64,000 bases of DNA from Octopus vulgaris (taxonomy: Eukaryota). The translations under genes were made by a program, and so were the position numbers. This document shows, piece after piece, positions 1 through 64,000 of the stretch. The notes under the pieces were generated by a model. That model was not told where the DNA came from and made no database searches. It saw only the letters and a list, made by a program, of their open reading frames with translations. The number at the start of each line of letters is the position of its first letter. Position 1 is the first letter of the stretch. Location of the stretch: the NCBI GenBank assembly GCA_951406725.2, contig OX597817.1:175274001-175338000 (forward strand), in the 5' to 3' direction.

Positions 1-240
1 TATCTGGGAGACGTCTGTGAACAATTTATTCACAAAACTATTCTATTTAATCCTGTTTTCCTACGCCAACTAATTAACAATTTTGTAAATTTCCTTAAAG
101 GCTTCTTTCTCATTATTTCATCAAACATAGGAACGACTGCTACTCTTATGTTGTTATGAAAACTTCAAAACAAATCTGGAATTTTCTCCAGAGAAAATGA
201 AATTTAATATCAATTATTGCCTAATTTTATAATATTAACA

Positions 241-845
241 TTAGGCTGGACCAAAAGTTCGTACCATTTCTGATGTAAAATTCAGTAACCATATTTAGAT
301 ATTTGTATATACCTTTATTCAACCACATATGTCTTATTTTGTTCCATTACCGTTTGCCATCCTTGAGGCAGCTTCATGACCCCATCCTCTCAGAACTTGA
401 CATCTTTCTGGGTCATGAACTGGTCTAAGTGATTTTTATAATCTTCCAAAGAATTGAAGTCCTTCTCTTTAAGAGAAATTTTTCAGGGATCAAAATGAAC
501 AGTAATCCAAAGGTGCAAGGCCGGATGAGTACAATGGGGATGGTAGGACATCCCAGTCAAGCGGTTCTAGTTTCTACTGGATCGGTAAGGTAACATGAAA
601 TATAGCGTTGTCCTGAGGGTAGATGACACTCTTCTAATTGGTCATTTCGGAATGTTTTCATTGATTGCCCCCCTTTAATCAGTCTAATAATGAATAATAA
701 TTGTCTGAGTACGATTGATTTTACTGAAGGAACTCGTAATAAGCAGTGCCCTTCCAGTCCCACCAGATAGAGAGCATCACCTTCTTCTGATATTGACCGG
801 CTTTTGGTAAGAATACCATCGCTGGGATTTCCTTATTGCAAGCCA
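241..845 (-). mobile_element. Decayed mariner transposon, 3' half (DDD transposase remnant plus terminal inverted repeat)
   Basis: Minus-strand translation gives KKVMLSIWWDWKG (about 760-790) and WDVLPSPLYSSGLAPLDY (about 500-558), matching the mariner WWD and YSPDLAPSDY motifs, with stops and frameshifts. TIR-like TTAGGCTGGACCAAAAGTTCGT at 241. Confidence 0.85.
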
Positions 846-849
846 AAAT

Positions 850-3444
850 GCGGAGCTACACAAGAAGCACCTACTAACTCTTTTTGATAGACTGGAACAG
901 TATGGTCAAGTAATTAACCCAACCAAGTGTGTTCTTGTGGTTACAGAGATCGACTTCTTGGGGCATCGAATCACAGGTGCTGGTACTCCACCCTGCCAGA
1001 AAAAGCGAAAGTTATCTTTTCCAAGCTTCACCACAAGCAAGGCTCTACACCGATTTCTGGTCATAGTAAACTTTTACTGATTCTTTATTACCCACAAGGG
1101 GCTAAACACAGAGGGGACAAACAAGGACAGACATAGGTATTAAGTCGATTACATCGACCCCAGTGCGGAACTGGTACTTAATTTATCGACCCCGAAAGGA
1201 TGAAAGGCAAAGTCGACCTCGGCGGAATTTGAACTCAAAACGTAACGACAGACGAAATACCGCTAAGCATTTCATCCGGCGTGCTAACGTTTCTGCCAGC
1301 TCGCCGTCTTTGGTCATAGTAAACTTTTACCATCGCTTTATCCCTTCTGTAGCAAGAGTGATGAGACTCCTATACCAAGCACTACCAAAAGTTGGTTCAA
1401 AAAGACAGGTGGAGTGGGATGGTGCAATGACCTCAGCCTTTAAACCCACAAAACAAGCTCGCGCTAAAGCAGCCATGCTGTCCCATCCTCATATGTCGAC
1501 TCGGACTGCACTCACAGTCGATGTCTCCTACACAACCATTGGAGGTGTTTTGGAACAACGCTTCAACGGTCAATGTCGACCACTTGCCTTCTTCATTCGA
1601 CGACAACAACATCCTTAGCAGAAATACAGTGCTTTTGACAGGAAACTGGTAACTGTAAATCTAGGTGTCCACCGCTTTCGCTATTTTCTTGAAGGCTGCA
1701 CGTTTACAGTGTTTACAGACCACAAACCCCTCACATTTGCTATGAGCAAGCTCTCAGAGCCTTGGTCTGCACGCCAGCAACGACTGCTATCGGCCATTTC
1801 TGAGTACACCACGGACATCCAACACATAACTGGAAAAGGGAACCTAGTCGCCGACGCACTCCCTCGTGCCGCTGCCTGCTCTCACTCCTACCTAGCCCTA
1901 ATAACTGAAGGCCTGGATTATGAGGCTATGGCTGCACCCAACAGACAGATGTCGAGAACAGGTCCTACCACACTGCCATCACATCACATTCCTTGCAGGA
2001 TATGCACTTTGGCTCCAACGGCACAACCCTACTGTGTGATGTATCCACTGGAAAGCCACGACCGATCGTCCTATTAGCCTATCACAGGAAGGTTTTCGAC
2101 ATCATTCGCGGGATGTCCCACCCAGGTACTAGAGCCACACAGTGCTTCTTGTCAAGCAAATTTATATGGCACAGCATGGCCAAGCAAATTGGGGAGTGGA
2201 ACCAAAACCTGCATCCTCTGACAGCATGCCAAGGTCCATCAGCACACCAAAGCACCTCTCGGCAAGCTATGAACCACCACAGGCCCATTTCAACTACGTC
2301 AACATTGATCTTGTCGACCCCTTAACATCTTCACGTGGTTGATCGTATCTACTGACCTTGGGAGAGACCGCTACACTCGTTGGCCTGAAGTTATCCCACT
2401 CTGCAGCACGGAAACACAAGAAGTCAGCCGAGCCTTCATCACAAACTGGGTCGCCCGTTTAGGCGTCCCAGACAGCATCACATCCGTTCGAGGTCCACAA
2501 TTCACCTCAAAGCTGTGGAATGACATGTGTGACCTTTTTAGAATTACAATGAGGGACAACAACCTACCATCCACAGGCCAACGAGTGAGTTGAGATATTT
2601 CAGCGTCGCCTGAAGGAATCCCTGACAACCAGACTTAACGGGACCATTGGATCGATAAACTTCCATGGGTGATGCTGGGAATCTGCAACGCCCCAAAGGA
2701 AAATCTCAAAACTTCTGCGGAAATGGTGTATGGTGCCCCTCTTACAGTGCCAGGAGAGTTCCCTCCGAACGCGAAGTCAGACCCGGATGTCAAAAGGTAC
2801 CTCGCACAAGTGAGAGACAGTGTGGGCCAGTTGCGCCCTTCTCCCATGTCAACACATGGTACACGTAGATCATCCGTACCAGAGGACCTCCGCACGGCTA
2901 ACCTTGTGTTCTTTAGACGTTACACCCAACGAAAACATCCTCAGCCACCCTACGATGGGCCATATGAAGTCATATGTCCGGGAGACAATATATTTCCAAT
3001 TCCTAATTGGCGGATTACATGACACAATTTCCATCGATAGGTTGAAACCCGCCCATCTCGATATTGACAACCCCGTCCAAGTAGTTCAACCACCAAACAA
3101 GGGTCATCCCAAGCAAATCACATCTTGGCGGCAAGGAACAGTCACCAAACAGCCGAGTAACGACACGCATAGGCAGGGCATTTAAAACGCCTTTCCGGTT
3201 CCAATGACAGTCAACAGTTCTGGTAGGGAGCTATATGTAGGACATTGCCCAAGGATTTATGACGAACTGTAGAAGGAAACTTCGCTGCGGGCTAGTTAGG
3301 GAGCTGGTCTGCGGTGAAGTGGAGTTCCGGTTAAGCGGACTTTCTATCAAATAGGAGCTGACTGGCGGCTGTCGCCCTTGTGAATTTAACTGATTAAATC
3401 TTTCGTTAACACAATCTGGGTCTCCGTTATTTTTTTTGTGTACA
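850..3444 (+). mobile_element. Ty3/Gypsy LTR retrotransposon remnant (RT end, RNase H, integrase, putative 3' LTR)
   Basis: Frameshifted ORFs with LTVDVS..IGGVLEQ and FTDHKPL (RNase H), HPGTRAT (integrase zinc finger), DRYTRWPEVIP and GPQFTS (integrase core), and PPYDGPY (GPY/F). Purine-rich tract at about 3222-3230 followed by a TGTAG...TACA segment at 3236-3444 that contains ATTAAA. Confidence 0.92.
1078..1310 (-). mobile_element. tRNA-derived SINE (family A) inserted into the Gypsy pol
   Basis: Minus strand has A-box-like GAGCTGGCAGAAACG and B-box GAGTTCAAATTCC. Flanked by a 20-bp target-site duplication TGGTCATAGTAAACTTTTAC (1058-1077, 1311-1330). The same family recurs at about 7435-7660, 9790-9980, 16705-16840, 36870-37295 and 58050-58215. 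Confidence 0.92.
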
Positions 3445-3497
3445 GCTTAACTAAAGCTATAATGTCACCTTTCATAAAAATATCATTATATATATAT

Positions 3498-3538
<41 letters not shown>

Positions 3539-3661
3539 ACTTGACCCTGTTATCTCCCCTACTGTCCCTCTCGCGTCTGACCACTGTCCGAAGTCAGGAC
3601 GCCATGATAGATCGTAGCTCCTACACGCATTTTTTTCTCTCCTTGCTTTTTTTTTTGTGTA

Positions 3662-3699
3662 TCTTTCTGTCGAAGAGCGTAGGCTCGAAACGTAAAAGA
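3662..3699 (+). ncRNA. Minimal type I hammerhead-like motif with variant core (CUGUCGA)
   Basis: TCTTT-CTGTCGA-A-GAGC gtag GCTC-GAAA-CG-TA-AAAGA: 5-bp stem I, 4-bp stem II, ACGT palindromic stem III. It lies in a repeat that recurs reversed at about 63375-63520. Confidence 0.55.
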
Positions 3700-3795
3700 C
3701 TTTTTCTATTTCTATTCCTGAGCGCTATACTAATACATTTGCTTGTTTGTACTCCACCTGCCTTCGTCTTTTGTTTATTTTCGTAAACTTTCCCG

Positions 3796-3958
<163 letters not shown>

Positions 3959-4761
3959 ACCTGAGATGAGAGACAAGATTACGTGTTTAAACGCTCCCGG
4001 TTGAAAAACGGTGCAAACTTTTGCTCCAACCCTATATTTTTAGTTAACCCGTATCAGATATGTTAACAGCGTTAACATGACACTTGTGTTGACTTAACAC
4101 TAACTCAACTGCATATAATTATTTTTACTTAGCCTGTATCAAATATATTAATACTAACCTAGTTAACTGCTATTCGGTCTGGTATTTTTACTATGTGGCC
4201 TATATTGTCTTATAGTTACAGAAAATAACGTCTTTTGGGGAATAAAGAGAAAAAAAAGCAACAACAAAACAAAAGCACAAATAACTGAATATAAAGTCAT
4301 GTTTTATTACAATTCATAAATTATTCCAAAACGTCTTTCAAGGCCTTTTTCGGTCTTAAGTTCGGTGGAGTTATTATTATTGATAAATATATTAGATATT
4401 TGTTTCTTTATGATGTATTCCTTCTTCTGAAATGAATACGTCAACAATATCAATGAATTTTCCGAGTCAACAAGACACCTCTGCGTAGTCATTCAGTTTG
4501 CTAGAAATAATCACCAAATCTCTTTCAAACAACATTCAACTGTCTTTAAGACAAAAAGACACATCAGATAATGTAATCTTCGACAGACAACACATTACGT
4601 CACAGCTTGAGAGCATCTAACAGACCTTCTCAGTGTTGGATCTGGCACTAAATGACGACAACCATTAATTCCTTTACATATATATATATAAACGATAAAC
4701 TTGGAAATAGATACGTGGCGTTCAATCATATAATAATATAAATAATATATATATATATATG

Positions 4762-5251
<490 letters not shown>

Positions 5252-5294
5252 CATGGTCATATATGTATATATATGTGCATATATATATATATAT

Positions 5295-5533
5295 AAAATT
5301 ATAATTTAGAGTATCTAAGAGATATCACCACGCTGGAAATAGCAGTCAAAACTTGACTCTAAAGTCACATTAAATGTTCATACAGCCCCAGCAGAGAAGA
5401 CAAAGAGACAAAATAAACTAGCAAAAAAATTACTGGATAATTCCAGATCCCGGATTTCTGACTCTACATAAGAAATGCTCTGGTCTCACCAGTGGAATAT
5501 ACTCAGAAAGCACATAAATACATATACATATAT

Positions 5534-5616
<83 letters not shown>

Positions 5617-6375
5617 TATATATAGATATATTTAAAAAAGGAGATGTGGAACACGAGTTGTGATATATAAAAAAAGGAAATGAAGAAAATGCTGACAAAA
5701 TAATTTAAGTAAGGGAGAGTGTATTTAATTAGGTGAAAGTTCTTTTTTAAACAAAAAAAGAGAAAAATTGGGTTAGAATATAATGTTCATTTTTTGTGAA
5801 TGATTTCAGTGTATAAGAAAAAGTAAGAGTCTTTTACAGTGTTCTGTTTGAGAATAAGATATTTAGTAAAAGCGTGTAATATACAGTTTTTTGTGGAAAA
5901 GTTCAATGTCAGATTTCAGTGTAGAATAAAATAAAGTAAGAGTTTACCGGTTGCACATTTGTTATGCTTATCAAAAGATATTTTGAGTGACATAGAGTTC
6001 CTTTCTGATTGATTTTTTCTCCTATCTCAGATAAGAGAAAAAAACCAATAAGAAAGGAACTCTATGTCACTCAAAATATCTTTTGATAAGCATAACAAAT
6101 GTGCAACCGGTAAACTCTTACTTTTTTTTCTACACTGAAATCTGACATTGAACTTTTCCACAAAAAACTGTATAAACACGCTTTTACTAAATATCTTATT
6201 CTCAAACAGAACACTGTAAAAGACTCTTACTTTTCTTATACACTGAAATCATTCACAAAAAATGAACATTGTATTCTAACCCAATTTTCCCTTTTTTTGT
6301 TTAAAAAAAGAACTTTCACCTAATTAAATACACTCTCCCTTACTTAAATTATTTTGTCAGCATATTCTTCATTTC

Positions 6376-6435
<60 letters not shown>

Positions 6436-6960
6436 GACATACGATATACTTACATATACAAACGTATACATACATACATACATATAAATGCACGTATGCA
6501 CACGACCACTTTAAATTACCCGCCTAAAACACCTCATGCGATATGGTCAGAATACCACCGAAATGAATATGATGACGAAATAAGTATATAAATATATATA
6601 AGCTGGTATTCTGATCATATCGCACGAGTAGTTTTAGGCGGGCAATTTAAACTGGTCGTGTGCATACGTGCATATATATGTATGTATACGTTCGTATATG
6701 TAAGTATATAGTATGTTGTATATACATATATTTGTATTTATGTGCTTTTTGAGTATATTCCACTGGTGAAGGCTGAGCATTTCTTATGCAGTGCCAGAAA
6801 TCCAGGATCTTGAATTATCCAGTAATTTTATTGTTAGTTTATTTTGTCTCTTTGTCTTCTCTCGTAGTACTGTATGTACATTTAATGTGGTTTTAGAGTC
6901 AAGTTTTGGCTGCTTTTTCCAGCGTGGTGATATCTCTTAGATCTCCTAAATTATAATTTT
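5295..6960. repeat. Nested inverted-repeat complex (outer arms enclosing two hairpins)
   Basis: Outer arms about 5295-5530 and 6725-6960. Inner hairpin about 5672-6380 centred near 6027. Second inner hairpin about 6433-6722. Confidence 0.93.
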
Positions 6961-7040
6961 AAATAATTATTACCTTTGAAGGTTTTTATTTCCATGCTGG
7001 CCACCTGATAAGATCGGTATTTAAATATCCTTATATATAA

Positions 7041-7153
<113 letters not shown>

Positions 7154-7434
7154 TATGCGTGTCTTTGTGTCTGTTTGTACCCCCATCATCGCTTAACAAG
7201 AGGTTTTGGTGTGTTTACGTCCCCGTAACTTAGCGGTTTGGCAAAAGACCGATAGAATAAATACCAGGGTTTAAAAAATAACTACTGGGGAGTAGATTCA
7301 TTCGACTAAAAGAAAAAAAATTCAAGGCGGTGCCCCAGCATGGCAGCTGTCTATTGACTGAAGCAAGTAAAAGAAAAAGATAAAATATATATGTATGTAT
7401 ACAGACACACACACACACATGTAAGATCATATTT

Positions 7435-7660
7435 TATTTCTTTACTACCCACAAGGGGCTAAACACAGAGGGGGACGAACAAGGACAGAGAAACAGATTA
7501 TATCGACCCCAGTGCGTAACTGGTACTTATTTAATCGACCCCGAAAGGATGAAAGGCAAAGTCGACCTCGGCGGAATTTGAACTCAGGAAGTAGCGACAG
7601 ACGAAATGCTGCTGAGCATTTCGCCCGGCGTGCTAACGTTTCTGCCAGCTCGCCGCCTTT
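7435..7660 (-). mobile_element. tRNA-derived SINE family A, full length
   Basis: Near identical to 1078-1310, flanked by a TGTAAGA(T/C)CATATT duplication. Confidence 0.9.
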
Positions 7661-8194
7661 GTAAGACCATATTCAACTACCATTCATATATTTAAAGCGT
7701 GAAACAATATTCCTTCCCATATTGTCTGAACAAGCCTCGAGTCAGCCTTGATTGAACAGAACAATGACAAAATGCATTCGTACTGTAACATTCATTGTAT
7801 TAGTTCTTCCTCTTACTATGACAGTAGCAATTTAAGGAAATTTAGGTGTTTATTTCTCGCAAGCCGTTCCACCATTTACAGACCGCTCTGTTGATTCGTC
7901 ATATACTTTTATCTGTACATATGTATTTGTTTTCAAATAATTGAGTTTGCCTAAATTAGCTCATGTGCAACAATACAAAGATGGTGTGACGATGTATATA
8001 TAAATATTTCGGTATATACAGCATAAGCATGTTGTAAATGTAATGTTTGTTGTCAAAACTGATCCCAACACAGCTGGATTGTATATATTTCCATCTATAT
8101 GCTTCTAAGTATATGTTTGTGTGAGTATACATGTTTTCATGGCGTATGTATGTATGTGAATTTCAAATCCTTTCCAAGATGTTTTCTACATATA

Positions 8195-8357
8195 GTCGTA
8201 GGAATGGTTGTGTGGTATGTAGTTTGCTTACCAACCACATGGTTCCGGGCTCAGTCACACTGCGTGGCACCTTGGGCAAGTGTCTTCCACTGTAGCCTCG
8301 GGCCGATCAAAGCCTTGTGAGTGGATTTGGTAGACGGAAACTGAAAGAAGCCCGTCG

Positions 8358-8410
<53 letters not shown>

Positions 8411-8625
8411 CTGTGTCTGTGTTTCTGTGTCTGTGTTTGTCCCCCAACATCGATTGACAATTGATGCTGGTGTGTTTACGTCCCCGTAACTTAGCAGTTC
8501 GGCAAAAGAGACCGATAGAATAAGTACTAGGCTTACAAAGAATAAGTCCTGGGGTCGATTTGTTCGGCTAAAGGCGGTGCTCCAGCATGGCCACAATCAA
8601 ATGACTGAAACAAGTAAAAGAGTAT
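8195..8625 (+). mobile_element. SINE family B (about 430 bp, internal (TA)n/(TG)n)
   Basis: Head ...GTGTGGTA..TAG.TTGCTTACCAACCACATGGTTCCGGG.TCAGTC, tail GACTGAAACAAGTAAAAGAG. Further full or partial copies at about 7150-7380, 17260-17400, 25920-26570, 30350-30600, 30970-31348, 32629-32822, 34505-34880, 39745-40155, 44170-44700, 48890-49341 and 61440-61795. Confidence 0.9.
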
Positions 8626-9056
8626 AGATACAACATACAGGTGAGAAATAGTAGATTCAGAAGTGGTGACAAAGAGACGGACGTATATATACATATGTGA
8701 ACATATATGTGTACCAGTGTGTGTGTGCGTGTGCGTGTGTGTGTGTGAACATATACGTGAGTTCTTCTTTCTTACTCAGTGAAGAAACTGAGGAAATATT
8801 CGTGCGAGTTCAAACAAACATTTGTAGAGCAAAGATTTATAAAAAAATATAACAAAGTTTCGTTTTGCACTTATGATGGATGAATTACCCGTGGACGCTA
8901 TTTCGTTAATAACCTGTGCATTTATCTCTTAAAATTAGGGAAGCATTATTAACAACTTGTAAAAAATAATTCAATTTTTTTTTTTTTTTTTTTTTAGTAT
9001 TTTTCTTTTTACTGTAAATTCTTCTTTCACTTTGATGATACAATGCTTCTTGGTAT

Positions 9057-9649
9057 TTAACTTAAATCTGGCCTCTTTGAAGTAGTGTTGAAGATTTCTG
9101 TTGTGAAATTATGGTTGCACATGTCTTTGAAAATTTGTGGTTTGTCGTCTGCCAATTGCACCAACTGTTTGTAATTTGATACATAGTATGTGTAGTTTTC
9201 ATGAGGTTGACTGCTCAGAAAGTGGAAATCACGCGTATGGTTAGTTTGTCCTGAGCCAATGCTAACAACAAACAATCTTGTGCGTACTCCTTTGAGCTTT
9301 CTAGTTTCTTCAAGCAGGCTATCTGAAATATTCGTCATCTCTGAATCTACGAAGAGTACGGCTGTCGGAGTTCCCGAATGCTCTTTAAGTACAGTGTGTG
9401 TGTAAATAAGATTCCTCATTTTCTTCACAATATCAACAAGAGTCGGAAAATTATTTTCCTGAACTAGCTGTCGAGTGAAATTTGTCACTGATGTGAGAGG
9501 GATACTAAAGCCGCTTGGGCAATAAGCGTAGTTTGTAACACCGAAATATTGGTAAGTCATATATGGTAGAAGTTTGCTTATAAATGTCGATATCTTCGCG
9601 GTACGGTTATAGCCCAGGGACACCATGTCGTAACCAAACAGGATGACAG
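9057..9649 (-). CDS. Terminal coding exon of the VWA-domain protein (degenerate VWA-like domain)
   Basis: Acceptor TTCTCTTTCAAAG|CT (phase 1), 196 further sense codons to TAA at 9057-9059. VWA-like pattern (AVLFVD, RLFVVSIG, SSQPHENYTYYVSNYKQL, terminal Cys) without DxSxS. Seven N-x-S/T sequons. Confidence 0.85.
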
Positions 9650-10232
9650 CTTTGAAAGAGAAATAAATCAACGTTAATAAACACTCATGATTTTTTTCAG
9701 TTTTTAGATTTTAGTTCATTAATGTTATTCTATTTAGGCATGAGGCTTTGGTTATGTATATTGGTTTCAAATTTTGGTACAAAACCAGCAATTTGAACTC
9801 AGAACATAAAGATGGACAAAATGCCGCTAAGCATTTTTCCCAGCGTGCTAACGATTCTTATTTATTTACTGCCCACAAGGGGCTAAACATAGAGGGGACA
9901 AACAAGGACAGACAAAGGGATTAAGTCGATTACATCGACCCCAATGCGTAACTGGTACTTATTTAATCGACCCCGAAATGGGGATTCTAGAGGGAAATGA
10001 AAAGCAATACGCTATAACATTCATGACTTCTCTCACGGAACTAATTTGCATAAGTAAAGAGAAATTGTTTTAATTACTAATCGAAATCTCAATTCTATGC
10101 GCTCTTAAATTAATGATAAAGATGATTTCTTGATTAGGCGCCTTCAGCACCTCAAGGAGCCTAAAATTAAAAGTTTGAGAAGTTTATAACATACGTCCCT
10201 TTCTCTCTCTCTCTCTCTCTCTTTTCTTTCTT

Positions 10233-10263
<31 letters not shown>

Positions 10264-10272
10264 TTTCTTTCT

Positions 10273-10310
<38 letters not shown>

Positions 10311-11467
10311 TACACTTCTTTTCTTTCTCCGCGTATGTAACTCACATGAAGCGTGAGAATTTCACCTAACATCTGAATATACGAGCACCAATTTTCAATA
10401 GGTTTGAATGGAAGGCTTTATCCGACGACTGGATGCCTTTAGCGGGGCTCAGTTTGATAGAAACAAATAATTTCCTCGTGTTATTGCAAAGATAAAGTTT
10501 CAGGGAGGAAACTCTTATCAGATATTACTCATTTAATTCCTTATCTTAATGGAACACAAATTTTTACGAACTTTCTATCTCTCTTAGGCAATTAAACTTC
10601 AGGAATAAATAGTATTCATTTAGCCGTTGTTTTATACAGCCGTTGCTGCATGTGAGTTAAGGCAAAGCAAATTCAGTTTAATCTAATTAAATTAAACCAA
10701 ATGAATCAAACTAGTGATTCTGAGAAGAAGAGTAAAAAAGTTCGATGCTAACACAAGAAACGGTTGGATACTTACTTGCTTCGGTCTTCGGTAAAATCTC
10801 TGGCCTTCCTTTTCCTGAAAGAGGAAAAAGTTAGAGACAAAAGATAAATTAATAATTCTTTTTAGAATAGGAACAAGGTCGGAAATGCTGTGGTTGGGAG
10901 CTAGTTTTTGCCAGCTTGCTGCCTTAAAAAAAAAACCCTGCACTTCCTAACAACAGATGCAGCCATATGATAAGCATCTTGTCGTGCTAACGATTCTGGC
11001 AACTCGCCGCCTTCTTTTTTCTTTCTCCTACAGACATCAGTGTTTTCAATTGCGTTTTCACCTGTTAGCGTCTCCAGATGCAAACTTTGTTGTCTCTTGA
11101 CGTCTCTGGTTGGGACTTAGGCGCAACTCGTATAAATTAAAGTTATTATATAATGATATTAAAGATGAACTACAGCAAATATTCTGTTCAATACCACAGA
11201 TTTTCTAGTCAGTTATGTTACCTTAACCAGTTAACCCTTAGTGACTGACAATACGTGCTTCTCTGATCACGAGCAGAAGTAAAATTCTAACTGGGCCCCA
11301 CCTACAAGGTCATGCGTTGTTTATCTTGATATGAGATCACCATATCGCAGACATATGATTGTGACATATGATGTGACTTATAATACGAGTAATCATGATG
11401 GGTATACTGGGCTTCGTGTATTTTACCCTCCAATGTCACTTTGATGGCATGCACTGCTCTCTCACTC

Positions 11468-11537
<70 letters not shown>

Positions 11538-11539
<2 letters not shown>

Positions 11540-11835
11540 CAACCTTGACGATTTGAAGTGGGAAATACGAAGGTTGTGGTCAATGAGAAGAGTAGAAGTG
11601 GTACCAATAGCAACTGGCGAACTTGGAAGTATCAGCATTCATCTACAAACATGGCTCAATATGATTGGTACAAATGTAAAGGTAGAACACCTACAAAAAT
11701 CAGCTTTGCTTGGAACTGCAAGAATTCTTCGTAGGTGTCTTGAAGCACAACCAGTTAACAGGTGTCACCTTAGTCTGCTGTCCACAGACAGCTGATACTT
11801 TCCATTATACCCAACAAAATAAGCTGTTAGTGTTC

Positions 11836-11836
<1 letters not shown>
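11538..11836 (+). mobile_element. 3' fragment of an RLE-type (R4/Dong-like) non-LTR retrotransposon within (AAT)n
   Basis: LKWEIRRLW..VEVVPIATGELG..LQKSALLGTARILR is the C-terminus of a restriction-like endonuclease domain. (AAT)n on both sides. Confidence 0.85.
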
Positions 11837-11904
<68 letters not shown>

Positions 11905-11906
11905 TG

Positions 11907-11988
<82 letters not shown>

Positions 11989-12017
11989 TAATAATGATGA
12001 TGATAATGATAATAATA

Positions 12018-12048
<31 letters not shown>

Positions 12049-12057
12049 TAATAAATA

Positions 12058-12120
<63 letters not shown>

Positions 12121-12169
12121 CTACTACTACTAATAATAATAATAATAATACTACTAATAATGATAATGA

Positions 12170-12250
<81 letters not shown>
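11837..12250. repeat. (AAT)n/(GAT)n/(ACT)n trinucleotide array
   Basis: Direct reading. Confidence 0.98.
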
Positions 12251-12253
<3 letters not shown>

Positions 12254-12807
12254 CCCTGTTGCAGTACCAGGCAGTGGCTCTCGTGGCTTCTGATCTTAAC
12301 TGATTGGAAGTGTTATCGTGTACATTGTTTTGTCTTGGTATAAAAGATGGGCTACAGCAAATATTCTGCTCAACACCACAGATTTGCTTGTCAGTTGTTT
12401 GACCTTAACCAGTTGAGCATGTCCCTTAGTGGCTGACGATATGTGCATCTCTGATCACGAGCAGAAGTAGTGGGGGAGCATCATAGCCATGTGTTGAGAG
12501 GGATTTTTTGGGGGTTTGAATAATTCACCCCTGGAAACATGGGTGGTTCTTTCAACATCCTTAAACAACCCTTATTCAGGGACCTTTTGAGCGGGATGGG
12601 TTACTCGACCAGAAGAAAATTCTAACTGGGTCTTACCTGCAAGGTCATGTGCTGTTTATCTTGATATGAGATCACCATGTCACGCACATATGGTTATGAT
12701 GCATGTGCCTTGTATACCCTTATCAGATGGGTAGTCATGATGGGTATACTGGGCTTCGTATATTTTCCCCCAGTGTCACTTTGATGGCATGCACTGCTCT
12801 CTCACTC

Positions 12808-12808
<1 letters not shown>
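12251..12808 (+). mobile_element. Unclassified about 560-bp non-coding interspersed repeat ending in (AAT)n
   Basis: An internally deleted second copy at about 11160-11470 shares the identical 3' end GATGGCATGCACTGCTCTCTCACTC-(AAT)n. Confidence 0.7.
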
Positions 12809-12888
<80 letters not shown>

Positions 12889-12937
12889 AAGAAAAAGAAA
12901 AAGAAAAAAGAAAAAGAAAAAGAAGAAGAAGAAGAAC

Positions 12938-13812
12938 TGCCAAGAAAAAAAAGAAACAACAAAAGCTGTAAAACAACTGAAATCCAAACTAAAACTGGAA
13001 CAGCAACGTATCATGATAAAGCGATTTCCAGAAAATCCCTTCCATAGCAAACATTGGTTTAAACTAAATAGAAAAGAAATAGACAAAACAAAAGCCCAAC
13101 AATAGCTGAGAAGCTCAGGACTCAAAGCAGAGACTGAAGGATACCAAAAACGCAATGAAAAGAAATACAAGTAACAGCAGGATATGTGGAGATGGAGAAG
13201 AAACAAAAGATCATATTGTCTCTGGCTAAGAAGGAATATATTCACAGACACGACAGAGTTGGGACCTATATACACTGGAAGCTATGCCAACACTATAGAA
13301 TAGCAACAGAAAAAGATGGTATAGGCACACGCCAGAAAAGGTCACAGAAAATGAGAAAGTAACCATACTCTGGGATTTGCCAATACACACAGATAGAAAA
13401 ATTAAGGCCAACAAGCCAGATATAGTTGTCAGAGATCACCAAGAAAAAATGCTTTCTAATCGATGTATCAATACCAACAGATAACAATGTTTCTCTAAAA
13501 GAAACGGGGAAACTTTCAAAATACAAAGATCTGGAAATAAAGGTAACTTGAATGTGGAATCTAAAATCAGAAACAATTCCTATCATAGTACGCGTATTAG
13601 GTATGGTAAAAAAATATTCAGACCAATGCGTAACAAAATCATCAGGACTAACATGTTTATATAACATACAGAAAATAGCATTACTAGGCACTGCATACAT
13701 CCTACGTAAAACACTTTCAACACAGTAAAAGTAAGAGCATCACAACAGATCACAGCACATACCCAAGGCACAGAGAGCTGCGTTCGGTAGTGAAGTGAAA
13801 GTACGTGATAAA
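12938..13812 (+). mobile_element. RLE-type (R4/Dong-like) LINE 3' remnant
   Basis: Degenerate reading: YIHRHDRVGTYIHW, ILWDLPIHTDRKIKANKPDIVVRD, LIDVSIP, KLSKYKDLEI, IQKIALLG. Confidence 0.88.
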
Positions 13813-14222
13813 ACTAAGACCCCAACATAGTCGCAGTTCAGTTATTGGAACAAGTAAGAAAGCAAATCACAATTATGAAAAAATTTACTTCCATTATAAA
13901 TTAGTTATATGATATTAAAGCATTTTACAGATTATTTTTATAAGTCAAAAAGTAGAGATCTATTCATATATTTGTTCAAGGATGAAAATATTTGTCATTG
14001 TCCCAAAGCAATGCGTCATCATAACACTGAAATTTAATACATATATTTCGTTTACTTCTATCAAAAAGCGAGGAAGAATATCCACTCCTATGTACACACG
14101 CAGACAAACGCGCAGACAGACAGGCAAACAGACAGATAGATAGTGAAGCATACTTATGTTTACACACAGGCATTCACATACATACATACACACACTTGAA
14201 TTATCATTATTATTATTATTAA

Positions 14223-14292
<70 letters not shown>

Positions 14293-14311
14293 TTTATTAT
14301 CATTATTATTA

Positions 14312-14358
<47 letters not shown>

Positions 14359-14359
14359 A

Positions 14360-14394
<35 letters not shown>

Positions 14395-14396
14395 TA

Positions 14397-14767
14397 GTTT
14401 TATTTTTATAGCGTGCTTTCACTTCACTACCGAGCGCAGCTCTGTGTGCCTTGGGTATGTGCTGTGATTTGTTGTGATGCTCTGATGGTTATTGTATGGA
14501 AAGTGTTCTGCGTAGGATGTGTGCAGTGCCTAGTAGTGCAATTTTCTGTATGTTATATGTGTTTGTAAGTCCTGGTGTTTTTGTTATGTATTTGTCTGAA
14601 TATTTTTTTATCATGCCTAATGTACCTACTATGATAGGAATTGTTTCTGTTTTCAGGTTCCACATTCTAGTTACCTCTATTTCCAGGTCTTTGTATTTTG
14701 AGAGTTTCTCCATTTCTTTTAGAGACACGTTGTCATCTGCCGGTATTGATACATCAATTAGAAAGCA

Positions 14768-14770
<3 letters not shown>
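14397..14770 (-). mobile_element. RLE-type LINE 3' fragment, same family, inverted
   Basis: ORF 14489-14728 SLKEMEKLSKYKDLEIEVTRMW...IQKIALLGTAHILRR. 3' UTR matches 13730-13810. Flanked by (TTA)n. Confidence 0.9.
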
Positions 14771-14837
<67 letters not shown>

Positions 14838-14842
14838 CATCA

Positions 14843-14914
<72 letters not shown>

Positions 14915-14915
14915 C

Positions 14916-15007
<92 letters not shown>

Positions 15008-16894
15008 TAGTCATGATCTTTACAAATCCTTTGAAATCCATGTGATACAGTGCAAAATGTTCACCAACGATACTCCTCATCTTTTTATTAAGGTTTTCTT
15101 ACTTCAACACCACGTTCATTTGGTGTTAAGCAAATATAACATTTTTATTTGAATAGTGGAGAGTGTTGGAAACAAGGCGTGTTTATTGAAAAGCTTCTCG
15201 TCCAAAATCTAAAGTCGTTACAAACCGTTTTGTCAATCCTCATTTCACATGAAGTAGGTAACAAAAAAATCATATAACGGTTTTGGCTGTCATTCTCTCC
15301 GTGGAAGTCCCTGAACTTACTGGTAAGAGTCATCAACAACCCTGCAATCCCATAAGCAAACAAAATACGATTATTTTGTTCAACTACCCAATAAATCAAA
15401 AATAAACCAAACACATCGTTAAAGACTTCAAATACATTTCAGTCTTTTACTACACAAATGTTCAGTAGAGGAAAATATTATTCACTTCTACATAATTGCT
15501 GTTGTTGTTGCGTTGTTTAGCCCCGCATTAATTCCAATAAGAAGACCTACCAAAAAAGGATCTGACCATCCTATGTCTTTGTGTGTGTATCAGGGATTAC
15601 ATTTTTCAGTGTATCCTTTATTTAAGACGATAGAGTGTAATTTGTGGATTGGTATGTCTGGGAAGTGAAATGGTCACTTATAGTTCCTAGTTACGAAAGC
15701 TGGCAAATATTTAGTTGCTAAATATGGCATCTTTAGATTACCACAAGACTATGAATAGCTGATGATGCTGGGTAAATTTCAGTTTTGTATACTTTATTAA
15801 ATTAAAATGTTTTAAAATCATGATTTAAAATAGTATCCTGTAGTTTACTTTGTTCAATAAGGCTTCAAATGAAAAACAGAATAGAAAGATATGGAGGATG
15901 AGTTCAGAGAGGCAAAGGAGTTGGTGAAACTTAAAACTTTCAAGAACCAGAAACCTAGACGTTAGGAATAATAAATTCAGTTATAAATAATTAGAAATTT
16001 TACATTAAAACTTTTAATCTACCTGGGTAATTGAAAAGAAAAAGTTGGAAGTTAAACTCAAAAATCAGCTCTTCAAACCATAAAATCTTATTTAGAAGTC
16101 GACAAAATGAAACCTCGAAAATGTGTTTCATTCTTTGATTGAACACAGAAACAAGAAGGAAATAAAATTTTTTTAATATGTATCTAAGTATTTTATGATT
16201 TTAGTATGAATCAAATTTTAATCTATTTAGTGTCTTTACATCGATTACACAACGTAACACATTCTGCTACCGTTTTTCGTTTCTCCTCATTTTGCCACAA
16301 TCTTTTCTCGAGTCTAGAACGTTGACTCAAAAAGTTATTAGTCTTTCTCTATCGTCAGCTGAAACGGATTCTATGTTGTTGTTTTTTTAATCCGAAAAGT
16401 TATACGATAGTAAAGGGTATTTTCACTTACATATAAAAATTATAATGTTAAAAGTTATCTACATATTATCATTTGCATAAGTTCCTCTTTTTCTAATTTT
16501 CAATCGATATCACCTGATCATTTTCACACATTTATAAGGAAAGATAAAGTCAAAATAACGACCTTCATCCCAAAAGTCAAGAAGTTAAAGGACAAAAATA
16601 TCGATTTCCATCTAACGTGGAATATCAAAACTTTATTCATTATATACATACATATATATATATATATGTATGTGTGTATATATATATGTATATATGTATT
16701 TATATATATTTCTTTACTACCCACAAGGGGCTAAACATAGAGGGGGACAAACAAAGAATTTGAACTCAGAATGTAACGACAGACGAAATACGGCTACGCA
16801 TTTCGCCCGGCGTGCTAACGTTTCTGCCAGCTCGCCGCCATAAATAAATATGTATTTATATATATATATGTATTTATATATATAAATATGTATT

Positions 16895-16944
<50 letters not shown>

Positions 16945-17002
16945 ATAACAATATAATAAATAAATAAATAAAATAAATAAAATAAAATAAATATACATAT
17001 AC

Positions 17003-17077
<75 letters not shown>

Positions 17078-17096
17078 ACAATTATTCGGTAGCCAT

Positions 17097-17157
17097 GATA
17101 AGACTCCGAATTTCAGATGTCGGGGCGAAAACCTACGCTGGTATCTCTTCAGTTATC
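17097..17157 (-). ncRNA. Hammerhead-like motif, imperfect
   Basis: Minus strand GATAA-CTGAAGA-GAT...ATC-T-GAAA-TTCGGAG-TC-TTATC: 5-bp stem I, intact core boxes, GUC site. Stem II is weak or out of register by one base. Confidence 0.55.
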
Positions 17158-17400
17158 GGGCCATCGAACAAAAATGCTATGAAAATGACCGTTAAACAAA
17201 GGGGAATTATTGTGTGATTGACCGTTATTAAGATAAAAGAGCTATTAGAATGACCGCTACGTCCCCGCAACGTAGCGGTTCGGCAAAAGAGGCCGATAGA
17301 GACCGATAGGCTTACAAAGAATAAGTCCTGGGGTCGATTTGCTCGACTAAAGGCGGTGCTCCAGCATGGTCACAGTCAAATGACTGAAACAAGTAATAGA

Positions 17401-17457
<57 letters not shown>

Positions 17458-17550
17458 TATTAGGGAATAAATCCAAACTTACAGGGAAAATCAGATTTAG
17501 GATTAAATCCAATTTTATAGTATAAATATATTATATTATATTATATCAAA

Positions 17551-17786
17551 TTAGAGATTAAACCACTATTAGGCAAATCAAACAATGAAAAACATAAGCC
17601 AATACATAAAATTAATTAATTTATATTATTTTAAATATATATCAAAAGTATTAAAAGTTTACTCTTTATCTTTTATTAAACTTTTAATACTTTTGATATA
17701 TATTTAAAATAATATAAATTAATAATTTTATGTATTGGCTTATGTTTTTCATTGTTTGATTTGCCTAATAGTGGTTTTATCTCTAA
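17551..17786. repeat. Fold-back inverted repeat (about 110-bp arms)
   Basis: TTAGAGATTAAACCACTATTAGGCAAATCAAACAATG... mirrored by ...CATTGTTTGATTTGCCTAATAGTGGTTTTATCTCTAA. Confidence 0.92.
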
Positions 17787-17992
17787 TGTAATATTATATA
17801 TATATATGAAATATAGAAAACTGCCGTTTACCCTGTTTCGCCAATCATTTAATTATGCTTCTGTAGAACAAGAGTTATGAATAATATGTTTTTCAAGACA
17901 CAGAAGAGCTGGTGTGGATTTTCTATAGCCATAAATTATAGTTTAAAAATTTGAGATCTGATTTAACCAATAACTGAAACATATCTGCTTCA

Positions 17993-18250
17993 TTGTGTCT
18001 GGGGAGAGTCATTTTCTTCTTGTGCCTTATTATGTAACAGACTCACCGGTAAAATTTCCGCGCTTTTCTTATTTTTATTTTCCTAAAATTTTCGTTGCGT
18101 CTTGCAACCTTTTCAATAGTTTTGACTTGAAAAAGTTGAAAGACGCAACGAAAATTTTTTGACAATAAAAATAAGAAAAGCGTGGAAATTTTACCGGTGA
18201 GTGTGTTACATAATAAGGCACAAGAAGAAAATGACTCTCCCCAGACACAA
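17993..18250. repeat. Fold-back inverted repeat (about 122-bp arms, about 11-nt loop)
   Basis: TTGTGTCTGGGGAGAGTCATTTTCTTCTTGTGCC... mirrored by ...GGCACAAGAAGAAAATGACTCTCCCCAGACACAA. Confidence 0.93.
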
Positions 18251-18415
18251 CAGAATATGCTTCAACGCACGAACTCATATAATGAATCTTGCAAACCAAA
18301 TCCCAAAACGAAATATCTGTTTCATTTATTACAAGAAAAACGAGTGTTTAGCAAAAGCAGTAAAATATGGGTTTCCACAGAATCTGACTCTGGTTAGCAT
18401 TTATTGATAACTTAC

Positions 18416-18652
18416 CTGGTTTGTCTTGCGGGCTGGTTTCATTCTTGTAGTTGCTGGTTGTTGTTGTTTCAGAGATAGAAATAGTAGTTACTGGTGTAGG
18501 AACAGTGATATATGATAGAGTAGTTGTAGTGCTTGGTGAGACTTCTGTGGTGCTTGTATCATTTACTTTCAGCACAGGGGACTTAGTCGTCTTCTCAAGC
18601 ACAACAGGTGTTGTCTTTGATACGATGTTACCGGGAACTTCAGGTTCACCAA
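18416..18652 (-). CDS. Internal exon: Thr/Ser/Pro/Val-rich mucin-like linker of the VWA protein
   Basis: Acceptor AATTTCAG|TT, donor CAG|GTAAGT, 237 nt, phase 1-1. Encodes VGEPEVPGNIVSKTTPVV...TTTSNYKNETSPQDKP. Confidence 0.85.
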
Positions 18653-19106
18653 CTGAAATTAAAATTTCCCATATTAACATCATCGGCAGGACAAACAACA
18701 AGGATCAGAACATTGGTTAGTCAACTGCTCGAAAACCTCATTCAGGCGGTTGAGACTAATGTCTTGTTTGAACTATTGAAGTTTTGAATTACATATTGTG
18801 CCATTGAAGTTTTAGATTACATATCCATGAATGTGATCTAAACAATCGTCCGTTCAGAGGATTAACCAGAATTATGCAACCAAGCGAAATGGGACAATTT
18901 GGCGCTGCTGTTTGGACGCTGACGATTTGACATGATTAACTGGACGTTGAACATGTTCTGGCGACAATATATTTTGGCACAGGTGGCAAATACATAGTCT
19001 TACATTCACACACGCAAGCACGCAGAGCTATGCGCTCACAAATAGAGAGGAATAAAGAAAGAGAGAGAGAGAGAGAGAACGGGAGAGAGAGAGATAAAGG
19101 GAGATA

Positions 19107-19147
<41 letters not shown>

Positions 19148-20224
19148 GAGAAAGAGAGTAAGAAAGGAAAGAGAAAACTAGAGAAAAATTATAGCATCTG
19201 ATGTCAAGTTAGTCGAATCAGTGATACCGAATAAACGACACCGAAACGACCATCCGAAACGTCTCATACTCGGAAGTAGGTGACATTCAATACTACTTCT
19301 TATGTATATGTTCAATAAACATACTACTAAATACATATAAAAATATATAACTTGATGAAGTTATTCCTTATTAAGAAATTAAAAGATGATCACATGTTAA
19401 AATGGCTGACAGTTATATTAAAATAAAGAGAAATAAATTGTCTTTGTACGATTTTATGAAGAAAGGTACATAATGTATAGATCCTGAATAGGGTAAAATT
19501 TGCTGAAAGCTTGTATTATTAAGTTTATAGACCCCTGTCATTAAATCTTGGTTTTCCTCCTTTTTCTGCATCCAAGTCTTAACAAAGAATCAGGCATCTT
19601 CGCATCTTCGAGAGCTTCCTTCGTTAATTTCCAAATGAAATTTTATAGACTGAATTACTGATTTAAAATGTAACGAATTTAAACTTGCTTTCTTTTTAAC
19701 ATCGAAGATTTACCGTTTTCTTGCTCTAAATAATTTAAAGCTCTAACAAATTCGGATTGAAGTCGAAACCACACAGCTGCAAAGCAATCTACTCAGCCAT
19801 ACGGCCGTGTCTGTGTTTAATATTTTCCAAGATAAACTGAAGGTGATAAAGTTTTTCCAGTATATGTTTTGGTTCACGCCATCCGAGTTTTAAAATCAAA
19901 TCATAAAATGACTGGATGGTCATGGCTTGGAAATCGTTCACGATTTTTGAATCCCAGATTGAATGATTAATATATTTCAAAATAAACGAAGGCTAATTGG
20001 GCACCGGACTACACTCACTTTAGAGTATTTTTTTATCAACTCTTTTTGAATTTTAGAATCAAACCAGGGAAAAAGCGAGCTGGTTATGGCTGGGAAATTT
20101 TTAACTATAGATTTCATCAATCACATCAGATCTGAGGTTAAACAAAGGGCAGCTGAGCGCAAGACAAAAGGTTTTGCTGTATATTATTCAGTTTCTTTAA
20201 TCTTTAACATCAAACTTTATTTTT

Positions 20225-20515
20225 TTTTTATGCGCCCTTTTCAAGCCTAGACAGGCTCATGGGTCCGGTTTCCCGGCTTCTGTGGCGAATGTGTTCTCCC
20301 CCAGCTGGACGGGACGCCAGTCCATCGCAGCGTTACTCAAAAAACAAGAAGAGAGAGTGAGAGAAAGTTTGGGTGAAAGAGTGCAACAGGGGTCGCCCCC
20401 CCCTGCCGGAGTCTCGTGGAGCTTTTAGGTGTTTTCGCTCAATAAACACACACAACGCCCGCTCTGGGAATCGAAACCACGACCCTCCGACCACGAGTCC
20501 GCTGCCCTAACTTAG
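20225..20515 (-). mobile_element. tRNA-derived SINE family C
   Basis: Minus strand TTAGGGCAGCGGACTCGTGGTCGGAGGGTCGTGGTTTCGATTCCC (tRNA-like). Relatives at about 24570-24745, 25560-25735, 59605-59920 and 63580-63750. Confidence 0.75.
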
Positions 20516-21595
20516 CATCAAACTAGAGGAAGTAAAAAAGACAGCATGGTCACAGCTGGAAAATCGTTAGTTCTTGTGTAAGTTGGAATTAAGCCAAAAA
20601 GAATCGACAAGGGTTTTCATAATTTGGGGGCTCATAATTGTTTTTACTTGTGACGTCACTGTATCGCCCACACTATCAGATGTTGGTCACAACGTACTTC
20701 CACGCATTGCTGTGGCTTTTAAATTATGCTCTCACGTTGGATAGGCGGGCAGACGAGCATTCCTCTTGTCGCAGAGTTACCCATTTATAGCTGAGTTTGA
20801 TGCTAAAGCTGAAAGAAACTCAATAATATAAAGCAAGCTGAACTGTTTTGCTCAAGAACACGATGCACACTGGTCTGGGGCATCGAAACCACAACCTTGC
20901 GACCGTGATTGCAATACCCTAACCACTGGCCCATGCGATTTCACACTAGTGACATACTAGGTTTAAATACGTTGGCGCATCTAGCGTGTGTGCCGCCCCA
21001 GGCTGTGCTTGAGTTTGCCGCCTAACACTTCCACTCCATGTACTGGTTATACAACAGGCCGAAAAGTGCTGCCTCTATAAAAGCGTCGCCTGGAGCAGAT
21101 CGCCTCTCGCTCCTACTCCAAGCTACGCTATTGGTTGCGTCAAGTTTTAAAAAATTATATTTCTGTACATTTAAAAATATATTTAGTAATTTTTTCTATT
21201 ACACTACTTAAGTTTATTTCCATGTATGGGAAACTGAATAATGACATACATACATACATACATACATACATACATACATACATACATACATACATACATA
21301 CATACATACATACATACATACACATGCTTATAGTCTTATACACGTTGCATTTCATATATATATATATCATTAACAGTTTGTGACTCAAATTAAAAGAATT
21401 CACTGTTTATTTAATCCTATGTTTATAATTTACAACTTAAATACTAATAAGCAAACATATATGCACGTATATATGCATATGTGTGTGTGTGTGTGTGTGC
21501 ACATTTACATATAGGTGCATAGATAGATATATATGTGCATGCATGTAAGTATATATGTATCTATATCTATATCTATCTACATATATATGTATGTG

Positions 21596-21654
<59 letters not shown>

Positions 21655-21657
<3 letters not shown>

Positions 21658-22880
21658 CTCTCAAAATTGGCAAATGTTGGAATCCGTGGAAAAGTTCTAC
21701 ACTGGATTCAGTATTTCCTAGCGAATAGAACACGACATGTTGTAGTTGATGGAGTCCACTCAAACCCAGCAAAAGTCACCAGCGGTGTTCCCCAGGGAAC
21801 TGTTTTGGGTCCGCTACTCTTCATAATTTATGTAAACGACCTTTCCAGTGTCGTACATCACTGCAAAGTGAAAATATTCGCTGATGACACTAAGCTCCAG
21901 CAAATCGTCAATGAAGAAGCAGACCGAACTCAACTCCAGTCTGACCTATATGCTGTGAGTCAATGGGCAGACAGAAACAAAATGCAACTGAATGAGGGAA
22001 AATTTGAGCTGATGCATTTTGGAAGAAATTCCTCACTAAAACAACCATACTCTCTTCCTTCAGGGGAACCGCTCACAGCCTCTAACAATATCAGAGACCT
22101 GGGTGTAATTGTTGATGACGATCTCAGTTGGAGTGCACACATCAACAAGAAGGTCGATACAGCTCGTAGGATGAGTTCCTGGATCTTAAGAACTTTCCGG
22201 TCCAGAGAACAAGGTGTCATCATACCACTTTTTTCATCCTTTGTACGGCCACACCTTGAATACTGCTGCCCACTGTGGTCTCCTCACACAAGACAAAACA
22301 TCTCCAGAATTGAGTCACTCCAGAGGGCTCTCACTAAACAAATTGAAGGCATGGCTGCCCTCGATTATTGGGATCGCCTTAAAGCCTTGAAACTTTACTC
22401 CCTCCAGCGTCGCCGTGAGCGGTACATCATTTGTACGATGTGGAAAATATACCGCTAACTTTGCCCAAACGACCTAAACATTAGCTTCAAGGTTCATCCG
22501 AGACTTGGACCACGGGCTATACGTCCCCTGCCAAATTCAAGATCACAACATACATGTACACTGCAACATAATTTCTTTTCCTCAACAGGCCCTGCCCTAT
22601 TTAACATTGTCCCGAGGGAGATCAAAGAGGAAAAGGATCCCATCAACTTCAAACAGAGTCTGGATAGATTCCTTCAAAGAATACCAGATAAGCCACCCAT
22701 AATTGGATACAACTCACCCAACAAGAACTCACTACTTGAACAAAACTGGATACAACTCACCCAACAAGAACTCACTACTTGAACAAAACTTGACTTAAAC
22801 AGGATTCGAATAATCCTATCAGGTGGTGCTATTAAGTTAGACATGGCCTGGACCAATCTCTGGTCGAAACATATCTAAGT
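21655..22880 (+). mobile_element. 5'-truncated CR1/L2-group LINE (reverse transcriptase and 3' tail)
   Basis: SGVPQGTVLGPLLFIIYVNDL, FADDTKL, RDLGVIVD, VRPHLEYCCPLWSP, SLQRRRER, then a premature stop. The same 3' tail occurs at 33256-33415 and, inverted, at about 62195-62260. Confidence 0.95.
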
Positions 22881-24455
22881 TGTTTTTTTTATATATATAT
22901 ATATTATATATATATATATATTAGGTATGTATATTATATATGTATGTATTTATATGTGTGTACATACATACATACATACATACATTCAGTAAAAAACTAC
23001 ACACATACATACATTCAGTAAAAAAACTATCAATATGTATATTCAAAAGAATTATGGACAGCTAGATTGATTGACGAATTAATTTCGTCAACATATCTTC
23101 ATTAATTGCAACATAGTGTCTTAGAGAAAGAAAAAGCTGATGTTATCTAGATGCAAGTTGACGTTATACATACATATAAGTATGTTTGTGGTGTTTATAT
23201 ATTTATGTGTGCCCGGAAAATGATATCTAATGAAAGAAAAACCAACGCCGTCAAAGCTTAACACAGGATAGGAGTAGATTATTTTCCTGTTGGGTTGACA
23301 GTGTGCTATGCAGCGAACCGAAGAATTTCAGAAGGGCGATGTCGCTGTTCAACAGAATTAGGGTTGAATAAGAATCAAGCACAACTAGTCGGTCATCCTT
23401 GCCAGATTTCTTGCTCGCTTTCCCGGTATTATTCGAAAGAATCAGCAAGCCAAGAACGTACGCATTGTCTGTAGAGTAGAGTAGGGTTGCATTTAAATTA
23501 GAACAGATCAAACGCTGCGTCAGGCGTCGTCAAATTGACTTTCCTTGAATTTCATATTTATCACTTCTGATCTGGAGGAAATCCTTTTGATTCTAGGCAG
23601 CGTTTGGTCAAGAATAAACTTTCCAAAGATTGTCTGAGATGGACAACCCAGCCAGTGTTGTCATGGCACAAAAAGAAGCATTTCGAGTGAGGTGTCTTGC
23701 TGGACTCTGCCAGCTAATGTTACTATGTTATCAGAAACGATGAACATGTTACAAATCGCCAGGCCTGGTCGGCGTTTGTGAGAGATGCAGCATTGAAGAT
23801 GAATGAAGCCAGCTCAACCCACCCCGGGTGAATACTGTAAGAAAAAAAAAGCATGTTACAAGTCCTAAAGAGATTATATGCACCAATAAGAATGCTGAAG
23901 GGCTCCTTTTCTGGCAGATTTCTTGGTCATGGTGTCGTCTAACGTCATTGAAGACATTTTGCATGGTCAAATTTATAAAAAGGTGAGGAGAATCGAGATG
24001 TGCGCTTTGAAGTAAAGTATCTGGATGCGACGGCAGTTGCTTCTCATCCGTATTAGACAATGACATCGAGTTGAATGGGGCAGTGGATTACTCTGATGCA
24101 GCCGTAGAAGCTGGACACTTCAGTTAGAGCGTAGTTAAAGCATAGTGTGTGACCCGGATCCGCAATGCTCGAAGTTTTACTAATATAAATGCATATCCGA
24201 TCGTTCAGGTATTGTGAATCTAAGTGGTGAAACAACAAGACCTAAACAAGGCTGGGGTGTCATATATCCATTTTCCGGGTGTTTCATCTTTCAGATGTTC
24301 TCCCTGGAGGTAAGACGGTTTTTTTTCTCTATTTTGTTGCACACACGCATTTTTGCTAATACATACGCGGTGAAGCTACACATTAGCGTCATATTTTACG
24401 TTCGCTATTTCCAGTAAATATCAGTACTTAGTTGTGCCATTTATTTACTAATTTG

Positions 24456-24545
<90 letters not shown>

Positions 24546-24744
24546 GTATGTAAGTAAAATAAAAAATAAATGTTTCCTTCTCGAGCCTTGCCCGGTTCAT
24601 GAGGGCCGGTTTCCTGGCTCAGTGGCGTATAGATTCCCCTTCTGGACGGGACGCCGGTCTGTTGCAGCGTTACTCATTTTTGCCAGCTGAGTCGACTGGA
24701 GTAACGTTTTGCTCAAGAGCACAACGTGTCGCCCGGTCCGGGAT

Positions 24745-24816
<72 letters not shown>

Positions 24817-24932
24817 ACATACACACAAACACATACACACACATACACACAAACACATACACACACACGCACGCACGCACACACACACACAAACACATAC
24901 ACCCACACACATACACACAAACACATACACAC

Positions 24933-24990
<58 letters not shown>

Positions 24991-26004
24991 TATAAAGGGG
25001 GTAAGTTTATGGGGTTACTTGGGTTTCTCGCTCATAAGACCCCAAACACTGCTGGCTTAAGACCTCCTCAAAATGTGGAGGGGGGAAATTCCTCTCTATA
25101 AAAGAAAACACTAGGTGATTATCTCCCTTTGCCATTGGTCACCGAGCCTCGGCCGCGCCGCTACATTGTGGTCACCGAAGAACCACGAAGGTGAACGATT
25201 GTCTACCTTCGGCCTTGGCTATTGGCTTCCGGCTGTAGCGTGACCTTGCATATTCCAATATGATAGCAGGAATTCTCTAAAATGCAAGCATGGCCCGAAT
25301 ATCTCCGTCCTGGAGTTCAGGATGCTTTCTGGCTCGATCGAGTCTTTTAAGACTTTTGTGTGTTCGGCAATGCATACCGGGTGGTGCTGCAATGAAAGTT
25401 TCCCCAGGTATTGACAAAATAACATCATCATCACCACTATCACCACCAAGGAAAAAAAAAGCAATTGCAGCTATAATAAAATGCTAATTTCTCATTTAGT
25501 TCATTGACTCATGTTTTGTTTGAATTATTGAGGTTTAATATTTTAAATTATAAGAATGTGAGAGAAAGTTGTGGCGAAAGAGTCAGCAGAAGTTCGCCAT
25601 TACCTTCTGCCGGAGCCGCGTGAAACTTAGGTGTTTCGCTCATAAACACACACATCGCCCGGTCTGAGATTCGAACCCGCGATCCCTCGACCGCGAGTCC
25701 GCTGCTCTAACCACTAGGCCATGTGCCTTCACTTTAAATTATAAGAATGTGGCCCCAGAAATTGTTTATTTGGCAATCTAGCTTTACTGCTCAAAACTAA
25801 TAAACCAAGGGCAATTTTCTTCTGTTTCATATCAGTTTAATACACCTAGAAACTACTAAATTTGTAATCCGATAGATCTATTCTCCATCAGGAATTTAAA
25901 TGGTAAAATGAAATATTCAGGCGTAGGAGTGGCTGTGTGATAAGTAGCTTGCTTACCAACCATATGGTTCTTGGTTCAGTCCCACTGCGTGTCACCTTGT
26001 GAGT

Positions 26005-26238
26005 GGATTTGGTAGACGTCTACCAAATCCGTTCAAGGCTTTGATCGACTCGGGGCTATAGTAGAAGACACTTGCTCAAGGTATCATATGACTGAACCTG
26101 GAACCATGTGGTTGAGGAGGTATCTTTTTACCGCTCCTCAACCACATGGTTCCAGGTTCAGTCATATGATACCTTGGGCAAGTGCCTTCTACTATAGCCC
26201 CGAGTCGATCAAAGCCTTGTGAATGGATTTGGTAGACG
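26005..26238. repeat. Double fold-back inside a SINE B copy
   Basis: Perfect 26-bp palindrome at 26005-26030, plus arms 26017-26119 and 26134-26238. Confidence 0.92.
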
Positions 26239-26276
26239 GAAGCTGATAGAAGCCCGTCGTGTTTATAAATATATGT

Positions 26277-26343
<67 letters not shown>

Positions 26344-26604
26344 CGTGTATGTGTGTGTGTGTGTGTGTTTGTGTTTGTCTCGCATCACCGCTTGACAACT
26401 AGTGTTGCCTTGTTTACGTGCCCGTAAGAGACCGATAGAATAAGTCCCGGGCTTTAAAAAAACCCACATAAATATGAGTATTGGGGTTGGTTTGTTCGAC
26501 TAAACCCTTCAATGCAGCGCCTTTCAATGGCAGCAGTCTATTAACTGAAACAAGTGAAAGATAAGAGACAATAGATATTCAAACAAAAAAATATATTAAA
26601 TTAC

Positions 26605-27159
26605 CTCTGCAAGACTTTATGAAGAAGTTTTTCCCAATAGATTCCAAAGATTTATAATTGAAAAATCTATAGACACCATTATCTGGGTCACTTGCAATAA
26701 CTTTTAATTCCTTTATATGATATTTTTTACCGATTCCGATAGCATAGACTTTTATACCAAGTCGATGGAGATTTGCCGCTTCTGCTTTTGTCTTTCTGTG
26801 GGAACGGGAATTACCATCTGTGATAACTATTGTGACCAAAGTGGCGTTGCTTTTGACTAATGACTGGAATTGCTCTTTAACAAGTTTTAGAGCTGCTGCT
26901 GTATTTGTCCAACCACTTCGGTAACGAATTTTACTAATAGCTTTTTGCAGTTTTTCTTTGGTAACATATTGTCCAATAGGAAATTCCAAATGGGCCTTTT
27001 TACTGTATGTTATAACACCCATGCGCATTTTATTCATACCCACTTCAAAAGAATCAACGAATTCCTGTATAAATTTCAGAAGCCGCTCATAATCCTTTGG
27101 CCAGATACTTGAAGAAGAATCCAATACAAACAAGATGTCGGTTTCTTTTCCAACGCATT
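26605..27159 (-). CDS. Internal exon encoding a complete VWA domain (matrilin / collagen VI-XII-like)
   Basis: Acceptor TTTATTTCTAG|AA, donor GAG|GTAATT, 555 nt, phase 1-1. CVGKETDILFVLDSSSSIW...GWTNT...IVITDG...YAIGIG...IASDP...C has intact MIDAS residues and flanking cysteines. Confidence 0.96.
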
Positions 27160-28302
27160 CTAGAAATAAAAATTAAAAAAAGAAATTAGTGAAACAAAAT
27201 GGATATTATTATGAAATTCGTTAAGAGAAAAGTGCAAATATTTATCAATTATAAATGACTTGCAGAATTGAATTGATTCCGTCCTTTAAACTTATGCCTT
27301 CAAATATTGCAGAGATTGAATTTACTTTTTTTTTTATCTTGGCGGATCGATAAAAATAAAAGCCAGTAATAAAATAGAAATGATTTCACTTGATTATATC
27401 GACCCCACTTCAAAAATAATTGTTTTTATATCTCTACTAAAACCTAATCAGTATGTATTTATTCAGTATTATTGCTAACAGCTCTGTTTTTCAATAAATC
27501 TTTTACACGGAATTTACAACAATCTCAAATGGTTGTACTAGCACAAAATTCCAGACGCCGATGCTTCACACTGCAGTTGAAATATTCATATCTTGTAGCA
27601 AACTCATTTCCAGACAGGAATATTTTTTTACACCTAATGCCGTTCATGACTAAATCTAGCTAGCATTCTTTTGTTTCTATAAAAAGTGTTAATGCTACTT
27701 AAAAAGGACTGAAAGCTGAGTCGGTAGGGAGCCGTTAGAAAACTACTCTAACGACCAGAACGCACACACACATATATAACACACGCGTGGCCCTCCACAT
27801 CCTACCTCTCTTTCTCACACAGAGCAAAATTCTCGGCTGAAGCATCAGCAGTATTCTAAAAGTTGACGAATTTTCGTTGGCTTTCAAATAACTTCAATTT
27901 TACCGCGGGAAAAGTTTTTGCAGATTGTTCTCCTTTAAATTCATTGGGATATTTTACCCACAAAAGCGTAGATCAACAGACAGTATTTACATTTGATTGT
28001 ATATTATAATAGAATCGGTGAAATAAGTACTAATAGTATATGCAAGAATGATTAAATCGAGGGCTTTAGGGTTCCAACTTAGCGTTTTAAATGCGGAACA
28101 ATATTTCAAATGAAATGCAAAATGCACGGGCAAATAGACAAAACAAAAAAACAAAAAAACAAACTAACAAATATATAATAAGGTAAAAAAAACAAAGCAA
28201 TCCGAGACAGAGTTCTCATAGCTAAGCAATAATTCCCAGATATTTTCATATCCAAAATCACTTCGAGCTCAAATCATTTTGTGATTTCATCTAGAATTGT
28301 TG

Positions 28303-28514
28303 GGTACTATTTAAGAAGAGTGGTCCCGGTGCGCGCACTCGCGTACTCGCGTACTCGCGCTAGCTAGTCGTGACTAGTCGATCCTACAACGACTACCTAG
28401 CAAAGTAAATCAAACACAAAAACACAAAGTAAGGATCGACTAGTCACGACTAGCTAGCTCGGATGCGCGAGTACGCGAGTGCGCACACCGGGACCACTCT
28501 TCTTAAATAGTACC
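28303..28514. mobile_element. 212-bp MITE with long TIRs and a 9-bp TSD (Merlin- or Mutator-like)
   Basis: TIR GGTACTATTTAAGAAGAGTGGTCCCGGTG... / ...CACCGGGACCACTCTTCTTAAATAGTACC. TSD GAATTGTTG at 28294-28302 and 28515-28523. Confidence 0.92.
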
Positions 28515-28984
28515 GAATTGTTGTATTGGATTTCTGTTAAGCTAATCTAAACAACTAAATTTCTTAGCTTTTGAAAACTATTTACATACTTTGGCAAAAG
28601 AAATAAGCTATTAGTGAGTTCTTTAGATTAATGAATTTGAGTCGAATTCTCGACATATTTTTGATTTTCAATGGAATCCAATTCATTTGCGTCACAAGAA
28701 AACTTTGTGCGTCACCTTCCCTGAAATACAGTCTTAGTGTCTGGTCAAAAGGAGACCAATATTTGATTAATTATAAATGATTTCTAATAATTCAATACTA
28801 AACAAACCACCCTCGAATACCATATGCGATACACGAGGAATGCCATATGTAATATGAACTGAATGACTAGCAGGAATCAACAAATGATGGTAAACTAATT
28901 AAGTCTTAATATAAGACTGCTTTTTTGGTTTGATTTATCAAATGGAAAGTCAACAACGCCGGAATGTTATAGCACGCACACAAA

Positions 28985-29352
28985 CGCACACACGCTTACA
29001 CGCAAGCTCACACGCATGCATACACACATGCGCAAACATACGTACACACATACACAAACATACATACACACACACACGCTTACACGCATGCTCACACACA
29101 TACGCAAACATACGTACACAATACACAAACATACATACACACACACACGCTTACACGCATGCTCACACACATACGCAAACATACGTACACACATACACAA
29201 ACATACATACACACACACACGCTTACACGCATGCTCACACACATACGCAAACATACGTACACACATACACAAACATACATACACACACACACGCTTACAC
29301 GCATGCTCACACACATACGCAAACATACGTACACACATACACAAACATACAT
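28985..29352. repeat. Minisatellite, about 72-bp CA-rich unit, about 5 copies
   Basis: GCTTACACGC recurs at 28994, 29078, 29149, 29221 and 29293. Confidence 0.92.
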
Positions 29353-29437
29353 ATACATGCACATACACACACAAACACGTAAATACACATATTGACATGC
29401 ACGTACACGCATACAAATACGAACACAAAACACAAAC

Positions 29438-29477
<40 letters not shown>

Positions 29478-30008
29478 GACACAGACACACACATGTACAC
29501 TTACTAAATGTGTATATGTAAACACAAATTTGACATTTAGTATAAAAATGAAATATCAGCAAAACGTTGTTATTTTTTTGTTTGTTTGAAATAATCGCAG
29601 TAACGTAGAAGAAGCGAACCGTTTCAAAAGAACTTAATTATATCCCTGACAGATAAAGCTAATAAACATAAATATGTTTATTAGTTTTATCGTTTGGTGG
29701 TAGGAAGACAGGAAGGGGAAGAGGAAACAATAACCTATGAGTTACTGCTAACTACCATGTCGTTCCACGTGTGTGTAATCCAGGGGGAAATCAGTGGCTG
29801 CCAGTAAGTCTTTCGAAATTCTGTGTTGGTTGGGTTACTAGTCACGAGCTAAGCATGATGAGGATATAGCAATATGCACCCGCTTATAAGGCAGCCTACT
29901 GCCGATTCCAGCCCATGTATCTGGTCGTAAACTTTTAATTGGATACCGTTGCTATCGAAAACTCCCTGGCGATCAGTGCACGTCTCTTCTCTCTGATGGA
30001 ACCGGGGG

Positions 30009-30072
<64 letters not shown>

Positions 30073-30259
30073 TTGTATATATATATATAGAGAGGTTATG
30101 AGATGTAATGGTGTCATTGAGACCCAAAGATGTCAGGTAATGCTGAAGAAGTTAAGTTCCAGGTTTGGTGATATGCGAATAAGGGATTCAACGTAGGTCT
30201 TATATCAGCGTGTGTATATAAAAAATTTTTTTCGTAATGAGATAAAAAAACCAAGTAGA

Positions 30260-30306
30260 TAGGTCTTACAGCTGTTTGCAGGATATTTATTACATCCCTT
30301 CATCGG

Positions 30307-30308
<2 letters not shown>
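30260..30308 (-). ncRNA. Decayed minimal hammerhead motif
   Basis: Minus strand CCGATGA-AGGGAT gtaataaat ATCCT-GCAAA-CAGCTG-TA: palindromic stem III, both core boxes mutated. Confidence 0.45.
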
Positions 30309-30352
<44 letters not shown>

Positions 30353-30691
30353 AGAGAAACTGAAAGAAGCCTGTCGTATATATGTATATATATATATAAG
30401 TGTGTGTTCCCTGTGTTCCCTAGCATTGTTGACAACCGATGCTGGTGTGTTTACGTCCCCGTCACTTAGCGGTTCGGCAAAGAGACCGATAGAATAAGTA
30501 CTGGGCTTACAAAAAAAGAATAAGTCCGGGGTCGATTTCTGATTAAAGGCGTCAGCATGGCCGCAGTCAAATGACTGAAACAAGTAAAAGAGTAAAAGAG
30601 TATATATATATATATATATAAATATATATTCTCTCTAGTTTCAGCTCAGAGCTGCGGCCATGCTGGTGCACCACCGTTAAAATTGATGAAC

Positions 30692-30735
30692 AATCTTAGT
30701 CGATTTTCGAACCTTACTCGGTTCTCATCAGAGGC
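30692..30735 (-). ncRNA. Hammerhead-like motif with intact core boxes and weak stems I/III
   Basis: Minus strand CTGATGA-GAACC gagtaa GGTTC-GAAA-ATCGAC-TA-AG. Confidence 0.55.
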
Positions 30736-31349
30736 GTCCACATCATTCTGACAGTCTCGTCGTATTCTTCTCCGTGTAGATTACACTACATTCCAACTTT
30801 ACCCCCAAAGGTTTTGTCTTTGTGTATGTAGAGCTCACTCAGCCTCTCATTGATCCCTGTTTATTGTATTGGGTGCGACATATACATTCGCTATTATTCA
30901 TCTTATCATAAAATAAGAGTTTCATGAAAGTTTCTAGGCAAATCGTTATGTTTAGTCTTTTATGCTTTTATTCTTTTACTTGTCTCAGTCATTTGACTGC
31001 GGCCATGCTGGAGCACCGCCTTAAAGGGTTTTAGTTGATCAAATTGACCCCAGAACTTATTCTTTGTAAGCTTAGTACTTATTCTATCGGTCTCTTTTTG
31101 CCGAACCGCTAAACTATGGGGACATAAACGTACCAGCATCGGTTTTCAAGCAATGACGGGGGGACAAACACAGACACACATAAATACATTCACACACACA
31201 CATATTTATGTGAGGAGTTTCTTTCAGTTTCCTTCTACCAAATCCACTCAAGGCTATTGTAGAAGACACCTGCCCAAGTGGTACGTAGTGGGGCTGAATC
31301 CGGGATCATGTGGTTGGGAAGCAAGCTTCTTACCATACAGCTACGCCTT

Positions 31350-32400
31350 ACAATTCAAAATGGCCACCCTTTGCTTTCAGCACAGCCCTTAATATTTTTT
31401 CAACTGAAGTTCACGACTCTTTCACGACTCGCTTAAATTGGACCCCGACACCTTAAGAGCCTCTTTCAGGTCTGACACGCCTATAAGATGCGTGAAACAT
31501 CTCTCTCTAATATGAACCATATCACAAATCCATAGAATTACTATCAAGGCTTGATGGAGGCCAAATGAACTTGTCAAAAAGTCTCCGGAAATGTCTCTTG
31601 AATTAGTTCTGTTTTAACTAGTTTGAGGGATCTCCGGCTTTAGTGAATTCATAGCGACTTCCAAATGTGCCTGACAACCAGGACAACACATTTGCTGGTA
31701 AACTCTGCTCTTCACTTTCACAACTTCTTCAAAGAACACCAAGGGCGATTTCGAACCATAGACGCAAAGGGAGCCCAAACTAAGACACCAGTTGGTTTTT
31801 GCTGCTTGAATTGTGTTCTGACATGAATGTTTTCTAGTGAAGTGGCGTGAATCCAATCTTTTTAGTGGTTGATTTACAACCGCCATGGTGAAAACCTCGT
31901 CCGACCAAACGAAGAATTTGTCTGCAGTACGCTGTGTCACTTTCAAGCTTTTTACCCCTTGTCAAGTTGTTTTTACTTGGAGGCACTTGAGAGGAGCTAT
32001 CGTCGTCGAAGCTTGTATGGTTTTTGCCCTAAATCCCTTTCACTTTCCTCCGTAACCCCTATCCGAAATAAGTAGCTCTTTTGCCATTTTCTTCATGCTC
32101 TTTTTTGAATTTCCCTTCATCCTCTTATTGACGGTTTCAATTATCCTTCTGATACGAACAGAACGGTTTCTTCCTGGAATCGAATTTGGTGAAGGTATTT
32201 GCCCCTCTTGAAATATTTTTCGTACATTAAAAACAGTTTTTCTGCAAACGTTCAACTGCTTTATCACGTCACAATTCTTTATACCAGCCATTTTCAAAGT
32301 GACAATTTGTTCGCGGTTTGTATGAGCCGCCATATTTAATTAAGGATAAACAATAAAACAATAAAACAATAGAATGTTAAGAAGAGTTACACAACATTTG
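31350..32400 (-). mobile_element. Decayed Tc1/mariner-superfamily transposon (Tc1- or maT-like)
   Basis: HTH-like N-terminus (ORF 32040-32333), FVWSDE first catalytic Asp (ORF 31614-31946), and WPPSSLDSNSMD resembling WPPSSPDLNPxD near 31530-31565. Confidence 0.82.
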
Positions 32401-32821
32401 CAACTAGTTTTGCAAATAAGAATGTTTCAATTTATGTTTGAATAACGGGTAAATGTATATGCCACGCCTGGTGTGTCAACAATGAAATCATCCACTTTCT
32501 CTGGCTAAACATCTCTGTCACCCATTTTGTTGACTTTATTTTCTGTCTCCACCTATCCATCAATAGTTACACGACTGCCTCAAGTCCTTCATTTCTGACA
32601 GAGAGACTGTTATACCACTATTCCAAATAGGCGTAGGAGTGGCTGTGTGGTAAGTAGGCGTAGAAGTGGCTGTGTGGTAAGTAGCTTGCTTACGAACCAC
32701 ATGGCTCTGGGTTCAGTCCCACTGCGTGGCACCTTGCGCAAGTGTCTTCTACTATAGCCTCGGGCCGACCAAAGCCTTGTGAGTGGATTTGGTAGACGGA
32801 AACTGAAAGAAGCCCGTCGTA

Positions 32822-32987
<166 letters not shown>

Positions 32988-33076
32988 AACTGGCAAAATG
33001 ACCATTCCGAAATATAACAATATCTGTTTCAACACACGACTTCACGTAAAAAATCTTGCACAACAAATATCTAAAC

Positions 33077-33115
<39 letters not shown>

Positions 33116-33219
33116 AATAAACTGCAAAGTTCATTCCGAAATATAGAAGCAATATCTGTTTCAACACACGACTTTCACGTAATAAATTAATTTACTTGCA
33201 TGTAACAAATATTTAAAAC

Positions 33220-33259
<40 letters not shown>

Positions 33260-33415
33260 CGGACAAACCACCCACACCCGGATATGTCTCCGCAGACAAT
33301 AACTCTCTGCTCGAATGGGCCTTGGTGCCCAAATCCTGAACTGAAAGACTTCACCAGGTGGTGCTATTAAGTTAGACATGGCCTGGGCCAATACTGGCCA
33401 AAACCTTTCTAAGTT

Positions 33416-33539
<124 letters not shown>

Positions 33540-34061
33540 ATGTATGTATGTATGTGTGGCCGCAGTCGAATGACTGAAACAAGTAAAAAAAGTAACTGTT
33601 CTTTTTCTTACCTCTTCTTTTTTTATATATTTTTTCTCGTCCCCAAGCTCTGCCTCGCCCCCACACAACCATCATTATTTTTGTGCCCATCTGTTCGACT
33701 GACTACTTCCTAATGTAGGCAAAACAGCACACAACTGAACAGCCATCCCCAATGCGTTTTCCAAAATTTCATGTTAGCTAGCGGAACAAAGCTCCGCCAG
33801 TTATATGGAGACCGCCCTAGTAACTAAGCAGCTTACCACATCCCCCTAAGTATGCCTCTTTACTCCTCAACTGTAGACACTAAGCAGTTTGTAAACTATC
33901 TGTCCACCTGAACTGCAGAAATGTCTCTTACTAAAAAGGTCTGTAACAACTTTGCAGAATTCTTCTAATAACCACTCCTGAAATAAGATGGCCCTGAAAT
34001 TTACACTCCCGCTAGTGAAGTCACCGTACATGCTATATCTGAACTTCATACTGCATAAAAC

Positions 34062-34159
<98 letters not shown>

Positions 34160-36138
34160 TATTTCAAACTTTCCTTCCCCACTCCTCTTATTTTACCATC
34201 ATATGCATAAAGAGCTTAGCAAAGCAATATTTTACTTAATATTGGCAAAGTAGACAACACGTAGACAACTTCCTAGCTAACCTGAATGCCTATAATCTCT
34301 ATTACAAACGATTACGCGTTCCCATCACTTATAACAACATGAACTCCCCTGCACATGGTGACCACATTTCTTTAACTTCCACACACAGGTGACTTCCATA
34401 CGCCATCTAAACACCTCATACAAGTTGCATTACCTTTGTGAATAGACTTTGAAGGCGTTGTTTTTCAAAAGCATTACACTATGATAGTTATACTCTCCCT
34501 TTCACTCTTTTACTTGTTTCAGTCATGTGACTGTGGCCATGCTGGAGCACCACCTTTAGTCGAGCAAATCGACCCCAGGACTTATTCTTTGTAAGCCTAG
34601 TACTTATCCTATCGGTCTGTTTTTTGCCGAACCGCTAAGTTACGGGGACGTAAACACACCAGCATCGGTTGTCAAGCGATGTTGGGTGGGGACAAACAGG
34701 GACACACAAACACACACATATATACGACGGGCTTCTTTCAGTTTCCGTCTATCAAATCCACTCACAATGCTTTGGTCGGCCCGAGGTTATAGTAGAAGAC
34801 ACTTGCCCAAGGTACCACGCAGTGAGACTGAACCTGGAACCATGTGGTTCGCAAACAAGCTTCTTACAACACAGCCACTCACACAGGAAACAATCTTACA
34901 TCATATAAACCCTACAGATAAAAAGTGTACAATTAAAATACTTCAATTTGCTGCAACGTCTGGTGATCTCAGATGACAGTCACTCAAGTATAGCGTCATC
35001 AAAATAGCATCCCAAGCATTAGACATATTCTTTGAGGAAAGAATGTACTTCAACTCTGACGAGTTGCTGACCCCCTGAAAAACTCAAGAAAAACCAATAT
35101 TAAACTGTCACTCATACTGCTCACACTTGTACGATGATATTTTCTTCACATATTGAAACATATTGGATCGCATTCTAAATATCAGATCGGCCGATTGGTA
35201 AAAGCTCCCTCACCAATACTCTCACGACAACTCGGGCTCCGGTACCCGTTGTTTAGTTTCTGAATTCCTTCATGAAATACGATCACTGATGCACTTAACC
35301 AGCTAACCGTATACAGCAACTTCCTTTCTCTCACTATCTGTACTGCTTACCACATCGGGCATTAAACCACTTCTTCAAACATTAATCAGCAGAGACACAA
35401 CCCTTTGTAATTCCCTTCCTACCAGCACCAACTGGATGTAGACACGAACGTCTAGACGTTCAAACTGAACATTAGCGTTATCAAGCTCGCTAGTTTGGGA
35501 AGGCCTGCAAAGTATGGGCAATGTCCCAACAATTTGGACTGATAAAGCCTAATAAAAGAAAATTACAGATATAAAGAACTTTATACTAAAGTGCTTTCTG
35601 TTTCTTGCAACTGGCTGGTTTCGTACCGTCTCCACCCAGGAAGTCCAAATTTATTCATCTCTTTTCCTCTTACCCAGTTCTTCTTTTCGACATTACCATC
35701 CCGCTGAAATGATATACCCCTTCTCTACACGTCTTTCCTGCAGCCGTTGTCTTAATCACACAAATCTCAGAGAACCAAGGCTTCAGAATCTTTTTTGAGA
35801 CAGACCAAATGAAAAAAGAATTTTAAAAAACGAGGAAATATAATAAAAATAGTTTATCAACAGGTATGTATTGTACATTGAAACTTCTTGCAAATGCAAC
35901 TAAATGTATAATATATCTTCAAATCATATTGGACAGTAAGAGATATTAAAATTGATATATTAAAAAATAAAACGGCAAGCAAATAAGAAATAAGAGGAAA
36001 AGTAGAAAAAAACAAAGAAATAAAAAAAGCAAAAAGGAATTGCGTATTAAGAACATGAATTTATTCTTTTTGAAAAAAGAAAGAGAGAAAAGCGTAGGAA
36101 AACCCTCAAAGGGATTAAAATAATCTCGATTTACTTAC

Positions 36139-36166
36139 GGGTTTTTGGAAAGGCCTTGACAATAAT
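36139..36166 (-). CDS. Candidate 28-nt micro-exon of the VWA gene (signal-peptide end)
   Basis: Strong acceptor TTCTCTATCTTCCATTTCAG and donor GTAAGT. Read from phase 0 it gives IIVKAFPKT and splices in frame (C+AA=Q) to CVGKETD. Confidence 0.6.
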
Positions 36167-36225
36167 CTGAAATGGAAGATAGAGAACAATGAATGTCAAT
36201 GACAACGATATATACGCGTATAGTA

Positions 36226-36259
<34 letters not shown>

Positions 36260-36869
36260 AAAACATACATACAAATACACTTCCACTCCCACGCACGCAC
36301 ATATATAAATACATATATATACATACATATACATGCATGCATACCCACACATAGACACCCACCCCTCACACATATATTAAAATACATGTACGTACATACA
36401 TATATGCATACATACATACATACATACATACATACATACATACATACATACAAATACACCTCCACTCCCGCGCACACATATATAAATACATGTATATACA
36501 TATACATGCATGCATACACACACATAGACACCCACCCCGCACACATATATTAAAATACATGTACATACATACATACATACATACATACATACATACATAC
36601 ATACATACATACATACATAAATACATACATATACGTACATGCATACACACACACGTTTACATAACATATATACACAAACAACAACATTTAAAATAAATTA
36701 ATTAGACGTTAAATTCAAATTTATAATTAGTTTTAAACGTGTTGAGAAAACTCTTATGCAGAGACCGAGAAGCCATAGAGGTGCTGGCTGAAAATCCGTT
36801 TTCAAAAATAGAAAATGTAGTCGAAAAATCTTTCCGTACATACATATGACACAATATGAATCAATGAAA

Positions 36870-37295
36870 AGGCGGCGAGCTGGCAGAGTGGTTAGCACGC
36901 CGGGCGAAATGCTTAGCAGTATTTCGTCTGTCGTTACGTTTTGAGTTCAAATTCCGCCGAGGTCGACTTTGCTTTTCATCCTTTCGGGGTCGATTTAAAA
37001 AAATACCAGTTACGCACTAGGGTCGATATAAACGACTTAATCCGTTTGTCTGTCTTTGTTTGTCCCCTCTGTATTTAGCCCCTTGTGGGCAATAAAGAAA
37101 TAAGAAACGTTAGTACGCCGGGCGAAATGTTTAGCGTTTTTTCTTTCGTCTGTCTTTACGTTCTGAGTTGAAAGGTCGACTTTACCTTTCATCCTTTCGT
37201 GGTCGATAAATTAAGTACCCGTTGCGTACTGGGGATCGATCTAATCGAAACGGCCCTACCCTAAAATTTCGGGCCTTGTGCCTAGAGTAGAAAAG
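36870..37295 (+). mobile_element. Tandem SINE family A pair sharing one outer TSD
   Basis: Two consecutive copies (about 36870-37104 and 37105-37295). AATATGAATCAAT occurs on both outer flanks. Confidence 0.85.
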
Positions 37296-37503
37296 AATAT
37301 GAATCAATATGAATCACTTGCAGTTGTGCAGTGATTTTAATTAAGTTTCTATTAGAATTCTTGTTTAACCTTACTCAGACATAATTTTGAAAATAAAATC
37401 CACCACGAATGCATTATTAAGATTTCACTCTAATTAAATCGGATGATGTGCACACAAACATAAAGATGTATTTACACACACACACCAAAACGTGTGAATG
37501 TGC

Positions 37504-37565
<62 letters not shown>

Positions 37566-37680
37566 ATATTTCGGAATGATCATTTTGCCAGTTTAGCCAA
37601 TAAAAACACACGCACTATATATTTGGTGTTACTCTGCTTCAGAATTATTTATTTTTTACATTAATCTTACATATGTGGCT

Positions 37681-37715
<35 letters not shown>

Positions 37716-37876
37716 CGTATTTTTGCCATTTCAATATGGCTAACCCCTAAGGGTGGATGCTGCTGTAGTTTTTAGCCCCAGGAGGACACACTCCTCCAGC
37801 TGGCCATAGACACACTATCTGTGTCCTGTCAGTATTTGCAAAGGGAAGTCATCCTTCCCGTCTTCAACTTATGATA

Positions 37877-37921
37877 CACACGGACTCGAGTTTCGAGGTA
37901 TTGACCTCTCGTCAGCGTGTG
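37877..37921 (-). ncRNA. Type I hammerhead ribozyme (intact consensus)
   Basis: Minus strand CACACG-CTGACGA-GAGGT caat ACCTC-GAAA-CTCGAG-TC^CGTGTG. Confidence 0.93.
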
Positions 37922-38229
37922 ACAAACATAGTTGTCGCCGAGAATTAGATTTCCTTCACAAATACTTATACTTTTTCCAGCGTCCACTGTCGCTGATATT
38001 GAAAAAGTGAAATCAAACAATGATAAATATCAAAGTGAGTTATATACAGTAGCGGTAACACATCGTGACGTATTTTTGCCATTTCAATATGGCTAATCCC
38101 TAAGGGTGGATGCTACTGTAGTTTTTAGCCCCAGGAGGACACACTCCTCCAGCTGGCCATAGACACACTATCTGTGTCCTGTCAGTATTTGCAAAGGGAA
38201 GTCATCCTTCCCGTCTTCAACTTATGATA

Positions 38230-38274
38230 CACACGGACTCGAGTTTCGAGGTATTGACCTCTCGTCAGCGTGTG
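38230..38274 (-). ncRNA. Type I hammerhead ribozyme (intact consensus, second copy)
   Basis: Identical to 37877-37921. Confidence 0.93.
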
Positions 38275-38422
38275 ACAATCATAGTTGTCGCCGAGAATTA
38301 GATTTCCTTCACAAATACTTATACTTTTTCCAGCGTCCACTGTCGCTGATATTGAAAAAGTGAAATCAAACAATGATAAATATCAAAGTGAGTTATATAC
38401 AGTAGCGGTAACACATCGTGAC

Positions 38423-38494
<72 letters not shown>

Positions 38495-39280
38495 GAGTTG
38501 CTAGAAATAACAGTGAAATCATTAAAATATACACGAACAAAGTTAACATTAAAACATTCGTGGGCAAATTAAATATTTAAAAACTACTAACAAACCAACA
38601 AGAGTCGCTAGAAATAACAGTCAAAACATTGTTTGAAACTGACATTTATAAGTTTAAAAATTGAAGAACGAAAGTTTGCAATACACTCTAGGATTTTATA
38701 AAATAAATTATCTTTCTCGCATCTCCTTCTCCACATAAATTCACAAAGATAAGAGTCAACCATGGAACGGTGTGTCCTACACCGTAGTTTGTTTCCGCGC
38801 TTTAAAGATGCTCAGGTATTTTCAATTTGTTGAGTATGAGTTCTATCTTTAGAGTTTATAAATCCCCCTCCTTGTGCGCATGCACATCATCTTTGGCTAC
38901 TATGGAAACAGTTCTTCGCAATCAGCAATGCAATAAGTGCTGCTTCTTTGCTTTGGTTACTATGGAGAACAGAGTTCTTCGCCACGGTGATGTGTAAGAT
39001 ACTCGCTTCTGATTGGCTAAAATACCCAAATTTTGCAAATTTTAAAGGCTAACTTTTTAATTAAGGATTAATAGGGAAAATGAATTTCATTATCATAATT
39101 AATATACAAAACTTAATCCATATACCAAATTTGAAAACACTTAGAGCAAAATTGTAATCAATCACGAAAACCACAAAGATTCAGCTTTTTTTCGAAAACT
39201 TTTAAATGTGTGTGTTTGTAAGTACATATATTTTTTTGAGAGTGCGTATGTATATGTAAATATACATACATGTATGTATA

Positions 39281-39314
<34 letters not shown>

Positions 39315-39377
39315 TATGTCTGTATATATGCATGTATGTGTATGAAAATATACGTGTATATATATATATACATATGC

Positions 39378-39425
<48 letters not shown>

Positions 39426-39642
39426 ATATGAATGTATGTACATATATGTGTATATATGTATATGTATATATATGTATGTATGCATAGTGACGTGTTTAGT
39501 TTTTATAAACTTTCGGTAGAACATGTAATAATTCTTTTTGTAACTGTATTTCGAAGAACGTAAATACTATAAATAATAGGATGATAGCATATAATTATTG
39601 GATTGAAAAAGCCCTTGAGGCGGTATATTTAAATTCAGAGTA

Positions 39643-39680
39643 ACAGACACGTGTTTTGCCGCAGTTGTGGTCTTCAATGT
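39643..39680 (-). ncRNA. Decayed minimal hammerhead motif
   Basis: Minus strand ACA-TTGAAGA-CCACAACTGCGGC-AAAA-CACGTG-TC-TGT. Confidence 0.4.
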
Positions 39681-39948
39681 ATACTTGTGTCACTTCCGAA
39701 GCAAAATCGAATCCGCTCTTCTGAAGTATTCTTTTAATCTTTTATTCTTTTACTTGTTTCAGTGATTTGACTGCAACCATGCTGGAGCACCCCCTTTAGT
39801 TGAACAAATCGACCCCCAGGACTTATTCTTTGTAAGCTTAGTATTTATTCTATCTGTCTCTTTTTGCCGAACCGCTAAGTTACACGGATGTAAACGTAGC
39901 AACATCGGTTGTCAAGTGATGGGTGGTGGGGCAAACACAGGCACAAAT

Positions 39949-39993
<45 letters not shown>

Positions 39994-41229
39994 AGACAGG
40001 TTTTTTTCAGTTTCTGTCTACCAAATCCACTTACAAGGCTTTGGTCGGCCCGAGGCTATAGTAGGACACTTGCCCAAGGTGCCACGCAGTGGGACTGAAT
40101 CCGGAACCATGTGGCTGGGAAGCTAGCTTCTTACCATATAGTCGCTCCTGTGCCTATGTATATACGGTTTGTTTATAAATAATCTACTGGTTTCCGCCCA
40201 TCCATCGATCTCTCTATATATTGCCAATAATTTCTTAAGCTTGGCTTGGAAATGTTTTTTCACAGAACACAAATATTCTTAACTGTTTTTCCGACTAGAT
40301 TCAAAGATAAATTACAGTTGCATAACAAATACGCGGAGCGCGATTCCAAGAAATAACCACCACAAATAAAAGGCATCTAGTATACTCATTAACTCAGAAG
40401 TTTATGCTGTAGACATATATATATATATATATCCCAAATTTCCATAACCTATAAAACAGCAGAAATAATTTATTGTCAAATTTGCGATTTATATCGCTTT
40501 GAATGTTCGGTTGGCCACGGTAATGATTCTGGCATTTCAAAATTTTTGATATCATCGGCTTGCATAAATATCAGTAACAGCCATCATGATCGCTATCACC
40601 TGTTGATGAAGACGAGATGTGTTTATGTAATTATAACTAGACATTTCCTTTATAAACAAGGATCCATATCCAAAGAAAGGATATATCGAGTATGTATAGG
40701 AGTCTATATTATGCAAACGCAGGCTTTACTCTCCTCCATATTTTCGTCGTGTTACTAAAAATGTGTATACGCCTCGTTTTATTTTATTTATTACTAACTA
40801 ATATAAATGGTATATACGCATGTATGCGTACGTTTATTGCATGCTTATATGTGCTCATTATTTTGACAATATGCCTCATCATTGTATCTGACCCGTGATA
40901 AATAAATAAAAATTAAACTATTGCATATTAGCGAGGTAGCCTTTAGGTGGTTGCTCGACATGCTATAAATAGTAGCCAAATTATCCTGAAGATATATCTT
41001 ACTGTTTCAGCACTCTGCTGTTTGGAACATGTACGTAAACTACTTCCATTCTTACAAATCTCACTTTATTTTCTTGCTTTTAACTCAAGTTTCAATACAC
41101 TTTACACACTCTTTCGCTATACTTGCATAAACAATTTCTTTCAGCTGCAAATATTTCTTTCTTTTCCTTCCACGGTCAACATTTTTCCACATTTCATTCA
41201 CATTACAATTTCTATCTTTAAGTAACTTT

Positions 41230-42362
41230 CACCCTTTCTTTTTCACATAAAATGACACCGAAAAAGAGAAGTCGCCTCGGCCGCCATACTGCAGCAGCAG
41301 CGGCGCAAAAGGCGATTATCGCAAACGAGTCCTCCGACAAAAACGCTTTCAGACTTTCACAGAGCGCCTTACGTTCAGCGGAATCACGAGCTGCTGAAAA
41401 TTTACAACAGCGCAACGCACGCCGAGCAAAAGTGGCTTCATACGATGCTGCTTCCAGGGCTTCAGAGGGTCCGGAAACAAGGCCGAATCGCATGGCCATA
41501 AAGGCAGCTGCTGTTGCTGCACAAAGGGCTTCAGAGGACCCACAACAAAGGCCACTCGACTGGCTACAAACGCTGCGGCTAATGCTGCTTCAACATTTTC
41601 GGAACATTTACAACTACCGACCACTCACCTTCATACGAACGAGGCGCATTGCACTGCTTCCATGCCTTCTCAACATGCAGACGGCCGGTACATTACCATT
41701 GCAAACTTCGCTTCTGCTACTCATGCGACATTCCCACGACTCAAACCAGCAACGTTCTACATTCCAGAGGAACAGTCGACGGCGCAAGGCTACCCGCAGT
41801 CTGACGAGTCCAAACAGCCCTTACTGGCATCTACGGGCTTTCAAGTATGAGCCCAGCTTCAATTACTCGATGAACGCTGACATAAATATTGGGGAAATGT
41901 GCTTCAATTGCCAATTCTGCAATGCTAAAAAGTGAGCTGGGGAACCACCTGCAATGTGCTGCTTAAACGGTAAGGTCAGCTTGCCCCCTCTTCGGGAGCT
42001 GCCAGACCCTTTGAAGGAATTACTTAATGGTTCCATCTCAAGGTCATCAAAATTCCTTCAACTCGTCAGGAAGTACAATTGTGCATTTCAGATGACTTCT
42101 TTCGGGGTTAACGTTGTCAGAGAAACTGGTTGGATGCCTACTTTCAAGGTCCAGGGCCAGGTGTGCAACCTCGCATTCAATTCTTACACCATTCTACGAG
42201 GGGGTAGGAACCCCTTTACACGGCTTTCTTATACACTTACAAATACATTCATTCGCCGTAAACTTATATCAATATTTGCCTGAATAATCATCATAATTCA
42301 CTGCAATCATTAACAGTACTTTCAAGCAATTCAGCACCGAGCAACGCCGGGCAATTCTGCTA

Positions 42363-42363
<1 letters not shown>
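41230..42363 (+). mobile_element. Internally deleted Helitron (N-terminal RepHel fragment plus 3' terminus)
   Basis: CQFCNAKK..MCCLNGKVSLP..RKYNCAFQMTSFG..PTFKVQGQV is typical of the Helitron pre-Rep region. Ends CCGAGCAACGCCGGG...CTAG|T at 42363. Confidence 0.9.
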
Positions 42364-42430
<67 letters not shown>

Positions 42431-42603
42431 TTAACAATTGAGGATAAAATCTTTAAAAGAAATTATCAGTAGTCAGCGTGAAAAACCTCGTAAGAGAAAA
42501 AATCCGTAAATTCTTCCTCTTTGAAAATATTCATTTATATTATATTGAGGGTACTACTATTCGTAGATACCAACACGCTAAGAGGGACCAATGCGGTCAA
42601 AAC

Positions 42604-42750
42604 TACTAAAAATAAACAAAATTTTACCGAATGCAAAACTTCAAAACACATCATTTTAAAAACACATCATTTTAAAAACACATCGAATTCTTTTTTAAAA
42701 TGATGTGTTTTGAAGTTTTGCATTCGGTAAAATTTTGTTTATTTTTAGTA
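42604..42750. repeat. Fold-back inverted repeat with an internal 17-bp tandem
   Basis: TACTAAAAATAAACAAAATTTTACCGAATGCAAAACTTCAAAACACATCATTTTAAAAA is mirrored at about 42692-42750. Confidence 0.9.
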
Positions 42751-42758
42751 ATATAAAA

Positions 42759-42831
<73 letters not shown>

Positions 42832-43171
42832 GTAAAAATGATAGAAAAATCTCACCCGAAATGCCTCCGCCACATACTCAAAATAAACGGGTCCTCACTC
42901 ATTCCTCAATATTGAAGCTAGGATTACATGAAACCAAGCCTTGCTTAAAACGAATCAACTTCGATGGACTGGCCATCTTTCCAGTATGGATGATGAGCGC
43001 ATTCTCAAACAAAAGCTTTATGGTTAGCTTATGTTGGGAAAGAGAATAAATAGTAAGGGGAAGAAGAGAATACAAAGACTCCTTAAAATTAAACACCTAT
43101 TTATACACCTGTCTTCGTCTTTTGTTTTTATGTAAATTTTAACTACACACACACACACATACACACACACA

Positions 43172-43400
43172 CGAGGTGGTACTGAAAAGTTCCCGGCTTT
43201 GGCTAAAAGAAAATACAGGCGAACCAGTTAATTAGGATTTTGTTCAGTATATTCCTCTCTTAGATTCACACACTTATTGGAGCGGTCCTTCAGTTTTTCT
43301 AAGCCAATCCTGTAATGAAAAGAAATCGGGGAGGAGGTTGATCCTCCAGTCAGGGCCTTTCGCGATACCCTTAAAGCCAGGAACTTTTCAGCACCTCTCG
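43172..43400. mobile_element. Mariner-type MITE
   Basis: TIRs CGAGGTGGTACTGAAAAGTTCCCGGCTTT / AAAGCCAGGAACTTTTCAGCACCTCTCG, followed by TA. Confidence 0.8.
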
Positions 43401-43405
43401 TATAC

Positions 43406-43438
<33 letters not shown>

Positions 43439-44271
43439 GAAATATATATTTACATGAATACATATAAATGTGAGCAGACATGCATACGTATATTTACATG
43501 CACACACACACACACACATACGCACACACGCGCACACACACACAAATAGGCATGCACATATATATTACATGTTCTCACATACATACACGAATGATTATAC
43601 ATATAACACATATATAAAGAAATTAGGAACCGCTTCCGAATCTCGTCGATGTTGGCGTCTCAAAGCAGTCTTTGATGAGATAAAAAGTTTCCTTCTATGC
43701 AACAGTAACAGACGCAGAGAAGTAAAGGACTGAATTAACAGCATAAACAGAGAGGGAAGGAGAAGGAACTTTCAACTGAAAATGCAGAGTGGGATATTTT
43801 AGTATTTCGTCATCCTGGCAGATACACTAACCATTCAATCGACTATTAAAGTGAAGGTCATTGTAACAAGACGCTTCATGTAGAAACACCCTCCGCCTTT
43901 CATTGGTGGTTATGCTTAAACAGAGAGGAAAGTACGTTCGTTTGAATTGCTCTTTGTATGCACTCTCATAATTTACCACCAAGCATTTAATTATGCACCT
44001 ACACACACAGGCACACACACACACACACACGCACGCACACACATACAGACACACATATATACATACCCCTAAGTTTTCTCTCTCCCCCTACCCCCTCTCT
44101 CTCTCTATATATATGTGTGAGTGCGTACATATATGTATATTTATGTGTGCGTATATATATATATATATATTTACTTGTTTCAGCCTTTAGTCGAGCAAAT
44201 CGACCCCAGGACTTATTCTTTGTAAGCCTAGTACTTATTATATCGGTCTCTTTGCTGAACTGGTAAGTTAC

Positions 44272-44309
<38 letters not shown>

Positions 44310-45229
44310 GCATATAGGCGTAGCTTTGTGGTAAGAAGTTTGCTTCCCAACCATATGGTTCCGGGTTTAGTTCCACTGCGTGGCACCTTCCGCAGTTGTC
44401 TTCTATTATAGCCTCGGGCTGACTAAAGCCTTGTGAGTGGATTTGCTAGATGAAAACTGAAAGAAGCCCGTCGTATATATATGTATGTATGTGTATGAGT
44501 GTATCTGAGTCTGTGTTTATCCTCCCAGTTACCGCTTGACAACCGATGTTGGTGTGTTTAAGTCCCTGTAACCTGGCGGTTCAGCAAAGATCCCGATAGA
44601 ATAATTGCTCCTGATGTCGATTCGTTCGTCTAAAACCCTTCAAAGCGGTGCTCCAGCCTGTCCGCAGCCAAATGACAGAAACAAGTAAAAGAATAAAAGA
44701 TTAAAAAATATAATAAATGCAGTCAAAACACGGAGCTACAAAGAAAAAGTACGAATATCAGAAGACGAAAGCTAGTCGGGCTGACGTGGATTATAAAAGC
44801 ATACGATACGGGAAGTTTAACGAAATGGGGCTAATCTATTTTTATATTTAATATCACTTGGAGTTAATACAACCAACTGATTGTTACTAGAGATGAATCA
44901 ATTATTAATACAGACAGTAATTAATTAATTAATTGTAGGATCTTTCCTAGATGTTCATTTGAATTTTTATAAACAAGGGCGTTTGAAAATTATACATGGA
45001 ATATAATACCATATGATATACAATACAGTATAATTATAAACATACATAGATTACATACACACACACATATCTATATATTCATATGTATGCATATACATGT
45101 ATACACACGCACAGATATAGACATATATTAACATAAATACATTCATGCAAGTTAAACCGTATTACAAATGTAAATATTATAATTTATGCGAGAAAAATTA
45201 TGTTTGTTTAAACTATCGAGGGGGTTTCT

Positions 45230-46760
45230 ACTTGTTGGTAATGTTCATAGGTTTATAATGTCGGGTTGAACTGTGCGTGCGGTGCCTGCAAGAAGAGATG
45301 AATTCACAAACGTTGTTTCATAAAGCGTGTTGAACAAACAGGACTTAATTTTTCTCTAATGTACATAATTGACACTGTTTTTCATTATGGTTGTACGGTT
45401 TGTCTCTTGCACTATATGTTGATTTGAGAGTAAGAGGTCTTTAGTTGACAGGCGTATGCCGGTAGTGAAGTGGGGGATTTACTATTTCTGTATTTAAGCG
45501 CAAAGAAGCGTAGTATCTTTTTCAAATGGTTCACAGTAAAACCCACATGCAATTATAATCCAGAGCAGGTTTCTAAACCAGTTCTTTGGTATTAGAAAAC
45601 ATAGGTTACTGCCACTGCGCTTGAAATTAGATGGGAAACAAGTATTGTTTTGGTGACTGTTTCTTAATTTGTTTACGCTTGAAAATGTAACTGCTTGAGT
45701 GGATTTTCTTTTGTTGAGAGCAAAATGTTGCGTCTGTCTATGTCGAACAATTTATAGCATATCTAGTGTTTTAGGAAGTGTATACCTAAGAGCCTAAAAA
45801 CGTTGTTTTAAAGACTGGGTTATACCAGTTAAGTGATGTCTTTAGATTTCTTTGTCAAAAGAATTAGTTACATTTTGTATATATTTTGTCTCTCTGACTA
45901 CTTTTCGGTAGTGCATCATTCAGTGGCACGCTGATTCATTGGAAACTTTTTTTATCGAAAGCAATGAAAATATTATTTGTGAAGTATTTTAGATCAGTTT
46001 TTTAAAGAATATTTCTCAGGGGGATTGATTGTTTGTTTATGTGAAAGAAAGAAAAAGAGGAAAAAGAAACTGCGTCTTATTACGATTTTTATGTAGGCTA
46101 AATATGTTATTTGATAAGGTTAGCATTACATCAAGAAACTTCATTCATTTTTTTACTCTGTACGATAAGGATTTTAAATCCTAATTGTTTGAAAAAAAGG
46201 TGGAGATATTTCCGAAATCTCTCTGCAAATTTAGGGGACATTCTTGTTAATAACAACAATCCGTCATCTTGGTACAGACCTCCTTTTATGAATGGGAAAT
46301 TCACTTTCATTTTGTGTAAAACATGCACTTTGTGTGAAATATATAAGCCAACTAGGAAGATGGCTTTTGCAGAGTCCTTGCGATCCCAAACTAACGTTGA
46401 AAGGATCGAGAACCCTGCTATCTTTCTTTATCCATTTGCTATTATTATGGAATAATAAAGCTTTATGGGTTTAACTATATGGTTTCGATTTGGGTGGATA
46501 TGATGTTGATGATATTGCCAGCATGGTAAATGCATCCGAAAGTTTCATTTGGTAAATGGAACCACAGTCACAAATGTCGAACTGAAGGGGAAAACACTTG
46601 CCAAAGATCACAAGAATTTCGAACATTTCCATAGTGGCGTTTTGGAAATATTTTTAATAGGTTGTATAGAATCTAATGTCGTTGTGGTGATTATGCCAAT
46701 GTCAGACTTTTGCAGTTCTCACCGTTTGTTCTTACTGTCCTGTTTTTGTTACAACTTTAA
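45230..46760 (-). mobile_element. Decayed Penelope-like element (RT and GIY-YIG C-terminus)
   Basis: GGLYQDDGL (cf. GLYRDDGL) in ORF 46131-46328, FNVSLGS upstream, and KPYNHNEKQCQLCTLEK and EFISSCRH at about 45280-45400. Confidence 0.8.
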
Positions 46761-47086
46761 CCCTCCGAAAAAAATCCCAAATTTTATTTAATTTAATTTG
46801 TTTCGCAGGAAGGACTGTTTTAACGAAGTCGCGTCTTATCCCTACCTTCGTAACGCGGAGTAGATAAAACAGGGGACAACTGATGAAGGGAATGTTCTTT
46901 ATGTTGCTAGTCTCGTTTCTCTATTTACTTTTTCGTTGTTCGAAAAAAGTTCGTATTCCATGCTTTTGTTTTTTATGTTCTCGTTTCTCATTTTATTCAC
47001 GTTTTTTCTGACGTCCTGTACCCATATATGCATGTATATATACATATATATATAGGCATGTACATGGATGTCTGTATATATGCATA

Positions 47087-47139
<53 letters not shown>

Positions 47140-47175
47140 CATACATACATACATATATATATATATATACATACA

Positions 47176-47214
<39 letters not shown>

Positions 47215-47249
47215 CTATCTATATATATCTATCATATATATCTGTATCA

Positions 47250-47329
<80 letters not shown>

Positions 47330-47333
<4 letters not shown>

Positions 47334-48583
47334 GTTATCCCATAAGTTCTCTCCGATTTTACCTTTTTTAAAACTGAATGAAATTTAATAGTATTTTATT
47401 ATGTCTAATAGAATTAAAAATTATTTTTATACATTTGTCTACATTTAAACTAATTAAATATCATTTTACAGAATAATAGAATTAAAATTTCTTTGATTAA
47501 AACCTTTTCTAACATGGAAGTATCCAAAGAGCATTTGAGGCACATAATGCTCTATGAGTACAAAAAAGGAAACTCTGCAGCCGAAGCCACTCGAAGCATA
47601 CACTCAGTTTATGGGAAAGAATGTTTGAATGAAAGAACTTGCAGAAGATAGTTTGCAAAATTCTTAAGTGGAGATTTCAGCCTTGAAGATGAAGATCGAA
47701 CAGGACGTCCAGTTGAGTTTGATGATAAGCTCCTTGAGGCATTACTTGAAGAAAAACCTGCATTATCAGTTGAAGAATTGGCGATAAAGCTTAGTTCAAA
47801 CCATACAACTGTTCATCGTCATCTTCAACAACTTGGAAAATGGGTACCTCATGAATTGTCCAAAAGCAACCGCAAATCCCGAGTTGACATCTGTTCTTCT
47901 CTCCATTCTCGCGAACTCATTTCACCCTTTTTCGATAGACTTGTGACTGGTGACGAAAAGTGGATCTTCTATCGAAATGTTAAACGTCGTTAACAGTGGC
48001 TTGGTAAAAGGGAAACAGCTCAACCGCAACCGAGAAGGGAACTTCATGGAAAAAAGTTCTTCCCTCTATCTGGTGGGATCGCAAAGGAGTAATTCACTTT
48101 GAATTGTTACCACCTAATGCAACAATCAATGTTCAAATCTACTATCAGCAATTAGAGCGTTTGGACCAAGCTTTGAAGAAAAAAAGACCCGCTTTAGTGA
48201 ATCGAAAGGTAGTGATGTTTCATCAGGACAATGCGCGACTCCACACTGCAAAGATCACATCACAGAAGATCGAAGAGCTTGGTTGGGAAAAAATTCCTCA
48301 TCCACCTTATTTCCTCGACCTTGCTCCTTCAGACTACCATTTGTTTCGTAGTTTACAGAATCATTTGGGGGACATAACTTTCGCAAGCCAGGAGGAGGTC
48401 GAAACTTACATTTCAGAGTTCTTCGCTTTGAAACCAAAAGAGTTTTACATTGATAGGATTAAAATGCTTGTAAATAGATGGAAGGAAGTCATAGATAATC
48501 AGGGAAAGTAAATTGATGATTAAATATCAATTATATATAACATTTGATCACTTATTTTCTTTATTCAAAACTTGTGGGATGAC

Positions 48584-48587
<4 letters not shown>
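47330..48587 (+). mobile_element. Near full-length mariner element with a disrupted transposase
   Basis: TIRs TCAGGTTATCCCATAAGTT / AACTTGTGGGATGACCTGA in (TA)n. ATG at 47514 MEVSKEHLRHIMLYEY, then WVPHEL, VTGDEKW, HQDNAR and DLAPSDYHLF, with stops and frameshifts. Confidence 0.96.
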
Positions 48588-48646
<59 letters not shown>

Positions 48647-48714
48647 ACATATACACATATACATATATAAACATATATATATGTGTACATACATATATTT
48701 ACATATATACATAG

Positions 48715-49124
48715 TTGTAAAATAAAATATGTTGTATATAAAGCTACTATTACAACACATGAACTTTCTAGGTTTCATTGTATTGGTTGCACGCAGACCC
48801 CCCCTCTTAAATTACGTTTGAATACTCATAAATCATCTTTTAATGATCCTCGGAAAGAAAGTAGAAGTAGTTTATCCAAAAAGGTATTCTTTCTTTTATT
48901 CTTTTACTTGTTTCAGTCATTTGACTGCGGCCATGCTGGAGCATCGCCTTTAGTCGAGCAAATCGACCCCGGGACTTATTCTTTTTTATAAGCCCAGTAC
49001 TTATTCTATCAGTCTCTTTTGCCGAACCGCTAAGTGACGGGGACGTAAACACACCAGCATCGGTTGTCAAGCAATGCTGGAGGGACAAACACAGGCACAC
49101 AAACATATACATATACACACATAT

Positions 49125-49178
<54 letters not shown>

Positions 49179-49530
49179 GACAGGGTTCTTTCAGTTTCCG
49201 TCTACCAAATCCACTCACAAGGCATTGTTCGGCCCGAGGCTATAGCAGAAGACACTTGCCCAAGATGCCACGCAGTGGGACTGAACCCGGAACCATGTGG
49301 TTGGTTAGCAAGCTACTTACCACACAGCCACTCCTGCGCCTATGGCAACTTAAATGACATAACATGAATAACTCAATTTCTTGGAATATTGTTTCTTCTG
49401 CCCCTTCCTATACGATTAGAAATAGAACTTGTCTTTTATGCCTAGAAGAGTCTTATATAATTATGAAAAGGAATGGTTTCATCTTAAATTCAAGAGATGA
49501 AAGAGCTTTTTCTGCTAAACGTCCAAATGT
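48715..49530 (+). mobile_element. Penelope-like GIY-YIG endonuclease remnant interrupted by a SINE B
   Basis: VVYKATIT...CIGCT...KLRLNTHKSSF...SLSKK, SINE at about 48890-49341, then WQLK..ISWNIV..APSY..CLLCLEE. Confidence 0.82.
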
Positions 49531-50472
49531 CTTTTCATTAACCTTAATTAGCCTTATTGATTACCTCGTTTCCATTTTTTATTAGTTCTTATTATACTCT
49601 TAGGTGTATGTGTATGTCTTCTCTGTGTGTGCATGTATATATGTACTTTCTTTGGTGCATATGCATGTATGTATGTGTACATGTGTGTATGTGTAAATTC
49701 GTGTATATATATATGTGTGTATATATATGTATGTGAGTGTATGCATATGTATGTGTCCGTGTGTATGCATATATACATATGTGTGTATGTTTGTATGTAT
49801 GTATATATATATGTCTTTGTATGTGTGTATATATATACTTATATATAAGCATGTATATATGTGTGCGTGTACATATTTATGTATGTGTGTGTGTATGATA
49901 TATGTATATCTATGTGTATGTATGTGTGTGTGTGTATATATATATATATATGTGTATGTGTGTGTGTATGTATGTGCGTGTATATATATATATGCGTCTT
50001 ATGTGAATACGTACTTTATTATTTTATTTTACTTGTTTGTACTTTATTATTATTTTACTTGTTTGTATCTTCCCTAACGCACTTGTACGTGTATGTGTGA
50101 CTGTATGCATGTGTGTGTTTGTATGTGTGTGTATGTGTGTGTATGTGTACGTGTGTATGTGTACGTGTGTATGTGTACGTGTGTATGTGTACGTGTGTAT
50201 GCATAAATGTATGACTGTATATCCTTATGTATTAAGTGTATACATTTTTTCTATCACTTGTAAATTTATTCGTTTTTGTTCCTATTCTTTTTTCATTATC
50301 TCCCCTACCCCGAGCTAGTTTTTGAGTAAGGTAACTCTCTTGAATACACCGACCGGTCTTGTCCGTGATTGTTGCTTTTTATTTGTTAAGTTCTTTCTGG
50401 TTTTCTCCCTGCTTGTATGTAGATTTTTGCTTAAATGTTGTATCTTTTTCAAACATATCAGCTTTAAGCATC

Positions 50473-50555
<83 letters not shown>

Positions 50556-50939
50556 TTTTTCAATATTAATATGTAAACGTATAACTCTCTGTGGCTTTTT
50601 TTCTACTAGTGAACCTGTTGCGTTATATTCTACTATACACACGTAACCTTGTTTACATTATACTTCGTCTCGACCCGTTACTATTTCTCTAAACATATCC
50701 GTTAGATTTCTATTTTTATGTTATAGTTTACTGCACATATAGACTTGCATACACATTGATATGTCTCTTTCGTTCTCGTCTCTCTCACTATTCTTATTGT
50801 TATTATCTTTCCCCTTTACAACTTGTTTGTAAATATCCGATTTTTTCCGTTCACCCTATCTGTATTCTCCCTTATTTTATTTTATTTTATTTTATTTTAT
50901 TCTATTAAACCCTTTTTGATGTTCTCCCAAAAATTCCTC

Positions 50940-51036
50940 ACACTGCTGAGAATGACAATGCATAAATTTAATTATAATTACTATGATTATAATTTTTTCT
51001 TACATATTTGTATTGTCTTTCGAAACGTGCGTATGT
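50940..51036 (+). ncRNA. Hammerhead-like motif with one core substitution, downstream of the Penelope remnant
   Basis: ACA-CTGCTGA-GAATGACAATGCA...TGTATTGTCTTTC-GAAA-CGTGCG-TA-TGT. Confidence 0.55.
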
Positions 51037-51395
51037 ATTGAATCCAATTTTGTATTAAATCTAATTTTGATTCAACATCTTTTTCCTCCTTTTTTATACT
51101 TCTCTATGGTATATTTATACCTATAACGAAATTTTTCAACTATCATTTTCATATTCTTATTATTTGCTCTGGCTATTTTTTATGAATATGATGAATCTTT
51201 ATTAGAAATCATTTTTCTCTCTTTTTGGATCTCTCAAAAAGTTTGAATTGTTCTTTTTGAACTTATATATATGTGTGTATGTATATATATAGATATATAT
51301 ATACGTATGTATATATATATGTATGTATATATATATACATGTATACATATATATATGTATATATGTATATATATATATACATACATATATATATG

Positions 51396-51454
<59 letters not shown>

Positions 51455-51457
51455 ATA

Positions 51458-51608
51458 CCAGCAGAGGCACTCGGCGTTGCCCGGGAATAAAATTCTTCCT
51501 TACATATTGGAAGAAAAAAGCAAAATATATTGTATAGAAATATTTTATTCTAAATTCAATTCTTTAATTGAGAAATCAATTCTGAATTCATAATACAAAG
51601 CAATAATG

Positions 51609-51679
<71 letters not shown>

Positions 51680-52930
51680 CGAAAATACAAAATTTACCAG
51701 TTTTATGAAAGGAAATAAATTCTACCACGTATGTTGCAGGAAATTATGTAAGAGCTTCTGGGTAAACAACATTCTTTGTTTTCTGGTTTGGAGCATAGAC
51801 AAATGAGTCTTGCAAACTACCTACCTCGGAGCAGCCAACATAGTTGACCATGAGAAAAGCAAGCCAGTAGATTTCAAAGACTGACCTTGAGCTTTATTAA
51901 TAGACATTGCAAAGCGAAGTTGCATTGGGAATTTTGTTCGTTTGAACTCAAATGGCATGTCTTGATTGGTTTGATTGGAATTCTTGGAACAAAAACCTCT
52001 TCCCCAGAGTCACATCCAGTGATGATGGTAGCGTCTGTCACTTTAGGTGATAATGTCTTCACAATCAACCATGTCGCATTTTATCATTTAGGAGGATCTA
52101 AATTTCTTAGAAATATCATTGGGACTCCTACCTTCAGAAAAAGTTTATGTGGAGGAATTCCAGGTGGCTCAAGAAAATTAAGGAACTCTATTGGGTAATG
52201 GACAGCTTGATTTTCATCAACTGATTTGTGCTTCTTAATGACTGTTGATATTCATTAATTCATGGTTAATTCTTGCCACTGTCTCATTTTTTTGAGTATG
52301 AATTCCTCTTTCACGCAACCATTTATGTGAATTATAATTATTACTTAATTCTGGTAATATCCTGTTCTTCAATCCAGCTGGAGAATTCACTATGGTAGCA
52401 ATATGAGCCAAACTGATATCACCATTCCCATCAAATAGTATTTTCCTGTTTCCTAATTGGAGGAGCCAAGTTGAAAACTGTTTTGCACATTGGTCCCCAT
52501 GTAATGAAGCTCGTACGTTAGTATTGAAGGAGAATTTCAGTACTTTATTCCATAGGTGTGAAGATTTCATGCATGCTTTTATTTTATCAGATGTTGTTCG
52601 TCTCAGAAGGACTGGTAATGTCTGTCTGAAGTCTCCTGATAAACTAATGTAACTCCTCCCATAAATTGAATGTCACCTTTGATGTCCTATAAGGTCTTAC
52701 CAATAGGTTCCATTCACCTCTATGTGACATGGTGCATTCATCCAAATGATAAGGTGGCATTAGCACAACACTTCTGGTGAACCTAAATCTTTGCTTATGT
52801 TACAAATTGGACTGTCACTTGTGATCAGGTTTACGGGTAATTTAAAAGCAGAATGAGCTGTTCATCCTCCTGGAAGAATGGTGGCAGCAAAGCCAGACAA
52901 TGGTACAGCAACTGCAATTCTTTTGTTGCC
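51458..52930 (-). mobile_element. Helitron PIF1-like helicase remnant with 3' terminus
   Basis: KSSHLW, FSTWLLQLGN, PPHKLFLKVGVP, ATIITG..GEEVFVPRIP, and SGDFRQTLPV near 52610-52640. Minus-strand end CCCGGGCAACGCCGAG...CTGG|T. Confidence 0.9.
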
Positions 52931-53191
52931 TTACTTTAGAGCATCAAGAAAGAAAATTCCTCTGCTTTTTTCTGACGATTGTGGAACGCCGCACGCACAC
53001 ACAGAGATAGACACACGCACACATGCACACACATGGATACATATACATACAGTATCAAACATCAGATGAAATGGACGCGTGTGAGTGTGTGAGAGAGAGA
53101 GAGCGAGTGAAGGGGTGTGTTGCCATGTATACGTACATACATAAATAAATTGGCATACATCTTTCTTGCATGTATATGTGCGTGAGAGAGA

Positions 53192-53222
<31 letters not shown>

Positions 53223-54697
53223 CCACTTAGATATCACTCTCTTTCTCACACACATACATACAAAAAGTTGTATGCATAAGTATTTATGTATGTACGTATA
53301 CATGACAACACACGCCTTCACCCACTCACACACATACATAAATGTATACAAACGTTTGCGTGTGTGACTGACAACAAATACATAGAGCTGAACACAGCGG
53401 GAAAAAGAAAATAAATAAAAAGTTTTTACGTAAATGAACGAAATATGCGATATTTGTTTAATAAAGAAATGAAACCTGAAGTGTGTATGCGCGTGTGTGT
53501 GTGTGTTTGTGTGTGTTTGTGTGTGTGAGAGAGAGAGAGAGAGAAGATTGAAAACAATGCATAAGATAGACATGAAATGAAAAAATCGTATAAATAAAAG
53601 CAGGTTAAAAACTATCTTGTACCGAATAATTAAATTTATGAACTTAATAAATATTTCTTTCAATAATTTATCGTTGTTGTTTACAAATAGAGAATTAAAA
53701 CTTAAAATGAAAATATTAAAATTAGACAGGGACAGACTTCGCCGTTTTTATGTCAGTACCGGAAGTTGACACTTAGAAACCTTTTTAAAGAAGTGAATCT
53801 AATTTAATAATATTCCGAGGTATATTTGTAGAGAATTTCATTAAAAAATATCCATTCTCTTGAAAGTTAAGACGTATTGAAGTGGACTCCGGTGAATTTT
53901 CAGAAGTTCCTCACCCCCTCTTAAAACACATACCCCTAAACAATTTGTATATTCGGAATCTACATGAAATAACACATATTCGTAGAAAATTTTATTAAAA
54001 AATATCCATTTTACTGAAAGTTATGATCATCCAAATATGGTGGAGGGCAGCAATTTGTAGCTATGCCGACAAATTTGATACTTGGCATGGTTGTATATGT
54101 TTACAGAAATACACAAGTGCAGAAGATAGCAAACAATCAAAATAACTTGGTAACGGAAATTATGTTTCTTAATACGACGGGCAGAAAGGAAATAAGAAAT
54201 TTTAACGGAAAATAAAGTATTGAATGTGTTGAGGCAAAATGTGTAACTCAGTGAACCAAAGAGCCAGTGTCGAAGGAACCAGAAAGAAACCGTCAACAAC
54301 AGAAAAACACAAAACCGTACGGATTGAATTGAAATTTATGAAGATACTTCTGTCAGTAAATTATAAAATTACTTTCATCAGTAATTGTGAACTTCTTTCT
54401 GCCAGTAATTTGTCGTTGTTTGTTTGTAAATACCAATTGAAAACTTACAGTGAAAACAATAACATGGAAGTTAATCAATGGCGCATGAAAATTAAAAGTG
54501 AAAAGAATAGCGTCTGAAAAATGAAAGTGAAAACAAGAGATATAAATAGAGAGAGATGGGTAGAGAGATATACATAAAGAGATATGTTACGTCACTGACG
54601 CTAGAAAACCGAAAGTAAATATTTTAAAAACTTTCAAAGATGTGAATATAATATAAAAAGGAATATTTTTTTATTTTTGATTATTTTTAATAATAAA

Positions 54698-54776
<79 letters not shown>

Positions 54777-54813
54777 TATGTATGTATGTATGTGTGTGTG
54801 TGTGTGAACAATT

Positions 54814-54993
54814 GCAGCGTGTAAGGTGCTTGTAAGCCATTTAAGAAACACAAAAAACCCCGTTAGATTCACTTTAAATTTAATTTGCCAAAATAAGTGA
54901 CGAAAATATTTTGGCAAATCAAACTTAAATGTTGAAGTGAATCTAATGATTTTTTGTGTTTCTTAAATGGCTTATAAACACCTTCCACGCTGC
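54814..54993. repeat. Fold-back inverted repeat (about 80-bp arms)
   Basis: GCAGCGTGTAAGGTGCTTGTAAGCCATTTAAGAAACACAAAAAA mirrored by TTTTTTGTGTTTCTTAAATGGCTTATAAACACCTTCCACGCTGC. Confidence 0.88.
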
Positions 54994-55057
54994 TGCAAGT
55001 TTTTTCGTTCCAACACACGATCTCAGATCAGGTCTTTTGCTATGCAATACATCTCCG

Positions 55058-55125
<68 letters not shown>

Positions 55126-55255
55126 TTATCAATATAGGGTAGCAAAAAAATTCAAGAAAAATTCAAGAAAAATTTTCTGCAACCAGCGGTCAAGTGAGAA
55201 AATAGAAATAGTCACAGACTATATAATATATTCAACAAAATATATTCGTTTGGTG

Positions 55256-55352
55256 ACTTTGCTGATGAAACAAGCCAATCGCAAACGGATTTAATTTAAT
55301 TTAATTAAGTTCGATTGAGTAAAAATTGTTGAAACCTTGCAGGGTACAAAGT
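55256..55352 (+). ncRNA. Type I hammerhead ribozyme with extended stem II
   Basis: ACTTTG-CTGATGA-AACAA..CAATCG...CGATTG..TTGTT-GAAA-CCTTGCAGGG-TA^CAAAGT. Confidence 0.88.
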
Positions 55353-55745
55353 TGAAAGGGATAAATGTTTTTATTTCTCCTTTAGCGTTCAGAATTACTA
55401 CTATTTTTGCGGTTTGAGTTTGGCTGCTCTTTTCAAGTGAGTTGAAAGACCTGTTAGGGTCATTCCTTAATACTTTGTTGAATATATTATATAGTCTGTA
55501 ACTATTTCTATTTTCTCACTTGACCGCTGGTTGCAGAAAACTTTTCTTGAATTTTTCTTGAATTTTTTTGCTACCCTATATTGATAAATTAATAATTTTT
55601 GACTAATTCTGAAATTGTATCAGCAGTTTATATTTGCTGCTGAGTAGTTGGCGCGGTTACGTTGGATTTCGAAAAATTAGGATATATACACTCGGGGCTT
55701 CAGTGGTGTCGCCTCGTGGGTATATGTTCTCCTTTTCTTTTGGTG

Positions 55746-55842
55746 ACTTTGCTGATGAAACAAGCCAATCGCAAACGGATTTAATTTAATTTAATTAAGT
55801 TCGATTGCGTAAAAGTTGTTGAAACCTTGCAGGGTACAAAGT
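55746..55842 (+). ncRNA. Type I hammerhead ribozyme, second copy
   Basis: Same as 55256-55352, with two changes in the internal loop of stem II. Confidence 0.88.
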
Positions 55843-56031
55843 TGAAAGGGATAAATGTTTTTATTTCTCCTTTAGCTTTCAGAATTATTACTATTTTTGC
55901 GGTTTGATTTTGGCTGCTCTTTTCAAGTGAGTTGAAAGACCTGTTAGGGTCATTCCTTAATACTTTGTTGTATATATATATATATATATATATACATATA
56001 TACACAAGAACTAAGGAATGAAGTAGATAAG

Positions 56032-56126
56032 ATCTGGGTTAGATATGTTTCATAGCGAGCGAGACCTCGGAAGTGGTCAATATCCAATCGAGGTGTGTAC
56101 CGGAGGCTATTCTTCAGGCCAAGGAT
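56032..56126 (-). ncRNA. Decayed hammerhead with branched stem II
   Basis: Minus strand CTGAAGA-ATAGC...ACCTCG...CGAGGT...GCTAT-GAAA-CATATC-TA. Mismatches in stems I and III. Confidence 0.5.
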
Positions 56127-56477
56127 ATCTTGACTAAATTTACATTGTTGCAAGGAGGTACATATTTACACACGGAAGAAACAATGAGACACATTCTGAT
56201 TGAATATAAACTACTATTGTCCTTGAAAGTCTTTTTTTTATATATTTGTTTCTTCCCACTCCCCGATCCCTGGTTATTATACATTAAAAATATATATTAT
56301 TTTATAAAAATATATATTATATGTTATTTATGTTTTGGTTCATGTCTATCACTGTTTGAGTTGCCTAATAGTGGTTTTATCTCTAATCTTATTTTATATA
56401 TTTATACTGTGAAATTTGATTTAATACTCAATTGAATTTTTCCCTGTAAGTTTGGAGTTACACTCCCTAATATTATA

Positions 56478-56517
<40 letters not shown>

Positions 56518-56563
56518 CAGCAGAAATTCAACAAAACCTGTTACTCGGAGTTTCACGTTCGCG

Positions 56564-56634
<71 letters not shown>

Positions 56635-56689
56635 GTATATATATGTATGTATGTATATATAAAGACACACAAACATCATTTCTTGAGTA

Positions 56690-57386
56690 ATCACCTTGGG
56701 TCAATTCCCTGAACATTTTGGGGCTGTAAGCGACGAACAGGGAGAGCTTTTCATCAAAATCTCATGATCATGGAAGAGTGCAATCAAGGGCTTCGGCACA
56801 AAAATATGATGGCAGACTGTTGTTGGAATATCAAACGAGATTGCTCTTAAGAAGACCTCAAACTTAGGGCCCACAACCGCAAATTTTTACCTGAACAAAA
56901 CTTACTTGAACTTTGCGGTCCATCCTTATCAATTGTTTTGAATTGCCTGTCATCTTTATATCGAAATATATGTTAATTTAAAGTAACAAGTATTTGTGCA
57001 TATTCACACTTGACTATTATGGATAACTGTTTCTGATTTGACAAGCGGTGACAAAGACTCAACTCCGCACAAGTGATTTTTGTTTTGCCTTTACCCAGCT
57101 TTAATGGATATTGTGATGCACTAAGCGTTTTCGTGAATACATAAAGAATATTTTTGCCAAGACTATTGTTTTGAACCTAGTTTTAAGACAGTACGAATAC
57201 AAATATCCGATATGTACCATGTCGACATTGGAGATATCCAAATTTCGCGAGAATAAAAGAAAATGTTGAATTGGAAAATAACTAGAACTTACAACGTAAA
57301 ACTAACTCCAGATTTGAATTCAGCGCACTCAGATTAGGTAAGAACAAGTGCTGGTATCAATGCAACAAGAATTTAATTCTCCAGTG
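56690..57386 (+). mobile_element. DNA transposon 3' remnant, probably Chapaev3 (CMC) type
   Basis: HLGQFPEHFGAVSDEQGE.FHQNL..MEECNQG....MMADCCWNIKR resembles the HLDFFPENLGAVSDEQGERFHQD motif. Ends CAGTG followed by TAA. The superfamily assignment is from memory. Confidence 0.65.
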
Positions 57387-58275
57387 TAATATATGTTACA
57401 TATTTGTAATATATGACATATGTAAGATACGTTTTGTATATATATTGTATGTAGGTTACATATCACAAGCTAAATATACACAGACATTACATTTATTGAT
57501 CCAATTAAGGCGTAAAGCCAGCAATTTTGATGAGAGGAGGATAGTATGAATGACACCAGTACTTGACTGATACTATATTTCATAGACGTCTGAAAGAGTC
57601 AAAGCTGATATCGTTAGAAAGTCAAAGCTGATATCGGTGGAATTTGAGCTCAGTAAGTAAACAGTCGGAAAATATAACATGGATCATAAAAATATTCTTC
57701 ATATATTATTCGATCTGTTGATTTAATCACCTCAAACTAAGGTTGTTGGTTCGATTTCATTGCGTATTTTATTTCAAGTTGGTTCAGTTTAGTCAGCTGA
57801 AAATGAGAACCAGCCAAGTTCTAGTGCAGCCCTCTATCTATCCAACTGTCACGTACGCGCTATTCTATTGGTGACGTGCGTGGGAGAGCCGAGAGGGTGA
57901 CTGCTTGCTCTCGACTACACACTCGCCCAAAAATAATTAGAAAAATTATGGCACATGCTGCCAGGGCTTACTCGCTCGTGACGTCTTTATATATGTATCG
58001 TATATACAAAATCCTTTCAACTATAGGAACAAGGCCTATTATTTTAGGGTAGGATTAAGTCGATTATATCGACCCTAGTACTTAACTGATACTTGATTTA
58101 TCGACCCCGAAAGGATGAAAAAGAAATGTCTACTTCGGCCAAATTTGAACCCAGAACGTGAAGACAGACAAAATGCTGCAAAGCATTTCGCCCGACAAAC
58201 GATTCTGCCAGCTCGATTCTGCCTTTGTGTCATATATATACATATAGATAATAGTATATACATTCTCTACGCAAT

Positions 58276-58307
<32 letters not shown>

Positions 58308-58487
58308 TATGTATATAATATCTATAAATGTATAGAAATATGCATGTATACATTATATACACAATATACATCACACACACACATATGTTTGTGTGTGTGT
58401 ATGTATATATATAAATATATATGCTTTCGGTGCGAATGATTCTTTTTATTACGGCGCCGTGATTTACAATCCTGTAAATAATAATAA

Positions 58488-58670
58488 TGGTATTTTAATA
58501 TAAGCTTAAAGATTATGGTAATCACCATGCAATCACTAAGGAAAATAGTCTAATAAAGGGGCATATAAGCCCTCAACAGAAAAAAGAGGGCTTATATGCC
58601 CCTTTGTTAGACTATTTTCCTTAGTCATTGCACGGTAATCGCCATCAGCTTTAAGCTTATATTAAAATAC

Positions 58671-58672
<2 letters not shown>
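58488..58672. repeat. Fold-back inverted repeat (about 87-bp arms, 11-nt loop)
   Basis: ...CTAAGGAAAATAGTCTAATAAAGGGGCATATAAGCCCTC aacagaaaaaa GAGGGCTTATATGCCCCTTTGTTAGACTATTTTCCTTAG... Confidence 0.92.
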
Positions 58673-58702
<30 letters not shown>

Positions 58703-58708
58703 ATATAT

Positions 58709-58775
<67 letters not shown>

Positions 58776-58836
58776 ATTTTGATTTTTGATTTTTCCAGTT
58801 TCAGCTTATGAGCTGTGGCCATGCTGGGGCACCGCC

Positions 58837-58889
<53 letters not shown>

Positions 58890-59150
58890 ACACCACATGT
58901 ATATATTTCTAAAAGTGTATAAATATATACATCTATATATCGTCTGGAAAAAAAACATAAATCCGGAAACACTACGCACTAAGATGGAGAGCAGTATATA
59001 TTAAACACCGGGAAGACCGGTTTATGGGATTATCTTAGGTTTCCCGTCCATTAAGGGTTTAGCTTTATGGCGCATCGACAGATCCTAAAATCTGTTGGCC
59101 CAAGACCTAGGGTTCCCGTAATCCCATAAATTGGCCTTCCCCATTTTTTA

Positions 59151-59233
<83 letters not shown>

Positions 59234-59269
59234 ATATATATATATATATATCTATCTATCTATCTATCA

Positions 59270-59311
<42 letters not shown>

Positions 59312-59320
59312 ATATATATA

Positions 59321-59412
<92 letters not shown>

Positions 59413-59414
59413 GG

Positions 59415-59449
<35 letters not shown>

Positions 59450-59468
59450 GATTATATGTATATGTGTA

Positions 59469-59501
<33 letters not shown>

Positions 59502-59575
59502 TGTATTTACATTTATATTCATATTTATATATATGTATGTATATGCGTGTGTGTGTATTTATGTGTGCGTGCGTG

Positions 59576-59607
<32 letters not shown>

Positions 59608-59917
59608 AAGACACCTGGCTTAGTGGTTAGGGCATTCGACTCACGATTGTAAGGTCCTGAGTTCAATTATCGGTGACGCGTTGTGTCCTTGAGCAAGACA
59701 TTTTATTTTACGTTGCTCCAGCTGGCAAAAATGAGTTGTACCTGTATTTCAAAGGGCCAGCCTTGTCCCACTCTGTGTCACGCTTAATCTCCCCGAGAAC
59801 CACGTTAAGGGTAAACGTGTCTCTGGAGTACTCAGCCAGTTGCACGTTACTTTCACGAGCAGGCTGTTCCGTTGATCTATCAGCTGGGTTCCTCGCCGTC
59901 GTAACCGACTGAGTGCC

Positions 59918-60004
<87 letters not shown>

Positions 60005-60382
60005 TATATATATATGATTATATATTACATGTATATATATATATATATATATTCTCATACTAAAGTATATACAGATTTCACATTTGATATTACTGAAGGG
60101 AAGAAGAGTTATTTATAGATGCTTATCAATACAGGATTCCATTATTCTATATTATCTAATTATATGAACTTTATTTGGAATACAAGACAATATAACGGAT
60201 TTTACATATGAATATTATGAATTATTACAGAAGACTAACCAAGGAAGTATATATGGACTTAGACTCTCATCAAAACAGTAATTTTTAATTTATTATTTTT
60301 CAAACAAACACCATTTTATAGTTTTACTTCAAACTTTTAAAAAAACTACCATTCGATATGTTATACAAAATTCAAATTTTAT

Positions 60383-60472
60383 ATCTCTGAAGAGCAGAAG
60401 AGTTGTCTATAAATGCTTATCAATATAGGATTTCATTACAGGGACAGCACTTCTGTGAAACGATCGTAAGAT
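60383..60472 (+). ncRNA. Type I hammerhead ribozyme (intact core, long stem II)
   Basis: ATCT-CTGAAGA-GCAGAAGAGTTGTC...GACAGCACTTCTGT-GAAA-CGATCG-TA^AGAT. Confidence 0.8.
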
Positions 60473-60670
60473 GCTTTAAATACTTAATTCAAAATTTTTA
60501 AACTGTCATATACATTATATATTTATACTTATACATGTTTACATATATTTTTATTCATATTTATAAGTTTAATACAACAATTATTTCACACACGGATATA
60601 TCTTTCTGAAGAATTTTCTAATATTGATTTCCTGATAATAATAATAATATATATATTTGACACACAAACT

Positions 60671-60714
60671 GCTGCATTGATAAGGGGCAACAACCCTGAA
60701 ACGTCGTCTGTAGC
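60671..60714 (+). ncRNA. Decayed minimal hammerhead
   Basis: GCTGCA-TTGATAA-GGGG caacaa CCCT-GAAA-CGTCG-TC-TGTAGC: stems retained, two core substitutions. Confidence 0.55.
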
Positions 60715-60934
60715 TGTCTGACTGGCAGGATGAAGCGGCTGACCTCCCTTGTTCGAAGGTTTATAATGGACGCAGTTTGTGTGTCAAATAGCTAGCTTAA
60801 GGCGATGGCCTCATGGAGGTAATCAGCGACAGTTTTAGTCTTATATTTATAAGACTGCCATATTAGTATGGCGATAACTATTAATTTCCAGTAACGCTGC
60901 CGTAATCTTTTTTAGAGAGACTTAATCATTTTAA

Positions 60935-61036
<102 letters not shown>

Positions 61037-61116
61037 TGTATGTATGTATGTATGTATGTATGTATGTATGTATGTATGTATATATAATACATATACAGAG
61101 AGAGAGAGAGAAAGAA

Positions 61117-61148
<32 letters not shown>

Positions 61149-61611
61149 TGCGGGAGAGAGAAATTTCGATGTTGTTTTTGTCTATCAAATGATTTGACCC
61201 GAGACCGTGTATTGAAACTGAAACAATTACACAATGGGAGAAGTATTTTGATTATACAACTTATGAAGCTGTTAAAACGTCTGACGAGGATATATTCGTC
61301 GCATAGCAATAACCTTGCTACTGGCATAGTTCCACTGCAATTGTTCATGACCCTGGTAAGAGCGAGTTCCTATAAAATTCATGCTTTGATACGTTTTCTC
61401 TTTCTCTCTAATAAATTTATTTACTTATTTATAATATTTCTTTTACTTGTTTCAGTCATTGTTCTGTGGCCATTCTGGGCCACTGCTTTGGAGGGTTACA
61501 GTAGAAAGAATCGATCCAAGTACTTATTTTTAAAGCGTAGTGTTTGTTCCATTGTTACAATGACGTATGCAAAACCAGTTACAGTGACGTAAACAAACTA
61601 GCCCCGGTTAA

Positions 61612-61646
<35 letters not shown>

Positions 61647-62194
61647 GCACACTCACAACGGGATTCCTTCCGTTTCCGTCTACTCACAAGGCTTTGGTCT
61701 GCCGGGGTCTATAATAGAAGACACATGCACAAGGCACCACGTGATGGAACTGAACCCAACACCATCTGTTTGGGAAGCAAACTTCTTTCCACACGTGTAC
61801 TTTTGAGCTTTCCTTTTGAGCTTAGGGACACATTTATTTGGTAATAATCAACGACAGAAGCAGTATTAATTCCGAGAGATAATATTTATCTCCACTTAAA
61901 CATGGATGTTTTATTAGAATAAACTTTACTACGGTAGTTATAAGAGAAAATCTAATATTGTGTTTATGGTGCAAAATGCACTCTTCTTTGTAGTCCCGGC
62001 GCTGGAGGTGGCGAGAATTTAACTCCACGCTACCGATCTCCCCGCTAGGACATAAACAAGTGTGCATTTTTTTACCAAAAAACCGATATGAGAGTTTCTC
62101 TCATGGTTGCTACCGCAGTAAAGTTTGTTCTTATAGAACATTCACGTTTAATAATATAGTAATAAATATTACTATATTATTATTACTTAGATTA

Positions 62195-62945
62195 CCTAGA
62201 TAAGTTCCGGCTAAAGTTGGCCCAGACCATGTCTAATTTAACAGCACCACCTAGATGAGATACACAGTCAGATCTTGGGCCCACCACAGCCCATTCGAGC
62301 AGAGAGTTGTTGTTTTCAGAGATATATCCGGGTGTGGGTGATTTGTCTGGCATTTGTTGGAGGTATTCAACTTGGGACCGTTTGAATGCCGTGAAAACAC
62401 TTTCCTCCTTTATGTGGGCTGGCACGATGTTGAAGGGAATAAAGTCAGTTGAGGTGAAATTGTACTGTTGTAGTGTTGTGATACGACACGAATATGATTT
62501 CTGTAGTGGACGGATGGCACGGGAGCCAAGTCACGGATGAATTTTTACGATGATACCTATACCATTTGGGCAACGTTGATGGAGTATTTTTCACATCATA
62601 CAGATGCTATAGCGCTCACAGCGGCGTTGGAGGGAATACAGCCGGAGCTATTTGAGTCGATCCCAATAGTCAAAGTTTGTCATGCCATCTATTTTTTTTT
62701 TTTGCGATTGTTCTCTGGGGAGCTTCAATTTAGATGATATAGAGCTCACGGAGGTGTTGGAGGGAATAAAGCCTGTGTTATTTGAGTCGATGCCAATAGT
62801 CAAGGCTTGTCATGTGTGATTGATGTCTGTGGAGCTTCAATTCTCACAATATTCTGTATCGTGTGTGTGTGGTAGTGGTAGTGGTGGTGGTAGGACGCAC
62901 AGCGAACAACAGTATTCAAGGCGAGGGCGAGCAAAAGTAGAGAAA
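62195..62945 (-). mobile_element. Decayed CR1/L2-group LINE 3' fragment
   Basis: Same tail as 22820-22880. Minus-strand ARPRLEYCCS and LQQMPDK..TPGY match the element at 21655. Confidence 0.85.
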
Positions 62946-63114
62946 AGATGTAATATATATATCTATATATATATATATATATATATATCTATATATATAT
63001 ATATATATATATTTTGCTGTATGTATGAATGTATGTATGTATGTATGTACGTATGTATATGTGTGTCTGTCGATACATGATTATATAAAATAAATCTGAC
63101 AGTCCGTCGGTTGC

Positions 63115-63209
63115 AACATTTACCATCTAACTCCTAGACCAATGGTTTCAGACTTTTATTTGCTAAAAAAGTCTGAAACCATTGGTCCAGGAGTTAGATG
63201 GTAAATGTT
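63115..63209. repeat. Fold-back palindrome containing the 3' half of a hammerhead
   Basis: Arms of about 43 bp. The right arm reads GTCT-GAAA-CCATTGG-TC-CAGGAG. Confidence 0.85.
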
Positions 63210-63308
63210 TATATTTTTTATTCCCTTCGAAACTTTATCCCTAATAGTGGTTTGGAATTTAACTGTCCTTTCTATGATGGATATCTCCTGTGTGTTTAAA
63301 TGTACACA

Positions 63309-63374
<66 letters not shown>

Positions 63375-63459
63375 GTAAATTACAGAAAAACAAAAGACGA
63401 AGACAGGTGTATAAACAACAAGCAGGTGTATTATTTTGACGCTCGGGAAAGTGAGAAAG

Positions 63460-63497
63460 TCTTTTATGTTTCGAGCCTACGCTCTTCAACAGAAAGG
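63460..63497 (-). ncRNA. Variant-core hammerhead-like motif (same family as 3662-3699)
   Basis: Minus strand CTTT-CTGTTGA-A-GAGC gtag GCTC-GAAA-CA-TA-AAAG. Confidence 0.45.
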
Positions 63498-63750
63498 AAC
63501 ACGAGGAAATAAACTGAGACAAAATATTAAAAACCTGTGGATTTAGTGATCGATCATGGTGACTGGTTTGCTATATAATAGGTTAGAGGTAATCGGCTCA
63601 CTGTCGTAAGGCCATGAGTTCGATTCCCAGGCGGCGCGTTGTGTTCTTGAGCAAAACAATTTATTTCACATTACTCCAGTACACTCAGCTGTCAAAAATG
63701 AGTTGTACCTGTGTCACCGCGCTGAATCTCCCTCAGAAATACGTTGAGGG

Positions 63751-63871
<121 letters not shown>

Positions 63872-63938
63872 AACATACACACACACACACATATATAATT
63901 TAGAAACTTTAAGACAACAAAATAATTCTTTTCCGGAA

Positions 63939-63990
63939 CATACATATTGTTGCATATCTAGACATGTCTAGATATGCAACAATATGTATG
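63939..63990. repeat. Perfect 52-bp palindrome
   Basis: CATACATATTGTTGCATATCTAGACA|TGTCTAGATATGCAACAATATGTATG. Confidence 0.97.
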
Positions 63991-64000
63991 ACAATGCATA

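What the first reader, a model, noticed from the sequence alone, without database searches (positions are those of the whole stretch)
37712..38426. Two-unit tandem of a 353-nt non-coding monomer, each unit with a perfect hammerhead: candidate cephalopod retrozyme / circular RNA element
Seen: two near-identical 353-bp units plus 9 nt, bounded by (TA)n on both sides. Each has, on the minus strand, a consensus type I hammerhead (6-bp stem I, CUGACGA, 5-bp stem II, GAAA, palindromic ACUCGAGU stem III, GUC site). The unit boundary does not coincide with the cleavage site, so the insert is a circular permutation. Established: metazoan non-LTR retrozymes are short tandem monomers with type I HHRs that yield unit-length linear and circular RNAs and are thought to use Penelope-like RT, and short palindromic stem III motifs cleave best as dimers. 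Inference: a minus-strand transcript would cut at 38236/38235 and 37883/37882 and release a 353-nt RNA, and the insert arose by reverse transcription running twice around a circle. I cannot tell whether this family is already catalogued.
Basis: partly seen in the sequence, partly recalled or inferred. Interest (0 to 1): 0.9.

Follow-up and report, generated by a model that had tools for sequence, protein, structure and literature searches.

The report
Ribozyme repeat riding Penelope retrotransposons
This is one young copy of a 353-base non-coding repeat with a hammerhead ribozyme motif, present hundreds of times in this animal genome, whose copies start at two fixed points and often sit head-to-head in TA microsatellites, so it is likely a small RNA (probably circular) that borrows the enzyme of Penelope-like jumping genes to spread.

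Summary
Confirmed: 2 x 353 bp + 9 bp between (TA)n runs, a type I hammerhead motif in each unit on the minus strand, predicted cuts 353 nt apart. It belongs to a young dispersed family (407 exact hammerheads; older subfamilies bring a conserved motif to 6,722 matches). Copies start at two fixed internal sites (A, and B 44-49 nt away), neither being the cleavage site; only the far end varies. Of 74 loci, 32 are head-to-head with one A and one B end; none is A+A or B+B. Target duplications are 10-15 bp. This is the Penelope-like element (PLE) 'tail' anatomy, also seen in autonomous PLEs of this genome. Units and both arms of one locus share one haplotype, including locus-private changes, which fits repeated copying of one (probably circular) RNA. 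No copy ran into an ORF as its own 3' end, and no sequence-related PLE partner was found. Cleavage, circles and expression are untested. Verdict: new member of the known non-LTR retrozymes, with unusually clear junction evidence for PLE mobilisation.

The parts
37712..38426 (-). Whole insertion: 2 x 353 bp + 9 bp. The predicted RNA is the minus strand; the plus strand is the inferred cDNA, primed at the left end (site A)
37712..38064 (-). Unit 1 (rare changes at monomer 51 and 215)
38065..38417 (-). Unit 2 (rare change at monomer 33)
38418..38426 (-). Start of a third unit; variable far end, joined to (TA)n through a shared TAT
   Evidence: the same end at position 9 in L007 and L029
37877..37921 (-). 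Type I hammerhead motif 1; predicted cut 37883/37882
   Evidence: RF00163, 32.2 bits, E 6.2e-6
38230..38274 (-). Type I hammerhead motif 2; predicted cut 38236/38235
37883..38235 (-). Predicted 353-nt unit-length RNA between the cuts; strongly self-paired
   Evidence: -116.6 kcal/mol, z -6.4; circular fold -111.4, z -5.3; covariation
37709..37714 (+). Site A junction, (TA)n|GTGACG: the fixed start used by this copy
   Evidence: 316 exact (TA)4-site A junctions in the genome
38016..38064 (-). 'Tail' between site B (monomer 305-310, window 38016-38021) and site A; internal here, terminal in B-started arms elsewhere; conserved in sister families. Second copy at 38369-38417
38047..38118 (-). Predicted multiloop closed by the CAGUAGC/GCUACUG helix and containing site A; candidate enzyme-recognition element (inferred)
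   Evidence: one pair G-C in 9, A-U in 4 of 14 sequences
37683..37711 (.). Left (TA)n target microsatellite
38424..38491 (.). Right (TA)n target microsatellite

Best explanation
The insert is a young copy of a dispersed, non-coding hammerhead-bearing tandem repeat (a non-LTR retrozyme) whose copies start at two fixed internal sites, and it was likely written into a (TA)n microsatellite by the reverse transcriptase/GIY-YIG endonuclease of a Penelope-like element copying a probably circular 353-nt RNA about twice round. Steps: (1) inferred: minus-strand transcripts of multimeric copies self-cleave to 353-nt monomers, which are ligated to circles. (2) Inferred from junctions: a PLE protein cuts AT-rich DNA with a 10-15 nt stagger, and each 3' end can prime cDNA at a fixed internal site, A or B, 44-49 nt apart and 171/220 nt from the cut. 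(3) Shown: when both ends carry an arm, one starts at A and the other at B, and both arms have the same haplotype; inferred: one RNA molecule serves both primers. (4) Shown: arms run 0.1 to 6 units and stop at variable points; inferred: they are joined to each other or to the other target end by microhomology. In this copy one arm, from A, ran 2 units + 9 nt and was closed on a shared TAT.
For: Fixed starts: 74 distinct young loci give 32 A+B inverted, 0 A+A, 0 B+B, 30 single A, 5 single B, 7 with another end. In 40 further loci picked only by their A junction, the other end was B in 21, a short B stub in 5 more, and A-like in 1. A and B are not the best (TA)n-complementary windows (ranks about 33 and 107-132 of 353), so they are not simple microhomology sites. 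Target duplications of 10-15 bp at 8 of 13 tested sites. Sister families at about 65% identity keep the same two sites and the tail motif. Autonomous PLEs here show the same layout: A+B in 5 of 5 loci of a 784-aa family with both ends visible and in L128 of a 781-aa family. PLE protein in vitro starts at two adjacent internal sites bounding the tail and extends both strands (PMC11167929). One template per locus: concordance at six common polymorphisms is 1042 of 1051 within loci and 440 of 447 across arms, against 10046 of 14092 between loci; 11 private and 7 rare variants are present in every covering unit of their locus. Structure: 63 both-side changes against 28.8 in shuffles, 0 of 500.
Against: No PLE sharing sequence with the monomer was found among the PLE loci examined, and their measured tails are shorter (about 31-38 nt, read by eye) than 44-49 nt. 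Four loci (L042, L101, L122, L126) carry a variant in some but not all units, on both arms: at least some templates were multimers, or gene conversion occurred. There is no pile-up of ends at the cleavage site (2 of 116 pieces at 165-175, 3.6 expected), so the junctions give no trace of cleavage; a circle predicts this, but so does an uncleaved transcript. In the published PLE assay ribozyme cleavage was not needed. The hammerhead fold is about 6 kcal/mol above the circular minimum and the Rfam score is under the gathering cut-off. Only 1 of 9 predicted Xenopus retrozyme dimers cleaved in vitro. The covariation count rests on a few related lineages and on a structure derived from the window sequence.
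Confidence: 0.65

Rival explanations
1. Same PLE-driven two-site priming, but the template is only linear uncleaved multimeric transcript (or template jumps between linear RNAs); the hammerhead is a passenger or acts elsewhere, and no circle is copied.
For: Unit-specific variants shared by both arms in 4 loci, in matching order in L101; no ends at the cut; unprocessed RNA was the dominant substrate of a PLE in vitro.
Against: Linear copying can only shorten arrays, yet homogeneous 5-6 unit arms exist (L094, L126). 18 private or rare variants are fixed in all covering units of a locus, which needs a monomer bottleneck followed by re-multimerisation. The 407 exact hammerheads are spread as short arrays in the 100 places listed (the other 307 not seen). 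The hammerhead helices covary across subfamilies.
Confidence: 0.22
2. The copies are 5'-truncated ends of an autonomous PLE not yet found, whose 3' region itself holds tandem hammerhead repeats (a pseudo-LTR, not a separate retrozyme).
For: The anatomy is identical to that of PLE ends; earlier scan notes reached this verdict for look-alike inserts in other genomes (unchecked); my PLE survey was incomplete (150 scored of 6,136 to 20,386 candidates per search).
Against: In 132 loci, 65 single-orientation copies showed no shared continuation beyond their far end apart from B stubs and offset generic repeats; arms of up to 6 units end in (TA)n or an inverted arm. The young PLE families seen have their own, unrelated, shorter hammerhead-like motifs. 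The one direct junction to a PLE ORF (L004) is in the opposite orientation to a pseudo-LTR.
Confidence: 0.09
3. DNA-level origin: a minisatellite grown by local duplication or unequal crossover, or a fold-back/MITE-like DNA transposon with tandem arms.
For: Inverted arms superficially resemble terminal inverted repeats; the 2026 preprint invokes local amplification.
Against: The two ends are asymmetric (A against B), the inner junctions vary, 38 of 74 loci have one orientation only, duplications are 10-15 bp, and array lengths are non-integer from a fixed start. The window's units differ only by changes rare in the family.
Confidence: 0.04

Closest known systems
Metazoan non-LTR retrozymes (Cervera & de la Pena 2020, PMC7229834; review PMC7761336)
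   Same: Non-coding 150-450 bp tandem monomers, GC under 50% (42.8% here), canonical type I hammerhead in each unit, self-paired RNA, longer target duplications; the mussel family is 350-390 bp. The paper proposes circles copied by an RT and names PLEs as a strong candidate.
   Different: In the parts read (parts 2-4 of 6 plus a term search of the main text) there is no cephalopod, no inverted arrangement and no fixed start sites; the supplement could not be read. Circles were shown there and are untested here.
Li, Clavereau & Pollet 2026 preprint (10.64898/2026.07.22.740005)
   Same: Retrozymes as non-autonomous PLE derivatives; this element meets its definition of an 'active' retrozyme (two consecutive units with complete motifs).
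   Different: 35 species, no mollusc; evidence is co-occurrence and pLTR homology (24 of 57 Xenopus families). No end, tail or inversion analysis in parts 1-3 of 5. Here the link is junction anatomy, and no pLTR homologue was found.
Endonuclease-positive Penelope-like elements (Craig et al. 10.1101/2021.04.23.441226; PMC3846280; Frangieh et al. PMC11167929)
   Same: Partial tandems, inverted 5'-truncated arm, a tail usually on one end only, 8-10 bp duplications in rotifer examples, microsatellite bias, two internal RT start sites, both strands extended.
   Different: No ORF; the tail is 44-49 nt rather than 30-40; a canonical rather than minimal hammerhead. In vitro no difference in start site between strands was seen, whereas here inverted insertions use one A and one B almost without exception.

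Membership tests
Non-LTR retrozyme | Tandem non-coding monomer of about 150-450 bp, GC under 50% | tested here: met
   353 bp, GC 42.8%, longest stop-free stretch 66 aa; no tRNA gene
Non-LTR retrozyme | Type I hammerhead motif in each unit | tested here: met
   RF00163 twice, E 6.2e-6, 1.8 bits under gathering; helix covariation
Non-LTR retrozyme | Multicopy, dispersed, monomer to multimer | tested here: met
   407 exact motifs; arms up to 6.02 units
Non-LTR retrozyme | Non-autonomous: not the end of an ORF-bearing element | tested here: met
   No run-on into a shared sequence or in-sense ORF in 132 loci; a sample, not the whole family
Non-LTR retrozyme | Target duplications longer than 4 bp when present | tested here: met
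   10-15 bp at 8 of 13 sites, across young, older and sister families; not readable at this locus because the target is (TA)n
Non-LTR retrozyme | Self-cleavage of the RNA | not testable with these tools
   Needs in vitro transcription
Non-LTR retrozyme | Unit-length linear and circular RNA in vivo | tested here: inconclusive
   No holder on record as RNA; only contigs available
PLE-mobilised element | Two fixed internal start sites bounding a tail, tail on one end | tested here: met
PLE-mobilised element | Inverted 5'-truncated arm and partial tandems | tested here: met
   36 of 74 loci inverted
PLE-mobilised element | Sequence shared with the pseudo-LTR of an autonomous partner | tested here: inconclusive
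   None found in the PLE loci examined; survey incomplete
Autonomous Penelope-like element | RT + GIY-YIG ORF | tested here: not met

The most novel reading that the evidence does not exclude
An independent RNA-structure parasite with no PLE sequence ancestry left: several diverged families keep a hammerhead, a rod and a structured two-site start element that mimic a PLE's initiation signal. A dimeric PLE protein holds one circular RNA, each subunit priming one end of the DNA break at its own site (A or B), and both copy the same circle at once. The strict one-A-one-B rule and arm-shared private changes would be a genomic record of an asymmetric RT dimer doing rolling-circle reverse transcription, and the retrozyme-PLE chimera at L004 would be such an event caught with two different RNAs.
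Probability: 0.3. Interest if true: 0.75.

Novelty: new member of a known kind. Interest (0 to 1): 0.5.

Why it matters
Which enzyme moves animal retrozymes, and whether the circle is the template, is stated as open in the papers read: PLEs are called 'a strong candidate', and the 2026 preprint offers co-occurrence and homology. Here hundreds of near-identical copies carry the PLE signature at base resolution, and the genome holds several young PLE families with long intact ORFs. That gives a defined 353-nt RNA, two predicted start sites and a short list of candidate enzymes for an existing in vitro assay. The class itself is known, and unchecked scan notes report the same anatomy in ribozyme-free repeats elsewhere.

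Tried and rejected
Partner search. A GIY-YIG family search, fetches of 36 PLE regions and two protein searches showed young (TA)n-ending families with 781-, 784- and 884/1008-aa frames, a further young family (L176 type) and several older ones. None aligned to the monomer beyond shuffles or 14-17 nt chance hits; L075 scored slightly above its 20 shuffles (80 against a maximum of 72) and L130 scored 94, neither followed up. Retrozyme copies beside PLE pieces in L166, L169, L176, L183, L208, L218 and L238 are separated by microsatellite or other DNA, or inserted into old copies, and were taken as neighbours. Two pattern searches for a second end of the 1008-aa family gave no common site. A Pfam accession recalled for a PLE domain was not in the library.

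Expression. No RNA holder listed. 14 holding runs are only guessed to be RNA. Two of them (X1, X2, one study) each gave a 383-nt contig (353 + 30) closing the unit, with unique flanks uncovered; a tandem transcript or DNA gives the same contig, so this is not used as evidence. No empty allele could be read through the microsatellites.

Run-off at the cut. 2 of 116 arm pieces end at 165-175; 4 of 40 A-anchored arms end at 161-175 and none at 171: no clear signal. The hammerhead-core mutation count is biased by selecting exact motifs and was ignored.

In one search five loci were mis-oriented by a slip in my strand list; L076 and L088 were handled correctly in later calls. Duplicated loci L010, L037, L158 and overlapping fetches were dropped before counts; L091 was also left out. 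A two-molecule fold did not show the stem III dimer and says nothing on dimer cleavage.

Literature searches found no paper describing a cephalopod retrozyme or twin priming of retrozymes. Repbase/Dfam could not be checked, the supplement of PMC7229834 was unreadable, and preprint supplements are closed; these may list the family. Scan look-ups by sequence and by first word set were empty.

Full report
Observation. The tandem is real: period 353, two copies plus 9 nt at 37712-38426 between (TA)n runs, with three differences between units. Rfam's type I hammerhead model matches both units on the minus strand (32.2 bits, E 6.2e-6, gathering 34), and the predicted cuts lie at 37883/37882 and 38236/38235. 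The unit-length RNA folds far better than shuffles (z -6.4 linear; z -5.3 circular, plus strand -95.5 against -111.4 kcal/mol). The active ribozyme fold is about 6 kcal/mol above the circular minimum. The monomer has no ORF over 66 aa and no tRNA.

Family. The host genome (2.8 Gb, 227 contigs; taxon not tested) gave 2,409 candidates for the monomer, of which 40 were scored. The exact 45-nt hammerhead occurs 407 times (control 0). A loose hammerhead pattern gives 796 matches (control 2), including sister families of 359 and 360 bp at about 65% identity. A motif from the monomer's end gives 6,722 matches with up to 2 mismatches (control 2); the 20 loci fetched were older subfamilies, mostly 79-94% identical with short arms. 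Young copies differ from the majority base at 243 of 52,917 sites (0.46%) and fall into 9 haplotypes among 63 fully typed loci. On 14 monomers from these subfamilies 85% of cells pair and 63 change on both sides against 28.8 in shuffles (0 of 500); slid controls pair at 38-46%. The sequences are related and the structure came from the window copy, so this is support, not proof.

Ends. Reading the plus strand as cDNA, copies begin at site A (monomer 351-1, the window's left end) or site B (303-310). Among 74 distinct young loci (chosen by best score or by exact hammerhead in coordinate order), 32 are head-to-head with A at one end and B at the other, none A+A or B+B, 30 single A, 5 single B, and 7 have another end; 98 of 110 start ends abut TA-rich DNA. 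In 40 loci chosen only by their A junction (first-listed unfetched ones of 316) the other end was B in 21, a short B stub in 5 more, A-like in 1, and a plain far end in the rest. If each arm chose its site independently, at most half of inverted loci would be A+B. A and B rank about 33rd and 107th-132nd of 353 windows for pairing with (TA)n, so protein or structure, not microhomology alone, likely fixes them. A lies in a predicted multiloop closed by a covarying helix, and the sister families use the homologous two sites. Non-microsatellite insertions have 10-15 bp duplications (8 of 13 tested).

Link to PLEs. A tail on one end only, with an inverted truncated arm, is described for PLEs (passages of 10.1101/2021.04.23.441226, and PMC3846280). 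A purified PLE protein starts at two adjacent internal sites that bound the tail, extends both strands, prefers AT-rich DNA and does not need ribozyme cleavage (PMC11167929, parts 1-2 of 4). This genome holds young PLE families with long open frames of 781 aa (RT and GIY-YIG by Pfam), 784 aa and 884/1008 aa, all ending in (TA)n. The 784-aa family shows A+B in 5 of 5 loci with both ends visible. None shares sequence with the monomer, so the partner is unnamed. One locus (L004/L263) joins a 1.89-unit retrozyme arm head-to-head to a truncated 784-family copy between two (TA)n runs, with a 7-nt filler resembling the monomer. The arm starts at a non-standard site (251), so this single case suggests co-occurrence in one event but does not name the usual partner. 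In 132 loci no copy continued into a shared sequence or an in-sense ORF, which argues against a mere pseudo-LTR.

Template. Within a locus, units and both arms agree at six common polymorphisms in 1042 of 1051 comparisons (440 of 447 across arms) against 71% between loci; 11 private and 7 rare variants occupy every covering unit of their locus, and 146 private or rare variants are singletons (73 loci). This fits one RNA serving both primers and a monomer being re-multimerised, as on a circle. Four loci carry a variant in only some units but on both arms, which points to multimeric templates or conversion in some events. No pile-up of ends at the cut was found. The window's two units share the commonest haplotype and differ by changes rare in the family, as expected for later mutation. 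Sequencing runs gave no usable evidence on expression.

Comparison and verdict. The element meets the sequence-level features of non-LTR retrozymes (PMC7229834, parts 2-4 of 6 and a term search; PMC7761336 passages; 2026 preprint parts 1-3 of 5); cleavage and circles remain untested. Searches found no description of a cephalopod retrozyme or of this end anatomy in retrozymes, but supplements and repeat databases were not visible. New member of a known kind. PLE-type mobilisation is about 90% likely, the full model with a circular template about 65%. Interest 0.5.

Noticed in passing
L004 / L263 (G000:C17:47711500-47714100): Chimeric head-to-head insert: retrozyme arm from a non-standard start joined directly to a 5'-truncated young PLE (784-aa family) that ends in its own tail, all between (TA)n runs.
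   Followed up: partly
L127-L130, L231-L242, L243-L262, L176/L183: At least four young (TA)n-ending PLE families, three with many intact 781-1008 aa frames. Their pseudo-LTRs carry short hammerhead-like motifs; in the 781- and 784-aa families the core looks, by eye, like a U3-A8 variant.
   Followed up: partly
L131-L139, L170: Sister retrozyme families of 359/360 bp with a shorter palindromic stem III (ACCGGU), the same tail motif and the same two start sites.
   Followed up: partly
L140-L146, L148, L064:430-1020: Further, older hammerhead-bearing dispersed repeats with no BLAST match to this monomer.
   Followed up: no
L153, L154, L167, L238: An older subfamily has a changed catalytic-core position (CCGAUGA) and a mismatch at the base of stem II, yet spread widely; a natural test of whether cleavage is needed.
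   Followed up: no
L101, L042, L122: Unit-specific variants appear on both arms, in the same order from the ends in L101 but offset by one unit in L042 and L122; may record multimeric templates.
   Followed up: partly
window 9057-9710 (-) and 26579-27172 (-): Two von Willebrand factor A domain frames, probably exons of one gene; the insert lies about 10 kb 5' of the second on the same strand as the ribozyme, so host transcription might read through it.
   Followed up: no
window 41222-41935 (+), 52235-52672, 48008-48511, 21523-22458, 1106-2325: Fragments of other mobile elements: an STPR-domain frame; by eye a Helitron-like helicase piece, a mariner-like transposase, a LINE reverse transcriptase and an LTR-type pol piece (labels recalled, not tested).
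   Followed up: no
L009/L010, L032/L037, L157/L158: Identical or near-identical insertions with shared flanks at two places on one contig: segmental duplications or assembly duplicates.
   Followed up: no

Follow-up and report, generated by a model that had tools for sequence, protein, structure and literature searches.

The described systems closest to the element reported here are the metazoan non-LTR retrozymes and the Penelope-like elements (PLEs). In the published sections that we compared, invertebrate retrozymes measure 170–400 nt (PMC7229834) and retrozyme families span 51–972 bp (preprint 10.64898/2026.07.22.740005). As far as the corresponding sections on PLE insertion go, the PLE protein, which is predicted to be a dimer, cuts both target strands and extends them from two internal RNA sites, one at either boundary of the tail; in vitro, the two strands did not differ in start site and ribozyme cleavage was dispensable (PMC11167929). 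The octopus element has a unit of 490 nt, which lies above the first of these length ranges but inside the second, and the description of it as large for an animal retrozyme in the first-pass annotation therefore falls away.

The element lies within positions 55,058–56,031 of the window, by which we mean the whole 64,000-nucleotide stretch of DNA that was analysed. Its main arm (55249–55970, + strand) runs through approximately 1.47 units (u393–490, u1–490 and u1–134, with u1 at 55347) and contains the 232-bp direct repeat at 490-bp spacing that had been annotated previously. The two copies (55249–55480 and 55739–55970, both + strand) differ by 5 mismatches, each private to the window locus or nearly so, and the repeat can be extended to 243 nt at 97% identity with a period of 490. 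To the left lies an inverted arm (55124–55239, − strand) that reads from u243 back to u128 and matches 55470–55589. The inversion had been recognized correctly, although at 122 bp its length was overstated: the arm measures 116 nt, or 120 nt (to 55243) if a third mismatch is allowed. The outer ends of the two arms, which we call S1 (55970, main arm) and S2 (55124, inverted arm), both abut (TA)n. As claimed, TA tracts flank the element at 55060–55129 and 55971–56002, with target tracts assigned to 55060–55123 on the left and 55971–56002 on the right, and no open reading frame (ORF) was seen, the longest ATG ORF within the element being 21 amino acids. Inside the unit, S1 (u134, 55480) and S2 (55589) bound a ‘tail’ of approximately 109 nt (55481–55589, + strand). 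S1 falls between two hairpins of a conserved structured domain (55434–55522, + strand), in which a helix (55434–41/55515–22) encloses hairpins near 55444–65 and 55490–55505. The domain lies ahead of S2 and covaries weakly, with two-sided changes in 3 of its 40 consensus pairs. Immediately to the left of the element lies a palindromic, very high-copy, MITE-like repeat (54810–54995), whose contig cover is far deeper than that of the element.

Both repeat copies carry the intact type I hammerhead claimed for them, found here by motif reading at 55254–55354 and 55744–55844 (+ strand), with predicted cuts after 55346 and 55836. The motifs follow in the same order in both: UGACUUUG, CUGAUGA (55262 and 55752), stem II, GAAA, CCUUGCAGGG, UA and CAAAGUUG. 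In the first hammerhead, stem I pairs 55254–61 with 55347–54, the core occupies 55262–68, stem II 55269–55330, GAAA 55331–34 and the self-complementary stem III 55335–44. Stem II is 62 nt long, AU-rich and closed by A10.1–U11.1; the A–U at this position, rather than the usual G–C, counts against regarding cleavage as proven. The two cuts would bound a predicted unit-length RNA of 490 nt and 34% GC (55347–55836, + strand).

A descriptor scan of the 64-kb window returned five hammerhead matches, namely these two, two motifs of a 353-nt family and one at 60387, whereas Rfam at its gathering threshold gave no match in the window. In the 353-nt tandem family (37712–38426), the type I hammerheads lie on the minus strand, their cores being at 38268 and 37915; stem III is the palindrome CUCGAG, and this family also sits in (TA)n. 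Its sequence is unrelated to that of the 490-nt element, as had been stated earlier: local scores of 22 and 28 were equalled by 93 and 21 of 100 shuffles, respectively. The element likewise shows no likeness above shuffles to 60081–60940. Within that region, 60382–60475 is another candidate for a type I hammerhead, its stem II 63 nt long and its stem III the palindrome CGAUCG, and 60671–60714 is, by eye, a possible U3–A8 variant with the core UUGAUAA. Elsewhere in the window, VWA-domain exons of a host gene lie at 9057–9710 and 26579–27172 (minus strand); for one window exon, the nearest VWA clusters are mostly molluscan.

Across 20 family members, 97% of the 240 cells of the hammerhead alignment are paired and 9 of the 12 pairs change on both sides. 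The covariation score was reached by none of 500 shuffles; the relatedness of the 20 sequences inflates this test, yet slid controls nonetheless drop to 22–45% paired. The stem III variants CCUUGCAGGG, CUAUGCAUGG, CUAUGCAUAG and CAAUGCAUUG are, every one, fully self-complementary, and full self-complementarity is kept through changes in 49 of 54 locus-by-variant counts (true hammerhead matches, with 12 matches at an unrelated motif excluded). The family’s ribozyme is demonstrably under selection. Folded singly, the unit has a minimum of −132.9 kcal/mol (z = −4.7) with 64% of its bases paired. Because this stability and the covariation of the helices both exceed their controls, the unit and its hammerheads are beyond chance. 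Folding of the unit as a circle, a check named in the first-pass annotation, gave −129.0 kcal/mol (z = −5.8) with stem I disrupted.

The energies of stem III differ markedly between its two possible states, from 0 to −0.8 kcal/mol as a hairpin and from −11.7 to −15.5 kcal/mol as a duplex. In the monomer, stems I and III reach probabilities of only 0–0.24 and the hammerhead is mostly mis-paired, and folding thus predicts that the monomer hammerhead requires a partner. In the locus transcript, stem III pairs between the copies with p = 1.0, and a double hammerhead is favoured over two single ones by 10 kcal/mol, yet the catalytic double-hammerhead fold lies 11 kcal/mol above the unconstrained minimum. 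The covarying helices together with the self-complementary stem III make dimer-type cleavage likely, as judged from sequence. A dimer-dependent hammerhead design with such a stem III has been described (PMC4209133, in the part compared), but among Xenopus retrozyme dimers only one of nine predicted was reported as cleaved in the sections of the preprint considered here (10.64898/2026.07.22.740005).

The window element belongs to a dispersed family. With its unit as the query, at least 127 matches were obtained from the 40 scored of 2,127 candidates, and a 19-mer common to the window unit and a sister subfamily has 816 exact matches genome-wide (reversed control, 0). The first 100 of these 816 places, which represent 82 loci, 78 of them added to the set, provided a sample that was not ranked by score. 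At least five subfamilies, 59–99% alike, can be distinguished (85%, 71% and 59% identical to the window unit, with others between), and the unit period remains 470–490 nt in all five, even at 59% identity. Most copies are dispersed insertions of 0.2–1.5 units in (TA)n. Contigs of four runs from one study, presumed to be RNA, contain pieces of the family, from which strand, ends and level are not readable; in the contigs of a further four runs, no junction spanning the entire element, the mark of an empty site, was found. A search of the open-access literature found no description of this family or of the strict end pairing reported below, although supplements and repeat databases such as Repbase and Dfam may hold the family, and the compared part of the octopus repeat annotation paper does not mention ribozymes.

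Several members have individual features. A second, distant member of the superfamily, belonging to the 59% subfamily, lies in the window itself (63115–63312), with a 476-nt unit, a fold-back arm, stem III CCAUUGG, stem I CCUG/CAGG and 1,749 search candidates genome-wide. Subfamilies represented by L101, L109, L113 and L155 propagate a U4C core variant (CCGAUGA). At L028 (1280–2000), the flank past the 5′ end of the element is an inverted copy of approximately 30 nt of the 3′-end flank.

The 3′ ends of the family lie on (TA)n: in the sample not ranked by score, (TA)4 occurs nearby in 115 of 125 ends, compared with 147 of 1,326 control windows. Copies end at one of two unit positions approximately 109 nt apart, S1 near u134 and S2 near u243, both of which are TA-like in sequence. 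Site bins were kept wide (u120–170 and u195–265) because alignments run into TA. A pure TA microhomology origin of the two sites is unlikely, as the AT-rich patches at u330, u372 and u430–455 are unused as ends.

We assembled 124 distinct insertions, after dropping 16 duplicate locus ids, from samples selected by motif or score; 78 of them are inverted, with two outward 3′ ends. These 78 comprise 71 S1/S2 pairs (70 independent, as L160 and L161 are one duplicated insertion), no S1/S1, no S2/S2 and 7 with an off-site end. The missing classes are absent where they would be detectable, S2/S2 from 45 insertions of the unbiased set and S1/S1 from 14 of the tail-selected set. In the 59% subfamily, 18 of 28 loci are inverted (13 S1/S2, 1 S1/near-S1 and 4 off-site), so that on-site pairs are unlike in 13 of 14 cases there and in 84 of 85 overall. 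The window copy follows the rule, with S2 at 55124 and S1 at 55970. Median identity is 97.7% between the two arms of a locus and 83.7% between an arm and other loci, as measured at 65 loci whose arms overlap, and the junctions between arms are mostly without TA, with gaps of −17 to +23 nt. The first-pass annotation had described an inverted pseudo-LTR on the 5′ side; the inversion stands, but the arm is not a random pseudo-LTR and behaves as a second 3′ end at the fixed site S2. Given the strict pairing of S1 with S2, the inverted arm is likely to represent another cDNA, for which the opposite target strand served as primer at S2.

Mobilization by PLEs had also been proposed. The family has PLE-type traits: it is multi-copy, (TA)n-targeted and 5′-truncated, with partial tandems and inversions, and it displays one-sided tail extension from two start sites, all 71 on-site pairs being unlike and S1 and S2 approximately 109 nt apart. 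A non-autonomous hammerhead element with PLE-type insertions is thus upheld, and mobilization by a PLE is read from this architecture, no homologous autonomous PLE having been found. It had been suggested that neighbouring ORFs be inspected, and among the loci examined no copy is the terminus of a coding PLE: no reverse transcriptase (RT) plus GIY-YIG ORF was found between terminal repeats among the element loci, none of 78 motif-selected loci reaches an upstream ORF as the element’s terminus, and the 99 stretches taken from the four PLE families A, B, D and E include no autonomous PLE with homologous termini. Neither of two leads to an autonomous parent held: in L004, a tail-like piece (76%) led to a sister non-coding subfamily, and a 68% relative within the window led to another subfamily.

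Young, high-copy, intact RT–GIY-YIG PLE families are present in the genome, and two were seen ending on (TA)n. PLE identity was assigned from RT and GIY-YIG motifs read directly and from Atlas clusters for the full 781-amino-acid protein; a Pfam scan of four PLE fragments returned no families. Copies of family A (L037–L065) are 98–99% alike, many with an intact 781-amino-acid frame and a CxxC linker (2,820 candidates); they end on (TA)n and, by eye, have a possible minimal U3–A8 hammerhead approximately 65 nt from the 3′ end. Family B (L236, G000:C1:27840000-27849900) occurs in 4.27-kb head-to-tail tandems whose unit junction contains an internal (TA)7; it has a long upstream frame before the RT–EN frame and showed no canonical hammerhead. 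Family E (L150:900-1950) is very young and C-rich, with copies 99–100% alike (1,910 candidates). Pieces of PLE ORFs occur in 9 distinct loci of the element among those scanned. Four insertions (L005, L008, L019 and L150) are fused without TA to PLE fragments, each of a different family. In L005 and L008 the fragment is joined head to head with the S1 arm, L019 is complex and L150 is a tandem at S2, in which one 5′-truncated copy of family E is fused directly behind the S2 end of the element. These fusions may be co-insertions, or chance neighbours in shared TA tracts that were joined by deletion.

The points at which arms stop bear on the template. Of 92 arms, 38 stop in u1–45, just 3′ of the predicted cut, compared with 18 of 110 in the preceding bin (P = 0.0001) and 12 of 54 in the following bin (P = 0.02); with clean junctions only, the figure is 31 of 56. 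The smaller tail-selected set gives 8 of 30 and 3 of 22 for the following bin, a difference that is not significant. The cluster fits cleaved linear templates; its stops are scattered over u2–45, not concentrated at u1, and a hairpin at u5–41 could produce it without cleavage. Among unbiased arms, 54 of 121 (45%) cross the predicted cut and 21 of 121 (17%) are longer than one unit, and circles or uncleaved tandems are therefore needed as templates. We rejected the long arrays as proof of rolling-circle copying, because the inner units of the two longest share derived changes and these arrays must have grown after insertion. A linear master would be marked by shared-phase differences between the first repeat and the second; none was found beyond the S1 boundary.

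Taken together, the window copy is one insertion from a dispersed, protein-free hammerhead family. We think it probable that this family is a non-autonomous retrozyme that is copied by a PLE reverse transcriptase and endonuclease, and that the inverted arm derives from priming of both target strands at two fixed RNA sites. Multi-unit transcripts would self-cleave once two hammerheads had paired through the 10-nt self-complementary stem III, giving unit-length linear RNA, some of it perhaps circularized. A PLE protein, probably dimeric, would nick both strands of (TA)n; one nicked 3′ end would prime synthesis at S1 and its counterpart at S2, both on one RNA or on an RNA dimer, and the two 5′-truncated cDNAs would then be joined head to head. 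Templates would be mixed: the stops immediately 3′ of the cut would come from cleaved linear RNA, and the arms that cross it from RNA left uncleaved or circularized. Arms of more than one unit would regenerate two-hammerhead source copies such as the window element.

The copies might instead be solo or truncated pseudo-LTRs of an undiscovered autonomous PLE, with the 490-nt period being only its terminal repeat. PLE insertions are heavily 5′-truncated, and retrozymes are often homologous to pLTRs (24/57 Xenopus families matched Repbase elements, 21/22 of these PLEs, in the compared sections of 10.64898/2026.07.22.740005); in addition, the parent search covered four PLE families, and score-ranked searches favour full units. 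However, arms follow the unit without loss of colinearity for as many as 4.5 turns, 21 of the 121 unbiased arms exceed one unit, no upstream ORF has the element as its terminus at any of the 78 motif-selected loci, and a 470–490-nt period persists in five subfamilies down to 59% identity, all of which makes this origin highly improbable. A proposal compatible with the preferred reading keeps the same element and mobilizer but has, for its main template, a covalently closed circle of 490 nt on which reverse transcription would proceed by a rolling-circle mechanism, as has been proposed for animal retrozymes. Circles are abundant for retrozymes of coral, mussel and axolotl (PMC7229834, in the part compared), the 54 of 121 arms that cross the cut and the origin of all passes within a locus from one variant agree with it, and the stable circle fold, with stem I disrupted, would protect the molecule from re-cleavage. 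We nevertheless consider a mainly circular template possible but rather doubtful: an excess of stops immediately 3′ of the cut is seen in the second turn as well as in the first, the longest arrays expanded after insertion and uncleaved tandem transcripts explain the cut crossings equally well.

It is less probable still that two RNAs gave rise to the inverted arm, whether joined in a stem III duplex or carried by separate RNPs, or that one TA tract received two insertions in succession. The arms often cover the same unit positions, which would need strand displacement if one RNA were used, and in L005 and L008 the partner arm is PLE RNA, not the element. Independent events, however, predict S1/S1 and S2/S2 pairs and arms of mixed subfamilies, whereas like-with-like pairs number 0 of 71, the arms of a locus are alike at a median of 97.7% and most junctions lack TA (gaps of −17 to +23 nt); an asymmetric two-RNA complex may be compatible with the end counts. 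Of all these alternatives, the one we find least credible is a SINE-like passenger of a microsatellite-targeting LINE using L1-type twin priming, a process that is established for L1. Non-PLE RT pieces do lie near some loci, but LINEs prime at the 3′ end of their RNA and use a variable second site, whereas the element’s two sites are internal, occupy fixed positions and are copied through in later turns, and its copies have no poly(A) or LINE-derived tail. LINEs have been named as possible mobilizers of retrozymes (PMC7229834), but a tail at one end is a PLE signature (PMC8557442), in the sections of both papers considered here.

Returning to the PLE-copied retrozyme that we favour, a bolder version of it seems possible to us but short of probable. 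The element may be an old, independent retrozyme lineage with no surviving parent pLTR, which hijacks several unrelated PLE proteins through its conserved RNA domain, and its hundreds of insertions may record an asymmetric PLE integration complex, in which the two strands always start at S1 and S2, respectively, of the same RNA or of a ribozyme-linked dimer. If the complex is asymmetric, inverted pseudo-LTRs and the one-sided PLE tail would reflect obligate two-site twin priming in general. The origin of tandem and inverted PLE structures and of the tail is named as unresolved in the compared part of PMC8557442, and the family provides a counted rule (84 of 85). Two start sites were seen in vitro in PMC11167929, and were not linked to strands in the sections considered here. 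With its two mapped sites on a compact non-coding RNA of 250 nt, the family opens the asymmetric-priming model to direct test, and the same genome holds young, intact PLE proteins as possible partners.

In L1 twin priming, inversions arise when cDNA primed from both target strands is joined head to head, the first site being the poly(A) end and the second variable; the element differs in that both of its sites are fixed and internal. In its sequence, it falls within the definition of a metazoan non-LTR retrozyme: the window element has a complete type I hammerhead in each of two consecutive units, and the family consists of multi-copy partial tandems of low GC (34%, below 45%) with a self-paired unit. 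It shares with described metazoan retrozymes the type I hammerhead in each unit, the lack of an ORF, low GC and coexistence with PLEs (PMC7229834; 10.64898/2026.07.22.740005), and with those of newt and axolotl a short palindromic stem III suited to dimer cleavage. It departs from them in its 62-nt AU-rich stem II with an A–U closing pair, in having no pLTR homologue among the four PLE families and in its dispersed (TA)n insertions of 0.2–1.5 units with fixed ends and inversions, which are absent from the published sections compared.

The element is not an autonomous PLE. In the parts of the PLE papers considered here, EN+ PLEs resemble it in partial tandems, an inverted 5′-truncated copy, a microsatellite target, a tail at one end and two internal reverse-transcription start sites with a type I hammerhead upstream of them (PMC8557442; PMC11167929; PMC4209133), but the element has no RT or GIY-YIG ORF and its tail is approximately 109 nt, compared with 30–40 in PLEs. 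The Chlamys non-autonomous PLEs such as MRC1 are also non-coding passengers with pLTR-like and head-to-tail insertions, yet, as described in the part compared, these share their 3′ sequence with an autonomous partner and belong to a clade without canonical hammerheads (PMC8557442). For the anole PLE in vitro, the sections compared report no strand difference (PMC11167929), whereas near-strict pairing of unlike ends was counted here. The pairing of S1 with S2 extends the known ‘tail at one end’ pattern of PLEs. The class of element is therefore already known; the ribozyme repeat is a new family of it, and the S1/S2 end rule is the new point.
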